From a virus (taxonomy: Duplodnaviria > Caudoviricetes), in IMG/VR virus record IMGVR_UViG_3300023283_000096, positions 1-62,894 of that record: 62,894 nt of DNA; one strand, written 5' to 3'. Position 1 is the stretch's first letter; every line of letters starts with the position of its first letter. The position numbers were made by a program, and so were the translations under genes. Under the pieces are notes generated by a model. That model saw only the letters and a program-made list of their open reading frames with translations. It had not been told where the DNA came from and searched no databases. Of the stretch, positions 1 to 62,894 are shown piece by piece.

Positions 1-127
1 AATTTCAGTTGAGCACATAGTCAATCCTCCTCGTTTGCAATTTTCAGAAGTACGTCAGCGTGGCACCTGAGCGGTGCGCACCAGCAGATAAGGTTTTTGC
101 CTTTTAGTTCGGCTTTGGCTTGCGCCA
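1..127. repeat. Terminal direct repeat, copy 1 (circular overlap)
   Basis: Identical to 62768-62894; 127 nt equals a common assembler k-mer, so probably a circularisation overlap. Confidence 0.95.
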
Positions 128-284
128 CCAATTCAGGCTTCGACCTTATCCATTTCTCATACGCGGCTATCACTTCATCGCGCGTACCACCCCTACCGGA
201 TCGGAAGGGATTACCATATTTCGTGGGCCTACCCACATACACGCCATTTGTTTCGCCACGTCTTTTATTTAGTACTTTCACCAT
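21..284 (-). CDS. DUF4326-family protein
   Basis: VYVGRPTKYGNPF and LKGKNLICWCAPLRCHADVL motifs; AGGAGG RBS 6 nt before ATG at 284. Confidence 0.8.
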   Translation of the reverse strand: MVKVLNKRRGETNGVYVGRPTKYGNPFRSGRGGTRDEVIAAYEKWIRSKPELVAQAKAELKGKNLICWCAPLRCHADVLLKIANEED

Positions 285-347
285 TTTCATCCTCCTGATT
301 AAACAACAATCAACTGCCAGCACCCATTGCCGGCAGAGCAACCAAAT

Positions 348-380
348 CTCATCAAACGCGCGACGCCTCCGGCGGAGCGC
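348..380 (-). promoter_or_regulatory. Conserved 33-bp early-gene leader motif, copy A
   Basis: 30/33 identical to 58667-58699 with a 24-bp perfect core. Confidence 0.6.
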
Positions 381-424
381 CCTGCGTCCCCACGGGCATA
401 GGCGTACAGCCTCGGCTACAGCAT

Positions 425-456
425 AAAAAAAGCCCCGACGCCGAAGCGCCGGGGCT
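425..456 (-). terminator. Rho-independent terminator
   Basis: AGCCCCGGCGC-TTCG-GCGTCGGGGCT stem (cUUCGg loop) ending in a T7 run on the - strand. Confidence 0.9.
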
Positions 457-462
457 GGGTGG

Positions 463-708
463 TTAGAATGCCGGCGGCTCGAAGTTCGAGCCTAGATCGT
501 GCCACTTGGTCAGATCGACCTGGCCTGCCTCGAGCACGGCCTTGCGGGTCACCGCAGCCTGCCACGGTTCATCGAAGCTGGCATCGAGGGTCAGTACGTC
601 TATGACCTTGTTCGGCTTGGTGCGCCGGAACAGCTTGAGTGCATGGGGGTAGTCATCATCGTATGCCACGGTGTCATGCTCGGTCAGCGTGTAGGTATTG
701 TTCGACAT
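463..708 (-). CDS. Hypothetical early protein
   Basis: 81-aa ORF with GGAG RBS, followed by a terminator. Confidence 0.75.
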   Translation of the reverse strand: MSNNTYTLTEHDTVAYDDDYPHALKLFRRTKPNKVIDVLTLDASFDEPWQAAVTRKAVLEAGQVDLTKWHDLGSNFEPPAF

Positions 709-1010
709 ATCTATTTCTCCAATCGTTTAAGTTTGTCCGCCAGCACCCGCTGCCGGCAGATCACTCAATCCCCCTTAGCCGCGGGCGAGCTATGCGAGCT
801 CGCTGATAAGAAGGTTCAATTCACGCCCAGGGACTCAAGCTTCTTACGCGCTGGGCCTGAAACGAATCGGGGGTTCGAAGTTGGCGGTTTAGGGGAGAGC
901 AGTCACAGCACCTTAGTACCCTGAATTTGGCAGAATTTACCCCGCCACCGAAGTTCCAGTGGAATTTACCCCGGGAAGCCCCTTAAGCCCCTTAAGCTGG
1001 CAAAGCCCGC

Positions 1011-1039
1011 TTGACACCCAGCTCCAGCTCCACTAGGCT
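1011..1039 (+). promoter_or_regulatory. Sigma70-type promoter
   Basis: TTGACA-17 nt-TAGGCT. Confidence 0.7.
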
Positions 1040-1045
1040 GTAGCT

Positions 1046-1138
1046 GCAGGACGTTCCCTCCCAGCGCCCTGCGACATCACTCCTCGCTAATCTGAGCGGG
1101 GCTAACCTTGAGCCCGGGCTTGTTCCGGGCTCTTTTTT
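1046..1138 (+). ncRNA. Putative small RNA with anti-SD motifs
   Basis: Between a promoter and an intrinsic terminator; three hairpins; CCCTCCC loop and ACTCCT; no + strand ORF. Confidence 0.55.
1110..1138 (+). terminator. Rho-independent terminator
   Basis: GAGCCCGG-GCTTGTT-CCGGGCTC followed by T6. Confidence 0.85.
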
Positions 1139-1148
1139 GGGCTATACT
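1120..1148 (+). promoter_or_regulatory. Sigma70-type promoter for the late operon, embedded in the terminator
   Basis: TTGTTC-17 nt-TATACT just upstream of the first late gene. Confidence 0.5.
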
Positions 1149-1173
1149 CGAGCCCATGCTGTATTGAAAGGTT

Positions 1174-1572
1174 TTGCCAGTGAAACCGATCCGTTACCAG
1201 ATCCACGTCTACCAGAATGCCTCGTGGCGGCTGCAGGCGACGTTCAAAGACCCACAGGACACTCCACTGGACCTGTCCGGCCACGAAGGCATGCTGGTCG
1301 TGAGGCAGTCTGTCGCCGCCCCCGAAGCCGTGCTGCGCGTCGACAGTACTTCAGGCAACGTGATCCTGACCGCTGATAGCGAGAACAACATCACCATCAG
1401 GCTCTCAGTAACCGAGACCGATGAGCTGCCGACGTCCAACCGTGAGATCGACGACTGGGTCTACGAGTTCCTGATCTGGGAGACGGCCAGCCCCGAAGAC
1501 ACGACCACCCGGCTGCTCGAGGGTAGCTTCCGCGTCTCACCCGCTGTGGCCCGGGAGGATGATCCGGCATGA
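1174..1572 (+). CDS. Virion structural protein (BppU N-terminal-like fibre adaptor)
   Basis: PLDLSG...LVVRQ and YEFLI...RLLEGSFRVSP pattern; first gene of the fibre cluster; start could be GTG 1180. Confidence 0.55.
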   Translation: MPVKPIRYQIHVYQNASWRLQATFKDPQDTPLDLSGHEGMLVVRQSVAAPEAVLRVDSTSGNVILTADSENNITIRLSVTETDELPTSNREIDDWVYEFLIWETASPEDTTTRLLEGSFRVSPAVAREDDPA

Positions 1573-2162
1573 GCACACTCGAGATCACCGAGAACAACCA
1601 GACCGCTGAGTTCAACATCACCGAACAAAGCGTCGACATCACTGAGGTGCTCCAGACACTCCAGATCAGCGCCTCGGACTCAAGTCTGGTGCTCAACGAG
1701 GTCAACCAGAACCTCGAAATTGTCTCGCCGGCCCAGTCCTCGCTCGAGCTCGTCGACCAGACCTCGAGCCTCGAGATCATCCCCGACGCCGTCGTCCTCA
1801 ACCAGACGTTCCAGAGCGGGTCAAGTCTGCTCAGTGTCGTTGCCGGTGAAACGCTGGGCGGGCACCGGGCCGTGTACGTCGAAGATGGCGAGGCGTTTTA
1901 TGCCAGCCCCGGCGACGATATCTCCGGCCAGGTGGTGGGCATCACGACGGGCGCGGCGGGCGCAGGTGCCCAGGTCAACGTACAGTTCGCCGGTCAGATG
2001 GACGAGGCCGGGTGGGAGTTTTCCCCCGGGCCGGTCTACATTGGCGCCGACGGTACCCTGGTCCAGAACCGGCCTGCAGCTGGTTGGATCATCAACATCG
2101 GCGTGGCGGTGACTCCAACGCGCCTGCTGATCAACAAATCCATGAGCATAGAGGTAGCTTGA
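1569..2162 (+). CDS. Fibre/decoration protein
   Basis: N-terminal ~9-aa beta repeats; C-terminal AGETLGGHRAV...VYIGADGTL domain typical of small fibre or cement proteins. Confidence 0.6.
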   Translation: MSTLEITENNQTAEFNITEQSVDITEVLQTLQISASDSSLVLNEVNQNLEIVSPAQSSLELVDQTSSLEIIPDAVVLNQTFQSGSSLLSVVAGETLGGHRAVYVEDGEAFYASPGDDISGQVVGITTGAAGAGAQVNVQFAGQMDEAGWEFSPGPVYIGADGTLVQNRPAAGWIINIGVAVTPTRLLINKSMSIEVA

Positions 2163-2163
2163 C

Positions 2164-2682
2164 ATGGCGGACAAATACATCAAGCGCGGGACTGGCAGCG
2201 CGGACTTACAGGAAGTCGAAGGCCAGGACACCAGTGCCGGCGCAGGTGATGCCGGTAAAATCGTCGCGCTCGATGCGGCGGGCAAGCTCGACGGCACCCT
2301 GTTCCCTTCAGGCTTCGGTGAAGAGACGATCACACTGACGGCCTCCGAGGCGCTCAGTGCCGGAGACTTCGTCAATATCCACGACGATGCCGGCACGCCC
2401 AGCATGAGGAAGGCCGACGCCACATCGACGGGTAAGGCCGCCGACGGGTTCGTCGTGACCTCGATCAGCTCGGGCAACACCGGGGCGTTTCATCCGATGG
2501 GGGCGCTGAATGACCAGCTCACGTCGCTGACCGTCGGGTCGATTTATTACCTGGCCACCACGGCGGGTACGGCTACGACGACCCGGCCGAGCTCGACGGG
2601 TAACGTGATCCAGCGCGTCGGGCGGGCGGTCAACGCCACGACGATCGACACGGGTGACTATAACGTCGTAGAGATCCTCTGA
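2164..2682 (+). CDS. Fibre/decoration protein
   Basis: GKIVALDAAGKLD and ASEALSAGDFVNI...RKADA...ADGFV motifs; context. Confidence 0.6.
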   Translation: MADKYIKRGTGSADLQEVEGQDTSAGAGDAGKIVALDAAGKLDGTLFPSGFGEETITLTASEALSAGDFVNIHDDAGTPSMRKADATSTGKAADGFVVTSISSGNTGAFHPMGALNDQLTSLTVGSIYYLATTAGTATTTRPSSTGNVIQRVGRAVNATTIDTGDYNVVEIL

Positions 2683-2683
2683 T

Positions 2684-5467
2684 ATGCCCGCGCGGCGCGT
2701 CCTCATCGAGAGCCTCGATGCTGTTGACTTCAAGCTCGACGCACTTACTACTGACGATGTCGTAGAAGGAGCAGACCTCTACTTCACCGACGCTCGGGCA
2801 CAGGCTGCTATTGACAAGGCTCACGTCGACAGTCTCAATGTCGACGCGGATACGCTGGACGGCCAGCAGGGCGCGCACTACCTTGATCGCTCAAACCACA
2901 CAGGCACCGAGCCGGACAGCGCGATTCCGGAGTCGGCTGTTACGCAGCACGGTGACGGGCGGTATGGGCAGCTCGCCACAATTAACACTTGGACCGGACC
3001 GGATCATCTATTTGACGGGAGAGTAGTAGCAGGCGATGGGACCTCTGGTACATCTGGATCAGGATACTCGCTCAAGTTCCCAGCAGATGGCAGTTATAGG
3101 ACGTGTGTCATTGTTGACAACGACGACGAAATAAAAATCGGGAGTGGAATATGGACTGCTGTCTATTTTCAGACTGCTAGTGGTGACGAGTTAAGAGTAG
3201 GCGGCGGGTTCAAGGTCGGATTTCCCGTTGGCGGTCTGCAGGGGTTTGGAACCGTCAATGCCGAAGAACTCTACGAAGACGGCAACCGCGCCGCTACGCT
3301 AGATGCAAGCGACAATCTTGTCGCAAAGTCCGTAGGGCGCAGTCTTGAATCATTCCATAAAGCCTACAAGCCCCGCCGTCTCATCGACGCCCACGGCGTC
3401 TCCGACCTTATCACATGGGCCAGAGCCAGCGAGGGTACGCGCGTAAATGAGCAGGGGCTGATCGAGACTGTACCCGCCGACACACCACGCATAGACCATG
3501 ACCCGCTGACCGGGGCGTACCGTGGAGTGCTGGTGGAGGAAGCGCGGACGAACGAGCTTCTATACTCAGAAGATTTATCGAATGCAGAATGGAATAAGTT
3601 TTCCAATGTATCTATAGGTACGCCTATATCCAAGATCGGACTGAGTTTAGATGAGATCATCAATGATTCGACCGATCCGTACAAGGCCGTGAATCAGGGC
3701 AGCATTACGCTTGCCGATCAGGAATATGCAACCTGTACAGCTTACGTTACTGCCGGATCATCGGATCGTACACTTCTTGGAGTTTGGGCAACTTCTGGGA
3801 CTGCTCGCCTTGGATTGAATTGGGATTCTTCTGGCGTTCCGACACCCTTTGCCGAACAAAGCTTCTGGGACTTGGACCTTGTTGAGTCTGATGTCGAGTT
3901 GCATAACGATGGTGTCTATCGTGCCACGATTATCATGCAAAATATATCCGGTGCTTCAACGACAATAACTGCTCGATACTACGTCACGTGGTCTACGGCG
4001 CCAGCGGCGACCGGGGAAAACACTTTCGCGGGCGGCTTTCAGTTAGAGCTTGCTAGAAATGCATCCAGCTACATCCCCACCGAAGGCACCACCGCGACCC
4101 GCGCCGCTGACCTCGCCGTAAGCGACGGGCCGGACTTTGATGCATGGTGGAACCCGGCGGGCGGGGTGTTTGTTGCGGAGTTTATAAGCGCATCTGCAAA
4201 CGACGGCCGGGTAATTGGGGTGGACAACGGAAGTAATAGTGAACGGATTCAGTTCGACGTGGAAGGTGAGGTAATAATAACGGAGAATGGCAACACGCAA
4301 GCCGCATGGTCAAATAGTCTTGCACAAAATGTAACACATAGGGCGAGTATCCGAGTCGCACAAGATTCATTTTTGCTTGCGATAGATGGAGCAATCGACC
4401 ATACAGATAGCAGCGTTATCATTCCCGATGTGACTCAATTACAAGTCGGAAATGATTCTTCAAATAGACACATGAACGGCGGCATCCGCCAACTGACCTA
4501 CTACCCCTTCCCCGACATGCCCGATGCTGACATCGAGTTCGCATCCGTGGTCGGCAGGGATATCCTTGGGGTGGAAAATACGCAGGAAATGCCCGCGCTG
4601 GAAAAGCAGTTTACGCAAGCAGTTGTAGATGAGTTGATCACGGGGCGCTGGACGTTTGACGCGCCAGTAGACTTTTTTGGCGATATATTCATCGGCTCTC
4701 CACCTGACTTCCTGGCGGTTGAATCGTCTCCGGGGGAAGTTACGCTGTCGGTGCCAGCGTCGGTTGATATGGTGTTTGTGGCGGACACGACAGAAGTACT
4801 GCGGATGGGACCGAATGGAGTTACGCAGTTAACGGTCGGCTCCCCCAGCCCCAATTTTATAGATCCTCAGGGGCCGGGCGACATAAATGCTGAACGGGTG
4901 ATGGTTGACGGGGATGATGTCATGACGACGCAGGGTGTATCCGACATTAGCGTCGTCGCGCCGTTAGAGACCCAAGTGGCGCTGACGGATATTGGAGAAA
5001 GCCACGTACTTTCAATTAACTCTGACGCATTTAAGGAAAGGGGGGTAACCGTCTCAACCTCAACAGATTCGACTACTAATATAAATACTTCGTCATGGGC
5101 AGAATTACCTTTCAATAGCACCTTATTATTGACTTTACCAGGCGCTAATACTATTACCAACGCAATTATTGTGCCGCCGGGGATATACAGAGTGTTTGGC
5201 CAGATAACATACTCGACATTAGTGGCGAGAGCAAACGTTGGTATATCCATAGCGCTTGATGGTGTCAGAACTACTGCTATAGGTGCTGGCGGGTATGTTA
5301 GATCATCGAGTGGTCATAATGAAGGTTCATCGATAATTGAGGATTATGTGGCGTTCTCGACTGACACGACTATATCTTTAATGGGGATCCAACTTGCGGC
5401 ATCTGGGACAGTTACTTTACGCTCGGGCCAATCTAGATTTATTATAGCTAGGGAAGGACCGCTATGA
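2684..5467 (+). CDS. Tail fibre / receptor-binding protein
   Basis: EGADLYFTDARA and ADTLDGQQGAHYLDRSNHTG fibre motifs; central RASEGT...VEEARTN carbohydrate-binding/LamG-like module; beta-rich C-terminus. Confidence 0.8.
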   Translation: MPARRVLIESLDAVDFKLDALTTDDVVEGADLYFTDARAQAAIDKAHVDSLNVDADTLDGQQGAHYLDRSNHTGTEPDSAIPESAVTQHGDGRYGQLATINTWTGPDHLFDGRVVAGDGTSGTSGSGYSLKFPADGSYRTCVIVDNDDEIKIGSGIWTAVYFQTASGDELRVGGGFKVGFPVGGLQGFGTVNAEELYEDGNRAATLDASDNLVAKSVGRSLESFHKAYKPRRLIDAHGVSDLITWARASEGTRVNEQGLIETVPADTPRIDHDPLTGAYRGVLVEEARTNELLYSEDLSNAEWNKFSNVSIGTPISKIGLSLDEIINDSTDPYKAVNQGSITLADQEYATCTAYVTAGSSDRTLLGVWATSGTARLGLNWDSSGVPTPFAEQSFWDLDLVESDVELHNDGVYRATIIMQNISGASTTITARYYVTWSTAPAATGENTFAGGFQLELARNASSYIPTEGTTATRAADLAVSDGPDFDAWWNPAGGVFVAEFISASANDGRVIGVDNGSNSERIQFDVEGEVIITENGNTQAAWSNSLAQNVTHRASIRVAQDSFLLAIDGAIDHTDSSVIIPDVTQLQVGNDSSNRHMNGGIRQLTYYPFPDMPDADIEFASVVGRDILGVENTQEMPALEKQFTQAVVDELITGRWTFDAPVDFFGDIFIGSPPDFLAVESSPGEVTLSVPASVDMVFVADTTEVLRMGPNGVTQLTVGSPSPNFIDPQGPGDINAERVMVDGDDVMTTQGVSDISVVAPLETQVALTDIGESHVLSINSDAFKERGVTVSTSTDSTTNINTSSWAELPFNSTLLLTLPGANTITNAIIVPPGIYRVFGQITYSTLVARANVGISIALDGVRTTAIGAGGYVRSSSGHNEGSSIIEDYVAFSTDTTISLMGIQLAASGTVTLRSGQSRFIIAREGPL

Positions 5468-7155
5468 AAACTTACTTTGGAAAACTCAGACTCGACCCCT
5501 CAGTCGGCGACGTGGAGCTGTGGGTCAATGGCCAGCATTTCATGGACAGTATTGATGTGTCTGAGCATCCAGACGTGGCGCTGGAGGAGGACCTTGTTGT
5601 CGAGCTTTACGGCCAGCGGCTGGTAAGTTGGGCGCCTGATCCGAGGATGCCGCGGGCTGGTTCTTCCTCAAGGAAAGACATAGCGCTGGTGCGGGTACTC
5701 GGTGCAGGCGACGAGATTGAAGACCGACATCATAAAGAAATGCGCGACTGGGCCAAGCGGATGCAGGACGAGTACCGCCGGCTGGCCAGAGGACAGTGGG
5801 AGGTTACGGTCACCCCTTACGTGATCCACAACAAGGAAGGCGGGAGCACCGGGCTTAGGGGCATGGACTGGCGCTACATGCGTGAACAGATTAAGAAGGT
5901 CAATCCGGATAATCGGCACAACTACTGGCACGGCGTCGGGGGCTTCTCAAGCACTGCCTGCGGGGTCGCATGGGTACGCGGGAATGAGGCATGGACCTAC
6001 CCGGCGTGCAGCTACAAGACAGCTATACACGAGCAGGGGCACAATTTTGGGCTCGGGCATGCCGGCAGCAGGACAGCACAATACGGTGAGCGAACGGCAT
6101 GGCAGGGCACGGGTAGCCAGCGCGACGACTCGAACACGCCGCACCTGGCCAAGCTGGGGCTGATCGAGGACGACCGGATCGAGACGCTGTCTGACTTGCA
6201 GTCGGGGACTTTCTACATTGCTCAGGGCACGACGCACCCGCTGGCGCTGCCGGAGGGGGTGCTCAAGCAGGTCGAGATTCGCAGGGACGGCACGCCCAAA
6301 GTGTTGTCGGTCTCCTACCACGATGGCCGGGTGGACATCCACAAGCCCCGGACAGACACCGCCCGGACATTTACCTACACTGCTCGGCTGGAGTCGCTTA
6401 AAACGGGGGAGCGCTTCGAGGAGTTTGGCGTCAGTGTCGAGGTGACCAGCATCAGTGGCGGGGTTGCCAGAGTGGTCATCAACGACGGGGACGATGGCAG
6501 CTGGGTGCCGGGCATGACAACGCCGGACGAGAACGAGAACCCGCTGCTGTGCGGAGGGCTCTGGGCGAACGAAGACCAGCACGTACAAGGGCTGCAGGTG
6601 ATGCCGCTGCCCAACCGGCAGCAGGTGATGGTCTCGTGGCTGACTTGGGACAGAGACTACCGGCAGCGCTGGGCGGTCATGGTCGGTGATATCGACGCCC
6701 ACAACGTGGTCCGGGGCACGCTGAGCACTGCTGACGGTCCTGTGGGCCAGGCCGAGATGTATTTCATAGACACCGACAGGGCGGTCTTTCGGGCGGTGAC
6801 GAACCTCGTGGACACACATACAGTCCGTATTGCCACGCCCGTTGAGCGGTTCGCGAAGGGTGAGATCAGGTTCTACAGCACCGGAGACGGGCAGGGTTTG
6901 GTCTCGCTTGACAGCGGCGGCGGGTGGATGACGGCGTACGTGCTCGATAGTACCATCAACCGCCTCCAGGCGCGGGGGATGCAGCGCTGGCGGCTGGCAC
7001 AGGGGCCTAAGGATAATATGAAGGTCTACGAGGTCACAGGTGGTATGGTAGGCGTGGCCGCCGATTATGAGATGGAAGGAACAGGAGTTATGTCGATCGA
7101 GGCGAGAACGGTCCGGATCGGCGGAGAGCAGCATGAATTGGTCAGATTGGCGTAA
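5464..7155 (+). CDS. Metzincin-type zinc metallopeptidase
   Basis: HEQGHNFGLGH (HExxHxxGxxH) at 6028-6060, preceded by CGVAW. Confidence 0.75.
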   Translation: MKTYFGKLRLDPSVGDVELWVNGQHFMDSIDVSEHPDVALEEDLVVELYGQRLVSWAPDPRMPRAGSSSRKDIALVRVLGAGDEIEDRHHKEMRDWAKRMQDEYRRLARGQWEVTVTPYVIHNKEGGSTGLRGMDWRYMREQIKKVNPDNRHNYWHGVGGFSSTACGVAWVRGNEAWTYPACSYKTAIHEQGHNFGLGHAGSRTAQYGERTAWQGTGSQRDDSNTPHLAKLGLIEDDRIETLSDLQSGTFYIAQGTTHPLALPEGVLKQVEIRRDGTPKVLSVSYHDGRVDIHKPRTDTARTFTYTARLESLKTGERFEEFGVSVEVTSISGGVARVVINDGDDGSWVPGMTTPDENENPLLCGGLWANEDQHVQGLQVMPLPNRQQVMVSWLTWDRDYRQRWAVMVGDIDAHNVVRGTLSTADGPVGQAEMYFIDTDRAVFRAVTNLVDTHTVRIATPVERFAKGEIRFYSTGDGQGLVSLDSGGGWMTAYVLDSTINRLQARGMQRWRLAQGPKDNMKVYEVTGGMVGVAADYEMEGTGVMSIEARTVRIGGEQHELVRLA

Positions 7156-7167
7156 AAGGAGAGAGCT

Positions 7168-7335
7168 ATGATAGAATTAATAGTAGAAGCACTGGTTGCC
7201 TACTTGATCGGAGCACTTGCTGTGTGGGCTGACAGGGCTCCAAAACTTGGCATTCGTGGCGGTCGTATCGGCGTGTGGAAATGGCCGTTTTCGATATTCA
7301 GGCTCGCGCGTATGTACTTCCGGCGAGAAGGTTGA
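7168..7335 (+). CDS. Small membrane protein (55 aa, not in ORF track)
   Basis: AGGAG RBS; MIELIVEALVAYLIGALAVW hydrophobic N-terminus, basic C-terminus; TGATG overlap with the next gene. Confidence 0.6.
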   Translation: MIELIVEALVAYLIGALAVWADRAPKLGIRGGRIGVWKWPFSIFRLARMYFRREG

Positions 7336-7700
7336 TGACCGATATGGACCCACAACTCAGAATGTCGCACCAGATTGACCGCAATACAGAGCGGCTAGAT
7401 AGCCATGCTGCGCTGATTGCGGATCTCGCGGCTCGGATGCACATTACCGAAAACCAGGCTGAACGGTTGTGGGAGCAGCTAGGAAAAATGGAGGCACATG
7501 CTGCGTCGCGCCATAGCGAGACAATGGATGCCATACATGAGTTGAAAACGGACGGTGCGGTGTTGTCGTCACGGGTTGAAATGCGTAGTAAGCTAGCAGG
7601 TAAATTAATAGCAGGCGCGGGGCTTATTGTAGGAGCAGCGTGGGCAGCCTGGCAGCTTGGAGCGGCTCTGATCAGTTACATAAAAGGGGTAGGAAGTTAA
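7335..7700 (+). CDS. Coiled-coil protein with C-terminal TM helix (lysis-associated)
   Basis: Heptad-like region plus LIAGAGLIVGAAWAAW; directly precedes the endolysin. Confidence 0.6.
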   Translation: MTDMDPQLRMSHQIDRNTERLDSHAALIADLAARMHITENQAERLWEQLGKMEAHAASRHSETMDAIHELKTDGAVLSSRVEMRSKLAGKLIAGAGLIVGAAWAAWQLGAALISYIKGVGS

Positions 7701-8176
7701 TGAATGGATATAGAGCGGTAGTTGCATCGAAGTGGTTTACGCTCAGCGAGTTTACCGAGCCAGAAGACCTTAAACATACTCGCGGTGATTTGATACACGA
7801 GCTTGACGCGCTACGCAGTGAATACGGATCTCCAATCCACCCGTCGCGGCACCCGGACGGCCTTGCGCGCATGGATGGCTCGACTACAAGCCGCCACTAC
7901 GTAGGCAACGGTCGGCTGTGTGATGCGATTGACGTGTTCCCGGAGGGCCGAATCGGCTCGTTTCTGGTTGCCGTCATGTTGCGCATGGCGTTCAGGGGTA
8001 TCGGGGTCTACGGAGATACTCAGATCAGCGAACCATACCAGCCTGGGCCAATGGTACACCTGGATCGGCGCCCAGGACAGCTGGAGCTGTGGGTCAGGCA
8101 GGACGGAGAATACATCTACCGCAACAATGACCCACATCGGTTCTACGAGATACTTGGAGAAATTCTGAGTTACTAG
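7700..8176 (+). CDS. Endolysin, peptidase M15-like
   Basis: SRHY...AIDV...GIGVY...VHLD zinc-peptidase pattern; lysis context. Confidence 0.7.
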   Translation: MNGYRAVVASKWFTLSEFTEPEDLKHTRGDLIHELDALRSEYGSPIHPSRHPDGLARMDGSTTSRHYVGNGRLCDAIDVFPEGRIGSFLVAVMLRMAFRGIGVYGDTQISEPYQPGPMVHLDRRPGQLELWVRQDGEYIYRNNDPHRFYEILGEILSY

Positions 8177-8185
8177 GAGGCAGAT

Positions 8186-8416
8186 ATGGACCTGAACGAT
8201 CACCCTGACCCAAAACAGCGCTGGTTTCATAGACGGGTTCAGTCGTATCTAGCTTTAATTGGCATTATTTGTTTACCCGTAGTGGCTGTTTTTACTAACC
8301 ATGAAGCTCTTGGCAGGGTCGCAGACGCTGTGACCTGGCCGCTGGGTTTGATTGTGCTGGGCTACCATGGCTGCAGTGCCTGGGAGTCGATCAACATCAA
8401 CAGGAGCTCGAAATGA
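8186..8416 (+). CDS. Putative holin
   Basis: 76 aa, two hydrophobic segments, next to the endolysin. Confidence 0.6.
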   Translation: MDLNDHPDPKQRWFHRRVQSYLALIGIICLPVVAVFTNHEALGRVADAVTWPLGLIVLGYHGCSAWESININRSSK

Positions 8417-8727
8417 AGTGGCTTCGGTGGTTCGCGGGGATTTTCGTGGCCCTGGCGGGTATGTTCTTCTTCATGCGGGCCGGCTCCCACCGCAAGAAGC
8501 AACGCAAGCTCGAGCGCAAGATTGCCGACAAGCAGCAACAGGCTGGGGCTTATGCCGAAAAAGCCCGATCCGAGCACGAGAAGGCTGAAGCTGCCAAGCT
8601 CAGAGCACTGGCCGCGGTATCCGAAGGCCAGGCGCGCGTAAAGAAACTTAAGGAGAGTGGGAATGAAGATCTGGCTAAGCGCGTTGATGATTTTAATCGC
8701 CGGTTGCGCCAACGTAGAGGTTCGTGA
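8413..8727 (+). CDS. Putative i-spanin
   Basis: N-terminal TM helix followed by a charged coiled coil; overlapped by a lipoprotein gene. Confidence 0.6.
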   Translation: MKWLRWFAGIFVALAGMFFFMRAGSHRKKQRKLERKIADKQQQAGAYAEKARSEHEKAEAAKLRALAAVSEGQARVKKLKESGNEDLAKRVDDFNRRLRQRRGS

Positions 8728-9100
8728 GGCGTCAACGGTTTTTGCTGATTATGAGGTCGAAGAAGATCCGGCGGCTGTACAGGCGCTGGAGCTACCGGCG
8801 CTGCACGAGGTAGAAATGCGCGGCGACGAGGTGGTCATGACTTCCGAAGCGTTCAACGCGCTGAGGGAGTTCGAGGAGGCCGCGCACACTAACACCGAGG
8901 CGCTCAAAGAACTGTCAGCAGCTCATTGGCGCAAGGAACGAGAGGTGTTTTTCTTGGTCATGACGGGCCGGCAGGTCGAGCAGGAGTCGGCGCTGTTTCG
9001 CCAGATGTACCTGAACGAAGCCCAGCAGTGCCACTACTATCGTTTTGGTGCCTATGGCGCTGGTGGGCTCGTTTTATTGTTTGCAGGGTTAGCAATTTGA
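8663..9100 (+). CDS. Spanin-like lipoprotein with C-terminal hydrophobic segment
   Basis: AGGAG RBS; MKIWLSALMILIAGC lipobox; ends [18 protein letters not shown]. Confidence 0.6.
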   Translation: MKIWLSALMILIAGCANVEVREASTVFADYEVEEDPAAVQALELPALHEVEMRGDEVVMTSEAFNALREFEEAAHTNTEALKELSAAHWRKEREVFFLVMTGRQVEQESALFRQMYLNEAQQCHYYRFGAYGAGGLVLLFAGLAI

Positions 9101-9571
9101 GAGCACATGAGCTGGCAGAAACTGAATCGGCACGAGCCCGGCGGCTGAAGGCCATCGAGGCCGTCGCTGTCATGGGCATGACCCATAAAGAAGCTGCTGA
9201 GCACACAGGTCTGTCGTGCTCGGCAATCCGATCGTTAATGAGTCAACCGAAGGTCAAACAGTATGTCGCCGAGATCCAGGAAGAGCACGCACAGAAGCTC
9301 AACGTCTCTCGAGAACAGGTCATCGAGGGCATGCTGCAGGCCATCCAGGACGCTCGGATGCTCGGTGAGCCAGCTTCGCAGATCCGGGGCTGGGAGCAGA
9401 TTGCCAAAATGCAGGGCTACTATGCTCCTGAGAGGCGAGTACTTGAACTACCCGACGACGCCCGTGAATTCATCGATGCCATGCAGTCTCTGGACACTGC
9501 AGAAGTCGCCCGGATTGCAGGGCAGAACAACCTCATTGAACTGACTGACGACGACTGGCAAGAGGTTAACA

Positions 9572-9579
<8 letters not shown>
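9097..9579 (+). CDS. terS: Terminase small subunit
   Basis: HTH-like N-terminus ([12 protein letters not shown]), VSREQVIEG...IAKMQGYY; directly before terL; start uncertain (TTG 9097). Confidence 0.65.
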
Positions 9580-11451
<1,872 letters not shown>

Positions 11452-11455
<4 letters not shown>

Positions 11456-13695
11456 CGACCAGCAATGACAAAACCCCGTTGGGGAAAGCAAACAAGAACC
11501 GCGAGCGCTTTGTGTATGCGAAAGACCGCGGGCACGATAAATTCATCGATAAGTACAACATTTGCGACAAGTTCGCCTTCCCGTTCGTTGACGGCTACCG
11601 ATCGGGCCAGTGGGAAGACAAGGACCTGAAGTTTCTTCAGGAAGTAAATCGCCCAGCGCTGACGATTAACAAGATCAAGCCTGTCATTCTCACAATGCTG
11701 GGCGAGTATATTCGTAATCGTGCGGAGATCAAGTTCATACCAGCAACCGGCGGGACGCCGCAGATCGCTGAGGCAATAACCAAGCTTGATATTCATATCT
11801 CCAAGGAGCAGAAGCTGCGCCGCAAGGAGCTAACGCTGGTGCTCGAAGGGCTGATTTGTTCCAGGGCCTATTATGACGTTCGGATCGATTTCGACGATAA
11901 TTTCCGCGGGGAAGTCCGCGTAGATGTTCCGAATGCCAAGAATGTCATTCCGGACCCGGATTCCGACTCAGACGATCCCGACGACTGGAACGACGTGATC
12001 CTGGTCTCGCACCAGACGATCCAGGATATCGAGCAGAACTACGGGCGGGCCAAGGCCAACAAGGTCAAGGATTTTGGGGAGACAATCACCACGGCTGACC
12101 GGGATGAGGATTTTGACGAGCCAAATTCCTTTGGTGACCGCGAGACGCACGAAGGAACGAATGCGCATCTCGCGGACGAATCAACTCGCAAACTGTATTT
12201 CGTGATTGAGCGGCAGTACCGGTCGCTGGAGAATACCGACTTTTTTGTCAATCAGGTCACTGGAGACGAACGCCGGGTGCCAGTCGACTGGGAGCAGGAT
12301 GATATTGACGAGGTACTGGCCTCCGACGAGAACATCCAGGTGGAGCGCAAGCGTGCGCAGGTGATCCGCTGGACCGTATCGACGGGCTCGGTGCTGCTAC
12401 ACGATGCGGTTAGCCCTTACGATGCATTTACCATCGTACCGTTCTTCCCGATGTTTTTCCGTGGTAAGACGCTCGGCCCCGTGGAGGATATGATTGATCC
12501 CCAGCGCAACTACAACAAGCTGCGTAGCCAGGAACTCCATATTGTCAATGGTACGGCCAATTCCGGGTGGAAGGTCAAACAAGGCGCCTTGAAGAACATG
12601 AGGACCGAGGATCTGGCGACCGAAGGATCCAAGACCGGCGTCGTGTTCGAGCTCGACGAGCTCGACAATATTGAGCGGATCGATCCGACGCAGATTCCGC
12701 AGGGACTTGACCGTATCTCGTCCAAGGCTGACTCCGATATTGGTACGGTCTCGGGCATCCAGGATGAGGCCCGTGGGATTGCGCGCGCGGACGTGGCCGG
12801 CAAAGCGATCGACGCACGTCAGCAGGCAGTTTCCCAGTCGTTCGCGCCATACATGGAGTCCCTGATCTTCACCCGGGAGAAGCTACACAGTCGGATACTC
12901 AAGCTGGTGCAGAAGTATTACGACGATGAGCGTACGCTGGTGATCACGACAGGCGGCTTGAACCCGCAGACCGAAACGCTGGATGTGAATACGCCAGATC
13001 CCGAGACGGGCGAGATCCAGAATGATTTGACGTTAGGCGAGTACGAGGTGGCCATTACTTCGACTGCTCAGCGGGATTCGCACCAGAACGCCCAGTTCGA
13101 AGAGCTCAAGGAGATGCAGGAGCAGGGCATTCCGATTCCGCCGCACATGTTCCTAGAAAACTCTTCGCTGGATCGTAAAGAAGAGCTGGCTGAAGAACTG
13201 CGCGCCGCGGCGGGCACGGCCACGCCTTCGGAAGAAGAACGCCAGCTCCAGCTTGAGCAGCAGCAGCTGGAAATGGAAGAGCAGCGCGCGCAGATTGCTG
13301 CGCGCCGGGCAGCAGCAGCGCTGTCGCAGGCCCGGGCACAGAAGGTGCTCAGTGAGATCGAGAAGGGCGACCTGGACGAGACCAAGATCGATGAGCTGCT
13401 GCTCAAGGCGCGCAGCCTCGACAATGAGCGTGCGCGTGACGAGCAGTCCATGGAGATTCGCCGCAGGGCACAGACGGCTCAGGAGTTCCAGCTGCTCGAG
13501 GAGCTCGACTTGAAGCGCCGGGAACTTGAGCAGGCCATACAGGATCGTAGACAACAGGAGACAGGAAATGCCACAGAAGACACGCAGACGCCGGGACGGG
13601 ATTCCCGAGGAACTCAGAATAGAGAGCGACGCACGGGCGCTGAAACAGGCGGCGGAGGTTCTAGGCAGCAAAACCCGCCTGCAGAAAGCTCGTAA
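11452..13695 (+). CDS. Portal protein (P22-like, long C-terminal coiled coil)
   Basis: [26 protein letters not shown] and LTLGEYEV motifs; follows terL. Confidence 0.9.
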
Positions 13696-13762
13696 GTACC
13701 TTGCCGATGAGGCCAAGGAAGCGGAGACGACACTTAAAAACATTGACGGACTGAGGAAGTAA
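13568..13762 (+). CDS. Small basic protein overlapping the portal 3' end
   Basis: AGGAG/AGGA RBS, 64 aa, ends 2 nt before the scaffold start. Confidence 0.55.
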   Translation: MPQKTRRRRDGIPEELRIESDARALKQAAEVLGSKTRLQKARKYLADEAKEAETTLKNIDGLRK

Positions 13763-13764
13763 AC

Positions 13765-14862
13765 ATGCCTTTGAAAGCAGAAGATTTGCAGGATCTCGAC
13801 AGCCTCGACCCTGATGATTTTGACGATTCCCTTGATACGGACGAGAACCGCGGCGACGTGGTCGATCCGAATTCAGACGGAGAATCAAACGAGGCTGACG
13901 AGGTTGACGAGGCTGAGGAAACTGGCGAGGTCGAGGAAACTGACGAGGCCGAGGAAACCGATGCAACTGACGAGGAAGACGACGATGAATCAGACGACGA
14001 ATCAGACGACGAATCAGACGACGACACTGAAGATGGTGGGGAATCCGGCGAGGAAACCGACGAGAACGCCGACGCGGAAACCGACGAAGAGGCCGACGAA
14101 ACCGCGCAAGCTGACGATGGCCCCGCCGATGACCCGAGGATTCCGAAATCCCGTTTCGATTCTGTAAATGCGCGTCGCAAGGAGGCTGAGCGCCAGCTTG
14201 CTCAGCTCCAGGCCCAGGTCGATCGTACTGGCGAGTCCAGCAAGCGTACTGACCGTATGTCGGAGATCCAGACCGAGCTCAGCGAACTGGATGACAAGAT
14301 CAATGATGCGATTCTCGATTCCGACGCCGAGGCACTGAAAAAGTTACGCGCACAGGAGCGCGCGTTAAGTAACGAGGCGCTTCAGTTCCAGTTGCAGAGT
14401 GCTACGGCTCAGGCTGCTGAGGAGGCGAAGTACAACGCCCTCCTGGACCGCGTCGAGGCAGATTACCCGGAGTATAACCCTGACCACGACAACTACAACG
14501 AGGAGATGGTCACCGAGACCTTGCGTCTGCAGCAGGCGCTGATGGCCAGTGGTAACTCGAAGAACGAGGCCCTGCTCGAAGCGATTGATCTGATTCGCCC
14601 TCGGTTTGTCGAGACGCAGGACCAGGGCAAAGCTTCACTGCGCGATGGCCCGGAAAAGACCAAGACGCCAAAACGAGATACCAAGACCAACACGAAGCGC
14701 AACAAGAAGGCCGCCAAGTCACAGCCGGCAAGTACGGCGTCGAGGTCGTCGAAGCTCGAGAGTACCGAAGACATTGACTTCGACAATCTGCACCAGCCGG
14801 AAGATCTTGACAAGCTGGATGAGAAGACACTGGCACGGCTGAGCGGGGATTTCGTAGATTGA
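13765..14862 (+). CDS. Capsid scaffolding protein
   Basis: Very acidic N-terminus, IPKSRFDSVN motif, coiled coil; between portal and MCP. Confidence 0.8.
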   Translation: MPLKAEDLQDLDSLDPDDFDDSLDTDENRGDVVDPNSDGESNEADEVDEAEETGEVEETDEAEETDATDEEDDDESDDESDDESDDDTEDGGESGEETDENADAETDEEADETAQADDGPADDPRIPKSRFDSVNARRKEAERQLAQLQAQVDRTGESSKRTDRMSEIQTELSELDDKINDAILDSDAEALKKLRAQERALSNEALQFQLQSATAQAAEEAKYNALLDRVEADYPEYNPDHDNYNEEMVTETLRLQQALMASGNSKNEALLEAIDLIRPRFVETQDQGKASLRDGPEKTKTPKRDTKTNTKRNKKAAKSQPASTASRSSKLESTEDIDFDNLHQPEDLDKLDEKTLARLSGDFVD

Positions 14863-14871
14863 AACGTGTGG

Positions 14872-14901
14872 TTGACAGGTACGGGCTGAGTATCATATAC
14901 T
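14872..14901 (+). promoter_or_regulatory. Sigma70-type promoter for the capsid gene
   Basis: TTGACA-18 nt-TATACT. Confidence 0.7.
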
Positions 14902-15040
14902 CGACCCGTAACCGTTCTCTGGCTACGAGAAAGCCAGGCCGAGTGCAGACTCGGAGACCAAAACTGGATTTCGCTCGTCAAGCGCGATAGCTGACACAGG
15001 TGCATGACAATTTGTTATCTAACGCAATAGGAGAAGGCCC

Positions 15041-16147
15041 ATGCCTCTTACTAATTTTGCGGCCCTGAGCGACGAGCAGATCCTAATTCGGTCAATGCGT
15101 CTGTGGAAGGCCGCGCGCAAGAAGTCCTTCGTTGCTCGATTCGAAGGCACTACGTCTGAGTCGATGATCCAGCGGATTACCGAGCTCAAGCAGTCCGAGA
15201 AAGGCACTCGTGCGCTGATTACGCTTGTTCACGACCTCGAGGGCGACGGCACTGCTGGTGACCGCTTCCTGGAGGGCAACGAAGAAGCCATGATCAGCTC
15301 CGAGCAGGAAATCGAAGTCGATATGCTCCGCCACGCTGTCCGGCACAAAGGCCGCATGGCAGACCAGAAGTCGATCGTCAATTTCCGCAACGAGGGCAAC
15401 GACAAGCTGTCGTATTGGCTGGCGAATCGCTGGGATCAGATGGCGTTCCTGCATTTGTCGGGTGTATCTTACGCCTTCCACAACAACTTGGCGCCTCGAG
15501 ACAGTTCGCAGCTGCCACTGTTGGGATTCGCAGGCGATGCCAGCAAGCCTCTGACGGCGGGCCGGCATAAGCGCTGGGACGGCGCAGGTCTGGTTGCTGC
15601 AGATACGAGCGCCGTGGCTGCAGCGCATACGCCTACCTACGATATGCTGATCGAGATGCAGACGGCGGCGCAGAATGCGCAGATTCGCCCGATCCGCACC
15701 ACTGATGGTATCGAGCACTTCAATGTGTTCATGACGCCTGACGGGATCAAGCATCTCAAGAAAGACGAGGCATTTCGTGAGGCTTACCAGAACGCACTTC
15801 CGCGGTCCGAGAACAACCCGCTGTTTAAGGGTACTAACGTAATCATGCTTGACGGTCTGGCGATTTTCCCATTCCGTGACGTAATCAATACGAAGGGCGC
15901 TGCTGCTGGCAGCAAGTGGGGCAGTAGCGGTAACGTTGATGGTCAGCGTGTGTTGCTCTGCGGTGCTCAGGCACTTGCCAAAGCCGACATTGGCCCCCCG
16001 CGGTGGGTCGAGAAGGAATTCGATTTCGACAACCAACCGGCAATTTCAGCAGGCAAGATTTCTGGCTACTTGCGCCCGCAATTCAAGGGCGTGGATACCG
16101 GAAATGTTGAGGATTTCTCGCTGATCGCTGTTGATACGGCTATTTAA
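15041..16147 (+). CDS. Major capsid protein (N4 gp56-like/DUF4043)
   Basis: LEGDGTAGDRFLEGNEEAM, NPLFKG and LLCGAQALA motifs; 368 aa; AGGAG RBS. Confidence 0.9.
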   Translation: MPLTNFAALSDEQILIRSMRLWKAARKKSFVARFEGTTSESMIQRITELKQSEKGTRALITLVHDLEGDGTAGDRFLEGNEEAMISSEQEIEVDMLRHAVRHKGRMADQKSIVNFRNEGNDKLSYWLANRWDQMAFLHLSGVSYAFHNNLAPRDSSQLPLLGFAGDASKPLTAGRHKRWDGAGLVAADTSAVAAAHTPTYDMLIEMQTAAQNAQIRPIRTTDGIEHFNVFMTPDGIKHLKKDEAFREAYQNALPRSENNPLFKGTNVIMLDGLAIFPFRDVINTKGAAAGSKWGSSGNVDGQRVLLCGAQALAKADIGPPRWVEKEFDFDNQPAISAGKISGYLRPQFKGVDTGNVEDFSLIAVDTAI

Positions 16148-16160
16148 GGAGGTACTTGAA

Positions 16161-16556
16161 ATGGCTATTACGAAAAGTGACGCACGACAGTGGCCGCTGG
16201 CTGAGATTATCCGGATCACCTATGCTGATCTCGATGCTTCGGCGCCGGTGCCGCTGGCCGATTTGGCAGGTGGTGAGATGGTCACCGGTGGGTCTGTTAC
16301 GGTTGTGACGCCGTGGGACTCCGGTACCTCGGCTACGCTCGATCTCGGTGACGCAGACGACGACGATCGGTATACCAGTACTGCGATCGATCTGGCGACT
16401 GCGGGCCGCACTGCGCTGACCCTTACAGGCGACGTACAGTCGGTCCATACCGAGCTCTTGGCCACCCTGGCCGAATCCGGCACGGCTGCGACGGCGGGTG
16501 AAGCGGTTCTCGAATTCACTGTGATTCGCGAAGGTCGCCAATCCGAAGTTGCATAA
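16161..16556 (+). CDS. Capsid decoration/cement protein
   Basis: Directly after MCP, AAGGAGG RBS, VVTPWDSGTSATLDLGD. Confidence 0.65.
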   Translation: MAITKSDARQWPLAEIIRITYADLDASAPVPLADLAGGEMVTGGSVTVVTPWDSGTSATLDLGDADDDDRYTSTAIDLATAGRTALTLTGDVQSVHTELLATLAESGTAATAGEAVLEFTVIREGRQSEVA

Positions 16557-16563
16557 CCCAGCT

Positions 16564-16590
16564 AGGGCCGGAGTTCTATGCTCCGGCCCT
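16564..16590 (+). terminator. Hairpin terminator/stabiliser after the capsid genes
   Basis: AGGGCCGGAG-TTCTATG-CTCCGGCCCT 10-bp stem, weak U tail. Confidence 0.55.
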
Positions 16591-16608
16591 TCAACTTGAG
16601 GAGAAATC

Positions 16609-17139
16609 ATGAGAGTAAAAAGCGCGATGATGGTGGCCCCTGGCAATTTCACAGTAACCTCTGATAGCGGCCACACGATCCGATTCGAAGCCAACAAACC
16701 TACTTTCGTTCCGGGCATTATGGTCCGTCTGTGCAGGCAGTACGGCTGCGTGGAGAAGCAACGGTTCAAGGATACGGAGCAGGAATACCCGTCCTATGCA
16801 GCCAACGTTACTGGCGGTCTGCACGCAGTCCCGAATACCCCGGATATGGAGGCTATCGAAGAAGTCACGGTGGCGTCTCTCCAGGAAGAACAGGAGGCTG
16901 AGCCGGAAAGCGAGCGCTATACGGCGAAGGAAAACCGGATTCGCGGTGTGATCAACAGTCTGGTGAGCACCGGAGACGAGCGCGCTTTTACAGACGAAGG
17001 TGTCCCGAAAGTCGGTGTGATCAACAAGGGGCTTCAGGATTTCACGATCTCGGCTGACACGCGCAATGAGGTCTGGGCCAAGATGAATCGCTTCGGCGAG
17101 ATTCCGGACGATTGGTACGCGGAAGACGAAGATGGCTGA
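16609..17139 (+). CDS. Hypothetical morphogenesis protein
   Basis: GAGGAG RBS; AFTDEGVPKV motif; between head and adaptor genes. Confidence 0.65.
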   Translation: MRVKSAMMVAPGNFTVTSDSGHTIRFEANKPTFVPGIMVRLCRQYGCVEKQRFKDTEQEYPSYAANVTGGLHAVPNTPDMEAIEEVTVASLQEEQEAEPESERYTAKENRIRGVINSLVSTGDERAFTDEGVPKVGVINKGLQDFTISADTRNEVWAKMNRFGEIPDDWYAEDEDG

Positions 17140-17833
17140 TCCTGAGCTGGAGTGGCTGAAAGAGCGGTTCCGCGCCGCCGTCGATGACATCGACCTTGAC
17201 CCGACTGACCAGTCGGGTCTTCTCTGGTCTGACACCGACATCCTTGAGTACATCGACGCTGCCCACGCGCAGTTCATCCACGACACGCTGTACCGCCACG
17301 AGCTGCTCAATCTGACCGTTGTCGCAGAAGATCCGATCATACCGCTACCCGATAAGGTCATCGAGCTGCGCGGTACTAGCGCTTACATCGTGTCCTCTGG
17401 TCGGCAGATTTCAGAGATAAATCTTGAAAGCACCGCCGTTACTCAGGATGACTACGGTGCTACCATTGGCGTTAACCCCTTTGCTACTCAACCGCCAGGC
17501 GAACCCAGGGCGTTCTCTCTCGATATCGAAAACGATGAGATTCGACTGTTCCCGGCGTCGGACAAGAATGACACACTTCAGGTACCGGCTTACCTGGAGG
17601 CCAAGCAGATCTACGACTGGAACACACCACTGGATATCAAGAACAAGCGCCACATCCGGATGCTGCTCAACGGTATCCGCGCGCGGGCTTTCGCTAAGCA
17701 GGACGCTGACGCTTTCGATCCAAGCCAGCAGCGCGAGTGGCAGGAAGCCTTCGAGCGCGATATCCAGAGTGTAATGGGCGAACGCCGGATGCGGGCTCGC
17801 CGGCCTCAGACGATCCGGTATGGGGGTCTGTGA
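17132..17833 (+). CDS. Head-tail adaptor protein
   Basis: LWSDTDILEYIDAA...AFAKQDADAFDP; position. Confidence 0.6.
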   Translation: MADPELEWLKERFRAAVDDIDLDPTDQSGLLWSDTDILEYIDAAHAQFIHDTLYRHELLNLTVVAEDPIIPLPDKVIELRGTSAYIVSSGRQISEINLESTAVTQDDYGATIGVNPFATQPPGEPRAFSLDIENDEIRLFPASDKNDTLQVPAYLEAKQIYDWNTPLDIKNKRHIRMLLNGIRARAFAKQDADAFDPSQQREWQEAFERDIQSVMGERRMRARRPQTIRYGGL

Positions 17834-19101
17834 TGCCTGATTTCAGGTTTCCAGGCTGGCCCGGCGGTGTAAACAACGTCTTCCGCGCCGACAACCTACC
17901 CCGCGAGCAGCTTCGTGAGGCGCTCAACGTAGACATCCTCGAGCGCGGCGATGTTCGGCGCCGGCCTGGTTATACTAAGCGTTTGACGTTGGCTGACGCC
18001 AGAGGACTGTACGGTTTTTCGGGGAAACTGTTTTGTGCTCACGGCGGGGATTTAGCGCGCGTCGAGCCCACGGATTGGAGCTTCGAAGATGTTGCCTCGA
18101 TCAACCCGGTAGCGGATATTGACTACACTGAGCTTAATAGTGAGCTATATGCTTCGGATGGAGAAGCTATTTTCAGGTTCGGTAGAGACGCAGGGTTTGA
18201 ACCTTTCGGTGTGGAAACTCCAAATGGTCGGCCGACGCTATCAGCGCTGTCAGTAGGTAATTTGCCCGCTGGTACTTACCAGGTGGCTGTGACTTTCGAG
18301 CAGAACGACGTTGAGTCGGGTGCCTGTCTGGCACAAACAATAGCATTAGATGCAAAAGGCAGCGTAGAAGTCTCGAATATCCCGCAGCCCGCTCAGGCTG
18401 ATGTAATCCGCATTTATATGACAAACACGAACGCCGAGCAGCTGTTGTCCGCAAGTTCCGTTGTTGCTGGGACTACGAGCAGAGTTGTTAGTAACTTGCC
18501 ACGAGGTCGGGAGTTGAGTACTCAATTCAGGGATACGCTTCCCGCCGGCCAGGTCATCCAGGCATTCAATGGCCGGTTGTATTCGGCTAAGGGTGAAAAC
18601 TTGTATGCTTCGGACCCGCTCAATTATTCGTTGTACGACACCGCATACAACCACTTGGCATTCAAGGAGCATATTTATATGCTCAAAGCTGTCAGCGCAG
18701 GTTTGCTGGTAGGTCTTGAATCTTCAGTAGCGCTACTCAGTGGCCAGGATATCAACGAGTTTACGCAGTCGACGGTTCTTTCGTCAGGGCCAGTGCCAGG
18801 AACTGACGTTGCTGTACATGGTAGTAAACTGGACCTCGAAGGTGTGCCAAAAGACGACTACGTTGTCTTCTGGTGGTCTCGAGCTGGTATGCTGTGTATG
18901 GCACTCCCAAGCGGGTCGGTGACTACGCTACGAGAAGCTGAGCTCGCAGTGTCTGAGTTTGAAAAAGGTGCGGCGATGCTCCGCCGAGAAGACGGCGTAA
19001 CGCAGCTGGTGTCAACGATGCTGGGCGAGAAGCGTAAGAACAGGCTAGTCGCATCCGATCAGGTTTCTGCGACTGTAATACGAAACGGAATTCCACAGTA
19101 A
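17833..19101 (+). CDS. Tail nozzle/stabilisation protein
   Basis: LREALNVDI...RRRPGY N-terminus and beta-propeller-like body. Confidence 0.6.
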   Translation: MPDFRFPGWPGGVNNVFRADNLPREQLREALNVDILERGDVRRRPGYTKRLTLADARGLYGFSGKLFCAHGGDLARVEPTDWSFEDVASINPVADIDYTELNSELYASDGEAIFRFGRDAGFEPFGVETPNGRPTLSALSVGNLPAGTYQVAVTFEQNDVESGACLAQTIALDAKGSVEVSNIPQPAQADVIRIYMTNTNAEQLLSASSVVAGTTSRVVSNLPRGRELSTQFRDTLPAGQVIQAFNGRLYSAKGENLYASDPLNYSLYDTAYNHLAFKEHIYMLKAVSAGLLVGLESSVALLSGQDINEFTQSTVLSSGPVPGTDVAVHGSKLDLEGVPKDDYVVFWWSRAGMLCMALPSGSVTTLREAELAVSEFEKGAAMLRREDGVTQLVSTMLGEKRKNRLVASDQVSATVIRNGIPQ

Positions 19102-19111
19102 GAGGTGCGAC

Positions 19112-19618
19112 ATGAAATATCACGATAGTATTCGAGGATTCGGACAGTTTTCGATCTCAGTCAACGGCGGGCCGAAGACTTATACGCAGAACATTATTGT
19201 AGACGAGGGTATTGAGGCGGCTCTGAATATCCTCATTGGCGAGGTGGCTAAAATCAACACTTGGTATATCGCCCCGTTTCTGGGCAACGTAACGCCACAA
19301 GCCGGCTGGACTGCCGCCAACTTTGCCGCTAACTCAACGGAGTTTACGAACTACGTCGAGGGTGCGCGCCCGACGCTGGTCGAGGCGCCCGCATCAGGCG
19401 GCACGATCGGTAACGATGCAAACCTGGGTCTGATTACGGTTGACGCCGACACAGCTGCTCAAGACACGATCTGGGGGCTGGGTCTGCTATCGTCTTCCAC
19501 AAAGGGCGGTGTCAACGGTACGTTGCTGTCTGCGGCCAAGCTGCCGAGCCCACGCTCCAATCTGGTTGAAGGTGACCAGGTTACGCTAGGCTGGAAACTG
19601 TCGCTGACCAATGCCTGA
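19112..19618 (+). CDS. Tail structural protein
   Basis: NIIVDEG...GTLLSAAK pattern; tail cluster. Confidence 0.6.
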   Translation: MKYHDSIRGFGQFSISVNGGPKTYTQNIIVDEGIEAALNILIGEVAKINTWYIAPFLGNVTPQAGWTAANFAANSTEFTNYVEGARPTLVEAPASGGTIGNDANLGLITVDADTAAQDTIWGLGLLSSSTKGGVNGTLLSAAKLPSPRSNLVEGDQVTLGWKLSLTNA

Positions 19619-22380
19619 TGCGGTTTACAGGTCCGGTTAGAGTTACGATTCGGGGCGATCAGGACCTCGGGCAGCGATACATCACCGTTGCCCGAACTTT
19701 TTTGGGGACCGTTGTCAACCAGCTGGGCCTTGCTAAAAACGAGGGTGGCCTGGCAAGTCGCCTGGTCACGCTACCGGACGGTGCCAGGATTCTGGTTCGC
19801 CAAGTAACTGAAAACGTTCACGACATTGTTATCGATGTACAGTCTGTTACAAGTGCGCTGTTTACAGAGGCGCTGCAGTATATGTTTTCTGTGCGGGGGA
19901 TAGGTAGTAAGACTGCGCCTGTAGTTGAACAGAATGGTCGCGGGGTTGTTACTTCAGCCTGGGCGGGGCTATTTGTCGCTTTCACTGGAGCAGGTGAGGC
20001 AGACATTACTGCCGTACCAATCGTGTCTACGCGGGAAGATATCCAACCTACTGACGAAGATAGCTGGGTATTTATCGGCGCCACGGGTACGACGGCAGCA
20101 GAAATAGCTGAAATGCTTCCGATCCCCCGTTATGAGATTGCGCATGCTGAGGCCATGCATTTGTTTCTGCCCGATAAGCAAAATATTGTACACGCCCCAT
20201 GGATGCAAAAAGGCCAGCCTCCTTATAATGCCTACGCGTGGTCTAAAAGTACGGAATGGAATGCCGGCGTCGGTAGCGGGACTGTTACGGAGGGGGGCAA
20301 TACTTTTGTTACATCCCAAGAAGAGTTTTTTCAATTCGGCGCAACTCCTACAGACATTGGATACGAAACAGACTTAGCCATATATCGGCCCCCCGAAGCA
20401 CAAGGAGTATTGACTAGCGGACAAAGCGTCGGGGGTGTGCCCGATATGGATTGGTATACATCATATGCCCGTGCCGTAGTTGATGAGCGCGAATTCGGCA
20501 TCGCAATTGATGCGAATCAAGTTCTGCATGTTTGGCCTACTTCTGCTGAAGGTACTGCTGAGCCCGATCCAACTTATGCGGATCAGGCTATAAAAACATC
20601 TGTCGCACCAGAGTTTGTTCGTTCTCAGCAACTTAGTTTCCCAGAGGGCGTTTATTTCCAGGACGTGTCACACAGAGACAGCGATCTTGACGGTTTTGGC
20701 GACGATCTTTTACGTCGGTCAGCGAGATATACATGGGTTCCTGATTCTACGGGTCTGCGGTTGGCAACAGTAGCTGTTTCGTATTTGACAGGCTTCACTT
20801 TGTTTGAGGATTCTGCTGGGACGAATCCAGCTACCAATGCCCCTGAATTGTTTTTTGGGAAACTGGATGCACGGGATCGTAGTTTGCGCCCTTACAGAGT
20901 AACAAAACCGTTGGTGCTGGAGTTGCAAATTACGATCACGATAACTGGGTTGACAGACGCAGAATTCGATGTTGATCATTCAGTAGAGGAGGTAGAGGTT
21001 AGCAGCACTTTCGCTCCTTCCCAAGTTGGCTACGCCGCTGAGGGAAATGCCTGGGGCGCGGAACAAGATGAGTTGCTTATTGCCGGCTTCACTGGGCATT
21101 TCTATGATGGTGAACCTTTTCAGCCCACAAGTGACGTCTCCAACGTTATAAATTGGCGCCACCTTACTTTGTCTGGTTTTGCAGTAAGGCACTTCGCGCT
21201 CGTATCTTCTCCTTTCGGGGTTACAGGCTCCGGTACTCGTAGGCAGGCTTATAACGAACTAAGCCGCTATGAGACTTATCCGATAGCGGATTTTGATGAT
21301 ACAGATTTTGGGATTTCTTTGTCCGTTGAGGCCACGTTTGATGTAATCCGACGAGACAGTAGCGTGATTTTTTCGAGGTGTGTACGAAGGAGGCTCGGTG
21401 AAGTTTTATTGGCTGATTACTTCATGGCTGAGGTTGCTGGGCTTGACTTACGAACTGGAATTGTTGCCTTTACGATGTCCGAGTCAGAATTCGATCAACG
21501 GTGGCCGGATCTTGAATCTATCGAGGGGGTCATCTTCGAGCACCAGATCAACAGGGGGTTTGTAATACTACGTGGGAGTGAACAGGTCACATCCTGGTTC
21601 CAAAAGGACGGGATAGAAGGTTCGCTGGAACATACCCCCCTAGGCAGTAAGATACCGAAGACTTATACTGCTGCAGTATCTACCCACGGAGTAGGGGCTT
21701 TAACTTCTGATTTGTGGTCACAAGATTATGTGTCCGCAATTTTTAATGAAGTTGATGGGGGCAACATGAATATCAATTGGAGATTTTTCGTAGACTTCCC
21801 TGAAGGCCATCGTTATTACGAGACACTGTACCAACGGCATTTTGCGGCTACTGGATTCATTGGCGGCCTTGTTGCCAACGAGGATGTTATAAGTTTCACA
21901 GGAGCCTTGTTTTGCCTTACTGATGGAATGCTTCGTAGTGAGGCTGAAAGTAACAAAGCCGTCGATGGTCAAACAGCGTTTACCAAAGAGCTAGATTTCC
22001 TGCAGTTTAGGAACATATCTACGACCCACAAGGCTGTATGGGAACAGGCATTCAACAGGACTATCGATCTCGAACGGTCTGTACATGTGGAACCAGAACT
22101 CGTAGAAACTGTTGCCCTGTCAGGCAGTGAAACCCAGGAAATATACCGCAATAACCTCATTATCCGCGACAGCGGCGGGACCGATATCCACAAGATCAAT
22201 ATGGACGAGGCGTGGTTCTGGTTATATCCCGGGTTCAGGGCCTGGCGCGGGTACGGTTATGGACTGTTTTCACAGGACTTGGCAAATCCAAGTGGTGATG
22301 CTATACTTAGTCGAGAGCAGCAGACGCTGCTCGATCCAGCTTTTAGTGGACGCGCGTACGGGTATACAGCTGATGATTAG
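19618..22380 (+). CDS. Large tail/virion protein (920 aa)
   Basis: Long coupled ORF in the tail cluster; lower GC. Confidence 0.6.
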   Translation: MRFTGPVRVTIRGDQDLGQRYITVARTFLGTVVNQLGLAKNEGGLASRLVTLPDGARILVRQVTENVHDIVIDVQSVTSALFTEALQYMFSVRGIGSKTAPVVEQNGRGVVTSAWAGLFVAFTGAGEADITAVPIVSTREDIQPTDEDSWVFIGATGTTAAEIAEMLPIPRYEIAHAEAMHLFLPDKQNIVHAPWMQKGQPPYNAYAWSKSTEWNAGVGSGTVTEGGNTFVTSQEEFFQFGATPTDIGYETDLAIYRPPEAQGVLTSGQSVGGVPDMDWYTSYARAVVDEREFGIAIDANQVLHVWPTSAEGTAEPDPTYADQAIKTSVAPEFVRSQQLSFPEGVYFQDVSHRDSDLDGFGDDLLRRSARYTWVPDSTGLRLATVAVSYLTGFTLFEDSAGTNPATNAPELFFGKLDARDRSLRPYRVTKPLVLELQITITITGLTDAEFDVDHSVEEVEVSSTFAPSQVGYAAEGNAWGAEQDELLIAGFTGHFYDGEPFQPTSDVSNVINWRHLTLSGFAVRHFALVSSPFGVTGSGTRRQAYNELSRYETYPIADFDDTDFGISLSVEATFDVIRRDSSVIFSRCVRRRLGEVLLADYFMAEVAGLDLRTGIVAFTMSESEFDQRWPDLESIEGVIFEHQINRGFVILRGSEQVTSWFQKDGIEGSLEHTPLGSKIPKTYTAAVSTHGVGALTSDLWSQDYVSAIFNEVDGGNMNINWRFFVDFPEGHRYYETLYQRHFAATGFIGGLVANEDVISFTGALFCLTDGMLRSEAESNKAVDGQTAFTKELDFLQFRNISTTHKAVWEQAFNRTIDLERSVHVEPELVETVALSGSETQEIYRNNLIIRDSGGTDIHKINMDEAWFWLYPGFRAWRGYGYGLFSQDLANPSGDAILSREQQTLLDPAFSGRAYGYTADD

Positions 22381-22834
22381 AATGAGTTCAGGTTTTCGGA
22401 ATTGGCTCCTCGGCGGCGGGAATGTCATCGAGGCTTTCGATCGAGGAGTCATAGAGGTATATTCAGGCACTCAGCCCGATGCCGCGGATTTGCCCCCGAC
22501 CGGCACGTTGCTTGGGCGCGTCACGCGTGACGGTAACACTTTCGCGCACGGTGACCCCACATACGGGCTGAGCATCATACACGTCCCGTCTATTGTCGGG
22601 GTGCTCAAAGATCCGACTGAGGACTGGATTTTGACAGGTGTAGCTGATGGTACCGCCGGTTGGTGGAGATTCAAAGCAAACTCGCCCACCGACGACGATA
22701 GCGAGTCTACTTCGTTTTTCCGCATCGATGGTGTAATCTCGGCGCCTTTCGAAGAATTCTTCCTTGCCGACACGGCAATCACAACCGCTGGTCAACAAGA
22801 CATTGAATTGTTCCAGCTTACTTTCAATGTATGA
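22373..22834 (+). CDS. Tail structural protein (paralogue of the next gene)
   Basis: SSGFRN...IEVYSGTQP...TGTLL shared with 22846-23310. Confidence 0.65.
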   Translation: MIRMSSGFRNWLLGGGNVIEAFDRGVIEVYSGTQPDAADLPPTGTLLGRVTRDGNTFAHGDPTYGLSIIHVPSIVGVLKDPTEDWILTGVADGTAGWWRFKANSPTDDDSESTSFFRIDGVISAPFEEFFLADTAITTAGQQDIELFQLTFNV

Positions 22835-22845
22835 GGTGAATGCAA

Positions 22846-23310
22846 ATGGCTCTCAAGATTTCAACAGGACTACGCAATGCCATGTTGTCCGGCGGTACGC
22901 TCAAGGCTACCTTGGACGGTGGGTTTATTCATATCTACTCTGGTACGGCGCCAGCAAGCCCGAATGATGCCATTACCGGCACACTGTTAGCTACGATTTA
23001 CAGCGACGGTAGCACGGCAGGGTTAAACTTCGATATTAGCGCTGCTGACGGCGTGCTGGCTAAGGCGCCAGCAGAAGTGTGGGACAACAACGTGGAGACG
23101 AACGTAGCTTCCGGCACGGCTACGCATTATCTGCACGTGGCGTCCGGAGAATCAGATGGTACGGCTATCGGGGCAAGCACGACCGCGGCGCGTATTCTGG
23201 GTACAGTAGGTACAGCAGGCACGGACATGGTCATGGGTAATACTACGCTGACCTCAGGTCAGGTCCAGGCTATTAATTTCTACTCAGTTGCGTTGCCTGA
23301 AACATGCTAA
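22846..23310 (+). CDS. Tail structural protein
   Basis: STGLRN...IHIYSGTAP...TGTLL; GAGGT RBS. Confidence 0.65.
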   Translation: MALKISTGLRNAMLSGGTLKATLDGGFIHIYSGTAPASPNDAITGTLLATIYSDGSTAGLNFDISAADGVLAKAPAEVWDNNVETNVASGTATHYLHVASGESDGTAIGASTTAARILGTVGTAGTDMVMGNTTLTSGQVQAINFYSVALPETC

Positions 23311-23558
23311 TCGAGTCAGCACTGCGTCGCGAACGCCGGATTAGCTTCATACCACTCGAGCGGGTATGCGAGCAGGAAGAAGTGTGCGTCGAACAACCGC
23401 CCGAAGAAAGCGATAGACCCCCGCCCCTTTTGTTTCCTGGGCCGGGGGGAGGAGGCGCAGGCGCTGGGGGTTCAAACTGCCGTACGGTAACCGAGACTAT
23501 TTGTGATGGCATTGGAGGTTCTCCGTGCCGCACTGTAACGTATATGGTATGTGACTGA
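23304..23558 (+). CDS. Cys/Gly/Pro-rich small protein
   Basis: 84 aa, 6 Cys, CRTVT twice; overlaps both neighbours. Confidence 0.5.
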   Translation: MLIESALRRERRISFIPLERVCEQEEVCVEQPPEESDRPPPLLFPGPGGGGAGAGGSNCRTVTETICDGIGGSPCRTVTYMVCD

Positions 23559-23944
23559 TGCCACAGCAATGCTGGATAGAAACTACTTGTACTGATGTTC
23601 CGGGTACCGGGATACTCGTCGAAGATAACACGGAATCCTGGAATGCTCGGGCTGCGAGCATAGATGGGTTTGAACCCACCGATTCGTTCACTTACAGTTT
23701 TGACCCGAAAGTTGAAACTCCTTTTTTCAGCGGCGTTTACGACAGTGGGCAAGATGACCTTCCGCTACCTTCCAGGTATTTAGTGGCTTTCGAAGTCACA
23801 GCGCTAAAGGCAGCGGTTTGGAATGATGGAATGCGTGTAGTTTCGGATTTGAACTGGTCTCTTGGTGATCGATTTCATATCCGTTATGACGCTGGCTTAA
23901 TCACTTGTTTGATTGGTAATACTGAGGTGTGGAGCAACGCATGA
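23558..23944 (+). CDS. Hypothetical tail protein
   Basis: WNARAASI motif; TGATG and ATGA coupling. Confidence 0.55.
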   Translation: MPQQCWIETTCTDVPGTGILVEDNTESWNARAASIDGFEPTDSFTYSFDPKVETPFFSGVYDSGQDDLPLPSRYLVAFEVTALKAAVWNDGMRVVSDLNWSLGDRFHIRYDAGLITCLIGNTEVWSNA

Positions 23945-25614
23945 TACGCGCTGGTACGAATATCTGGTCAGTCGGCGTTGCTCTGGAAAACCCGGAGTTT
24001 TCGGGCGTTGATAGATCTACTGAGAATGCTCAGGGGGTGCTGCCAGGTCTGTTCGGGTTTTCTGGCGACGTAGAAGGGTTTTCTCAGGTCGTCGACCGCG
24101 AGCTGCCTAGCTTGGAAAGCGAGATCCGCATCCAGCTAACTGCGGATGCTCAGAGTACAGCGCCGTCGATCCGGGGTTTTTCTTCAGGAGACCAGTTTGA
24201 TCCTGATGATTCTGACCCGCCGGCGCCGCCCGGCCCGTCTACGCCCGATCCTTTTACGCAGGCAGCAGGAGAGATGTCGGGTCTGTTCGGCGTTGCCAGC
24301 ATCGAGCCTACACCGGAAATAGATGCTTCGTCAAACCAGCTGATTCCAAACCTCCGTTCTAACCAGGCAGTATCGTTTACGTGGAAGAATGCAGATGTGC
24401 AGGAAGTACCAACGCCAGCTTTGCTCGGATTTTCAGCTGATTTTGATGCCGCAGGTAGTGCTGCTACAGCACCTGGCTTGACTGGCGAAGCCTTTGGTCT
24501 CGGGGACTTCAGCCATATGATAGTGGTACTGCCGGCGCTTGCCGGTGCCATAGATAATAATAAGGCTCAGATCTTAGAGTCTCTGAGCGCGACTTCGCAG
24601 ATCACTATCGAGGTTATTGCCAGCATTCGTGAGGTGCTGGAGGCTACTGATTCCTTTACCACCCAGGGCAGCTTCAGGATCAATGTGACTGAGGAGATGA
24701 TACTCTCCGCGGCAGCGATTGTGCCTTACTCGGTTGAAGTAGCCGAAGCATTGTTAGCGGAAGTTGACACACCTACCGTCGCACTAAAGCTTGCTCAGAC
24801 GTTTGAGACGCTGCTTGCTGCCGATTCGGTCGATAGCCTGGCGACGCTCAAACTGTCGATCGCTATGGCATTGACAGCTCGCGATACGATCCGAGCGAAC
24901 CCGCACGCTGCGATCGACGAAATCCTTGAATCCACAATCTCCTCCAGTGCTCGCCTGACCACGTTCGTCGAGCTGGTCGACTCTCTGGTTGCCGCTGACC
25001 AGGTAGACATTAATGGTATCTTCCTGGTGGCCGCTGCTGAGCAAGCCCAGTTTGTAGATAGTGTGAGTACGATTGCCACGCTGCAGGCAGCCGTCGAGGA
25101 AGGTGTGGCGACCTACATATCGATCCGCGTCGGCGGCGAAGTGATCCAGGGCTGGGTGATGAATACTTCAAATGCCGCTTTCAGCGAGTACGGTAACTAC
25201 CCGTTCAACTCGTTTGCCGAAATCTACGGTACTTACTACGGCGCTGCTGAAGACGGGATCTACGAGCTCAGCGGCGACGATGACGACGGCCAGGCCATCG
25301 ACGCCCACATCAAGACTGGCCTGATCGATATGGGCACGCACTTTATCAAGGACGTGAAGGCTGCCTACATCGGCTTCACCGCTACGGGCCGGCTGGTGCT
25401 GAAGGTCACGGCCTCCGTCCGCGGTGAGCGCAAGGAGTACTGGTACGAAATGAAGCCCCAGTCGTCTGATACAATGCGCGAAGGCCGGTTCACGATTGGC
25501 CGAGGTATCCGATCGAAGTACTGGCAATTTGAAGTGTCGAACCTGGAAGGAGAAGATTTTGAGCTTGACGGGATCACCGCGCTTTACAACGTGCTGTCAA
25601 GGAGACTGAGATGA
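23941..25614 (+). CDS. Tail protein with repetitive beta shaft
   Basis: E-x-L-x-A-x-D/S-type repeats; C-terminal WVMN...YPFNSFA...GRGIRSKYWQF domain. Confidence 0.65.
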   Translation: MIRAGTNIWSVGVALENPEFSGVDRSTENAQGVLPGLFGFSGDVEGFSQVVDRELPSLESEIRIQLTADAQSTAPSIRGFSSGDQFDPDDSDPPAPPGPSTPDPFTQAAGEMSGLFGVASIEPTPEIDASSNQLIPNLRSNQAVSFTWKNADVQEVPTPALLGFSADFDAAGSAATAPGLTGEAFGLGDFSHMIVVLPALAGAIDNNKAQILESLSATSQITIEVIASIREVLEATDSFTTQGSFRINVTEEMILSAAAIVPYSVEVAEALLAEVDTPTVALKLAQTFETLLAADSVDSLATLKLSIAMALTARDTIRANPHAAIDEILESTISSSARLTTFVELVDSLVAADQVDINGIFLVAAAEQAQFVDSVSTIATLQAAVEEGVATYISIRVGGEVIQGWVMNTSNAAFSEYGNYPFNSFAEIYGTYYGAAEDGIYELSGDDDDGQAIDAHIKTGLIDMGTHFIKDVKAAYIGFTATGRLVLKVTASVRGERKEYWYEMKPQSSDTMREGRFTIGRGIRSKYWQFEVSNLEGEDFELDGITALYNVLSRRLR

Positions 25615-26231
25615 GAGAGCTCAAGATTACATCCTCTGACCAGTTTAGTGGTTTTGGGAATACCGTTTCTGATTTTGGTGGAGAGGCTCAAACGAGCTTG
25701 TCTTGGGATAATGGCCTTGGGGAGACGGGTGGGATGACGGTTACGGTCCAACAATTCCAAGCCGCTAATGAGCTTATGATACAGCTACGATTTGATTCGA
25801 GCCATCCAGATTGGTTTAGCACTGTAGGAGATACTTATACGACCCTTTCAGGCACATTGTTTCTAAATTTTCCTGACACGAATGGGGACCTCGTGGAATC
25901 TAACCAGGCGGAAGTTGGCTCAATTTTTGGGAACAGTGCTATACCCGAAGGTTTAATCTTTGTAACAGGCTCCCCCGGCCCTCAGTTCGAGGAGCTGCCT
26001 TTTTTTGTAGAGTTTCCAACTGCGTCGGATAACAATGCCGTGACTTTGAGCTTGGCTACTTATGATTTTATCGGGAGTGGCTCATCAATTACTCCAAATA
26101 AGGTTATTTCTCCTGTAGCATTTTTTGACGACGGCACAACTGGTACCGTGTCGATCTACGATATGGTCTTCAACGCTGCTTCAGGTTTCTTTTGGACGGA
26201 TCTTCAAGGCTCGCGTGAGGTACTATTATGA
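25611..26231 (+). CDS. Hypothetical virion protein
   Basis: Coupled ORF, lower GC, ends FFWTDLQGSREV. Confidence 0.55.
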   Translation: MRELKITSSDQFSGFGNTVSDFGGEAQTSLSWDNGLGETGGMTVTVQQFQAANELMIQLRFDSSHPDWFSTVGDTYTTLSGTLFLNFPDTNGDLVESNQAEVGSIFGNSAIPEGLIFVTGSPGPQFEELPFFVEFPTASDNNAVTLSLATYDFIGSGSSITPNKVISPVAFFDDGTTGTVSIYDMVFNAASGFFWTDLQGSREVLL

Positions 26232-28069
26232 GCACTCCAGTTTTCGATCCAGTCGGTCTTGTCAACGCCGGCTGGGATAAATTCAGCTCCATTGGTGACC
26301 AGGCGATTGGTCGTAGCCTGTCGATCGCCAGCCAGCTGGCAAACTTCAATATCCCGGATGTCAACTTCGACGCCTCGTTCCAACCAGTCCAGGGGGTCAT
26401 GCAGGGCTTCGATGATCCTCAGCGGCCCCAGACACCAGAGTTCGAAGTCAACTTTGAGCTACCTGAGCCGCTGGAGATCAACACGGTTGACATCCCTGAC
26501 TTCGGCGCCGCGCCGACGGATGATCTACAGCCCCCGTCGCTGGACTTCTCCGGCAGACCGAACCCGCTGAATATCCCGGCACCACCGGGTCGGCCAAATT
26601 TGTTCGAGATCTCGATCCCCGAGGCGCCGGACATCGTACTGCCCGAGCTTCCGGATTTCGAGCAGCTCAATATCCCGTCACCACCCGAAGCCCTCAACGT
26701 AGAGTTCGAGGGCGTGCGCCCCGAACGAGATTTCGCCGCCCCGGACGTGCCACTGGACTTCACTGAAGAAGAGTATTCGTCGGAGCTGCTGGACCAGACT
26801 CGAGCCGAAATCCAGCGCATGATGGAAGATGGTTTGGGTATGCCCGCAGCCGTTGAGCAGATGCTTATTGATCAGGCGCGGGCGCGCGACGAACGCGACG
26901 CCCGCCGGGCCATCCAGGAGGCTACCGAAGACTGGTCTCGCCGCGGCTTCACGCTTCCGTCAGGTGTGCTCAACGGACGTATTGACCGGGTCAAGCAGGA
27001 GGCTCAGGACCGGGCCAGTCAGCTCAACCGCGAGGTATTTATCCAGCGCCGGCAGCAGGAGGTTGAAAACTTCCGCTTCGCTGTCTCACAGGGCGTGGCA
27101 CTCGAGAGCCAGCTGATCGGCGCACACCTCGATGTTCAGCAGCGCAAGCTGGAATTCGCCCGCAGCCTGGTACAAGTGGCGCTGGACCTGTTCAACGCTC
27201 GCATCGCTGAATACAACGCCGATGTCCAGGCCTACCAGGTTGATGCTCAGGTTTTCGAGCAGCTGGTGCGGGCTGAGCTCAACAAACTCGAGCGCTTCCG
27301 GCTGCAGATCCAGGCCGAGGCCGAGAAGAACGAGATCAACCGGACCAAGGTCGAGATTTTCGTCTCGCGTGTTCAGGCGCTCGACCAGGTCGTCAACATC
27401 TACCGAGGCCAGATCGAAGCCGCCCGCACCGTAGCTCAAACCAACGATTCAATCGCCCGCTCGTTTGCCGCTGAGATTGACGGCTTTCGCAGCCAGGTTG
27501 AGGCCAAGCGCGAAGAGTTCGAAGCCTGGGCGACTAAAATCCGCGGTGAGCTGGGTAAGGTCCAGGCATTCGAAGCCGAGACCCGGGCGTTCGCTACACG
27601 CGTTGACGCTTACCGCACTGGCGTCGATGCCAAGGCAGTCAAGCCTCGGCTCGAAGTCGACGTCGAGGCCTCTCGCGTGCAGCAGAATCTGGCTCAGATC
27701 GAAGCCGTGCGCACGGGTATTCAGGCCGAGGCCGAGCGCATCCGGGCCAAGTCCCAGGCGTTCGGCTCCGAGGCTCAGATGTTTGCTTCCGAAGGCCAGA
27801 TTGCTGCGGCCAAAGCTGAGACGAATACCCGGCAGTTCCTGGCGCTTGTCGAAGAGAACCGGACCAAAGCCGAGCAGGCACTGGGCCAGGCGCAGCTCGA
27901 TGTGACGAAGGTGGTACAATCGGGGCAAATCTTGTCATCGGCACTTGACTCTGCCGGGCGGATCACCGGACAGCTGGCCGCAGGCGCCATGAGTGCCGTG
28001 AACCTAGGCGCTTCGATCAGCGGCAGCAGCTCCGACAGCGAGAGCACGATTACAACGATTCAGGGGTAA
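26228..28069 (+). CDS. Putative tail/ejection protein
   Basis: Pro-rich N-terminus, WSRRGFTLPSG, long coiled coil. Confidence 0.55.
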   Translation: MSTPVFDPVGLVNAGWDKFSSIGDQAIGRSLSIASQLANFNIPDVNFDASFQPVQGVMQGFDDPQRPQTPEFEVNFELPEPLEINTVDIPDFGAAPTDDLQPPSLDFSGRPNPLNIPAPPGRPNLFEISIPEAPDIVLPELPDFEQLNIPSPPEALNVEFEGVRPERDFAAPDVPLDFTEEEYSSELLDQTRAEIQRMMEDGLGMPAAVEQMLIDQARARDERDARRAIQEATEDWSRRGFTLPSGVLNGRIDRVKQEAQDRASQLNREVFIQRRQQEVENFRFAVSQGVALESQLIGAHLDVQQRKLEFARSLVQVALDLFNARIAEYNADVQAYQVDAQVFEQLVRAELNKLERFRLQIQAEAEKNEINRTKVEIFVSRVQALDQVVNIYRGQIEAARTVAQTNDSIARSFAAEIDGFRSQVEAKREEFEAWATKIRGELGKVQAFEAETRAFATRVDAYRTGVDAKAVKPRLEVDVEASRVQQNLAQIEAVRTGIQAEAERIRAKSQAFGSEAQMFASEGQIAAAKAETNTRQFLALVEENRTKAEQALGQAQLDVTKVVQSGQILSSALDSAGRITGQLAAGAMSAVNLGASISGSSSDSESTITTIQG

Positions 28070-28084
28070 TGCAGGAGAAGCCAC

Positions 28085-28669
28085 ATGGAAGAAGACATTC
28101 TCTCGGAACTTCGCCGTCTGGCCAATGACCCGAATACGACAACGGAAGCCGTCGATCAGGCATTACGTGACGCTGGCCTATCTGATGTAGCCAACAGCTT
28201 GACTGACAACAACTTCGCTCAGCGCAATGCCAGCCGCCGTACTGAGCGTACTGACATCTTCGATCGTAGTCGCCGGCGTAGCGAACGCCGGTTCGGCAAC
28301 TTGGGTCAAAGTCAGCTACAGGGCTCGGTTACTGCTGACAGTTCGTTCGGTCAGAGCCGGTTACGTGGTTCAGTAACACGTGGCTTTGATCGCCCGCGGT
28401 TGGCCGAGCGGTTGGCGCCTGAGTTGCAAGACCGGTTAGCACCGAGGTTGCCGGAGATCCTCGAACCCCGACTGCCCGACAGAGCTGGCAACGCCTTCGG
28501 CACGCCAGGTAACGCCTTCGGCACACAGAACCGCGGGACGGCACTGTCAGGCGCGCGTAACGCGGCATTGACTAACAGGCCCTTCAGCAGCTTTGCGCGC
28601 CGGCAGCTGGGTATTACTGACGAGAACGAAGACGAATTTCGCAGCCTGCTGAGCAGGCGGAGGTCTTGA
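28085..28669 (+). CDS. Hypothetical low-complexity virion protein
   Basis: AGGAG RBS; internal repeats GQSxLxGSVT x2 and GNAFGT x2. Confidence 0.55.
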   Translation: MEEDILSELRRLANDPNTTTEAVDQALRDAGLSDVANSLTDNNFAQRNASRRTERTDIFDRSRRRSERRFGNLGQSQLQGSVTADSSFGQSRLRGSVTRGFDRPRLAERLAPELQDRLAPRLPEILEPRLPDRAGNAFGTPGNAFGTQNRGTALSGARNAALTNRPFSSFARRQLGITDENEDEFRSLLSRRRS

Positions 28670-28672
28670 ACC

Positions 28673-30301
28673 ATGAGTACACCGCAAGAAGAGATTCAGC
28701 GCCGTATTGCTGAGCAGGATCGGCGTCGCCGGCAGAATAGCAATGCCAGCCCACTACGAAATCAAGATGCTCTTGACGCTGCCGAAGCCCGCAACGAAGG
28801 CCGGTTCGAAGCAGTGCAGAGCTTGTCGCCCGGGCGTCGTGCGCTCGACTCGGCAGAAGTCCGTGCGCGCCGCGCTGCCGGCGAAGAAAACCCGGTTGGC
28901 TCAGCTGAGCTCAATGCCCGTGAGCGGGCTCAGGGGCTCAGGCAGCAGAACCCGGGTGGTGCGGCATCGTTCAACGTCCCGCAAGGCGCCGAGGTGCTAT
29001 CAAGCTCACAGGGTGCTCAGCTCACCCGTACAGAACCGACGACTGGACGCACGATCGTCCGGGGCGACGACGGCATCGAGCGCTTCCAGTCAACGGTAAT
29101 TGGTGGCGGTGCGCCCCAGCGTGGTCTGCGTACTGGCGGCGGGGCGAGCAACGCTGGGCTAATCAACGCCCGGCTGGCAACAGGTACCGGGGCTCAAGGC
29201 GAGCCAGTGTTCGACAACCAGTCGATCGCTGAAGGCGTCGATGACGGGACGATCCCCGATCCCCAAGTCGAGCGCCGGCGCATTGCCCGCAACCAGGCCA
29301 TCGACGAGCGCAACCGCCCGCGCACGCTACGTAACGAGGTAGCCGCAGGGATTACGTCGCAGGAAGAGGCCAACCGGCAGACACTCGAGCGGAATGCCCA
29401 GCTCGAAGCAGCGACGCGGGCTAGTGGTAACCGGGACGGTGGCGGCAGTGAGGGCGGTGGTGGAGATAGTGCCCCTATTGATCTTGGCTCGGACGATTCG
29501 CTGCAGGCGCAGAAAGAAGTGGCGCAGTCATTCCGTACAGGCGAAGATGCTCGGCAATTTACAGACGGCGAAGTCCGGCTGTTCAACGCTGAAGCCCGGG
29601 CTGCACGCGATGCTGGTGATCTTCCACCGGATATCACACCGGAGCAGCTCGGTATGCTCCAGGCGTTCACGGCTGAGATCCCGAATCTTGGTGACGGGAT
29701 TCTCACCACACCGCCGAACGAGCCTATCGGCCCGGGTATGGCTTTCTCATTGATCCAGAGAGCTGCGTTGAATCCCGGCGAAGATACTATCCAGATTGGT
29801 AGTGCGAAGCTGGATACTTCTAGGCTCACGGGTCGCGCGGCTTCGGCTTTCCAGGCGAGCGTAAATCGTGTTCGAGGCAACCTGAATCGTAGCGCCGCGG
29901 CTGAGGTTCTGATCAATGGTGTGGATTCGGGGGATATCAGCGAGCGGGCTCAAGAGACTTTGAATGCCGATCTGGAACTGCAGAAGCAGCGGCAGTTGGA
30001 GCTCGTTAATGCACAACAGCCACAATTACGGCGTAGTTCGCCTGATAGCAATACTGTGCCAAATAGGTTTATAGGTGGCTCAGAACGGGCCGGTCGTTCT
30101 GTTATTCGACTTCCGCTCAACGCTACTGTCCGCAGAAACCTCAGCCAAGCTGGCATCCAGGTTCAGGAAGGCGACACGCTGCGCGATGTTCGGCAGCGCA
30201 TCGAAAACCAGCAGGTGACGCCAGAACTGGCCGACCAGTTTGTCGACCGAACTCTGACCGAAGAAGAACAGCAGCAATTGAGTCAACGACGCAGTGGCTA
30301 A
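28673..30301 (+). CDS. Putative internal virion (ejection) protein
   Basis: Ala/Gln/Arg/Gly-rich 542 aa directly before the giant gene. Confidence 0.55.
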   Translation: MSTPQEEIQRRIAEQDRRRRQNSNASPLRNQDALDAAEARNEGRFEAVQSLSPGRRALDSAEVRARRAAGEENPVGSAELNARERAQGLRQQNPGGAASFNVPQGAEVLSSSQGAQLTRTEPTTGRTIVRGDDGIERFQSTVIGGGAPQRGLRTGGGASNAGLINARLATGTGAQGEPVFDNQSIAEGVDDGTIPDPQVERRRIARNQAIDERNRPRTLRNEVAAGITSQEEANRQTLERNAQLEAATRASGNRDGGGSEGGGGDSAPIDLGSDDSLQAQKEVAQSFRTGEDARQFTDGEVRLFNAEARAARDAGDLPPDITPEQLGMLQAFTAEIPNLGDGILTTPPNEPIGPGMAFSLIQRAALNPGEDTIQIGSAKLDTSRLTGRAASAFQASVNRVRGNLNRSAAAEVLINGVDSGDISERAQETLNADLELQKQRQLELVNAQQPQLRRSSPDSNTVPNRFIGGSERAGRSVIRLPLNATVRRNLSQAGIQVQEGDTLRDVRQRIENQQVTPELADQFVDRTLTEEEQQQLSQRRSG

Positions 30302-33300
30302 CGGCGACGATAAGCGAAGCCCGGCGTCGCTGCGCAACAAACGAGCGTTCGAGCGCGCGCAAGCCGAGGCTCAGGAAAAAGAGCGCCGCAAAGCTGCGCT
30401 GGGCTTGTCAGGCCCTGTGTCCGAGCCGGAGCTACGCCAGCTCGAGCGCCAGGCTCAGCGCTCCGGTGGTCTGCGCCAGCGCAACATCGACGAGGTACGT
30501 CTTGACCAGGCCATCGCCCAGGACGAAGCTCAGGCTCAGCAGCGTCAACAGGTGCGTGAGTCTCCGCTGCGCCAGAACAGCGCACCGAGCCTGAGCGCCG
30601 CGCCGGCACCGAATGCTGAGCCTAACCCGTTCAGCCTCAGTGCGCCTATCGGTGACATCGACCAGCTCGAGATCGATACACGTAACCGCCAGCGCAATAC
30701 GTTCCAGCAGGGGCTGGCCCAGGGCCTGCAGAATCTACGCGCCACGGTGCCAGCAGTCGAGTCGATCGGGCGCGGCCTGCTGGGCGACGAAGAGGGCGCA
30801 GTCGAGGCCGCTGAGCGCGCGCAGGAGGCCACCGAGCTCGGTAGCCGGCTTGGCCCGCAGACCTCATTTCAGGGCGTGCTCGACGGGGAGAATAGTTTCG
30901 GTGACTTCCTCGCCGGCCTGGCGGGCACGCAGGCGCCGAATATTGCCAGCATCGCCTTGAGCGGTGGCGCGGCAGGTCTGGCAGGCCGTGCACTGGGTGG
31001 CGCGGCGGTGTCGAGCACGGCCCGTGCTGTCGGCCAGGTGGCAGCTCGGCGTGAGTCGATCCGCAGAGCGCAGCGCACAGCCATCGACCAGGCCAAGGCC
31101 GCCGGCGAGACGATCAGCCGCTCACAGGCTGGCCGGCTCGGCCAGGCTACGACCCGCGCTAACGCGGCGAAAAAACAGCTCGCCGATGTCTTGGCCCGCA
31201 AGCGACGATTCCAGGACCGCGGCACGACGATCGGCCAGGCCGGCGGTGCCGGCTCGTCCATCGCCGCCAGCGTGGCGCCCGAGACGACCGACATTATCCT
31301 CGACGAAGACGCCGGCTCGATCCAGCAGCGCGCCGCAGCCGCAGCCGGCGGTGCGGGCGCGGCGGCTGTGATCAACACGCTGCCGGTCATGCGCCTGTTC
31401 AAGCGCATCGGGCTGGGCACGCGCACCGAGCGCCTGACCCGCCAGCTGGCCGAGCGCCGCGGCCTGCTGCGCAACACTGCCGGCGAGACGTCGAAGCAGG
31501 CGGCGTTCGAGGGCGGCACCGAGGTCGCCGAGGGGCTGATTATCCGCGCCGCGCACAACCAGCTCAACGACAACGTCAGGATCTTCAGCGACGAGGCCAT
31601 CGCCGGCATGATCGAAGAGTTCGCCGCCGGGGCCATCCTGGGCGCTGGTGGTGGTCTGGCCAGCGGAGCGTCGATCACGATCCGTCAGCCTGGGCCGACC
31701 GAGGCGGCCCTCGAGGAGCGCAGCGCCGAGCGCCAGGCACAGAGCCGTGACCGGGCCGTGGACTTCCTGCCTGAAGAAGAACAGGCCCGGCGAGAGCAGC
31801 CGGTCAGCCAGCGCGTGGATCAGGCCGCTGACGGCTTCATCGGCGAAGTAGTCCTCGAGCAGCGCGCGGACCCGCCCAGCTTCGGCGAGGCCCAGGAGGT
31901 CGGCCAGGCATTCCGGGTGCTGCTCGACCCCAGCGCCGATGCCGACGCCGTGGTCCAGGACGAGGCCGGCAACGAGATCAGTGCTGCCGAGGCGGCCACG
32001 CGGGTACTGACCGAGCGCTTCGGCATCGACATCGAGGCTAATCTGGACGTGGCCCGCCAGGCACTGGCTCGGGGTGAGCAGTTCCAGATTGACCGGCTGG
32101 CCGCAGCGCTCGATGAGCGCGCAGCGATCGAGGAGATCGAGGGTACGGTCCCCGAAGGCCAGCCGGGCTCTGAAGAGTTCCGTCTGAACCGCCAGGCGCT
32201 CAACGAAGAGCTTGAGTTCAGGCGTGAGCGGCTACAGGAGATTCTCAACGAGGGCGTGCCTACGGTTGAAGAGACGCTTGATCCGGACGCCGCGCTGAGG
32301 GCACAGGAGCGCCGCACGCAGCTTCAGGAGGAGATTGAAGCCGAAGAAGCTGCTGACCAGGAGGGCATCGACCCCAGGGGCGACGCGCTGGAGGAGATAC
32401 CCAGCCGTGCTCGGCCCGTGTTGAGTACTGAGCAGGGCAACACGCCGCCGGTGGCGCTGAGGGCTAACCAGGGGTTGCAGGGTTCGAATATTCTCGGTCG
32501 AGTGTTCGTTAGTGAAGCGACGCCTCAAGGCGGTAGGCCCGAGAGTCAACGGGGCGCTCAGAATGTAGTTGACGCGCTCAACAACGAGACCGGTTCGGAA
32601 GGACGTTTCGAAGTCCGACCTGCCGGCGACGTACTGGTGCGCGAGCTCAACGCTCGTGCCGGACGTGATGACTCTGAGACCGCGGCAGCGAGCAGTGAAG
32701 TCCAGAGAAATGTAATTGCCGAAGCAAAGAAGATTGAAGAGGCGAACTCGAACATAACAGAGGGCAACACGATAGCCGCGGCAAGACAGCGCATTTTTGA
32801 TACTGCCAGCGAAGCAATCGAAGATATCGACACCCAGCTGGAAGCCGGGGTTGATGCGGACACGCGTGCTCAGCTCGAGCAAGAAAAAGCGAGAGCAGAA
32901 GCTGATTTACGTAATATCGAGTTTCTGGGTTCCCTCCAGTTCCTCAACCAGTTCGACACCGTCGTCGAAGAACAGCTCGGCGCGTCGTTGACCGGTGCCG
33001 ATCCACTGGCGCTGACACCGGACCAGCTGCGCTCTCGTGGCATCGTCCAGCCGGTGCCGCGGGGCAGGCCACTGGAGCCGTTCGAGCTGCGCGTGCGCGA
33101 CAGCCAGGGCGAGTCACGCATCGTCAACCTGGTCTCACTGACCCAGGAGACGCTTGGCCGGCTGGTCGGCGACGGGCTGGCTGGCCGCGGTGGTACTCGC
33201 GAACAACGCCAGCGCCGCGGCCAGCAGCGCGAAGAGGGCTCGTCGGGTCCGAGTGTCACCCGCGAGAACATCGGACGGGCGGTCACATCAGGCCTGGCTG

Positions 33301-36300
33301 AGATTCTGACGCGCAACAACATACAGCTCGACCTGCAGGATGGTCAGCAGGTGGACCAGAACCAGGACGCTCTCGACGCCACGCTGCGCCAGCTCGGAGA
33401 GGTCCAGGGGCAGATCGAGACGCTCAGGAGCCAGGACCAGCCGGTGCCCGACGCGCTTACGCAGCAGGCCGCTGAGCTCGAGCAGAGCCTCGCCGACGAG
33501 TTCCAGGCCCAGATCAACGCCGTGGCCATCAACCCGCAGACCGTGGCGTTTCGTAGCCGCGGCGGGGTCGAGACAACCGTAGGCGGCTCGACACAGGATG
33601 GTGTGGCCGCGTTCAAAGCCGAGATCCGCAACGCGACGAATATCCGCCCGGTGCAGGAGCGGGTGCGCCAGCTCAAGGCTGAGCGCGACGCGATTCCCAA
33701 GGGTCAACAGACCGAGCGTCGCAAGGCGTTAACCGAGCAGATCAGTGCGGCGAACCAGAAGATTCGTCAGCTGCGGGGTGCCCGGCAGGAGACCAAGCGC
33801 GTCAAATCCGGTGAGACCCGCTCGATCGACAGCCGTGTCGATCAGCTCCAGCGGCGCGTCGACGAGCTGCGCGGCCTGCTCGGGGCGAATATCAGCAGGA
33901 AAGAATTCAAAACTGAGCTGACTCGGGCACTCAAGCGGGTTGTGGGGTCGATCAGCTTAAATGGTGTGCGTACTGAGCGGCTGGCCATCACCTCCACGGC
34001 AGACCCGAACGCCGCACCGACGTTGCCGGTGGTCGAGGGCAACGAGCGCAACATTGCCAGGGACCAGGCCAAGGCCGACAAGGCCGCGGAGCTGGCCAAG
34101 GCCAGTGGCGGGCAGGCCAAGTACATCGGCCAGGGCTCGGCGCGTTCATCGACGAACCTGTACCGGACGGTCTACGGGCCACGGGCCAACCCGGGAACGT
34201 TTAACGCCAACGATGCGGTGTTCCTGTCTGTCGAAGGTAACCGGCGAGGTTCAGTTGGCTTTGAGCCGGTACGGGGCGAGGTCAAGCGGGCGATTAACGC
34301 GGGCGTGCCGATCATTACTGACAACCCGAAGAACCGCGGCGAGACGTCGACGAAGGCCACACAGCGGTTTGAGAGTCTGGGCCGGCGAGTCAGGGCTGCG
34401 CGCAAGGCTCGTGAGAAAATGCAGGCCCAGGCCGAGCGCGTGCAGGCGCAGATCAAGAAGACGCTCGAACCAATCGCCGCACAAGAAGCTGTAGGCGACG
34501 CTGCGCCTATTACCACGCAAATCGGTGATGTTGACCGTGAGATTCGTAGTCTGCAGAGTTCACGGGAGAGCGTGGAGCTTGATACCAAGCTACTGGTAAA
34601 TTTGCCTGACACGACCGTGGCCACACGGCGCAGGCAGATGAAGCAGCTGGTCGACAAACTCGAAGAAATCGACGGGGCACTGAACAAGGCCCTGATGCGT
34701 AAAAGGAGCCTTGTCGAAGAACTGGGCCGCACTCAGCGCCCGAACACGTCTGGTCCTGCTGCCGCACGTGTACGGCGTGCACAAGAACGCCTGGCTCAGC
34801 TGCGCACGGCGACGAAAGCCTTCGAACGGCGAGCTGAAGCCTTGGCGCGACAGCAAGAAACAGCTCGAGACTTCAACACCGGCGAGCGCGCCGCGGCGAA
34901 TTTCCTGCGCGAGAATGGCTACGAAGAGACTGTCGAGGGTGAGCTGTCGATCTGGCGGCGCCGGCGCAACGACGTGCCGTCGTCCGAGCCTGTCGCGCAG
35001 CCTGAGCCTGCACCGGCTGCCGAACCTGAGTTGCCGACGATCACGGACGAGGAGTTTTCGACGTTCAGGAACACACCGATCAAGTTTACTCAGGAGAAGA
35101 TTGCGGAGCTGCGCGATAACCGCGTGGATGCTGAGCTGCAGGCGAGCCCGGACGGACGTTTCAGAGAACAAATTCCCCAGCGGATGGCTGAACAGCTGGT
35201 TCGCGAACGGGGCTTCAGTGCCAAGCAGGCGGCGAACACAGTCACTGAAATTTTCGACATTGTCGATGACTTCGTAGGCCGTTTCGGTTTGTCCTGGCCA
35301 AATGTGGTTTTGAGCGATGCGTCTGGAGGGCTGGGTTTGTATATGCCCCCGTCGAATACGGTCTTCCTCAATATAAAAAGATTAGGTAAAGACGGTCTTA
35401 CTGTTGAGAATCGCCAGACACTCATTCACGAACTCAGCCATGCGCTTGAATACGACGCGCTGCTTAATTCGTCGAAAGAAGAGCTGTCTGCGTTGGTCAG
35501 GGAATATAACAAGTGGCGCGCCCAAGCCAAACGTCGTATCGACGCTGCTACGACCGATGATGCAAAAGTGGAAGTTCTTGAAGCGTTGCTAGGTGAAAAA
35601 CGGGGCCAGCCGTCGGGCGTTCCAAGCGACCTCAAAAAAGCCGAAACCTACGTACTCAGCCCCCGTGAGTGGTTCGCGGACAATGCTACACGTATGATCC
35701 TCGAAGGCAGCGCCAACAATGTCAACGACCCGCTGGCGCTGGGCGTACTCAAGCGCCTGGCCGACAAGCTCAAGGAAATGTTTGGTATCTTCTTCAAGCG
35801 CTCGGCATCAACGCCGGAGCTGCGCAAATTCCTGATCAAGATGCGCAATGCGGCGAATCCCGAGCTGGAGACAGAGCCGACGCAGCCGCAGGACTTCCGA
35901 GTGCCCGAGAAGAAACTCTCCGAGGCCGAGCAGCGCCGCCTCGAAGAGCTCAAGGCTGAAGAGCAGCGCGTCATGGAGCGCAAGCTCGAGTTCGAGCAGC
36001 TGCGCAAGCAGATCGAGGAGGCTGGCACGTCGAACACGGTCAAGGTACTCGAAGCCCAGATCCGCACGCTGCAGCTGATTCGCCAACAGCAGATCGCCCA
36101 GCGCCGGGAAGCCGAGGCCCTGCAGCGCACGCCTGAGCAGCGTCAGGCCGAGGTACTGCGCGGTGACCAGCGCGACGAGCGCGCCGAGGAACAGGCCGGC
36201 GATTCAGTCGTGGATAACCCCGGCGCCCAGGAAGCTCAGGATGCAGCGCTGCCGCAGGACCAGCGCATCGCACCGCCGCCGTGGATCAAGTCTGCCGACG

Positions 36301-39300
36301 AGCGCCGGTCATTCAGCCCACCGTCGTTCGCGCAGCTGCGCAACGAGCAGAACCGGCTGGTCCAGGATCTCCAGGATGCCGGTGTCGAAGGGCTGGACGT
36401 CAAGATCGTCGACTGGTCGGATGCTACTGAAATGTTCGACAGCATCACCGCCAAACGCAAGACCCTGGAGAACGTCGAGTCGCTGAGCCGAGTCAAGGAT
36501 GGCCGGGTCGAGATCTGGGTCAACGAGGCCATGTTCCAGGACAACCCGTCGGGCCGGCGCGCAGCACTGAATAACGAAGTCGCACGCGCTGCGCTGCTGC
36601 AGCGGGCGAGCCAGCTGACAGAACAGCAGGCTGCCGCTGCGGTCAAGGCGCTGGGATTCAAGGGCGGCAAGGCGCAGTTGATGCGGGTGCTCGGCGCGCG
36701 TACAGGTGGGCTGGGCGCGCTGCAGCGTCGGGATCGTAATGCCGCGCGCAGGCTCTACGAGGCACTGGCCGGGAAGGTGGATAAGCCGGGCAAGAATTCG
36801 TTCTTCAAGGATGTGCGCAGCCTGGCGCGCGGGCTGATCAAGGCGACGGACTCGACGATCTCCGAGGCCAGCCTGATCCGTGACATTCCGAAGGCGACGG
36901 GGCGCGTGGGCAACGTGCAGCGGTTCTCGTCGATGTGGGCCGAGGGCAAGCGCCGCTCGCGGTTCATGAACACACAGTCCAACGCCAACAAAGCCGCCAA
37001 GGCTGCCCTGGAAGGCGAGGCGCGGCCCGCGAACAAGAAGCGCAAGCCGCCAGACCCGCCGAGCAAGCCTCCACCGCCACAGGCCGGCTCAGGCGGCTCA
37101 GGCAGCGGCGGTGGGCGTCGAGGACCCCCATCAGCGGCACCGGCCTCGCCTGACGACGCCTACGGGGCCTACTTCATGCTCGGTGACACGTTTACCGTCC
37201 AGGGGTTCTATGCCTCGCGGGATCTGATCATCTCGAAGCTGACCGACGGCGAGCGTGGCACACTGGCCCGGGCGCTGCAGTCGCTGCCGGTGCGCCGCCA
37301 GATGCTCGACTTTTTGACCGAGCAGGGCATCGACGGGCGCCAGCGCGAGGTGTTCATGGACGACCCGTTCAACCAGATGGCGCTGGGCTACCAGCTGTTC
37401 GCCGCGGGCCGGCTGCAGCTCGAGGAGTCGCCCAGCCGGGTCATGAAGGGCCTGAACACGTTCGCCCACAAGGTCCTGGGCACGCTGAAGACGACTGAGC
37501 AGGCCACGGAGATCATGGCCGCACTCAGCGACGCCCGGATCGAGGCACGCCAGTCCAGGCTGCAGCGCGAGGCCAAGGAGGGTTCGTTCCTGGCCGCTGG
37601 CGAGTATGCGCTGACCTCGGGTGACCTCACGGCTATGTACGACATGCTTGACTCGGCAGGGCTGTTCAAGGCCAAGCGGCGCAAGAACATGAGTGAGACC
37701 GACGTGCGCCAGGTGCTCGAGCAGGACCCTGAGATTGGCCGGCTGCCGAAGCTCGTGCAGCAGCGTATCGCCAAGGATGTCAAGGCCGGGGTGTTCACTG
37801 AGAAATTTACCAGTGAGATGGCCCAGCTCAGCGATTTCACGCTCGACCCGGATGCACAGTTCGAGGTCCAGAAGATCGTAGGCAACAACAAGTTGCAGCG
37901 CGCGGCGCGGGCTGTGGCCGCGGCAATTCAGTTCCTGGGTCCGGTAGGCCGGCTAATCGGCGGCGAGGCGATGCGCGCGCGGTTCACGGGTAACGCGGCG
38001 ATCATCGACTTCATGAACTCGATCATGACCGACGTGACCTCACAGGGGCGCGCAGAGTCAATGATCAACGCCAAGCAGCGCGCCAAGAGCCGGTTCGACT
38101 CACAGATGCAGAACATCTTGAACAAGCTCACCGAAGAGCAGCAGGTCGAACTCATGGAGGTCATGCAGGACACCAAGGCCCGGTCGAAGGACCCGGAGGT
38201 GGTCGCAGCACGCGAAGAGATGGCCAAGTTGACGGTGCGGATGCGCAACTACGCACTGCGGGCGGGGTTGAAGCTGGGGGATCGGGGGCGGGATTACGTG
38301 CCGCTGGTGTTCGACCCGGAGGCGACGGCCAAAAAAGCCGAAGAGTTGATCGAAGACTGGATGCGGCCTCGGTTCAAGCGGGGGTGGGAAGAGCTGGCAA
38401 GAGAGCGAGGGTTGATCAAGGCGAAGGAGAAGCTGAGCGAGGCCGATCGGCGCCAGATGGTCATCCGTACGGTCAACGCCATTGCCACCGAGAACAACGG
38501 GCTGGTCGACAGCGGGGCGCTGGATGCGACGAATGTCTCCGAGACGCCGCCGCGGGTCAACGCCATGAACAAGCGCGAGCTGGCGTTCATCGTCGACGAG
38601 GGCGACGCGACGTCGTCGAAGCTGCTGGCCAGTGTGCGCAGCAAGGACCTGAACGGCACCTACGCGGTCTATATTTCACAGCTGGTCAAGCGGGCGGAGT
38701 ATGCGCGGACGTTCGGCGCGGATGGAGGGAAGTTCAAGCGCCAGGTGGCCCGGGCGCGGGAACTGGGTGCGACGCAGGACGACATTGAGTTGATGAACAA
38801 CATCGCCGCGTCGGCGTTGGGAAGGATCGGCTTAGAGGTCTCCCCGTTCTGGAAGGCCGTGATGAAGCCGATTGAAGCGGCGTTTCAGAAGCCGTTGCTC
38901 AATGAACAGGGCAAGCCCTTCGCCACTGCGGAGGCTGCGAGTAAGGCAAAGAAGGCTCAGAAGGTCAAGGGGCGGGTAATCGAGTCGCCGCAGGGCGGAG
39001 GGTTCATTGTGGACCGGGCCATTACCAACGACCCGGTGCGGTTCCGGCAGGCCATGTCATGGATCGTGACCTACCAGAACCTGAGGATTCTTTCGATGGC
39101 GGCGTTTACCAACGCCGCGGATATGGCGGGGCTGTTTTTCAGGACCGGAAGCCCCGGGGCGGCGCTGAAGGGTTACAAGGCGGGGCTGAGTGACGTCATG
39201 CGCTCGATTCAGAACCGGAAGCTGCCGCCCAAGGAGAGGGCCGCGCAGATGTCTGAGCTGCGCAAACTGGGCCAGGATCTGGGTATCATCGAGTTCGGCG

Positions 39301-40388
39301 TGATCTCCGACATTCTGGGCCAGGCCTACGGCAACAACCACCTGTCCGGCACGGCCAAGCGCTGGAATGACAAGTTCTTCCGGTTCAACGGCATGGAGCA
39401 CCTGACCCGCACGACGCGGCTGGCGGCGCTGGCCTCGGGCCGGGCCTACCTGGTCAGCAAGGCCCGGCAGGCCGCCCAAGGCGACCAGGGCGCCATTCAG
39501 GAGCTGGCCGAGCTCGACGTGGACGCCACTGACTTGACAGTCGAAAACGGCGAGCTCAAGCTGCTCAGCGAGACCGAGGTGACCGACATTTTAGACCCGA
39601 TGGGCCTGACCAGCTCTGACCTGGCCGCTGAGACGCTCAGCCAGCAGCAGTTCGACGCGCTGCCCGAGGGCCGGGAGAAAGACCGTCAGCGCCAGCTCAG
39701 GCGCCTGGCGCGCGACGAGCGGGCCAAGCGCGCACTGGTGCGCATGGTCGACGAGACGGTGCTCCGGCCCAACGCCACGCAGCGTGCGACGTGGATGAAC
39801 AACCCGAACTGGCAGGTGTTCAGCCACCTGAAGGGCTTTTTGTTCACCTACCAGGAACGGGTGCTGCGCCGTGGCTACACCCAGGCCAGCCAAGGTAACT
39901 ATGCACCCATGATGCAGATGTCGGCCTACGTGGGGATGATCATGGCGATGGACATTCTGCGGGAGTTCGTGCAGCATGGACCGGGGGGAGACGAGCGCAA
40001 GGAGGACTGGACGTTCGGGGATCGAGTAGCAGACGGGTTCAGGCGGGCAGGTGTGGCGGGTCAGTTCACGTTCGTCATGGATATGGCACAGGCCAACGAA
40101 TTCGGCTCGTCGATGTTCTTTGAAGCGCCCGGCCCCACGGTCAGCCAGCTTGGCCAGCTGCAGCGGGCGTTTATCTCGGGCCGGGCCAACAAGGCCACGG
40201 CAATCAAGCGGGCCATCCCGGGCAGCCAGCTGGTGATCGACGCGCCGGTCAACTACATGGACTTCTTCCTGGACTCGACGCTGGATCTGAGCCTGAGTGA
40301 CCCGCGCACCGTCACGACGTTGAGCGAGTCACCTGTGGCCAGCAGGGAGCTCCAGCGCGAGGCACGCGCCCTACTCTTCCGAGAGTAA
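30294..40388 (+). CDS. Giant (3364 aa) internal virion / polyvalent protein with zincin-like peptidase domain
   Basis: LIHELSHA (35427-35441) plus downstream REWFAD; helical C-terminus resembling podoviral ejection proteins; last late gene. Confidence 0.75.
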   Translation: MANGDDKRSPASLRNKRAFERAQAEAQEKERRKAALGLSGPVSEPELRQLERQAQRSGGLRQRNIDEVRLDQAIAQDEAQAQQRQQVRESPLRQNSAPSLSAAPAPNAEPNPFSLSAPIGDIDQLEIDTRNRQRNTFQQGLAQGLQNLRATVPAVESIGRGLLGDEEGAVEAAERAQEATELGSRLGPQTSFQGVLDGENSFGDFLAGLAGTQAPNIASIALSGGAAGLAGRALGGAAVSSTARAVGQVAARRESIRRAQRTAIDQAKAAGETISRSQAGRLGQATTRANAAKKQLADVLARKRRFQDRGTTIGQAGGAGSSIAASVAPETTDIILDEDAGSIQQRAAAAAGGAGAAAVINTLPVMRLFKRIGLGTRTERLTRQLAERRGLLRNTAGETSKQAAFEGGTEVAEGLIIRAAHNQLNDNVRIFSDEAIAGMIEEFAAGAILGAGGGLASGASITIRQPGPTEAALEERSAERQAQSRDRAVDFLPEEEQARREQPVSQRVDQAADGFIGEVVLEQRADPPSFGEAQEVGQAFRVLLDPSADADAVVQDEAGNEISAAEAATRVLTERFGIDIEANLDVARQALARGEQFQIDRLAAALDERAAIEEIEGTVPEGQPGSEEFRLNRQALNEELEFRRERLQEILNEGVPTVEETLDPDAALRAQERRTQLQEEIEAEEAADQEGIDPRGDALEEIPSRARPVLSTEQGNTPPVALRANQGLQGSNILGRVFVSEATPQGGRPESQRGAQNVVDALNNETGSEGRFEVRPAGDVLVRELNARAGRDDSETAAASSEVQRNVIAEAKKIEEANSNITEGNTIAAARQRIFDTASEAIEDIDTQLEAGVDADTRAQLEQEKARAEADLRNIEFLGSLQFLNQFDTVVEEQLGASLTGADPLALTPDQLRSRGIVQPVPRGRPLEPFELRVRDSQGESRIVNLVSLTQETLGRLVGDGLAGRGGTREQRQRRGQQREEGSSGPSVTRENIGRAVTSGLAEILTRNNIQLDLQDGQQVDQNQDALDATLRQLGEVQGQIETLRSQDQPVPDALTQQAAELEQSLADEFQAQINAVAINPQTVAFRSRGGVETTVGGSTQDGVAAFKAEIRNATNIRPVQERVRQLKAERDAIPKGQQTERRKALTEQISAANQKIRQLRGARQETKRVKSGETRSIDSRVDQLQRRVDELRGLLGANISRKEFKTELTRALKRVVGSISLNGVRTERLAITSTADPNAAPTLPVVEGNERNIARDQAKADKAAELAKASGGQAKYIGQGSARSSTNLYRTVYGPRANPGTFNANDAVFLSVEGNRRGSVGFEPVRGEVKRAINAGVPIITDNPKNRGETSTKATQRFESLGRRVRAARKAREKMQAQAERVQAQIKKTLEPIAAQEAVGDAAPITTQIGDVDREIRSLQSSRESVELDTKLLVNLPDTTVATRRRQMKQLVDKLEEIDGALNKALMRKRSLVEELGRTQRPNTSGPAAARVRRAQERLAQLRTATKAFERRAEALARQQETARDFNTGERAAANFLRENGYEETVEGELSIWRRRRNDVPSSEPVAQPEPAPAAEPELPTITDEEFSTFRNTPIKFTQEKIAELRDNRVDAELQASPDGRFREQIPQRMAEQLVRERGFSAKQAANTVTEIFDIVDDFVGRFGLSWPNVVLSDASGGLGLYMPPSNTVFLNIKRLGKDGLTVENRQTLIHELSHALEYDALLNSSKEELSALVREYNKWRAQAKRRIDAATTDDAKVEVLEALLGEKRGQPSGVPSDLKKAETYVLSPREWFADNATRMILEGSANNVNDPLALGVLKRLADKLKEMFGIFFKRSASTPELRKFLIKMRNAANPELETEPTQPQDFRVPEKKLSEAEQRRLEELKAEEQRVMERKLEFEQLRKQIEEAGTSNTVKVLEAQIRTLQLIRQQQIAQRREAEALQRTPEQRQAEVLRGDQRDERAEEQAGDSVVDNPGAQEAQDAALPQDQRIAPPPWIKSADERRSFSPPSFAQLRNEQNRLVQDLQDAGVEGLDVKIVDWSDATEMFDSITAKRKTLENVESLSRVKDGRVEIWVNEAMFQDNPSGRRAALNNEVARAALLQRASQLTEQQAAAAVKALGFKGGKAQLMRVLGARTGGLGALQRRDRNAARRLYEALAGKVDKPGKNSFFKDVRSLARGLIKATDSTISEASLIRDIPKATGRVGNVQRFSSMWAEGKRRSRFMNTQSNANKAAKAALEGEARPANKKRKPPDPPSKPPPPQAGSGGSGSGGGRRGPPSAAPASPDDAYGAYFMLGDTFTVQGFYASRDLIISKLTDGERGTLARALQSLPVRRQMLDFLTEQGIDGRQREVFMDDPFNQMALGYQLFAAGRLQLEESPSRVMKGLNTFAHKVLGTLKTTEQATEIMAALSDARIEARQSRLQREAKEGSFLAAGEYALTSGDLTAMYDMLDSAGLFKAKRRKNMSETDVRQVLEQDPEIGRLPKLVQQRIAKDVKAGVFTEKFTSEMAQLSDFTLDPDAQFEVQKIVGNNKLQRAARAVAAAIQFLGPVGRLIGGEAMRARFTGNAAIIDFMNSIMTDVTSQGRAESMINAKQRAKSRFDSQMQNILNKLTEEQQVELMEVMQDTKARSKDPEVVAAREEMAKLTVRMRNYALRAGLKLGDRGRDYVPLVFDPEATAKKAEELIEDWMRPRFKRGWEELARERGLIKAKEKLSEADRRQMVIRTVNAIATENNGLVDSGALDATNVSETPPRVNAMNKRELAFIVDEGDATSSKLLASVRSKDLNGTYAVYISQLVKRAEYARTFGADGGKFKRQVARARELGATQDDIELMNNIAASALGRIGLEVSPFWKAVMKPIEAAFQKPLLNEQGKPFATAEAASKAKKAQKVKGRVIESPQGGGFIVDRAITNDPVRFRQAMSWIVTYQNLRILSMAAFTNAADMAGLFFRTGSPGAALKGYKAGLSDVMRSIQNRKLPPKERAAQMSELRKLGQDLGIIEFGVISDILGQAYGNNHLSGTAKRWNDKFFRFNGMEHLTRTTRLAALASGRAYLVSKARQAAQGDQGAIQELAELDVDATDLTVENGELKLLSETEVTDILDPMGLTSSDLAAETLSQQQFDALPEGREKDRQRQLRRLARDERAKRALVRMVDETVLRPNATQRATWMNNPNWQVFSHLKGFLFTYQERVLRRGYTQASQGNYAPMMQMSAYVGMIMAMDILREFVQHGPGGDERKEDWTFGDRVADGFRRAGVAGQFTFVMDMAQANEFGSSMFFEAPGPTVSQLGQLQRAFISGRANKATAIKRAIPGSQLVIDAPVNYMDFFLDSTLDLSLSDPRTVTTLSESPVASRELQREARALLFRE

Positions 40389-40610
40389 CAGTTCGGGTCT
40401 GTTCTGCTTCTTGCGCAGTGTGGCCACGCGTTGCTCGACGAAAGTCTTGGCCAGCGGACTCGTGCGGGCCAGTTCCCGTAACAGCGTGGCCAGTGCCTCG
40501 CACACAGCATCTGATGTATTGCCCTCTTGGCGCTTCGCCTGCAGGAAGGTGAGCATAACCAGATCGTTGATGGCTTTGTCGGCTTCATGTCTGTTGCGGA
40601 TGGTGTTCAT
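40371..40610 (-). CDS. Hypothetical protein
   Basis: GGAGG RBS, ATGA overlap; 18-nt convergent overlap with the giant gene. Confidence 0.6.
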   Translation of the reverse strand: MNTIRNRHEADKAINDLVMLTFLQAKRQEGNTSDAVCEALATLLRELARTSPLAKTFVEQRVATLRKKQNRPELLLSEE

Positions 40611-40915
40611 GTGCCCTCCGGCTGGATTTCCCAGTCACCATAGTATTCTAGCGTATTGTCAGAATGTTCAAGCCTGACCAAGCCGTCGTAGAACTTCATA
40701 TTCAGTGCTACGTCGTCAAACCGTTCCCAGCCGGTAGCGTAGTAAGCCATTAAGCACGCACCGGGCGATGCAAAAAACACATTCACGTCGGACATGTAAG
40801 TAAAATGAATGGCGACGATATCACGAATAATCGGGCCATCGAAGCCCCAGTCATCCATGTCTTCGTCGGGGTCGGCACGGCCGTGAAATAGCCGCAACTG
40901 CAGCTTGTTATTCAT
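40607..40915 (-). CDS. Hypothetical phage protein
   Basis: LFHGRADPDEDMDDWGFDGP...YYGDW; coupled. Confidence 0.7.
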   Translation of the reverse strand: MNNKLQLRLFHGRADPDEDMDDWGFDGPIIRDIVAIHFTYMSDVNVFFASPGACLMAYYATGWERFDDVALNMKFYDGLVRLEHSDNTLEYYGDWEIQPEGT

Positions 40916-41103
40916 ACCTCCTCCAGATCATTTTCGTGAATCATCAGCCCGCTCCGACTGTCGCCGGCGAACCGCACATGCGCCCACCAGCCGTTACGCC
41001 ACTTTTCGACCCTGGTCACCCACACGACTTCGCCGGGATCGTCCTTGTAGCGCGGCTTGGTACGGTAGTAGCGGTGGGCGTTGATTGACGGTGCGGTGTT
41101 CAT
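40912..41103 (-). CDS. Hypothetical protein
   Basis: 63 aa, ATGA-coupled on both sides. Confidence 0.55.
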   Translation of the reverse strand: MNTAPSINAHRYYRTKPRYKDDPGEVVWVTRVEKWRNGWWAHVRFAGDSRSGLMIHENDLEEV

Positions 41104-41792
41104 CGCTTCGACTGTCGCCACTCGCGCACCTTTTCGGGCGAGCCCCAGCAGGCTGCCGGCAGGTGGTTGTAGACATACTTGGTAATGGCGTCGATGGCCG
41201 CGGCGTTTGACAAGTCTGCGCGGCTCATCGCACCCATCAGGTCGTTCTCGAGCACCGCCGTGACGAAGCCGCCAGGCAGCTGGCCGTACTCGGCCCACTC
41301 GTCCAGCGCCAGCCGGGTACGGTCGGGCAGGTCAGCATACTCGCCATCGGGATCTTCGGTATTTAAGTCAACCGAACGGGCGTGCTCGAAGAAAATCTCC
41401 GGGTTGCACCGGTACTCACATGTCAAGCTCTGTACGTATTCATCTTCCAGTTCTTCTCTGGTCATAATAGCTGCAACGCGCTCTGCCAGCTCTTCCATGT
41501 TTTCGTCGTCGTAGACAGGCGCATCTACGGGTACTGCCCATACACAGCCATCTTGATGCAGATAATACTCCGATTTGTAACCATGTAGCCGGGCATTGTC
41601 CAGTACGTCAGTCCAAACATTCCAATAGTCTTCATGTTCAGGACCTTGTTCGAGGATATCGTATTCATAATTTGCTACCCCTGAAACATCTCCTCGGTAG
41701 ATCTCTTTGGCGAAGCGCTGTGGAATGTAAATTCCACTAGCCTCATCGAACAAGAGCTCACTGTCGGGGGGCGCTACAAATTCATGCATCAT
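41100..41792 (-). CDS. Acidic hypothetical protein (probably multi-domain)
   Basis: GIYIPQRFA N-terminal part and PGGFVTAVLENDL...CWGS C-terminal part. Confidence 0.7.
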   Translation of the reverse strand: MMHEFVAPPDSELLFDEASGIYIPQRFAKEIYRGDVSGVANYEYDILEQGPEHEDYWNVWTDVLDNARLHGYKSEYYLHQDGCVWAVPVDAPVYDDENMEELAERVAAIMTREELEDEYVQSLTCEYRCNPEIFFEHARSVDLNTEDPDGEYADLPDRTRLALDEWAEYGQLPGGFVTAVLENDLMGAMSRADLSNAAAIDAITKYVYNHLPAACWGSPEKVREWRQSKR

Positions 41793-41799
41793 CGTTTTC

Positions 41800-42339
41800 C
41801 TATTCGAGTTCAGTCAGCTGGTTAGCACGAACAATATTTACGAACCATTGCGCCTGGTTCTGACAATCAGCAAGTGCGTCGTGCTTGTGTAAGTTATCAG
41901 GACGAAGTTCTTTCTGCGGGTCGAACGTCGCCGCCAGCGTGCGGAAACAGCGGTCGTTGTAATACTTGTGCCGTAACCGACGATCAAAGTTTTCAGCGAA
42001 GTGCTTGATCAGCACGTTGTCGAACGTCGCACCGTTGCCCCACAGCAGGTCGTCTTTCTTAAGTATTTCGTCGAGCTCGCTGAGCACACCGATCGGCGAC
42101 ATCGCCGCCTGTAGGAACGTAGACTCCTGGACTGCTTTTTCACGGTCGAACCACCACTGCAGCGTCGCTGCACTGATGGTCCGGCCTGCGTCAAGCTGCG
42201 GCTGCAGCGCCACGTTCCACATGCGTTCTGTAAGCACACCCTTAGCAAGCGCGAATCTCACTACTGCCATCGAGGCAATGACCGCTGTAGGCCGCGTATC
42301 CAGGGTCTCGATGTCTATCATTACATGCGTCTTACTCAT
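41800..42339 (-). CDS. 3'-5' exonuclease (DEDDh)
   Basis: MIDIETL, WGNGATFDNV, RCFRT and HDALADC motifs. Confidence 0.85.
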   Translation of the reverse strand: MSKTHVMIDIETLDTRPTAVIASMAVVRFALAKGVLTERMWNVALQPQLDAGRTISAATLQWWFDREKAVQESTFLQAAMSPIGVLSELDEILKKDDLLWGNGATFDNVLIKHFAENFDRRLRHKYYNDRCFRTLAATFDPQKELRPDNLHKHDALADCQNQAQWFVNIVRANQLTELE

Positions 42340-42637
42340 CGTCTTCCTCTTCGTTAATGTCGATTACATCGTGCGGCACCAGCGCCATCATGAGCAGCAC
42401 GTTTTCGTGCTTGGGCTTGACAGCCAGGTACGAGGCCGCGCCCAGCGATTCAAACTCGTCGAAGCCGGCTGTCATCTCCATGTCGTTCTCGTCGAGGAAG
42501 CTGGCGAAGCCTTCGAGGAAGGCACTGGTCACACGGCGGGCTTTGTCCGTGTTGCCTCGGTCAGTCGGGTTGTCGTAGCGAGCCAAGCTGAAACCTACGG
42601 ACGAGCCGAGCTTCTTGATCTTGTCGTTTATGGTCAT
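42332..42637 (-). CDS. Hypothetical protein
   Basis: AGGAG RBS, coupled. Confidence 0.65.
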   Translation of the reverse strand: MTINDKIKKLGSSVGFSLARYDNPTDRGNTDKARRVTSAFLEGFASFLDENDMEMTAGFDEFESLGAASYLAVKPKHENVLLMMALVPHDVIDINEEEDDE

Positions 42638-42855
42638 TCGGGTCTCCTGAGAATTATGATTGTGTGGCCATGGACCTTGAGCTTTTTGGCCACCTCGAAC
42701 TTCTTCTGCGCCAGATCCTGCTTGACCAGATCACCGAGAAGATTCGGCAGGCTCGTCGTCCGCACAATCTTGTAGGGCTCGATCGTCTTGGTATGCAGAC
42801 CGGCTTCGCCGCGGCCCATGCGCTGGATGGTCTCTTTGATGTCGTTGGTTTTCAA
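42634..42855 (-). CDS. Hypothetical protein
   Basis: 73 aa, TTG start, fills the gap. Confidence 0.5.
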   Translation of the reverse strand: MKTNDIKETIQRMGRGEAGLHTKTIEPYKIVRTTSLPNLLGDLVKQDLAQKKFEVAKKLKVHGHTIIILRRPE

Positions 42856-42864
42856 GGCGCCGCG

Positions 42865-42942
42865 CTAGCTCAAACTTTTTACGAAAGAGACGATCAACAG
42901 CGTCAAGTCCAGAATAAACAAAAGAAAGGGAAATATGGACAT
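42865..42942 (-). CDS. 25-aa hydrophobic micropeptide
   Basis: AGGAG RBS; MSIFPFLLFILDLTLLIVSFVKSLS. Confidence 0.45.
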   Translation of the reverse strand: MSIFPFLLFILDLTLLIVSFVKSLS

Positions 42943-42969
42943 GGTTCAGTCTCCTATACCATTTGTAGT

Positions 42970-43392
42970 TCATGAGTTCAAGTAATTTACGATGTCCTGG
43001 ACGATCTGCTTCTTGGAGCGGATATACGACCTCCCGGTTGGGAACAGTCGTTGCTCGTTGCCTACGCTCATGAAAGTAAACATGGCATAGCTGTATGAGC
43101 CGTAGAAAACGAGCAGAAAGTATTTTTTATTATTGTTGATTCGGCGGATCGCCCAGTTCTTTTGAAGCTCGGACATTTTGTTAATGGCCGGCTCTGGCGA
43201 GACCACATCGCCAGGCGTCGCACTCTTCCGTTCGATGTACTTGGCCTCAGCCCAGGCCTCACCAAGCGGGTTTTCCAAGAACAGATCGGGTGTTCCCCCA
43301 CGGTAGATATTGTGGGTCTTTTCAGTGTAGACGTTTTCAGCCAGCAGCGGCGGTTGCAGCCGCTTGATGCCGGCATTTTCAGGTTTCGACAT
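42970..43392 (-). CDS. PD-(D/E)XK nuclease (VRR-NUC/resolvase-like)
   Basis: GTPDL...WAEAK...SELQKNW. Confidence 0.7.
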   Translation of the reverse strand: MSKPENAGIKRLQPPLLAENVYTEKTHNIYRGGTPDLFLENPLGEAWAEAKYIERKSATPGDVVSPEPAINKMSELQKNWAIRRINNNKKYFLLVFYGSYSYAMFTFMSVGNEQRLFPTGRSYIRSKKQIVQDIVNYLNS

Positions 43393-43409
43393 ACCAGTTC
43401 TCCGTAGTC

Positions 43410-43439
43410 AAAAAAGCCGGGGCGATGTTCTGCCCCGGC
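43410..43439 (-). terminator. Rho-independent terminator
   Basis: GCCGGGGC stem followed by T6 on the - strand. Confidence 0.8.
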
Positions 43440-43457
43440 GCTCCACACCACATGGAG

Positions 43458-44027
43458 TTACTCGGTCAGCTTCTCGAGCTCAGCCTCGAGCTTGGCCACG
43501 TGACCGTGCTGTGCCTCAGCAGCCGCGGTAGCCTTGTCCGCGAAGCGGCTGAGCTTCGTCGACAGCTGCTTGGCCGTGCGGATCTCGGCCTTGAGCTGGG
43601 CGAGCCTTTCTTTCTCGCCGGATTCTTCGGCGATACTGGTCAGCTCGTCGCGCAGCGTGCCGAGTGGATCGCTGCCCACCTTCGGTGCTCGTGGCTTGCG
43701 CTTGGAGCCGAACTTGGGACCACGCTTCTTCTTCGGCGGCTCAGGCTTCGACTCGGGTTTCGATTCGGGCTCCGACGCTTCGTCGTCGCCGTCTTCGTCA
43801 GCGAACAGATCGTCTTCAGACTTCGTAGGCTTCGAGGTGGCCTTCTTCTTGGCAGCCTTCTTTTTTGAAGCCTTCTTCTTTGAGGTCTTCTTCTTCTTGG
43901 CCGGCAACGGTGCCTCGTCTTCGTCGTCATCTTCGAGGCTCGCCAACGGGTCGTTCTCGTCTATTGTTTCACCTTCTTCAGCCTCGTCTTCCCAGTCATC
44001 ACCCAGCAGTTCATTGAGATCTACCAT
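43458..44027 (-). CDS. Acidic / Lys-rich low-complexity protein
   Basis: Acidic blocks, KKKASKKKAAKKKA, KKKRGPK, C-terminal coiled coil. Confidence 0.7.
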   Translation of the reverse strand: MVDLNELLGDDWEDEAEEGETIDENDPLASLEDDDEDEAPLPAKKKKTSKKKASKKKAAKKKATSKPTKSEDDLFADEDGDDEASEPESKPESKPEPPKKKRGPKFGSKRKPRAPKVGSDPLGTLRDELTSIAEESGEKERLAQLKAEIRTAKQLSTKLSRFADKATAAAEAQHGHVAKLEAELEKLTE

Positions 44028-44029
44028 TC

Positions 44030-44311
44030 CTACTCTCCTTTCAAGTCAAAATATGCCTTCACCAACTCAGAGGCTCTGCCGAACATGCGTTGTTTCAGGC
44101 GGTTGAGTACAGACACGCGGTTATACGTGTCCTTTTCGTACTTGTAGGCCACGTAAGCCTCGGCTATTGTCAGCTTTTGTACGTGACTGCGTACTCGTAC
44201 AGCTGATCTGAGCGTCTTGGTAACCAGATCCTTGCGCACGCCTTCAGCCGAGCCGAGGAAGTTGTCGACAACATCGAAATCAATGTCGTCGACTTTCCGG
44301 TGCCCGCGCAT
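44030..44311 (-). CDS. Hypothetical protein
   Basis: 93-aa ORF tightly packed in the operon. Confidence 0.65.
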   Translation of the reverse strand: MRGHRKVDDIDFDVVDNFLGSAEGVRKDLVTKTLRSAVRVRSHVQKLTIAEAYVAYKYEKDTYNRVSVLNRLKQRMFGRASELVKAYFDLKGE

Positions 44312-44312
44312 C

Positions 44313-44993
44313 TCATTGCTCCTCGCGTGGCGCAGGTTCGGTCAGCAGCATCTGCGTGGCCTGGTCCATGTTCTGCACATAGATGGGCAACTCGTCTTTG
44401 GGCACTTTGCGTGCCGCGGCGAACGTGAACTTGTCGTAGGCCACGTTGTCGTCGAAGCCCAGCCGCGTGACCACTTGAATTTCCTGGTAATCACGAGAAT
44501 TGAGCAGGTCGACGTAAGTTTTCCAGTTTTTCAGCGCAGTCGGGCTGATGCTGACGACATAGACCTGGCTTTCGGGGCCGGCTTCGGCGATCTGGACGGC
44601 CAGGTCGACCTGGTTCTTGCACGCCTTGGCATTGCCGTTGCCGCTGCCGAACTGATTCGCCCAGCACGTGGCGCAGACGTCGTTTTGCTTCTCCGGGCTG
44701 TTGTCGCTCGGCGTCATGGTGCTCACAGACTGCCCCACGGCGAAGCACACAGGCTTCTGGGCCACGTTGGGGTTGTAGTCGTCCTTGAAGTAACTGTAGT
44801 GGTACGCCCAGTCCAGCACGACGACTTCGAGGTTGTTCTTGACCAGCTCGTCGTTCGGCGGGATCGTGAACGTGCGGTTCTTGGTTCTGATCCGCAGTAC
44901 ACCGCCGCTGCCGCCAAGACCGGCCAGACGATCGACCATGTTTTCGCGGCGGGCAGCCAGCTTTTGCTGGACAGAGGTCATTTCGGTACTCAT
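44313..44993 (-). CDS. Putative ssDNA-binding/recombination protein
   Basis: PVCFA...CATCWANQFGSG.GNAKACKN motif seen in phage replication modules. Confidence 0.55.
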   Translation of the reverse strand: MSTEMTSVQQKLAARRENMVDRLAGLGGSGGVLRIRTKNRTFTIPPNDELVKNNLEVVVLDWAYHYSYFKDDYNPNVAQKPVCFAVGQSVSTMTPSDNSPEKQNDVCATCWANQFGSGNGNAKACKNQVDLAVQIAEAGPESQVYVVSISPTALKNWKTYVDLLNSRDYQEIQVVTRLGFDDNVAYDKFTFAAARKVPKDELPIYVQNMDQATQMLLTEPAPREEQ

Positions 44994-45011
44994 ATACTTG
45001 GTCTCCTTGGT

Positions 45012-45392
45012 TCAGGACAGTTTGCGAAGACTGATTGTCTTCTTCTCATATGGCTCGAGGCCAGGCACGCCGCGCGGGCGCTCTTCAAGCAGCTCCCGGA
45101 ATCGCCCGACGTGAACGCGGCGCTGAAGCAGCTGAATTTCTTTGTGGCGCAGAATAAAGCGGTCGGTCTTTTCCCAGTCACGTGCTATAGGTTCGATGGA
45201 AGTGTTGATGGACGCAGAGGCCAGCGAGCCTTCGCCCTTACGGGTGTTCTGCTGGTCCAGGGCGTCGAAGAGCATCTGCTCGATCTCTCGCTGTTTGTGG
45301 CTCATTGCGTCGGCTTGTTTCTGAAAGGCCTTCTTTTTCTCGCGGGCGCGGTACATCGCGTCGATCAGTTGACCGATGGTCGGCTTTGACAT
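45012..45392 (-). CDS. Conserved phage coiled-coil protein
   Basis: DWEK...LLQRRV...VPGL; AGGAG RBS; first gene after a promoter. Confidence 0.65.
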   Translation of the reverse strand: MSKPTIGQLIDAMYRAREKKKAFQKQADAMSHKQREIEQMLFDALDQQNTRKGEGSLASASINTSIEPIARDWEKTDRFILRHKEIQLLQRRVHVGRFRELLEERPRGVPGLEPYEKKTISLRKLS

Positions 45393-45417
45393 CTCGTTCT
45401 CCTTGTCTTCGGTGGCT

Positions 45418-45447
45418 AAGTTATCACGATTACACGTCGTGTGTCAA
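45418..45447 (-). promoter_or_regulatory. Sigma70-type promoter
   Basis: TTGACA-18 nt-TAACTT with extended -10 TGn. Confidence 0.65.
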
Positions 45448-45460
45448 GGGTAGATCTTGC

Positions 45461-45658
45461 TTATTTTCCTAGATCGTCTTCCAACTGGTCGGTAGTAACA
45501 CCGTCTTTGTAAAGTCCGACCATTCCGTCCGTGATGATGCTCTGCGGATCAATTACCGGCACTTCGGCACCGTCTTCAAATAGCGCTGTGTATTCGCCGT
45601 TTCGTCTCCAGCGCATCTTGATACGCTGGATCAGCCGCTGGATTTCTGACTTGGTCAT
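45461..45658 (-). CDS. Hypothetical protein
   Basis: AAGGAG RBS, 65 aa. Confidence 0.6.
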   Translation of the reverse strand: MTKSEIQRLIQRIKMRWRRNGEYTALFEDGAEVPVIDPQSIITDGMVGLYKDGVTTDQLEDDLGK

Positions 45659-45816
45659 TACTTGACTCCTTCGAGAATTTTCTTCGCCCGCCGTTTATCA
45701 ACGCCGTCTACGATCACGTAGGCCAGCAGCGCGAGTGCCAGTTTATTTGGCCTGTGCTTGCGACGCTCCCTATCGCGCAGACGGCGGGCTTGTATCTTCT
45801 GGTCAATCGTGCTCAT
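45658..45816 (-). CDS. Small basic protein (52 aa, not in ORF track)
   Basis: AGGAG RBS; MSTIDQKIQARRLRDRERRK...; TAATG coupling. Confidence 0.55.
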   Translation of the reverse strand: MSTIDQKIQARRLRDRERRKHRPNKLALALLAYVIVDGVDKRRAKKILEGVK

Positions 45817-45845
45817 CGCATTTGATCTCCTGCGCGGCGGATCGT

Positions 45846-45959
45846 TTAATCTCGCTTTCCACGCCGATCTTCGATCCAGTCGTATGTGAACGCAATTAAC
45901 GCGGCACCGAATGCGATCCCGGCCCCGATTCCAAATCCATATATGAATGCTTCAATCAT
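45846..45959 (-). CDS. 37-aa single-TM peptide
   Basis: AAGGAG RBS; MIEAFIYGFGIGAGIAFGAALIAFTYDW. Confidence 0.5.
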   Translation of the reverse strand: MIEAFIYGFGIGAGIAFGAALIAFTYDWIEDRRGKRD

Positions 45960-46272
45960 CGCTCTGCTCCTTGTGCTCGGCTAAGATCTCGTCAATACCC
46001 CGGAGGTCCGTCAGATCGTACCCCATCGACTTCGGAAAAGTCGAAATTGTCGCGCGCGCCCTCTCCAGCGCCCCCGCCAGCCGCCTCTCGCGCTTTCCTG
46101 CGAGGTCGGCTCTGGATTTCCAGACCTCCCACGCAAGGGCTACCCCAGAGTCTTTGTACTGTCCGTACCATGCATAGTGTCGTTCGTCGTCTGGCCAACG
46201 TTCGACACTACGCTCAAACGGCGGAGAGCTGATAAAGGCTTCGAATTTATCGCGTTCAGTATCATGCATCAT
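45952..46272 (-). CDS. Hypothetical phage protein
   Basis: RDKFEAF...GQY...AWEVWK; coupled. Confidence 0.65.
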   Translation of the reverse strand: MMHDTERDKFEAFISSPPFERSVERWPDDERHYAWYGQYKDSGVALAWEVWKSRADLAGKRERRLAGALERARATISTFPKSMGYDLTDLRGIDEILAEHKEQSDD

Positions 46273-46546
46273 CGCCTGCCTCCTGTACCATTTTGTCGAA
46301 CTTCCTCAGCACGACCTGCTCAATCATGTCTGAGAAATTCTCAGCCGTGACGTCCTCGCCCAGCTCCTGCCGAACCACATATACCATGTCGGCATCGTAG
46401 GCGGCCTCGTCGGCATTTAGCCCATCAAAGGCTTCGAAGTGCTCGACGAGGGCTGAGAGCAGCCTGGAGATGTAGTCATCGCGCAGATCCGCCTCGCGCT
46501 GAGCGGCGTCGAGTAGTTCACTGCCTGTCAGGTTGGAGTAGGTCAT
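46262..46546 (-). CDS. Hypothetical protein
   Basis: 94-aa coupled ORF. Confidence 0.65.
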   Translation of the reverse strand: MTYSNLTGSELLDAAQREADLRDDYISRLLSALVEHFEAFDGLNADEAAYDADMVYVVRQELGEDVTAENFSDMIEQVVLRKFDKMVQEAGDDA

Positions 46547-47157
46547 TCCCGAGCCCTCTCACGAATAGGTTCAGCAAAATCCTCGAACTGGTGCCAGACC
46601 AGCTGGGCGACCTCGTCGTGCGTGACCAATGTATGGGCGCCGTCGAACCAGTCGAGGTACCAAAACTCGATCTTGTAAGGTTGGTAATCAATGCCGACGT
46701 AGAACCGGATCTCTTCGGACGGACCGCCCCAGCTGATCTGGTAGCGGAAGTAACCTTGCTCCTGATCCTCGAACGTGCCAGGCTCAACATAGTCGAACGC
46801 GAGGCCGTACTCGTTGAATGCCTCATAGCCTGCTTCGCGGATGTCGGACTCGTAGTCGTCGAAGATGACTTCCAGTACATCTTCTAATACGGCTTCGTCC
46901 CATTGATCCCGGTTTGCTGGGTCATGTGGCAGTTTACCTAGAGGTACATTAATATATCCTTGTAGATCGTCTCGGCATAATGTGAACACGCTATACTCGC
47001 CGAGGCAGATGTTAAAATCCTGCAGCGTGGTATCAAACGTCTCGATAGTCAGATCGTAGTAGCTCGGGTCAAGCATCGCGCGCAGGTCGTCGCGCCTGGA
47101 CGCCCAGGCATCTTGTACCCGCTCGGCACACGTCGGTTGTCTTTCAGGTTCGTTCAT
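46543..47157 (-). CDS. Acidic conserved phage protein
   Basis: YFRYQISWGGPSEEIRF...YLDWFDGA; AGGAG RBS. Confidence 0.7.
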   Translation of the reverse strand: MNEPERQPTCAERVQDAWASRRDDLRAMLDPSYYDLTIETFDTTLQDFNICLGEYSVFTLCRDDLQGYINVPLGKLPHDPANRDQWDEAVLEDVLEVIFDDYESDIREAGYEAFNEYGLAFDYVEPGTFEDQEQGYFRYQISWGGPSEEIRFYVGIDYQPYKIEFWYLDWFDGAHTLVTHDEVAQLVWHQFEDFAEPIRERARE

Positions 47158-47169
47158 GCTGTTTTACTC

Positions 47170-49083
47170 CTATGGTTTCACGTAGTGTGGGCTGATCTCG
47201 CCCTCTGCAGCCAGCGGACAATGTTCGTTCCAGCGTGGCGGAATCGACATGATCTCCAACGCATCGCGCAAGCACTTGTCGGCTTTGTTCGTCGGCACGC
47301 ACATGACGATCTCATCGTGGGCCATCATGACCACTCGGTAATACCGAGCCAGCTTCATCATATGTTCGGTAGTCATGATGCGTGTACGGCATTGTGTGTT
47401 GTGCTCCAGCTGCTTACCCCCGTATAGTTTCTCCCGTACAGGTTTCTTATATTGCTTATGGTACGGCCAGTACTCAAATTCGGGCGTGCCAAAATCTGGA
47501 TGGATCTTGTAAGTCAAACCCGGGTAGTGCAACCGAAGCCCGTTTGGCATCAGCACCGTACCACCGGGTTCGATAACCATATTCTGGTGTTCAACCCGTT
47601 GGCCATTGTCGAGCATATTTGGGATCAGACTTTGCAGAACCGACCAGTGTTGCTTGATTTTGTAGTTCTTGGTACGGAACGTATTGATCGCCTGCTGGGC
47701 CTCCTGCATCGAAATCTTCATTGGCGGACCCATCATGCCAACCTCGAGCGTCATCTGGAACTTCGCAGCCCCCATCTGGTAACCAGCGCCGAGTACTGCG
47801 GTTTTACCTACGAAGCGCTGGTCTTTTGTGACTTCTTCGGGCGGTAGTCGATAAATTTGTGCAGCCATTTTTCGATAAGGGCTAGGCACGTTACCTTTGC
47901 CTAACCGATCATATTCTCTGAACTCGTCGCATAGATCCCACTGCTCGCTTGAAGCAGCGCAATCCCGCGCCTCGATCTGCGAGGCGTCTACGATAACCAA
48001 CACATGGCCTTTCGGTGCAGTCAGACAATTACGTAGTCGTCCATCACGAGGCAGATTCTGGCTGTTCACCTTGTCCGTTCCGCCCCAACGCATCGTATGG
48101 GCCGAGCAATACATTAACCCGATCGGCATGGGCCGGTCGGCGCGTTCAAGCAGCGCCTTGGCACGCGTCTCGTTGATCGAAGACTTCGAGCGCAGCCTGG
48201 CCTGCATGAACGCCGAGAGCTTTGGATCGTCGCTCTTGATAAGCCGCTGAAACGGCAGGTCTGCCTGGGCAAAGGCCGGGACTTCTTTTTCCTGCTTCTC
48301 CGACCACTTCATCGGTACTTCGAACCCGGTGCCCTCGAGTAGCGCGGCGAACTTGTCGTTGCTGCGCACGATCTCGCCCATGATCTCGATGCGCTCGGGC
48401 GTGGGCTCATATCCAAGCTGCTTGATGGCTTCGACTCGTGTTGAGCGCTTGATCTCCTGCTCCTCGTCAACGACAGCTTGAGCTTTCTCAGCGTCTATGA
48501 TAAGCATCGGTTCGATGAACATGCGCAGCGTCAGGTCGATAACCTTGAGCTCAAAGGCCGGGAACTGTTCGAGCTGTATCCGGGCAATGTGCTCGGTGGC
48601 CGCGACGTCTGTGTCGTTGTAGACCTGCAGCGCATGGCGCTCGTCGGCGTCGAGATCGTGCCAGTACTTACCCTTGATATCCGGCATCTCGATTTTGGGC
48701 TGTGGAGCGCCGTACTTCTCTGACAGGAACTTGAGATCGAGTGGGCCTTCGTGTGAGTCGAGCGCCTGGCCCATGCACAGCGTGTCGACCATGAAACCTG
48801 CGACAAAGTTGTAGTGGATCATGGCTACATAGGCGTCGAAGTACAGGTTGTGCCCACACAGCACGATGCGATCCTGTACCGGGCGCAGCTTGTCAAAGAA
48901 CTTCTTTACAGCCTTCGGCCCGCCGACGAACTTCGGCGCGGCCATATCCGGTGTCTTGTACGACAGACTCAGTACTTCGAAGTCCGGATGCGTGACATAC
49001 TGGGACCCGGCAAGCTTCTTGATGTTGCAATCCTTGCCGAAGAAAGCTTCAAAGTCGAGTACAAGGAAGATCTTATTCGGCAC
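47170..49083 (-). CDS. polA: DNA polymerase family A with 3'-5' exonuclease
   Basis: Exo motifs LDFEA, GHNLYFD, YNDTD; polymerase motifs DASQIEAR, RFVGKTAVLGAGY, AHDEIV. Confidence 0.95.
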   Translation of the reverse strand: MPNKIFLVLDFEAFFGKDCNIKKLAGSQYVTHPDFEVLSLSYKTPDMAAPKFVGGPKAVKKFFDKLRPVQDRIVLCGHNLYFDAYVAMIHYNFVAGFMVDTLCMGQALDSHEGPLDLKFLSEKYGAPQPKIEMPDIKGKYWHDLDADERHALQVYNDTDVAATEHIARIQLEQFPAFELKVIDLTLRMFIEPMLIIDAEKAQAVVDEEQEIKRSTRVEAIKQLGYEPTPERIEIMGEIVRSNDKFAALLEGTGFEVPMKWSEKQEKEVPAFAQADLPFQRLIKSDDPKLSAFMQARLRSKSSINETRAKALLERADRPMPIGLMYCSAHTMRWGGTDKVNSQNLPRDGRLRNCLTAPKGHVLVIVDASQIEARDCAASSEQWDLCDEFREYDRLGKGNVPSPYRKMAAQIYRLPPEEVTKDQRFVGKTAVLGAGYQMGAAKFQMTLEVGMMGPPMKISMQEAQQAINTFRTKNYKIKQHWSVLQSLIPNMLDNGQRVEHQNMVIEPGGTVLMPNGLRLHYPGLTYKIHPDFGTPEFEYWPYHKQYKKPVREKLYGGKQLEHNTQCRTRIMTTEHMMKLARYYRVVMMAHDEIVMCVPTNKADKCLRDALEIMSIPPRWNEHCPLAAEGEISPHYVKP

Positions 49084-49273
49084 GATTTAGCCCGCTTTCA
49101 TGGCCCAGTATGTAGTTATACAAGGCATCTAAATCCTTGAAAACTGCTTCAAGCTGATTGCTCGAAGATCTATACAGTTCGAATGAATACCCCATGAGCT
49201 TTATATAAAATCCGAGCTCTCCTGCTTTTCTAACGCAAAAACGATATCTTAAAATTTGCTGTACGTCGTTCAT
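49073..49273 (-). CDS. 66-aa AT-rich protein, paralogue 1
   Basis: AGGAGG RBS; 17/66 ungapped identity to 49385-49585. Confidence 0.7.
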   Translation of the reverse strand: MNDVQQILRYRFCVRKAGELGFYIKLMGYSFELYRSSSNQLEAVFKDLDALYNYILGHESGLNRAE

Positions 49274-49395
49274 ACAAACCTCCTGATCTCAGTGGCTATA
49301 CTATGAAGCCGATTTGCGACTTCGATGGGATCGTCTTCCGGCAGTGGCTTTTTCGACGGTGATCGTTCGACCGTAAGGAAGATCTTAGCTGGCGT
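49270..49395 (-). pseudogene. Chimeric relic: polA 5' remnant fused to a duplicated 3' end of gene 49582-49749
   Basis: Reads TPAKIFL (polA starts MPNKIFL) then KPLPEDDPIEVANRLHSIATEIRRFV; no valid start codon. Confidence 0.65.
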
Positions 49396-49585
49396 GGTTT
49401 CTTCCATCTCGATAACCGACTAGATAATGGTGCAATGTATTGAAGTTGTCAAAACTATGTACTATTGCGCCATTCATAGCAGTTCTTAGATAGATAGTAG
49501 TATTGTTGCTATCTATTATGAATCCAAAATATTCTGCAAATTCGTCGCAAATACGCAGCTTATTGATTGCTTCCGCGTCACTCAT
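49385..49585 (-). CDS. 66-aa AT-rich protein, paralogue 2
   Basis: AGGAGG RBS; paralogue of 49073-49273. Confidence 0.7.
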   Translation of the reverse strand: MSDAEAINKLRICDEFAEYFGFIIDSNNTTIYLRTAMNGAIVHSFDNFNTLHHYLVGYRDGRNHAS

Positions 49586-49749
49586 ACGAACCTCCTGATT
49601 TCAGTGGCTACACTATGGAGCCGATTTGCGACTTCGATGGGATCGTCTTCCGGCAGTGGTTTGTGAATGACGATTGCTCGACCTTTGTGTTCGAACCGAA
49701 TAACGAGGGTCACGATCTTTTTGTCGGGGGTTTTCTTGAATGTGATCAT
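49582..49749 (-). CDS. Hypothetical protein (55 aa)
   Basis: MITFKKTPDKK...; 3' 81 nt duplicated at 49270-49350. Confidence 0.55.
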   Translation of the reverse strand: MITFKKTPDKKIVTLVIRFEHKGRAIVIHKPLPEDDPIEVANRLHSVATEIRRFV

Positions 49750-49837
49750 CTTTCTGTACGTACCTGTAAATGGAGTTGAGTTTAAGAACAATGCCGATTG
49801 TCAGGCTTGCAATCTGTAATACCTTTACCCACATAAT

Positions 49838-50587
49838 CTACACGACATTTCGGCGGCAATGTCCCGTGCCACCGTAGGCGCGTTTGCCACGCCCAACCGT
49901 GCCTGCCTTGTATGGGCAGAACCGGCAGGCATGCTGCGACGGGTGCGCGGGGAACAGCTCGGCTTCGATCACTTTCGTATGTCGCTCCTTCATGCGCGGG
50001 AAATTGGCCAGTACTTGTCTGCGTGTGAATACTTTGATCGTCGGATTCCCCGCGTTCTGTGGCTGATCGAGATACCACAGTTGGAGTGTGAACTCCTGGA
50101 CTTCCGGCTCGGTAAGTGCATAGCCCGTTGCGTATTCCATGCACTGATCGTGGTGTTTGATTTCGTTGCCGTCTTTGGCGCCCGACTTCAAATCCCCTAT
50201 CACGATCTGCTCTGCATTCGGACGAATAACAAAGTCAGCGATCATCCGATAGATTACCTGCTTGTCAAAGTACTCCACCGGCTGCCACGCCACGTTGAAC
50301 GCCAGCTTCTCTTCGAGGCTGACGATGCCACGACCATACAGCGTCTTGAGCTTGTCGAAGCGCTCCTTGAAGTCCATGAGCTCTTCAGGCAGACGTCGCA
50401 GCCGCCCGTCGACATAGCGCTCGGCCAGGTCGTGCAAGCGAGAACCACGATCGAGCGGGTGCTCGAGCCCTGGAATCTCCGGGCGCGGGTCAGGAATCTT
50501 GTCGATGTGCCGGTACTTGAAAAACAACGGGCATTTTTCATAGTCACTGGCACGCGAAAAACTCGATGCGCGGGCTGGCTTAGTCAA
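49838..50587 (-). CDS. Cas4/RecB-like PD-(D/E)XK exonuclease
   Basis: SFSR...KCP, RGSRLH, ADF...GDLKSG, CRFCPY...C. Confidence 0.85.
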   Translation of the reverse strand: MTKPARASSFSRASDYEKCPLFFKYRHIDKIPDPRPEIPGLEHPLDRGSRLHDLAERYVDGRLRRLPEELMDFKERFDKLKTLYGRGIVSLEEKLAFNVAWQPVEYFDKQVIYRMIADFVIRPNAEQIVIGDLKSGAKDGNEIKHHDQCMEYATGYALTEPEVQEFTLQLWYLDQPQNAGNPTIKVFTRRQVLANFPRMKERHTKVIEAELFPAHPSQHACRFCPYKAGTVGRGKRAYGGTGHCRRNVV

Positions 50588-51128
50588 CGATCATTACCTC
50601 TATGGCGTTGTGGACAGCTTCGTGGAAGAGCGTCAGGTCAAAGTCAAACTGGTCTACACTATAGTACGGCAGTAGCACGCTGAGCTCGTTGGCATCCCAT
50701 TGAGCCAGTGGCTTGTCTCGCCAGCCGTCAGCGAAGTCGTCATAGAACGAAGCGAAACCATCGCGCGAACGGAACTTGTCCTGGATGTCCTGGTTGAGTT
50801 TCTCCGAGTCTCCGACGAGCTCGTGGTAGATCCGCCGCAGCCGATAGCGCTCGCTGACTGTGCAGAGGATACGGTCGGTCTCGAAGTTATATTCGCGCGG
50901 ACTAATCAGTTCCTTGAATTCGAAGCCCACCATCAAATGCTCCTTGTCGTGGTACTCGAGGTCGTCTTCGAGCGTGGCCTCATAAAGCTCCACGTAAGCA
51001 CGTGCGACGGCTTCGAAGTTGATTCGATAGTCTTCGATGTGCTCATGCACGATTTCAGACTCGATCATGTCGTCGATCCACGACTCGTAGAAGCCGTCGA
51101 AGGGTATGAATACTTCAGGGTTGCTCAT
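50580..51128 (-). CDS. Acidic conserved phage protein
   Basis: IPFDGFYES, SPREYNFETDRI, SRDGFASFY; AAGGAG RBS. Confidence 0.7.
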   Translation of the reverse strand: MSNPEVFIPFDGFYESWIDDMIESEIVHEHIEDYRINFEAVARAYVELYEATLEDDLEYHDKEHLMVGFEFKELISPREYNFETDRILCTVSERYRLRRIYHELVGDSEKLNQDIQDKFRSRDGFASFYDDFADGWRDKPLAQWDANELSVLLPYYSVDQFDFDLTLFHEAVHNAIEVMIVD

Positions 51129-51297
51129 TATCTTCTCCTTGTATCCCATGCAACGGGCATTTGGGGTTCGTCCAGAACACGGCGTCTTCACCTCCGCTGT
51201 ACCAGGCGCCGCGCCCATGCGCGTTATCGAGCACCGGGCAAAAACAGCCAAGTTCGATGGCCTCGTCGCTGCCGGGGTTAGGTATGTCATTCATCAC
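51115..51297 (-). CDS. Small Cys-containing phage protein
   Basis: PNPGSDEAIELGCFCPVLDN...CPLHG. Confidence 0.7.
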   Translation of the reverse strand: MMNDIPNPGSDEAIELGCFCPVLDNAHGRGAWYSGGEDAVFWTNPKCPLHGIQGEDNEQP

Positions 51298-52640
51298 TTT
51301 TCTCCTTCCAGCATCTCCATGAGTTCAACCATCGCGTCGCGCTTGTCTGTCGTGCGCTGGTATACGGATTTTTCAATCGTACCCACGGCACTGACCATCA
51401 CGTTCTCAGTCTCCTGGGTCTGGCTGCCGCGGTGGACCCGGTGCTTGCCCTGGACCAGCAGGTCTGCCCGGTCTGTGGGCGAACACCAGATCGTCGCTGT
51501 GCCTCGGGTCAGCGTCAGGCCGTGGGCGCCTGTCTGCGGGTGCATCAGCAGCGTCTGGTACTCGCCGGCCTGGTAGGCGCGCACGATAGCGTTGCGCTCT
51601 CGCGTATGGCGCGTGATCTCGGCCCAGGCAATCTTGCGGGCCTCGAGGGCCTTGATCAGCGACTCACGCTGGTGGTCCCAGTTGTAGAACACGATACTGT
51701 GCTCACGCTCGCGCACCAGGTCGACGACGAGCTCGACGCGGCCATCGTCGATCGTATGGACCTTGCCCAGCTCACCGTAGACGGCCCCCGAGGCCAGCTG
51801 CAGCAGCTTGCCACGCAGCACCGCGGCGTTGACGGCGTTGACCGTGCCGTCCTTGAGGGCGACGATAGCTTCTTCCTTGAGCTGCTCGTAGAGTGCCATG
51901 AGCTTGGCTGAGGGCCGGTAGAACACCATGTGTTCGGTGTTGCCAGGCACGTCGGGCATGACTTCTTCAAACTTGTGGCGGATTGTTACGTCGCTCAGGA
52001 TCTGGGCGACACTGTCACGTGCCTCGGGCTTGTCGACCCACTTGACCCAGTTGGGCTGCGCCGGGTTGACATATTCAGGCTTGCACACGACGTCGCGGAA
52101 CTTGACGAAGCTTTTGCCCAGCCGTTGGCCGCCGTCGAGGATCAGCGCCTGGTGCCAGATGTCGGTGATCGAGCGCGACGTGGGCGTGCCCGTGAGCAGC
52201 GCGCGGCGATCGAAGTACTTCGAAATCTTGCGCAGAGCTTTGCTGCGTTGGGATGTGTGGTGCTTGAAGTCGCTGGACTCGTCGACGATCAGTGTGTCGA
52301 ACGAGTCGAAGAACTTCTTTGGCCGCTTGGCCAGCCACTTGGCCGCGTCGGTGTTGGTGATGTAGACATCTGCTGGTGTGCTGAAAGCATCGATGCGGTT
52401 CTTGGCCCAGGCAATCGAATAGCGCAGATCTGGTTGGAACTTGTCTATGTCGTCTCCCCACGCAGAGTCGAGCAGAGACTTCGGGGCGATGATCAGCGCG
52501 CGCTTGTTGGCGTATTCGACGAAGGCGTCGATGGCGGCTCGGGATTTGCCCGAGCCCGGACTACTTAGATCAAACATATAAGGTGTTCGCCCATAGAACT
52601 GGAAAGTCTGTTCCTGGTGTGGCCAGCGTTCGGGGATCAT
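51294..52640 (-). CDS. SNF2-like SF2 helicase
   Basis: PGSGKS, IVDES, LLTGTP, GAHGLTL and QGKHRVHR motifs. Confidence 0.9.
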   Translation of the reverse strand: MIPERWPHQEQTFQFYGRTPYMFDLSSPGSGKSRAAIDAFVEYANKRALIIAPKSLLDSAWGDDIDKFQPDLRYSIAWAKNRIDAFSTPADVYITNTDAAKWLAKRPKKFFDSFDTLIVDESSDFKHHTSQRSKALRKISKYFDRRALLTGTPTSRSITDIWHQALILDGGQRLGKSFVKFRDVVCKPEYVNPAQPNWVKWVDKPEARDSVAQILSDVTIRHKFEEVMPDVPGNTEHMVFYRPSAKLMALYEQLKEEAIVALKDGTVNAVNAAVLRGKLLQLASGAVYGELGKVHTIDDGRVELVVDLVREREHSIVFYNWDHQRESLIKALEARKIAWAEITRHTRERNAIVRAYQAGEYQTLLMHPQTGAHGLTLTRGTATIWCSPTDRADLLVQGKHRVHRGSQTQETENVMVSAVGTIEKSVYQRTTDKRDAMVELMEMLEGEK

Positions 52641-52846
52641 GACTCGTTGAGTTCCTGGCTAAGTAGATACGCAGGTAGTTCTGCCAAGCGCTGTTCAAGT
52701 CTGGCTACATCTTGTCGTATATCCGAGATCGTAGCCATGTCGTGCAGGTTTTCTTCGTCTTCGAACTCACACTGGAGTTCAAGTAGAAGAGTGTTAACTT
52801 GTTCAAGATACGTTCTTGATAAATTCCACGGTGTTTTCTTATTCAT
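52637..52846 (-). CDS. Hypothetical protein
   Basis: GAGGAG RBS, 69 aa, coupled. Confidence 0.6.
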   Translation of the reverse strand: MNKKTPWNLSRTYLEQVNTLLLELQCEFEDEENLHDMATISDIRQDVARLEQRLAELPAYLLSQELNES

Positions 52847-55191
52847 TTTACACTCCTCAGTCTGGTTGTCTCCATCACGTCATCCACGAACACCTCCGGC
52901 TTCTGCCACTGCACGGTCATGCTTTGTACCAGCTTGTTGTCTTTCCGATGGCGCTCAAACGTGATACCGTAATGCTTGACCAGCGACGAAAACTTGTTCG
53001 CTGTGCGTGGCATGTCGCCGATCGTGTAGTTGGCCAGCGCCTTGACCTGATCTCTTGTGATGACATGCACCTTGTTTTTCAGCGCATGGTCTTCAGCTTC
53101 TCTCAGGATGCCCGTAAAGTGCTCCTGGTCGACAGCGTGCATGGTGTCCGTTGCCATGCCTGCGTCCGTTGGCAGGTTGTCGATGAAAAATTGCAGATTC
53201 CCATTGCGCAGTGCACTGAACATGATCTCCAGCGACGTTCTGCTCAGGAACATCAGCTTCTCGCGGGCTTCGTTTTGCAATGGTGTCTTGGCTTTTTCAA
53301 CATCGGCATTCGCGTTTTGCAATATCCAAGCGAAAGTCGGGAGCTCGCGTTCGATGCGTTTGATGTCGCTGGTGTCGAGGTCAAGCTTTTTATCCTGGTA
53401 GAAGCCGACATTGATACGCCGATCGCCGGACTCGATGGTAATCGGGTCTGGATAGTTCGACGCCACGATAATATTCATATAGTTTTTGGCTATGTAATGC
53501 CCAGTATTCATAGCCCGTATCGATATTACCGGGTCAGTACAAGCCTGCTTGAGCTTGGCCATGACCGACTCCATGTCCCGGATCTGCGTACGCTTGGACT
53601 CGTCGATCATCAGGATCACACAGCGCTCCATGTAGTGGTTGTACTTGTCCTCGAGCTCACTGAGCGACTTGACCGACACATATTCCTGGCCGAGCAAGGG
53701 CGCCAGGATCTTGTGGACCAGCACACCTTTCCCCGTGCCAGGCACGCCGTGGAAGACCCACATGGTCTGCGTGCGCTGGCGCTGCTGGACGATCACAGCC
53801 ATCCAGTTGAGCAGGTGTGTGACGACCTCCTTATCGTTGCCACAGACCGACTCGATTACTTTACTGATCGTCGGCGGGAATTCATTCGTAGTTGGCGGTT
53901 TGGCATTGCGCAGCACCGGGCTGGGTCGGTACTGGTTGACGAACTTTTCTTCGGGTACGAATATACGGTCGTCGTCGAATCGGAACAGATAATCCCACTC
54001 TTCAATATAGTCCCCGACGAATTGTCCGTGCTGTTTCAAAAAGTCCTCGACCTTTTTGACGTTACCTGTCGGATAAATGTCGAGGTCGTATGCTTCGGGA
54101 TCGTACGTGCCACGGTAGTATGTGTCTGATTTCCGATCGAGGAAGGCGAAGTATTTGATATCTCCGGTGCCGCGGTGAGTTTCCTTGAGCTCTTCTTTCT
54201 TGAATGCCCTGTAGTAACCGGGAATCAACTCCTTGGCCAGATAATTCGGCTCACCCTTGAAGTTGTAGATAATCTCCGGACTGTCGATTGGATGATAGTA
54301 GCCCCACGAATCACCACCGTTGATGTTTAAGTACATGAAGCCCCGCTCCGACTTCATGCCTGTGACTTCAGTCTCGCCTGGGTTTTGCAGTACCTCGGTG
54401 CCAGCGACGGTCCTGGTCTTGAATGTCCGGGCCTTGAGCCCCATCTTTTTACGCAGCTCGGTGAGCTTGTCTTGTTTGAGCTGCTGCACGCGCGTGGCGT
54501 CGATGTCACTGACCAGGCCGCTGATGTCGATCTCGTTGTGTGTTCTGGTCTCGATCGTCACGCGCTCATCGATTGGATCCTCGAAGCCTGTACAGTTCGG
54601 TGGTGAAATGTAGAGCAGCTTACTGTTGTCGGCGACTGAAATGTCAAGCGGCCACCTGAGTGCTGCCGCGGTGCGGGTCAATGAGATATGATCAGCAAGC
54701 ATTGAGATGTTAAGGTTGCGCTCCATGAGCCAGAGCTTGAGCTGATTCGGCAGTACAGGCTCACTGAGCATGAAGAACAAATGCGCGCCGAACTTCTTGG
54801 TAATGCCATGGCTCGATGAATACTGCTTGATGTAACTGACGTCGCTGAGGCCAAGTTCACCGAGCAGCCTGGACAGCCGTGACTCATCATCAAAGTAGTC
54901 CAGGTCCAGACACATCCACGATGTACGTACGTATGGGTCTGTCGCTCCAGCGCGGCTTTCAACATAGAGGTCCCGATTGAGCGTGCCTTTCATCAGGCAA
55001 TGCCCTTGTTCGCCGTGAGTGGCAATCAGGTCTTTGAAGTCGGTTAGTGAAGCAGCATGTTCTTTTATGGACGAGACGTTCTTGGCAAGCGGGTAAGGTT
55101 CTACTTTATACTGGCCCCCCTGCTTGGTGAATGATTTAACGAGCGGTATCCTGGCCTCGAGGAAATAAAGATCCATGTGGCTTTTTCTCAT
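52843..55191 (-). CDS. Primase-helicase (PrimPol-like + SF3 helicase)
   Basis: CLDLD and SSSHG...HLFF primase-like motifs; GVPGTGKG, MIDES and VASN SF3 motifs. Confidence 0.85.
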   Translation of the reverse strand: MRKSHMDLYFLEARIPLVKSFTKQGGQYKVEPYPLAKNVSSIKEHAASLTDFKDLIATHGEQGHCLMKGTLNRDLYVESRAGATDPYVRTSWMCLDLDYFDDESRLSRLLGELGLSDVSYIKQYSSSHGITKKFGAHLFFMLSEPVLPNQLKLWLMERNLNISMLADHISLTRTAAALRWPLDISVADNSKLLYISPPNCTGFEDPIDERVTIETRTHNEIDISGLVSDIDATRVQQLKQDKLTELRKKMGLKARTFKTRTVAGTEVLQNPGETEVTGMKSERGFMYLNINGGDSWGYYHPIDSPEIIYNFKGEPNYLAKELIPGYYRAFKKEELKETHRGTGDIKYFAFLDRKSDTYYRGTYDPEAYDLDIYPTGNVKKVEDFLKQHGQFVGDYIEEWDYLFRFDDDRIFVPEEKFVNQYRPSPVLRNAKPPTTNEFPPTISKVIESVCGNDKEVVTHLLNWMAVIVQQRQRTQTMWVFHGVPGTGKGVLVHKILAPLLGQEYVSVKSLSELEDKYNHYMERCVILMIDESKRTQIRDMESVMAKLKQACTDPVISIRAMNTGHYIAKNYMNIIVASNYPDPITIESGDRRINVGFYQDKKLDLDTSDIKRIERELPTFAWILQNANADVEKAKTPLQNEAREKLMFLSRTSLEIMFSALRNGNLQFFIDNLPTDAGMATDTMHAVDQEHFTGILREAEDHALKNKVHVITRDQVKALANYTIGDMPRTANKFSSLVKHYGITFERHRKDNKLVQSMTVQWQKPEVFVDDVMETTRLRSVK

Positions 55192-55215
55192 CTTTGTGGT
55201 GTAGCGGGTCTATCG

Positions 55216-55245
55216 ATCTTACCACCCAACGAGCCGCAAAATCAA
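55216..55245 (-). promoter_or_regulatory. Sigma70-type promoter for the replication genes
   Basis: TTGATT-18 nt-TAAGAT with extended -10 TGn. Confidence 0.55.
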
Positions 55246-55258
55246 TAGATGTTATCTA

Positions 55259-55495
55259 TTAATCCGGCTGTTCCAATCGTTTCAGCCATGAAATCAACGT
55301 GATCCTGGCCGCTTTCGCGGCGTCTTTGGGCGTGGCATGCTGGGTGATCAGCCGACCATAGTGGTGCCTGGCTGCATGAGGCAATTCACATATTAACGAT
55401 GACTCATGTTCGCCTTGCTCGATCTCGAACAGGCGCACGTCGCCGACGTAGCCGTCTACGATCTTGTCCGTTACGCGTTGCCAGCGGATTTTCAA
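55259..55495 (-). CDS. Hypothetical protein
   Basis: 78 aa, TTG start. Confidence 0.55.
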   Translation of the reverse strand: MKIRWQRVTDKIVDGYVGDVRLFEIEQGEHESSLICELPHAARHHYGRLITQHATPKDAAKAARITLISWLKRLEQPD

Positions 55496-55525
55496 AACAT
55501 GTCTTCCTTATCCAGCCGTTCAATT

Positions 55526-56203
55526 TCACGTCCAGTCATAGACGATAATCTCGTCGATGGCTTCGGGATCTTCGATATGGTCAGTTAGACCATTGTTCTT
55601 CCAGTCGCCACCGTAAAAACCGCCACAGCTGCCAATGACTTCTCCGTCATCGTCTTCAATCATAAAGGCCCACACATCGCCACGTAAGTAGTCGTCGTAC
55701 CCGCCGACCTCGCCGGCGAAGACTACGTCGTTCACATACATGTCAAGCGAGTCGTAGCGCGTTCCTCCACGCTCCATTGGAAAGTCGGTGTCGGTAAGCT
55801 GCAGTTCTTCTTCCGCCCGCTTACGCGTGACGTAAATGAACCCTACGCAGCCTGAGTCCCACGGGCAGTGGAATGATCCGAGGCTGATCGTGATGCCGCT
55901 GTGGTCGTAGAGATAGAGCGGGTTGTAGATGAAATGTACCTCGAATATGTCAGCTACACGCTCGGTTACGGCTTCTTCATAGGCATCGTGATCTTCGATG
56001 TCCTCATACATCTGGTCGAGCTCGTCTTCCAGGTCGATGTCACAGTGCTCGCACAGCAGGTCAATCATGTCTTCGCGCATGTCGCCTCGGCTTTCTTCGT
56101 CACCGAGCTGGTAGCGCCTATGTGCGCAGCGCATCGTGGCAATGTTATCGAAGTCGCGAGGATCTTTGGCCATGTCGTCCTGTATCAGTTTCAATGTAGT
56201 CAT
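55526..56203 (-). CDS. Acidic conserved phage protein
   Basis: PLYLYDHSGITIS...WDSGCVGFI...YLRGDVW...SCGGFYG. Confidence 0.75.
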   Translation of the reverse strand: MTTLKLIQDDMAKDPRDFDNIATMRCAHRRYQLGDEESRGDMREDMIDLLCEHCDIDLEDELDQMYEDIEDHDAYEEAVTERVADIFEVHFIYNPLYLYDHSGITISLGSFHCPWDSGCVGFIYVTRKRAEEELQLTDTDFPMERGGTRYDSLDMYVNDVVFAGEVGGYDDYLRGDVWAFMIEDDDGEVIGSCGGFYGGDWKNNGLTDHIEDPEAIDEIIVYDWT

Positions 56204-56526
56204 CGTGCATCCTCTTTTAGCAGTTCCATGATGTATTCACGCAGCTCGTCGGCGTCGTCGTCGCCAGTAAACTTTTCAAGTGCGTCAAGGTAAGAATTTT
56301 TTAGTATGCCCTGTGTTGCCTGGAATAGAGTCATGGCGGCTACGAATTGTTTGTAGTCCCACAACCAGTCTATATTTTTAAGTATGGCACTATCAGCTGC
56401 CAGGCATAAAAATTTTCTACCTTCGTTTCTATACATGAGCATATACCTTACAAACTTACGGTTTAAATACAATCCACGAAAATACTTACGTGCATCAGTT
56501 CTTAGTTTCTTCATCTTGGGTGTCAT
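56200..56526 (-). CDS. Hypothetical AT-rich protein
   Basis: GGAGG RBS, ATGA coupling. Confidence 0.65.
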   Translation of the reverse strand: MTPKMKKLRTDARKYFRGLYLNRKFVRYMLMYRNEGRKFLCLAADSAILKNIDWLWDYKQFVAAMTLFQATQGILKNSYLDALEKFTGDDDADELREYIMELLKEDAR

Positions 56527-56756
56527 CTCACGTACCTCCAGTTAGTAACTGTGCGCACTTTGTTGTCGTCGCACAGCATCGTGAACAGCCTTTCCCCACG
56601 GTAAGTCGTTTCATAGACTGCACAACGGGTCATGTCTTCGAGCAGCACCGTATGAAGCGGCCTGGGTACCTGCGGAAACCGTGCGTCGATCGTGACTAGT
56701 GTCCAGATCAGCGCGCCGATGATTAGCAGCGCCGCTGCTGCAAACAATATGCGCAT
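56523..56756 (-). CDS. Membrane-anchored small protein
   Basis: GAGGAG RBS; MRILFAAAALLIIGALIWTLV. Confidence 0.65.
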   Translation of the reverse strand: MRILFAAAALLIIGALIWTLVTIDARFPQVPRPLHTVLLEDMTRCAVYETTYRGERLFTMLCDDNKVRTVTNWRYVR

Positions 56757-56780
56757 CTTTATTCTCCTCGTCCCCAGCAT

Positions 56781-56834
56781 AAAAAAAGCCCAGCGGTACA
56801 CGTGTTGGGGACACTTGTGTACGTACCGCTGGGC
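56781..56834 (-). terminator. Rho-independent terminator, long stem
   Basis: GCCCAGCGGTAC...GTACCGCTGGGC followed by T7. Confidence 0.85.
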
Positions 56835-56876
56835 CATCCACGACTGGGGGTCGTCGTCAGCCGTGAACCTGAAAGT

Positions 56877-57329
56877 TTATCGTTCGTCGCCGTAGCCGTC
56901 GCCGTAGCCGTCGCCGTAGCCGCCGTAGCCGTAGCCGTAGTCGTAGCCGTAGCCGCCGCCGTCGCCGTCGCTGTAGCCGTAGCCGTAGCTGCCGTCGCCG
57001 TAGTTGTAGCCGTCGCCGTCGCCGTAGCCGTCGCCGTCGTCGTAGCCGTAGCCGTAGCCGTCGCCGTAGCCGTAGCTGTCGCCGTAGCCGTAGCTGTCGC
57101 CGTAGCCGTAGCTGTCGCCGTAGCCGTAGCCGTCGTCGTAGCCGTCGTTAACAGCTCTTAGTACGTAACCACGCTCGCTGGTTTCGACCAGGCTTAATGC
57201 ATAAACGGCGGGCATTGCCGCCGAAACAACAACCCCAGCTGCGAGCATTCGACGGAGCGCTTTAGCGACGCCGCTGGCGCAGGCACCGTGGCGGACGACG
57301 TCATCTGCTGTGATTATGCGTTCTGCCAT
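56877..57329 (-). CDS. Gly/Tyr/Asp-repeat protein
   Basis: HGACASG N-terminus; ~90-aa GYGDG-type tail from degenerate hexamer repeats. Confidence 0.7.
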   Translation of the reverse strand: MAERIITADDVVRHGACASGVAKALRRMLAAGVVVSAAMPAVYALSLVETSERGYVLRAVNDGYDDGYGYGDSYGYGDSYGYGDSYGYGDGYGYGYDDGDGYGDGDGYNYGDGSYGYGYSDGDGGGYGYDYGYGYGGYGDGYGDGYGDER

Positions 57330-57583
57330 GACTGCCATGCCTCATCTGTGATATCAAACAGTGCAGTGATGTCGTGCAGCATCGGAATGTCAGCTGGTGC
57401 GCTGATTAAAGACTCTTTAGTCGGTCCGGTCTCTGCCAACTCCATCACGCCGCGGGTAGTTCCGAAACGGATCGCCATGCGCGCGTTTTTCAGTGGCATT
57501 GCCTTGGCGCTGATGTCCTGATCATCTTCGATCAGGCCAGCAAATACGCCACGGTGTTGAGTCGTTACAAGTACTGCTCTCAT
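57314..57583 (-). CDS. DUF6948-like protein
   Basis: VLVTTQHRGVFAG...LKNARM...ELAETGP; GAGGAG RBS. Confidence 0.6.
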   Translation of the reverse strand: MRAVLVTTQHRGVFAGLIEDDQDISAKAMPLKNARMAIRFGTTRGVMELAETGPTKESLISAPADIPMLHDITALFDITDEAWQSWQNA

Positions 57584-57680
57584 GGTAATTCTCCTCAATG
57601 TTAAGAGTGCCCCTGGCCTATCCGGACGTTAGCCAGGGACGTGGGTTGTGGCTCGTTGTTAATCCGGGCCACCTAATGTA

Positions 57681-58499
57681 CTACAGCACCGCCTGACCAA
57701 ACAGGGCCTGGCGAGTGTTCTCACGCGTCTGCGCGCGCTCGGCACCCTTCGTGGCGTTGGTCATCGACCAGCCACGCAGCCCCAGGGCACCTGTGCAGCC
57801 GCGGCGTACATCTGGCACCTGGTTATTGTCTGCCGCCCAGTCCATGATCTGCGCGGCGAGCAGGGCCTGCGTCCTCGAAGACTCGAACAGCTCCAGCGAG
57901 CGCTCTGCGGCATCCTCGTTGCCCGCGGTGCGGTGGCGGTGGATGTTCTCGACGTGGATGTCAGCCCAGTAGATGGCGCTGGCGAAGTCCTGCTCGGCCT
58001 GCCGGCACACGGCGCGGATAAAGTTCGTGCCCATGTACTGGTTGACGTTCTCCAGGCGCTTGACAGCCAGCGACAGCTGCTTGCCGATGTCGTCAGGCTC
58101 GGGGTTGTCAGCCAGGCGGTGGGCCAGGTCAATGACTGGCTGCGCCTGGTGGGCCGCGTCGAGCTTGGTGAGCGTGGCGTTGAGCCCGCGGAACAGGGCA
58201 CTGTCACGCTTGAGCTGCGCCGCGCGCTCGTCGGCGTCGTCGTAAAACGGCTGGGCCAGTGCGACGAGGGCCTCGATCGTGCCCTTCAGGGGCTTGAGCA
58301 GCGGCTTGCCCTGGCCATCCTTGGCCCAGTAGAAACCGTCGGGCGTGTCACCGGCGCCAGCCGGCAGGTGCTCGTTGGCCTCTTGAGCATACTCGCGCTC
58401 GTGGCCATCTTCGCGCTGGCCGTTGTCGTCGCTATGCTGGGCGGCAATCTCGTCGTAGGGTGCCGAGCCAGTGGATGGTGTTTCGTTGAGATTTGACAT
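57681..58499 (-). CDS. Hypothetical early protein (272 aa)
   Basis: AAGGAG RBS; strong GC3 codon bias. Confidence 0.75.
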   Translation of the reverse strand: MSNLNETPSTGSAPYDEIAAQHSDDNGQREDGHEREYAQEANEHLPAGAGDTPDGFYWAKDGQGKPLLKPLKGTIEALVALAQPFYDDADERAAQLKRDSALFRGLNATLTKLDAAHQAQPVIDLAHRLADNPEPDDIGKQLSLAVKRLENVNQYMGTNFIRAVCRQAEQDFASAIYWADIHVENIHRHRTAGNEDAAERSLELFESSRTQALLAAQIMDWAADNNQVPDVRRGCTGALGLRGWSMTNATKGAERAQTRENTRQALFGQAVL

Positions 58500-58523
58500 A
58501 GTGTTACTCCTTACTGTGGTGTG

Positions 58524-58607
58524 TTAAGCCGCAGCTAACAGGGCTGCGACGGTCATGGCGCTCTGGATCAGGGTGATCAGAGCGAGTACTACTTTGATAA
58601 AGAACAT
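58524..58607 (-). CDS. 27-aa hydrophobic micropeptide
   Basis: GAGGAG RBS; MFFIKVVLALITLIQSAMTVAALLAAA. Confidence 0.5.
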   Translation of the reverse strand: MFFIKVVLALITLIQSAMTVAALLAAA

Positions 58608-58666
58608 TTAAGGTCTCCTCGTTACCGGTGTGTTCAGCCAGCCACCGCGGCCAGCTCACCCGACCA

Positions 58667-58699
58667 CCCATCAGGCGCGCGACGCCTCCGGCGGAGCGC
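58667..58699 (-). promoter_or_regulatory. Conserved 33-bp early-gene leader motif, copy B
   Basis: 30/33 identical to 348-380. Confidence 0.6.
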
Positions 58700-59117
58700 T
58701 GTTGTGTGGGGACTGAACTGATCTTCTGCTGGGCGTTGTAGGCGTGGCCGGGTACCGTTCGATCGTAGCGCGTAGCCAGTCTTTGTGTTCGTGCCACCAG
58801 TCGAGGGCTTTAGGGTCCATCTGCGCAATTATTTGGTCATCGAACCGCCACCAGTCGTCGATGAGGTGGCCTTCGCAGCTAATCTGTAGAAAATCAGAGG
58901 TGTAGGTAACTATCCAGTATGGCAGGCATATAAGCGTGCGGATTTCTTCACCGTTGCCAGTACAATCCTCCAAGTTAGCTACGAACAGGTCAGCGCTGTA
59001 CAGGTTAGCTCTGTACAGGTCAGCTCTGTACAGGTTAGCCCCGCACAGGTTAGCCCCGCGCAGGTCAGCTCCGAACAGGTCAGCTTCAGGTTCTATTGTG
59101 TAGCCGTTAATCTCCAT
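58671..59117 (-). CDS. Pentapeptide-repeat protein
   Basis: A(D/N)Lxx x8 followed by LQISCEGH...WWRF. Confidence 0.85.
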   Translation of the reverse strand: MEINGYTIEPEADLFGADLRGANLCGANLYRADLYRANLYSADLFVANLEDCTGNGEEIRTLICLPYWIVTYTSDFLQISCEGHLIDDWWRFDDQIIAQMDPKALDWWHEHKDWLRATIERYPATPTTPSRRSVQSPHNSAPPEASRA

Positions 59118-59712
59118 CGTGGTTTTCTCCTTTCAGTACAGTGCGGTGCAGTGCAGCGTATCGTTGCCGCTCGGCGCGCTGTGCTTCGCGCAGCTGGTCG
59201 GCGGGTATGATCTCGAGGTTGTCGACATGGTTGTCCAGGGTGTTGCCGTTGGTGTACATGACGTCGTTCAGGTTCTCTTCGGATGATCCGCTGGCGTATG
59301 ATCTCGAGGTTGTCGGCACAGCTTCAGTTCTGCGTATTTTGGCAATGCGGTGCTTACTGAGCTCGCTGAGTATTTCTCCGCGCCCACACCATTGTGTGGT
59401 TTTGTCCAGCTCACTGTGGCGCTGGGTCCGGTCGGTGAGCTTACGCTCCCGAATATGCACAGCCGCCACCAGCCGGCCTACTTGGAAAAAACCGGTTCTG
59501 TACAACAACGAACCCCTGAGCCGGATTCGGTACACGCCCAACGGGCGGTACCGAGTGCCCGGAACCAGATGAAAACGAGGGAAATGAGGTTGATGCCCTC
59601 TGAGCGAGCGCACCCGCCCGTAATTGGACACCTCGTAGTCACTCATCCCCAGATTGGACAGGCTGAGAAACACTTCGTCGTCGGCGTTGGCTTCGGGCTG
59701 GTCTACGTACAT
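59107..59712 (-). CDS. NUMOD4/HNH-like protein, catalytically degenerate (paralogue 2)
   Basis: YEVSNYGRVRS, VGRLVA, VMYTNGNTLDNHVDNLE. Confidence 0.7.
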   Translation of the reverse strand: MYVDQPEANADDEVFLSLSNLGMSDYEVSNYGRVRSLRGHQPHFPRFHLVPGTRYRPLGVYRIRLRGSLLYRTGFFQVGRLVAAVHIRERKLTDRTQRHSELDKTTQWCGRGEILSELSKHRIAKIRRTEAVPTTSRSYASGSSEENLNDVMYTNGNTLDNHVDNLEIIPADQLREAQRAERQRYAALHRTVLKGENHDGD

Positions 59713-60242
59713 TGCGCGCGCTCCCGCTCCCGGCGTTGGTAGCTGCGTAGTTGCTCGGCGTCAATGATCTCGAGATTACTGGCCCGGTTGTCCAGGGTGT
59801 TGCCGTTGACAAAGGTTACGTCGCCCACGGGCGGATCGAATGAAGTCATCAGCTCCCGGGGTATATCGGCGCCGCTGTTGGGGATCATCGGTGGGACGTG
59901 CTCGTCGTCAACTGAGCTGTGGCGGTCGGCTACTATCAAATGGTGCTCAAATTCGGAGCGTATCTCGGGGTAGACGAAGGCCATGGCAACAAGACGGGCG
60001 ACCAGCAACCGATGCGGTTTGCGGGTGACCTCATTGCGGAGTGTGATGGCGCATACACCCTTCGGGCGGAACCTCGATGGCTTGGTGATATTGAACTTCG
60101 GAAAGGTGTAATCAGGATAGCGTATGTTGCGGACGCGACCGAACTGGGAGACCTCGTAGTAGGGGTAGCGCTTGATATCAAGGCGCTTGAAAGTCTCTTC
60201 GTCGGCTTGGTCAGCGGAGAGGCGGAGCTGTTCTACGTACAT
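59703..60242 (-). CDS. NUMOD4/HNH-like protein, catalytically degenerate (paralogue 1)
   Basis: YEVSQFGRVRN, VARLVAMAFV, VTFVNGNTLDNRASNLE; GAGGT RBS. Confidence 0.7.
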   Translation of the reverse strand: MYVEQLRLSADQADEETFKRLDIKRYPYYEVSQFGRVRNIRYPDYTFPKFNITKPSRFRPKGVCAITLRNEVTRKPHRLLVARLVAMAFVYPEIRSEFEHHLIVADRHSSVDDEHVPPMIPNSGADIPRELMTSFDPPVGDVTFVNGNTLDNRASNLEIIDAEQLRSYQRRERERAQCT

Positions 60243-60273
60243 GGCGGACCTCGAACTGTTAATTAATATGAAC

Positions 60274-60282
60274 ATTATAACA
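60274..60282 (-). promoter_or_regulatory. Extended -10 promoter
   Basis: TGTTATAAT ~30 nt upstream of the ATG at 60242. Confidence 0.55.
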
Positions 60283-60299
60283 CGACAGTGCACGAAAAT

Positions 60300-61080
60300 C
60301 CGTTAAAAATTATTAACACTATAACGGAAAATGTTCCCCGGGAAATATATTAGGAAGTGCTAATAAATAGCCATATTAGGAAGTGCTAATATTAGCTCGG
60401 GGAACAAAAACGCGGTTTTTGTTAATTTTTTTCCCGAAATCAGCAAATCAGTAAATTTTTAGTTGGGGCAAGTTGTTGAATTTGTTAGGGTGTTCAAGCA
60501 AATGTACACGGCGTGTCAGGAAAAAAGCTTAAAATTTTTCGCCGCTAAGCAGTTGAAAAACAAACAAAAAGTAAAAAAATTAACGGAAAAGATTAACGTT
60601 ATGTTCAGAAACACGTCGTGTTCCTAGTAGGAAAACGTAGAACGTTTGAGCTCTGCCCAGCTGGGCCGAGAAAACTTCTGCACAAAGTTAATTTTTTTCT
60701 GTCTCGCCTGCTGTAAGTGATTGAATTCGCTAAGCTTTTCGGGCGCCTAGCCTGCCAAACCGGCAAAACCAACTTCTGAACAGTTGGCGGTTTTCTGAAC
60801 GTTTTCAATAACTTAGCGGCCCTGCCGATATGTACACGCTGTGTAATCTCTGTTAATTTTTTTTTCTGTTAATATTATTAACAGGTGTTCAACGAAATGT
60901 ACACACCATGTACATTTGCTTGAACACCTTCTGTTCAACGAAATGTACACACCATGTACATTTGCTTGAACACCTCGAACAGCCTTGTTTGTTCAACGAA
61001 ATGTACACACCATGTACACATCGTTGAACACCGAAAAACACCTCTCCCCGAGCCCCACTTAAGCGCTCGGGCTTCGGGGT
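60300..61080. other. AT-rich non-coding control region (candidate replication origin)
   Basis: Largest gene-free interval; A/T tracts; several repeat families. Confidence 0.6.
60884..61032. repeat. Three tandem ~43-bp palindromic repeats
   Basis: TGTTCAACGAAATGTACA-CACCA-TGTACATTTGCTTGAACACC at 60886 and 60932, variant at 60990. Confidence 0.9.
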
Positions 61081-61087
61081 TGTGAAT

Positions 61088-61125
61088 AAAAAATTGGAGC
61101 TCAGCCCTGGGCAGGACTGAGCTCC
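61088..61125 (-). terminator. Rho-independent terminator
   Basis: GGAGCTCAG...CTGAGCTCC followed by AATTTTTT after the last gene of the upstream early operon. Confidence 0.7.
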
Positions 61126-61134
61126 GTGCGGTGG

Positions 61135-61434
61135 TCACTGGCAGGTACATCCGGGTGGGGGCTTCGGATCGCGTGCTCTGGTGTAGAGGTAGTAGTGCAG
61201 GACCAGGCCCAGTCCTGCAGAAGTGCCGATGACGGTCCAGGGCCAGTAGACGGCGCAGATCCATGCGGCTATGGCGATACAAGCCATGGGGACCTCGAAC
61301 CAGTCGTCGTCCCAGGCGGCTTTACCTATAGTGAACAGCCCGGCGGCCATGCCCAGCCAGGGCGCGTAGAGCGCTATGACGGCCACGACGGCCAGACCCA
61401 GTAGGTAGGTAAGGATGTGGGTGCTAAGCTTCAT
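61135..61434 (-). CDS. Multi-TM membrane protein
   Basis: AGGAGG RBS; several hydrophobic segments. Confidence 0.7.
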   Translation of the reverse strand: MKLSTHILTYLLGLAVVAVIALYAPWLGMAAGLFTIGKAAWDDDWFEVPMACIAIAAWICAVYWPWTVIGTSAGLGLVLHYYLYTRARDPKPPPGCTCQ

Positions 61435-61666
61435 TGTGGGCCTCCTGAGTGGCTCTGGTGGCGTTTTTGAGGTATTCGAGGCGTGCCTGGACGCATCGCA
61501 GCTCGATTTCGGGTCTGAGCCCTATTTTTTCGGCGCATGCAATGAGTGCATAGGCCAGGGCATGGACGTCGCCGGTCGAGATGGCCTCCATACGTTCGAC
61601 TTTGACGGTGTCGTGGACCTGAAGGGCTATGAGCGTGAGCTCTTCGCGGGCGTGTTCACAGTTCAT
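61424..61666 (-). CDS. Hypothetical protein
   Basis: GGAGG RBS inside a 32-bp repeat. Confidence 0.7.
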   Translation of the reverse strand: MNCEHAREELTLIALQVHDTVKVERMEAISTGDVHALAYALIACAEKIGLRPEIELRCVQARLEYLKNATRATQEAHNEA

Positions 61667-61902
61667 GGTCTAGCCTCCGTTGTGTTTTCAGGGTCTTTGA
61701 TGCGTCCGATGACCTGTTGGATGGCCATTGTTTCGGATACAGGGTCGAGATTGACCAATTCAGACAGGGCTACGAACATCATCCCCAGGTAGCCGTAAGG
61801 CGAGATTTCCGGGTCATCGGTATGGGCTTCAATGGCCTCGAATGTGGCCTCGACCATTGGTTTTAGCCGGTCAAGTAATGCCTGTGCTTGTTCATAGTTC
61901 AT
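61663..61902 (-). CDS. Hypothetical protein bracketed by direct repeats
   Basis: GGAGG RBS; 32-bp repeats at both ends. Confidence 0.7.
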   Translation of the reverse strand: MNYEQAQALLDRLKPMVEATFEAIEAHTDDPEISPYGYLGMMFVALSELVNLDPVSETMAIQQVIGRIKDPENTTEARP

Positions 61903-62125
61903 GGTCTAGCCTCCGTTGTGCTTCTTTGATGAGCTGCTCGGCTCGAGCATCCTCGAGCTGCTTGCGGCTGGTGTTCGGCGTGTAGTCCTCCGAGCATCCG
62001 CCCAGCATGCTGTGCAGGGCCATGCCGACCAGCACGAGGCTGGCGGCGACGGCGAGCAGGGGGAATACCGCGGCCCCGAACAGGACCGCGGCGATGACGA
62101 GTGTGTACTTGGCCCCTGTGTTCAT
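61892..62125 (-). CDS. Membrane protein
   Basis: Long hydrophobic N-terminus. Confidence 0.65.
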   Translation of the reverse strand: MNTGAKYTLVIAAVLFGAAVFPLLAVAASLVLVGMALHSMLGGCSEDYTPNTSRKQLEDARAEQLIKEAQRRLDHEL

Positions 62126-62277
62126 TTGGCCCCCTTGGCCTTCGTGGCCTTCTTGGCGGGCTTGGGCTCGACGTGCTTGGCCAGCTTGGCCAGCTGAGCG
62201 GACAGGCCGCTACGTGCTGAGCGTGTGGCGTTGCGTGCGTCGGTGAACGTGGGTACTTTGACCTGGATGGTTTTCAT
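62122..62277 (-). CDS. Small basic protein (51 aa, not in ORF track)
   Basis: GAGGAG RBS; ends KPAKKATKAKGAK; ATGA coupling on both sides. Confidence 0.6.
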   Translation of the reverse strand: MKTIQVKVPTFTDARNATRSARSGLSAQLAKLAKHVEPKPAKKATKAKGAK

Positions 62278-62642
62278 TGCTTGATCTCCTCTTCGTACTC
62301 TTTGAGAATGGCGTCGAGTTTGTCGTTGTTACGGCGCCAGAAAGGTGGAACGTCCACCCACTGCAGCGAAGGCAGCAGGTGGTCCGTGGTGTGGATGTAG
62401 CTGAGCTTTTTGTAGCCCAGCAGGCGCTTCAACCCGATCAGTACGATCGAGAAGGTCAAGCCTCCGACGATCGCGGCCATCATGCCCGCGTAGCTGCCTG
62501 CGAATGCCCACATGAGGATGAGCGTGGCGGCTACGTCAAGGTAGAGGTCGAAGCCCAGTACCTTGCGGATGGTGTCGTGCTTGAGCTTCATGATCAGGAT
62601 GATCAGCGCCAGGGCGGTAAGCAGGCCTGGTGTGATTAGCAT
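62274..62642 (-). CDS. Membrane protein (about 3 TM)
   Basis: GAGG RBS; FAGSYAGMMAAIVGGL. Confidence 0.7.
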   Translation of the reverse strand: MLITPGLLTALALIILIMKLKHDTIRKVLGFDLYLDVAATLILMWAFAGSYAGMMAAIVGGLTFSIVLIGLKRLLGYKKLSYIHTTDHLLPSLQWVDVPPFWRRNNDKLDAILKEYEEEIKQ

Positions 62643-62785
62643 AAGTACCTCTTTACGAAGTCGTGGATCTGTTCATCGGTGCATACGCCGACGTCGAAGA
62701 GCTCGTATTCGCTGTGGTAGGGTTCGAGTTCATCGACGTGACACCATTCGCCGTTAGGCCATACAGCAATTTCAGTTGAGCACAT
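62636..62785 (-). CDS. Small acidic protein (49 aa) spanning the circular junction
   Basis: GAGGAGG RBS; MCSTEIAVWPNGEWC...; continues the operon from gene 21-284. Confidence 0.6.
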   Translation of the reverse strand: MCSTEIAVWPNGEWCHVDELEPYHSEYELFDVGVCTDEQIHDFVKRYLC

Positions 62786-62894
62786 AGTCAATCCTCCTCG
62801 TTTGCAATTTTCAGAAGTACGTCAGCGTGGCACCTGAGCGGTGCGCACCAGCAGATAAGGTTTTTGCCTTTTAGTTCGGCTTTGGCTTGCGCCA
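62768..62894. repeat. Terminal direct repeat, copy 2
   Basis: Identical to 1-127. Confidence 0.95.

Follow-up and report, generated by a model that had tools for sequence, protein, structure and literature searches.

A small-RNA-like transcription unit joined head-to-tail to a probable late promoter in a distantly KPP25-like phage

The window analysed here, a whole virus record of 62,894 bases, contains upstream of its late operon a small-RNA-like transcription unit that is well formed, statistically non-random and joined head-to-tail to a late promoter. That this orphan, uncultured phage encodes a small RNA at this place is plausible but unproven. As to its function, the reading to which we incline, tentatively and with somewhat less than even confidence, is that of an independent small RNA acting in trans by anti-Shine-Dalgarno (anti-SD) pairing, mainly on host mRNAs. 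What was observed in silico comprises both promoters, the RNA fold, the terminator, the absence of an ORF, a loop motif that is unique in the genome and a terminator/-10 arrangement that recurs. The original prediction of a small-RNA gene was borne out in its anatomy, the analysis finding a promoter, a structured RNA of about 92 nt lacking an ORF, a strong terminator and an exposed CCUCC core.

Results

Genome and setting of the control region

The + strand between 1180 and 40388 carries structural genes (tail protein, large terminase, portal, major head protein and an ORF of 3364 aa), and replication genes together with many small genes are encoded on the - strand, from 40371 round to 708. 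With the gene blocks opposed in this way, 709-1179 is the single divergent control region of the genome, and the small-RNA candidate occupies its right half. The first late gene (1180-1572, + strand; 130 aa, phrog_1084), which heads a structural operon of about 39 kb, has a weak SD (AAAGG) and a GTG start, the position of which was set by the N-termini of relative proteins. The nearest named phages are the Pseudomonas phages KPP25, phiR18 and kin (genus Kochitakasuvirus), with a major head protein identity of only 50%. Judged from these sequence relations, the phage seems to be distantly KPP25-like, not lambdoid, and is apparently a lytic podophage.

The first and last 127 bases of the genome (1-127 and 62768-62894) are exact copies, which points to a circular assembly of about 62.77 kb; this 127-bp 'direct terminal repeat' looks like the assembly overlap of a circular or permuted genome. 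A DUF4326 gene (21-290, - strand) adjoins the junction of the 127-bp ends. The converging gene blocks overlap by 18 nt at 40371-40388 and a terminator between them is absent, so that late and leftward transcripts would each extend antisense into the opposite block. The 3364-aa ORF (30294-40388, + strand) has an elevated G+C content of 0.59-0.67 (0.63-0.67 in four of five 2-kb windows) and no Pfam match; we presume that it resembles the giant virion proteins of Bcep22-like podophages. A mini-ORF of three codons (ATG CTG TAT TGA; 1157-1168, + strand) precedes the first late gene, its end being 11 nt away from the GTG.

Two further repeated elements were noticed near the left end of the record. 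A 21-nt hairpin, CTGCCGGCAnnGGGTGCTGGC, is present in exactly two copies (739-759 and 316-336, both - strand), located 25-30 nt upstream of the starts of two leftward genes (708 and 290, respectively), and may be a shared 5'-UTR or processing element; the sole nearby substitution in a second strain, 749 G>A, falls in the loop of this hairpin. A 24-nt exact repeat, GCGCTCCGCCGGAGGCGTCGCGCG, which contains a GGAGG and is itself followed by TGATG, occurs at 354-377 and 58673-58696 (both - strand), one copy lying in the leader of the DUF4326 gene and the other before a 55-aa gene (58504-58671).

The genome also has an AT-rich non-coding region of about 850 bp (60250-61100, read on the - strand). 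It contains three repeats built on TGTACA-N6-TGTACA, flanked by TGTTCAA/TTGAACA and spaced 46 and 58 bp apart, as well as several near-consensus sigma70 promoters, for example TGTTATAAT, and it is preceded by tandem terminators at 61093 and 61038. The true early control region and/or the origin probably lies here.

Tandem promoters P1 and P2

Two sigma70-like promoters are present on the + strand where the original prediction had placed them. P1 (1011-1039) consists of TTGACA (1011-1016), a 17-nt spacer and TAGGCT (1034-1039), with a predicted transcription start at about 1045-1047. P2 (1120-1148) consists of TTGTTC (1120-1125), a 17-nt spacer and TATACT (1143-1148), and its -35 sits in the loop and 3' arm of the terminator. 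In a PWM scan of every site on both strands, P1 ranked 10 and P2 ranked 18 of 376,392 site/spacer combinations, the hexamer frequencies used being approximate E. coli values. Neither promoter was called by a strict consensus filter, because each has one hexamer that matches the consensus at 3 of 6 positions; in P1 this is the -10. Both lie within 140 nt in the sole divergent intergenic region, and it is unlikely that two top-ranked sites should stand in tandem, on the correct strand and in one control region, by chance.

The best-scoring sigma70-like promoters of the genome are those at 14872-14901 (+ strand, TTGACA-18-TATACT), just upstream of the major head gene, and at 22279-22308 (+ strand, TTGGCA-17-TATACT). 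The TATACT -10 is identical in these two and in P2, and P2 has in common with the promoter of the major head gene, the best-scoring of all, also the three bases that follow the -10 (TATACTCGA). The late operon seems to own promoters of one type, and P2 is its probable promoter.

Upstream of P1, direct repeats were found at 933-996 (+ strand): GAATTTACCCCG twice (933-944 and 962-973) and CCCCTTAAG twice (979-987 and 988-996). These sequences occur at no other place in the genome, and a regulator of P1 or of the leftward promoter may bind to them.

A recurrent terminator/-10 arrangement

Of 98 T-runs, three are followed within 0-6 nt by TA[TC][AG]CT, where 0.42 would be expected. Each of the three comes after a strong intergenic terminator on the sense strand, at 1133 (+), 431 (-) and 56787 (-). 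The terminators at 431 and 56787 are each followed by the identical sequence CTTTTTTTATGCTG, and there the -10-like TATGCT begins in the U-tract. The recurrence of the arrangement at three terminators suggests that P2 is probably real and that the RNA is probably a transcription unit of its own. Since P2 lies downstream of the terminator, the P1 transcript need not read through, which again favours a separate small transcription unit. The proposal of a second promoter overlapping the terminator has gained in strength from this recurrent design and from the match between P2 and the capsid promoter in the -10 and discriminator.

Predicted fold of the RNA and its terminator

The predicted RNA has a length of about 92 nt and contains no plausible ORF, and a start codon preceded by an SD is absent from 1045-1138. 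The predicted start of P1 coincides with the base of hairpin 1 (1045-1073, + strand). The MFE fold reproduced this hairpin as it had been drawn; a CCUCC anti-SD core is exposed in its 7-nt loop, CCCUCCC (1056-1062), and the unpaired probability of the loop is about 0.9 or more. The following 8-nt linker, ACAUCACU (1074-1081, + strand), is predicted to be unpaired; together with 1082-1085 it makes up CACUCCUC, another anti-SD-like motif, part of which is buried in a stem. Hairpin 2 (1082-1101, + strand), likewise part of the original prediction, is present and has a stem of 7 bp (CCUCGCU and AGCGGGG) closing the loop AAUCUG. The 3' linker CUAACCUU (1102-1109, + strand), also 8 nt long and unpaired, directly precedes the intrinsic terminator (1110-1138, + strand), which consists of a stem-loop at 1110-1132 with nine pairs (seven of them G-C) and a 5-nt loop, followed by T6. 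This terminator, already recognized as strong, was found independently by a terminator scan and by our own script, which gave it an energy of -18.5 kcal/mol. The RNA is predicted to end here, and the genome as a whole has about seven strong sense-strand terminators, this one included.

With the terminator included (1044-1136), the fold has an energy of -39.7 kcal/mol and a z-score of -3.06, and none of 200 shuffles was as good. For the two hairpins alone (1045-1103) the z-score is -2.19, with 5 of 200 shuffles as good. The MFE structure makes up 30-40% of the ensemble. In the terminator stem 16 of 18 positions are paired at more than 90%, and the two loop-closing positions at 60% or more.

The element had alternatively been proposed to be an attenuator controlling late genes. 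This proposal finds no footing in the fold, for the terminator stem is formed throughout almost all of the ensemble, with no alternative structure to compete with it. A classical transcription attenuator is not supported on the same ground: the mutually exclusive antiterminator structure was not found in the ensemble fold. Trans-acting small RNAs of the Hfq type have an intrinsic terminator, a U-tail of at least six residues, a single-stranded stretch preceding it and an unpaired seed; the candidate has the corresponding features in its U6 tail, the unpaired CUAACCUU, and the loop and linker.

C-rich motifs and complementarity within the genome

CCCTCCC is present in a single copy in the 62.9 kb, both strands considered, and this copy is the loop of hairpin 1. 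From the base composition about 14.6 copies would be expected; the expectation from a maximal-order Markov model is only about 1.3, so the motif is rare in general. An anti-SD core, counted as CCUCC, CUCCU or UCCUC, lay in a predicted hairpin loop in 23 of 2000 random 65-nt windows of the genome and in 160 of 2000 (8%) dinucleotide shuffles of the segment itself. The segment is unusual for the genome at about the 1% level, and given its composition the placement of the core in a loop is unremarkable. Half of the CUCCUC motif is taken up by the stem of hairpin 2.

The interpretation of GAGGAGUGAUGU as an 'RBS plus AUG' did not hold up: the gap between SD and AUG would be only 2 nt, and such a site is absent elsewhere in the genome. 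Complements of the GAGGAGUGAUGU type gave five genome matches at no more than two mismatches (5.17 expected), the sole exact one being the element itself. The complementarity of 1063-1073 to 376-386, which had been put forward as an 11-nt match to an early leader, is real and unique to both places, but it is weak, because both partners lie in predicted stems. Roughly 2-5 second copies of 11-mers of the RNA are expected genome-wide. The label 'early leader' for 376-386 turned out to be an assumption, the strongest early-type promoters being located elsewhere, at 60250-61030. A second 23-nt 'copy' at 59032-59054 was discarded; it belongs to the coding sequence of a pentapeptide-repeat gene and is for that reason a chance match.

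Search for targets

Target prediction had been suggested as a check of the trans-acting role. A scan of all called translation-initiation regions of the phage, with opening energies included, produced nothing convincing; the best net energy, obtained with the loop region, was -6.7 kcal/mol. For full-length or longer duplexes with phage RBSs, the opening cost equals the gain. With this best net interaction and the weak 11-nt match, the claim that the RNA blocks ribosome-binding sites of phage mRNAs is not borne out, and for want of a good phage target any trans targets would mainly be host mRNAs. AACCUU (1104-1109) has its complement in AAGGUU (1167-1172), where the first late gene has its weak SD; this pairing, of only 6 bp, would be possible in a read-through transcript and may be due to chance.

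Homology searches and strain variation

A blastn search with 700-1200 gave no match in 50,697 phage records, and an exact 21-nt pattern had no match in IMG/VR. The gapped motif TTCCCTCCCAG-N8-22-CACTCCTC was found in one IMG/VR, 30 GTDB-genome and 93 metagenome stretches, numbers of the order expected by chance. Of the 31 motif loci from IMG/VR and the GTDB genomes, two matched a covariance model built from the single sequence (R1), with scores of 11.4 and 7.9 bits; of 80 metagenome motif loci (from the 93 JGI stretches), none did so at E<=1. When whole records of KPP25 and four IMG/VR relatives were searched, R1 gave one match of 21 bits. It was rejected as a homologue, since it is a terminator at the convergent junction of KPP25 and lacks a C-rich loop; matches of 20-21 bits in L008 and L011, which are terminator-like and lie 5 kb past the terminase gene, were rejected as well. 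The divergent region of KPP25 contains no equivalent element and no terminator facing the late genes.

The 130-aa late protein has three relatives among 5.8 billion proteins, with identities of 99, 70 and 64%. No loci for this protein were found in IMG/VR, JGI metagenomes or GTDB genomes, and the searches with the neighbouring 81-aa and 927-aa proteins were likewise negative. For the terminase, the nearest relatives have 64% identity and are encoded on contigs that stop short of the control region.

The Infernal/Rfam search proposed at the outset gave no family at its gathering score, either in the element or anywhere in the genome. Five sub-threshold matches on this strand were all to small RNAs. 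The best was to anti-hemB (RF02837), with 26.1 bits against a gathering score of 49.5, and they include the Betaproteobacteria toxic sRNA (RF02278; 17.0 against 50), SorX (RF02784; 16.9 against 46.6) and suhB/mmgR (RF00519; 16.0 against 41). The alignments rest mostly on the terminator. The anti-hemB consensus has CCUCCC in a hairpin loop, and the shorter hairpin 2 loop of the candidate is without it.

The sequencing runs listed include none of RNA. A second strain, represented by DNA contigs, has 10 substitutions in 1-4591 on its main contig, and a low-depth contig of 374 nt adds 11 listed substitutions at 4498-4561. There was none in 1011-1148, where only about 0.3 would be expected. The substitutions between the strains cluster at 3863-3998 and 4498-4561 in the gene of the 927-aa tail protein, which may be a host-range hotspot.

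Discussion

Comparison with known small RNAs

In the available text of two reports (PMC7547250; 10.1101/2024.10.31.621285), lambda 6S and StxS are described as PR' leaders ended by a terminator, which have Hfq as a binding partner and both host and phage mRNAs as pairing targets. Like these, the candidate, described in silico only, would be a short structured RNA with a promoter just upstream of the late operon and an intrinsic terminator; the PR'-tR' layout, in which the late operon is headed by a promoter and, no more than about 100-200 nt further on, an intrinsic terminator, was recovered in silico. The 6S and StxS phages reach their late genes only via Q antitermination of that transcript, whereas here a separate P2 is present. 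In contrast to lambdoid Q control, a Q-family antiterminator was not found, and P2 would serve the late genes downstream of the terminator. Neither 6S nor StxS has sequence similarity to the candidate (cmscan, blastn).

For the alphaproteobacterial cuckoo family of anti-SD small RNAs, with NfeR1 and RSs0680/CcsR, the proposed action is RBS occlusion, and cuckoo RNAs are described as having 2-4 adjacent hairpins, each with CCUCCUCCC in a loop of 9-27 nt (PMC4615179, text as available). Adjacent hairpins, a C/U-rich anti-SD loop and a Rho-independent terminator are features that the candidate has in common with the cuckoo RNAs as described there, with Burkholderia anti-hemB (RF02837) and with the toxic sRNA (RF02278). 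Unlike the cuckoo RNAs, as far as that text defines them, it has one CCCUCCC motif in a 7-nt loop, lacks CCUCCUCCC and has AAUCUG as its hairpin 2 loop. It also differs from the anti-SD families in being phage-encoded, in having no homologues in the searches made and in its Rfam scores, which are far below gathering. Since it has neither the defining motif and loop size nor the model scores, the candidate belongs to no named family. Its supposed working principle resembles that of the anti-SD small RNAs and its position that of lambdoid 6S/StxS.

The available text on the lytic podophage LUZ7 describes sRNA1-3 as short intergenic non-coding transcripts with their own start and terminators (PMC9163698). 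Unlike the candidate, which is only predicted, they were, according to the same text, observed experimentally, late in infection by this N4-like phage. With candidate small RNAs of the LUZ7 type reported from lytic Pseudomonas phages, this kind of element would already be known. No sequence relation to the LUZ7 RNAs appeared in the phage blastn of 700-1200, which was the sole comparison. A literature search on phage-encoded small RNAs with anti-SD action gave no relevant paper, and among the KPP25 matches listed, titles and abstract openings revealed no transcript-mapping study.

Proposed mechanism

As we envisage it, 1011-1138 would be a self-contained transcription unit for the non-coding RNA of about 92 nt. 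The host sigma70 RNA polymerase would start at P1, transcribe the two hairpins and stop at the intrinsic terminator, and the late structural operon would be started separately from P2. With the -35 of P2 inside the terminator hairpin, the terminator would also protect the late genes against P1 transcription. Ribosome-binding sites of the GGAGG type, mainly those of host mRNAs, would be paired by the CCUCC core that hairpin 1 displays in its loop and, to a smaller degree, by the CACUCCUC linker, and translation initiation would fall. In its terminal hairpin and U-tail the RNA would resemble the end of chaperone-bound small RNAs. We infer from the predicted features that the RNA is made, is stable and pairs with ribosome-binding sites. 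What speaks against the small-RNA reading is first the outcome of the sequence comparisons, in which no homologue, and hence no covariation or sign of selection, turned up in the phage, IMG/VR, GTDB and JGI collections searched, no Rfam family scored at its gathering level and the KPP25 divergent region had nothing equivalent. The poor energies with phage ribosome-binding sites, the 8% of shuffles that place an anti-SD core in a loop, the Markov expectation of about 1.3 CCCTCCC copies and the one poor hexamer in each promoter count against it too.

Alternative explanations

In an arrangement of the lambda PR'-6S-tR' type, which we regard as unlikely here, P1 would be a constitutive late promoter and the RNA its prematurely terminated leader. 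A phage factor, protein or RNA, would make the polymerase terminator-resistant so that it reads into the 39-kb operon, and the leader may or may not have gained a trans function, as StxS did. The layout fits this arrangement, in that a single, very long late operon is immediately preceded by a promoter, a short structured RNA and a strong terminator, and strong terminators also occur inside operons, with genes starting 20-30 nt downstream (43415-, 56787- and 19698+), which means that read-through or antitermination must occur somewhere in this phage. A precedent exists in 6S and StxS, described in the available text as terminated PR' leaders that bind Hfq and have targets (PMC7547250; 10.1101/2024.10.31.621285). 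However, P2, a top-ranked promoter with a -10 and discriminator of the capsid type, lies beyond the stop point and makes read-through unnecessary, and the phage is KPP25-like, not lambdoid. Furthermore, no Q-, N- or sigma-like family was found by PHROGs in 41 leftward-strand proteins (E<=1e-6) or by Pfam in 36 leftward-strand and 5 small late-strand proteins (E<=0.01), weak evidence given that such proteins are diverse and a divergent one could be missed in either search. We give a similarly low probability to a purely transcriptional device, in which the RNA has no trans target and P1 together with the terminator serves as an insulator or as a tandem-promoter interference switch; in the interference version polymerases from P1 would terminate on the -35 and spacer of P2 and occlude P2 until P1 is shut off. 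This would leave about 60 nt of well-defined hairpins and the unique exposed CCCUCCC loop unexplained, and no candidate switching factor emerged from the PHROGs and Pfam searches, but the terminator and the P2 -35 do overlap physically, and the terminator/-10 modules at 431- and 56787- have no small RNA in front of them. Moreover, P1 relies on a perfect -35 and P2 on a near-consensus -10, so that a factor blocking -35 recognition would switch between the two.

Somewhat less probable than these is that the element is largely a product of chance, with a real terminator, which could for example keep antisense transcription out of the late genes, an unused P1, and hairpins and C-rich motifs that are by-products of a GC-rich spacer. 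No conservation was found in any collection searched, the P1 -10 matches at only 3 of 6 positions, the z-score of the hairpins (-2.19) is modest, and the motif statistics weaken once composition is taken into account. Set against this, two of the 18 best promoter-like sites of the genome lie here, in tandem and on the correct strand, transcription is predicted to start right at the foot of hairpin 1, and a canonical terminator closes the unit. We think it highly improbable that the RNA is a cis antiterminator of the HK022 put type, in which the hairpins would modify the polymerase so that only transcripts initiated at P1 pass this and later terminators. The hairpin pair right after the start, which we take to be comparable to put, would suit such a role, with two adjacent stem-loops from about +1 and a terminator following at once, as would the further terminators inside the late operon, such as 19698+; P2, however, makes the mechanism unnecessary, and the known distribution of put is very narrow.

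A bolder version of the trans-acting small RNA, which we consider improbable though less so than the put mechanism, would combine two effects. The tail of 16S rRNA reads AUCACCUCCU, and the AUCACUCCUC linker resembles it; an RNA made from a host-type promoter and imitating this anti-SD end, with CCUCC in its loop, could soak up host ribosome-binding sites as an RNA-only host shut-off, and its transcription, by terminating over the late promoter, could gate that promoter. If true, such an RNA-based early-to-late switch would be without a known counterpart.

Implications

To our knowledge, few regulatory RNAs are known from lytic phages. Terminator/promoter modules joined head-to-tail would be compact, reusable parts for phage engineering. 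An anti-SD small RNA encoded by a virulent phage would, if true, be a new route to the takeover of host translation.
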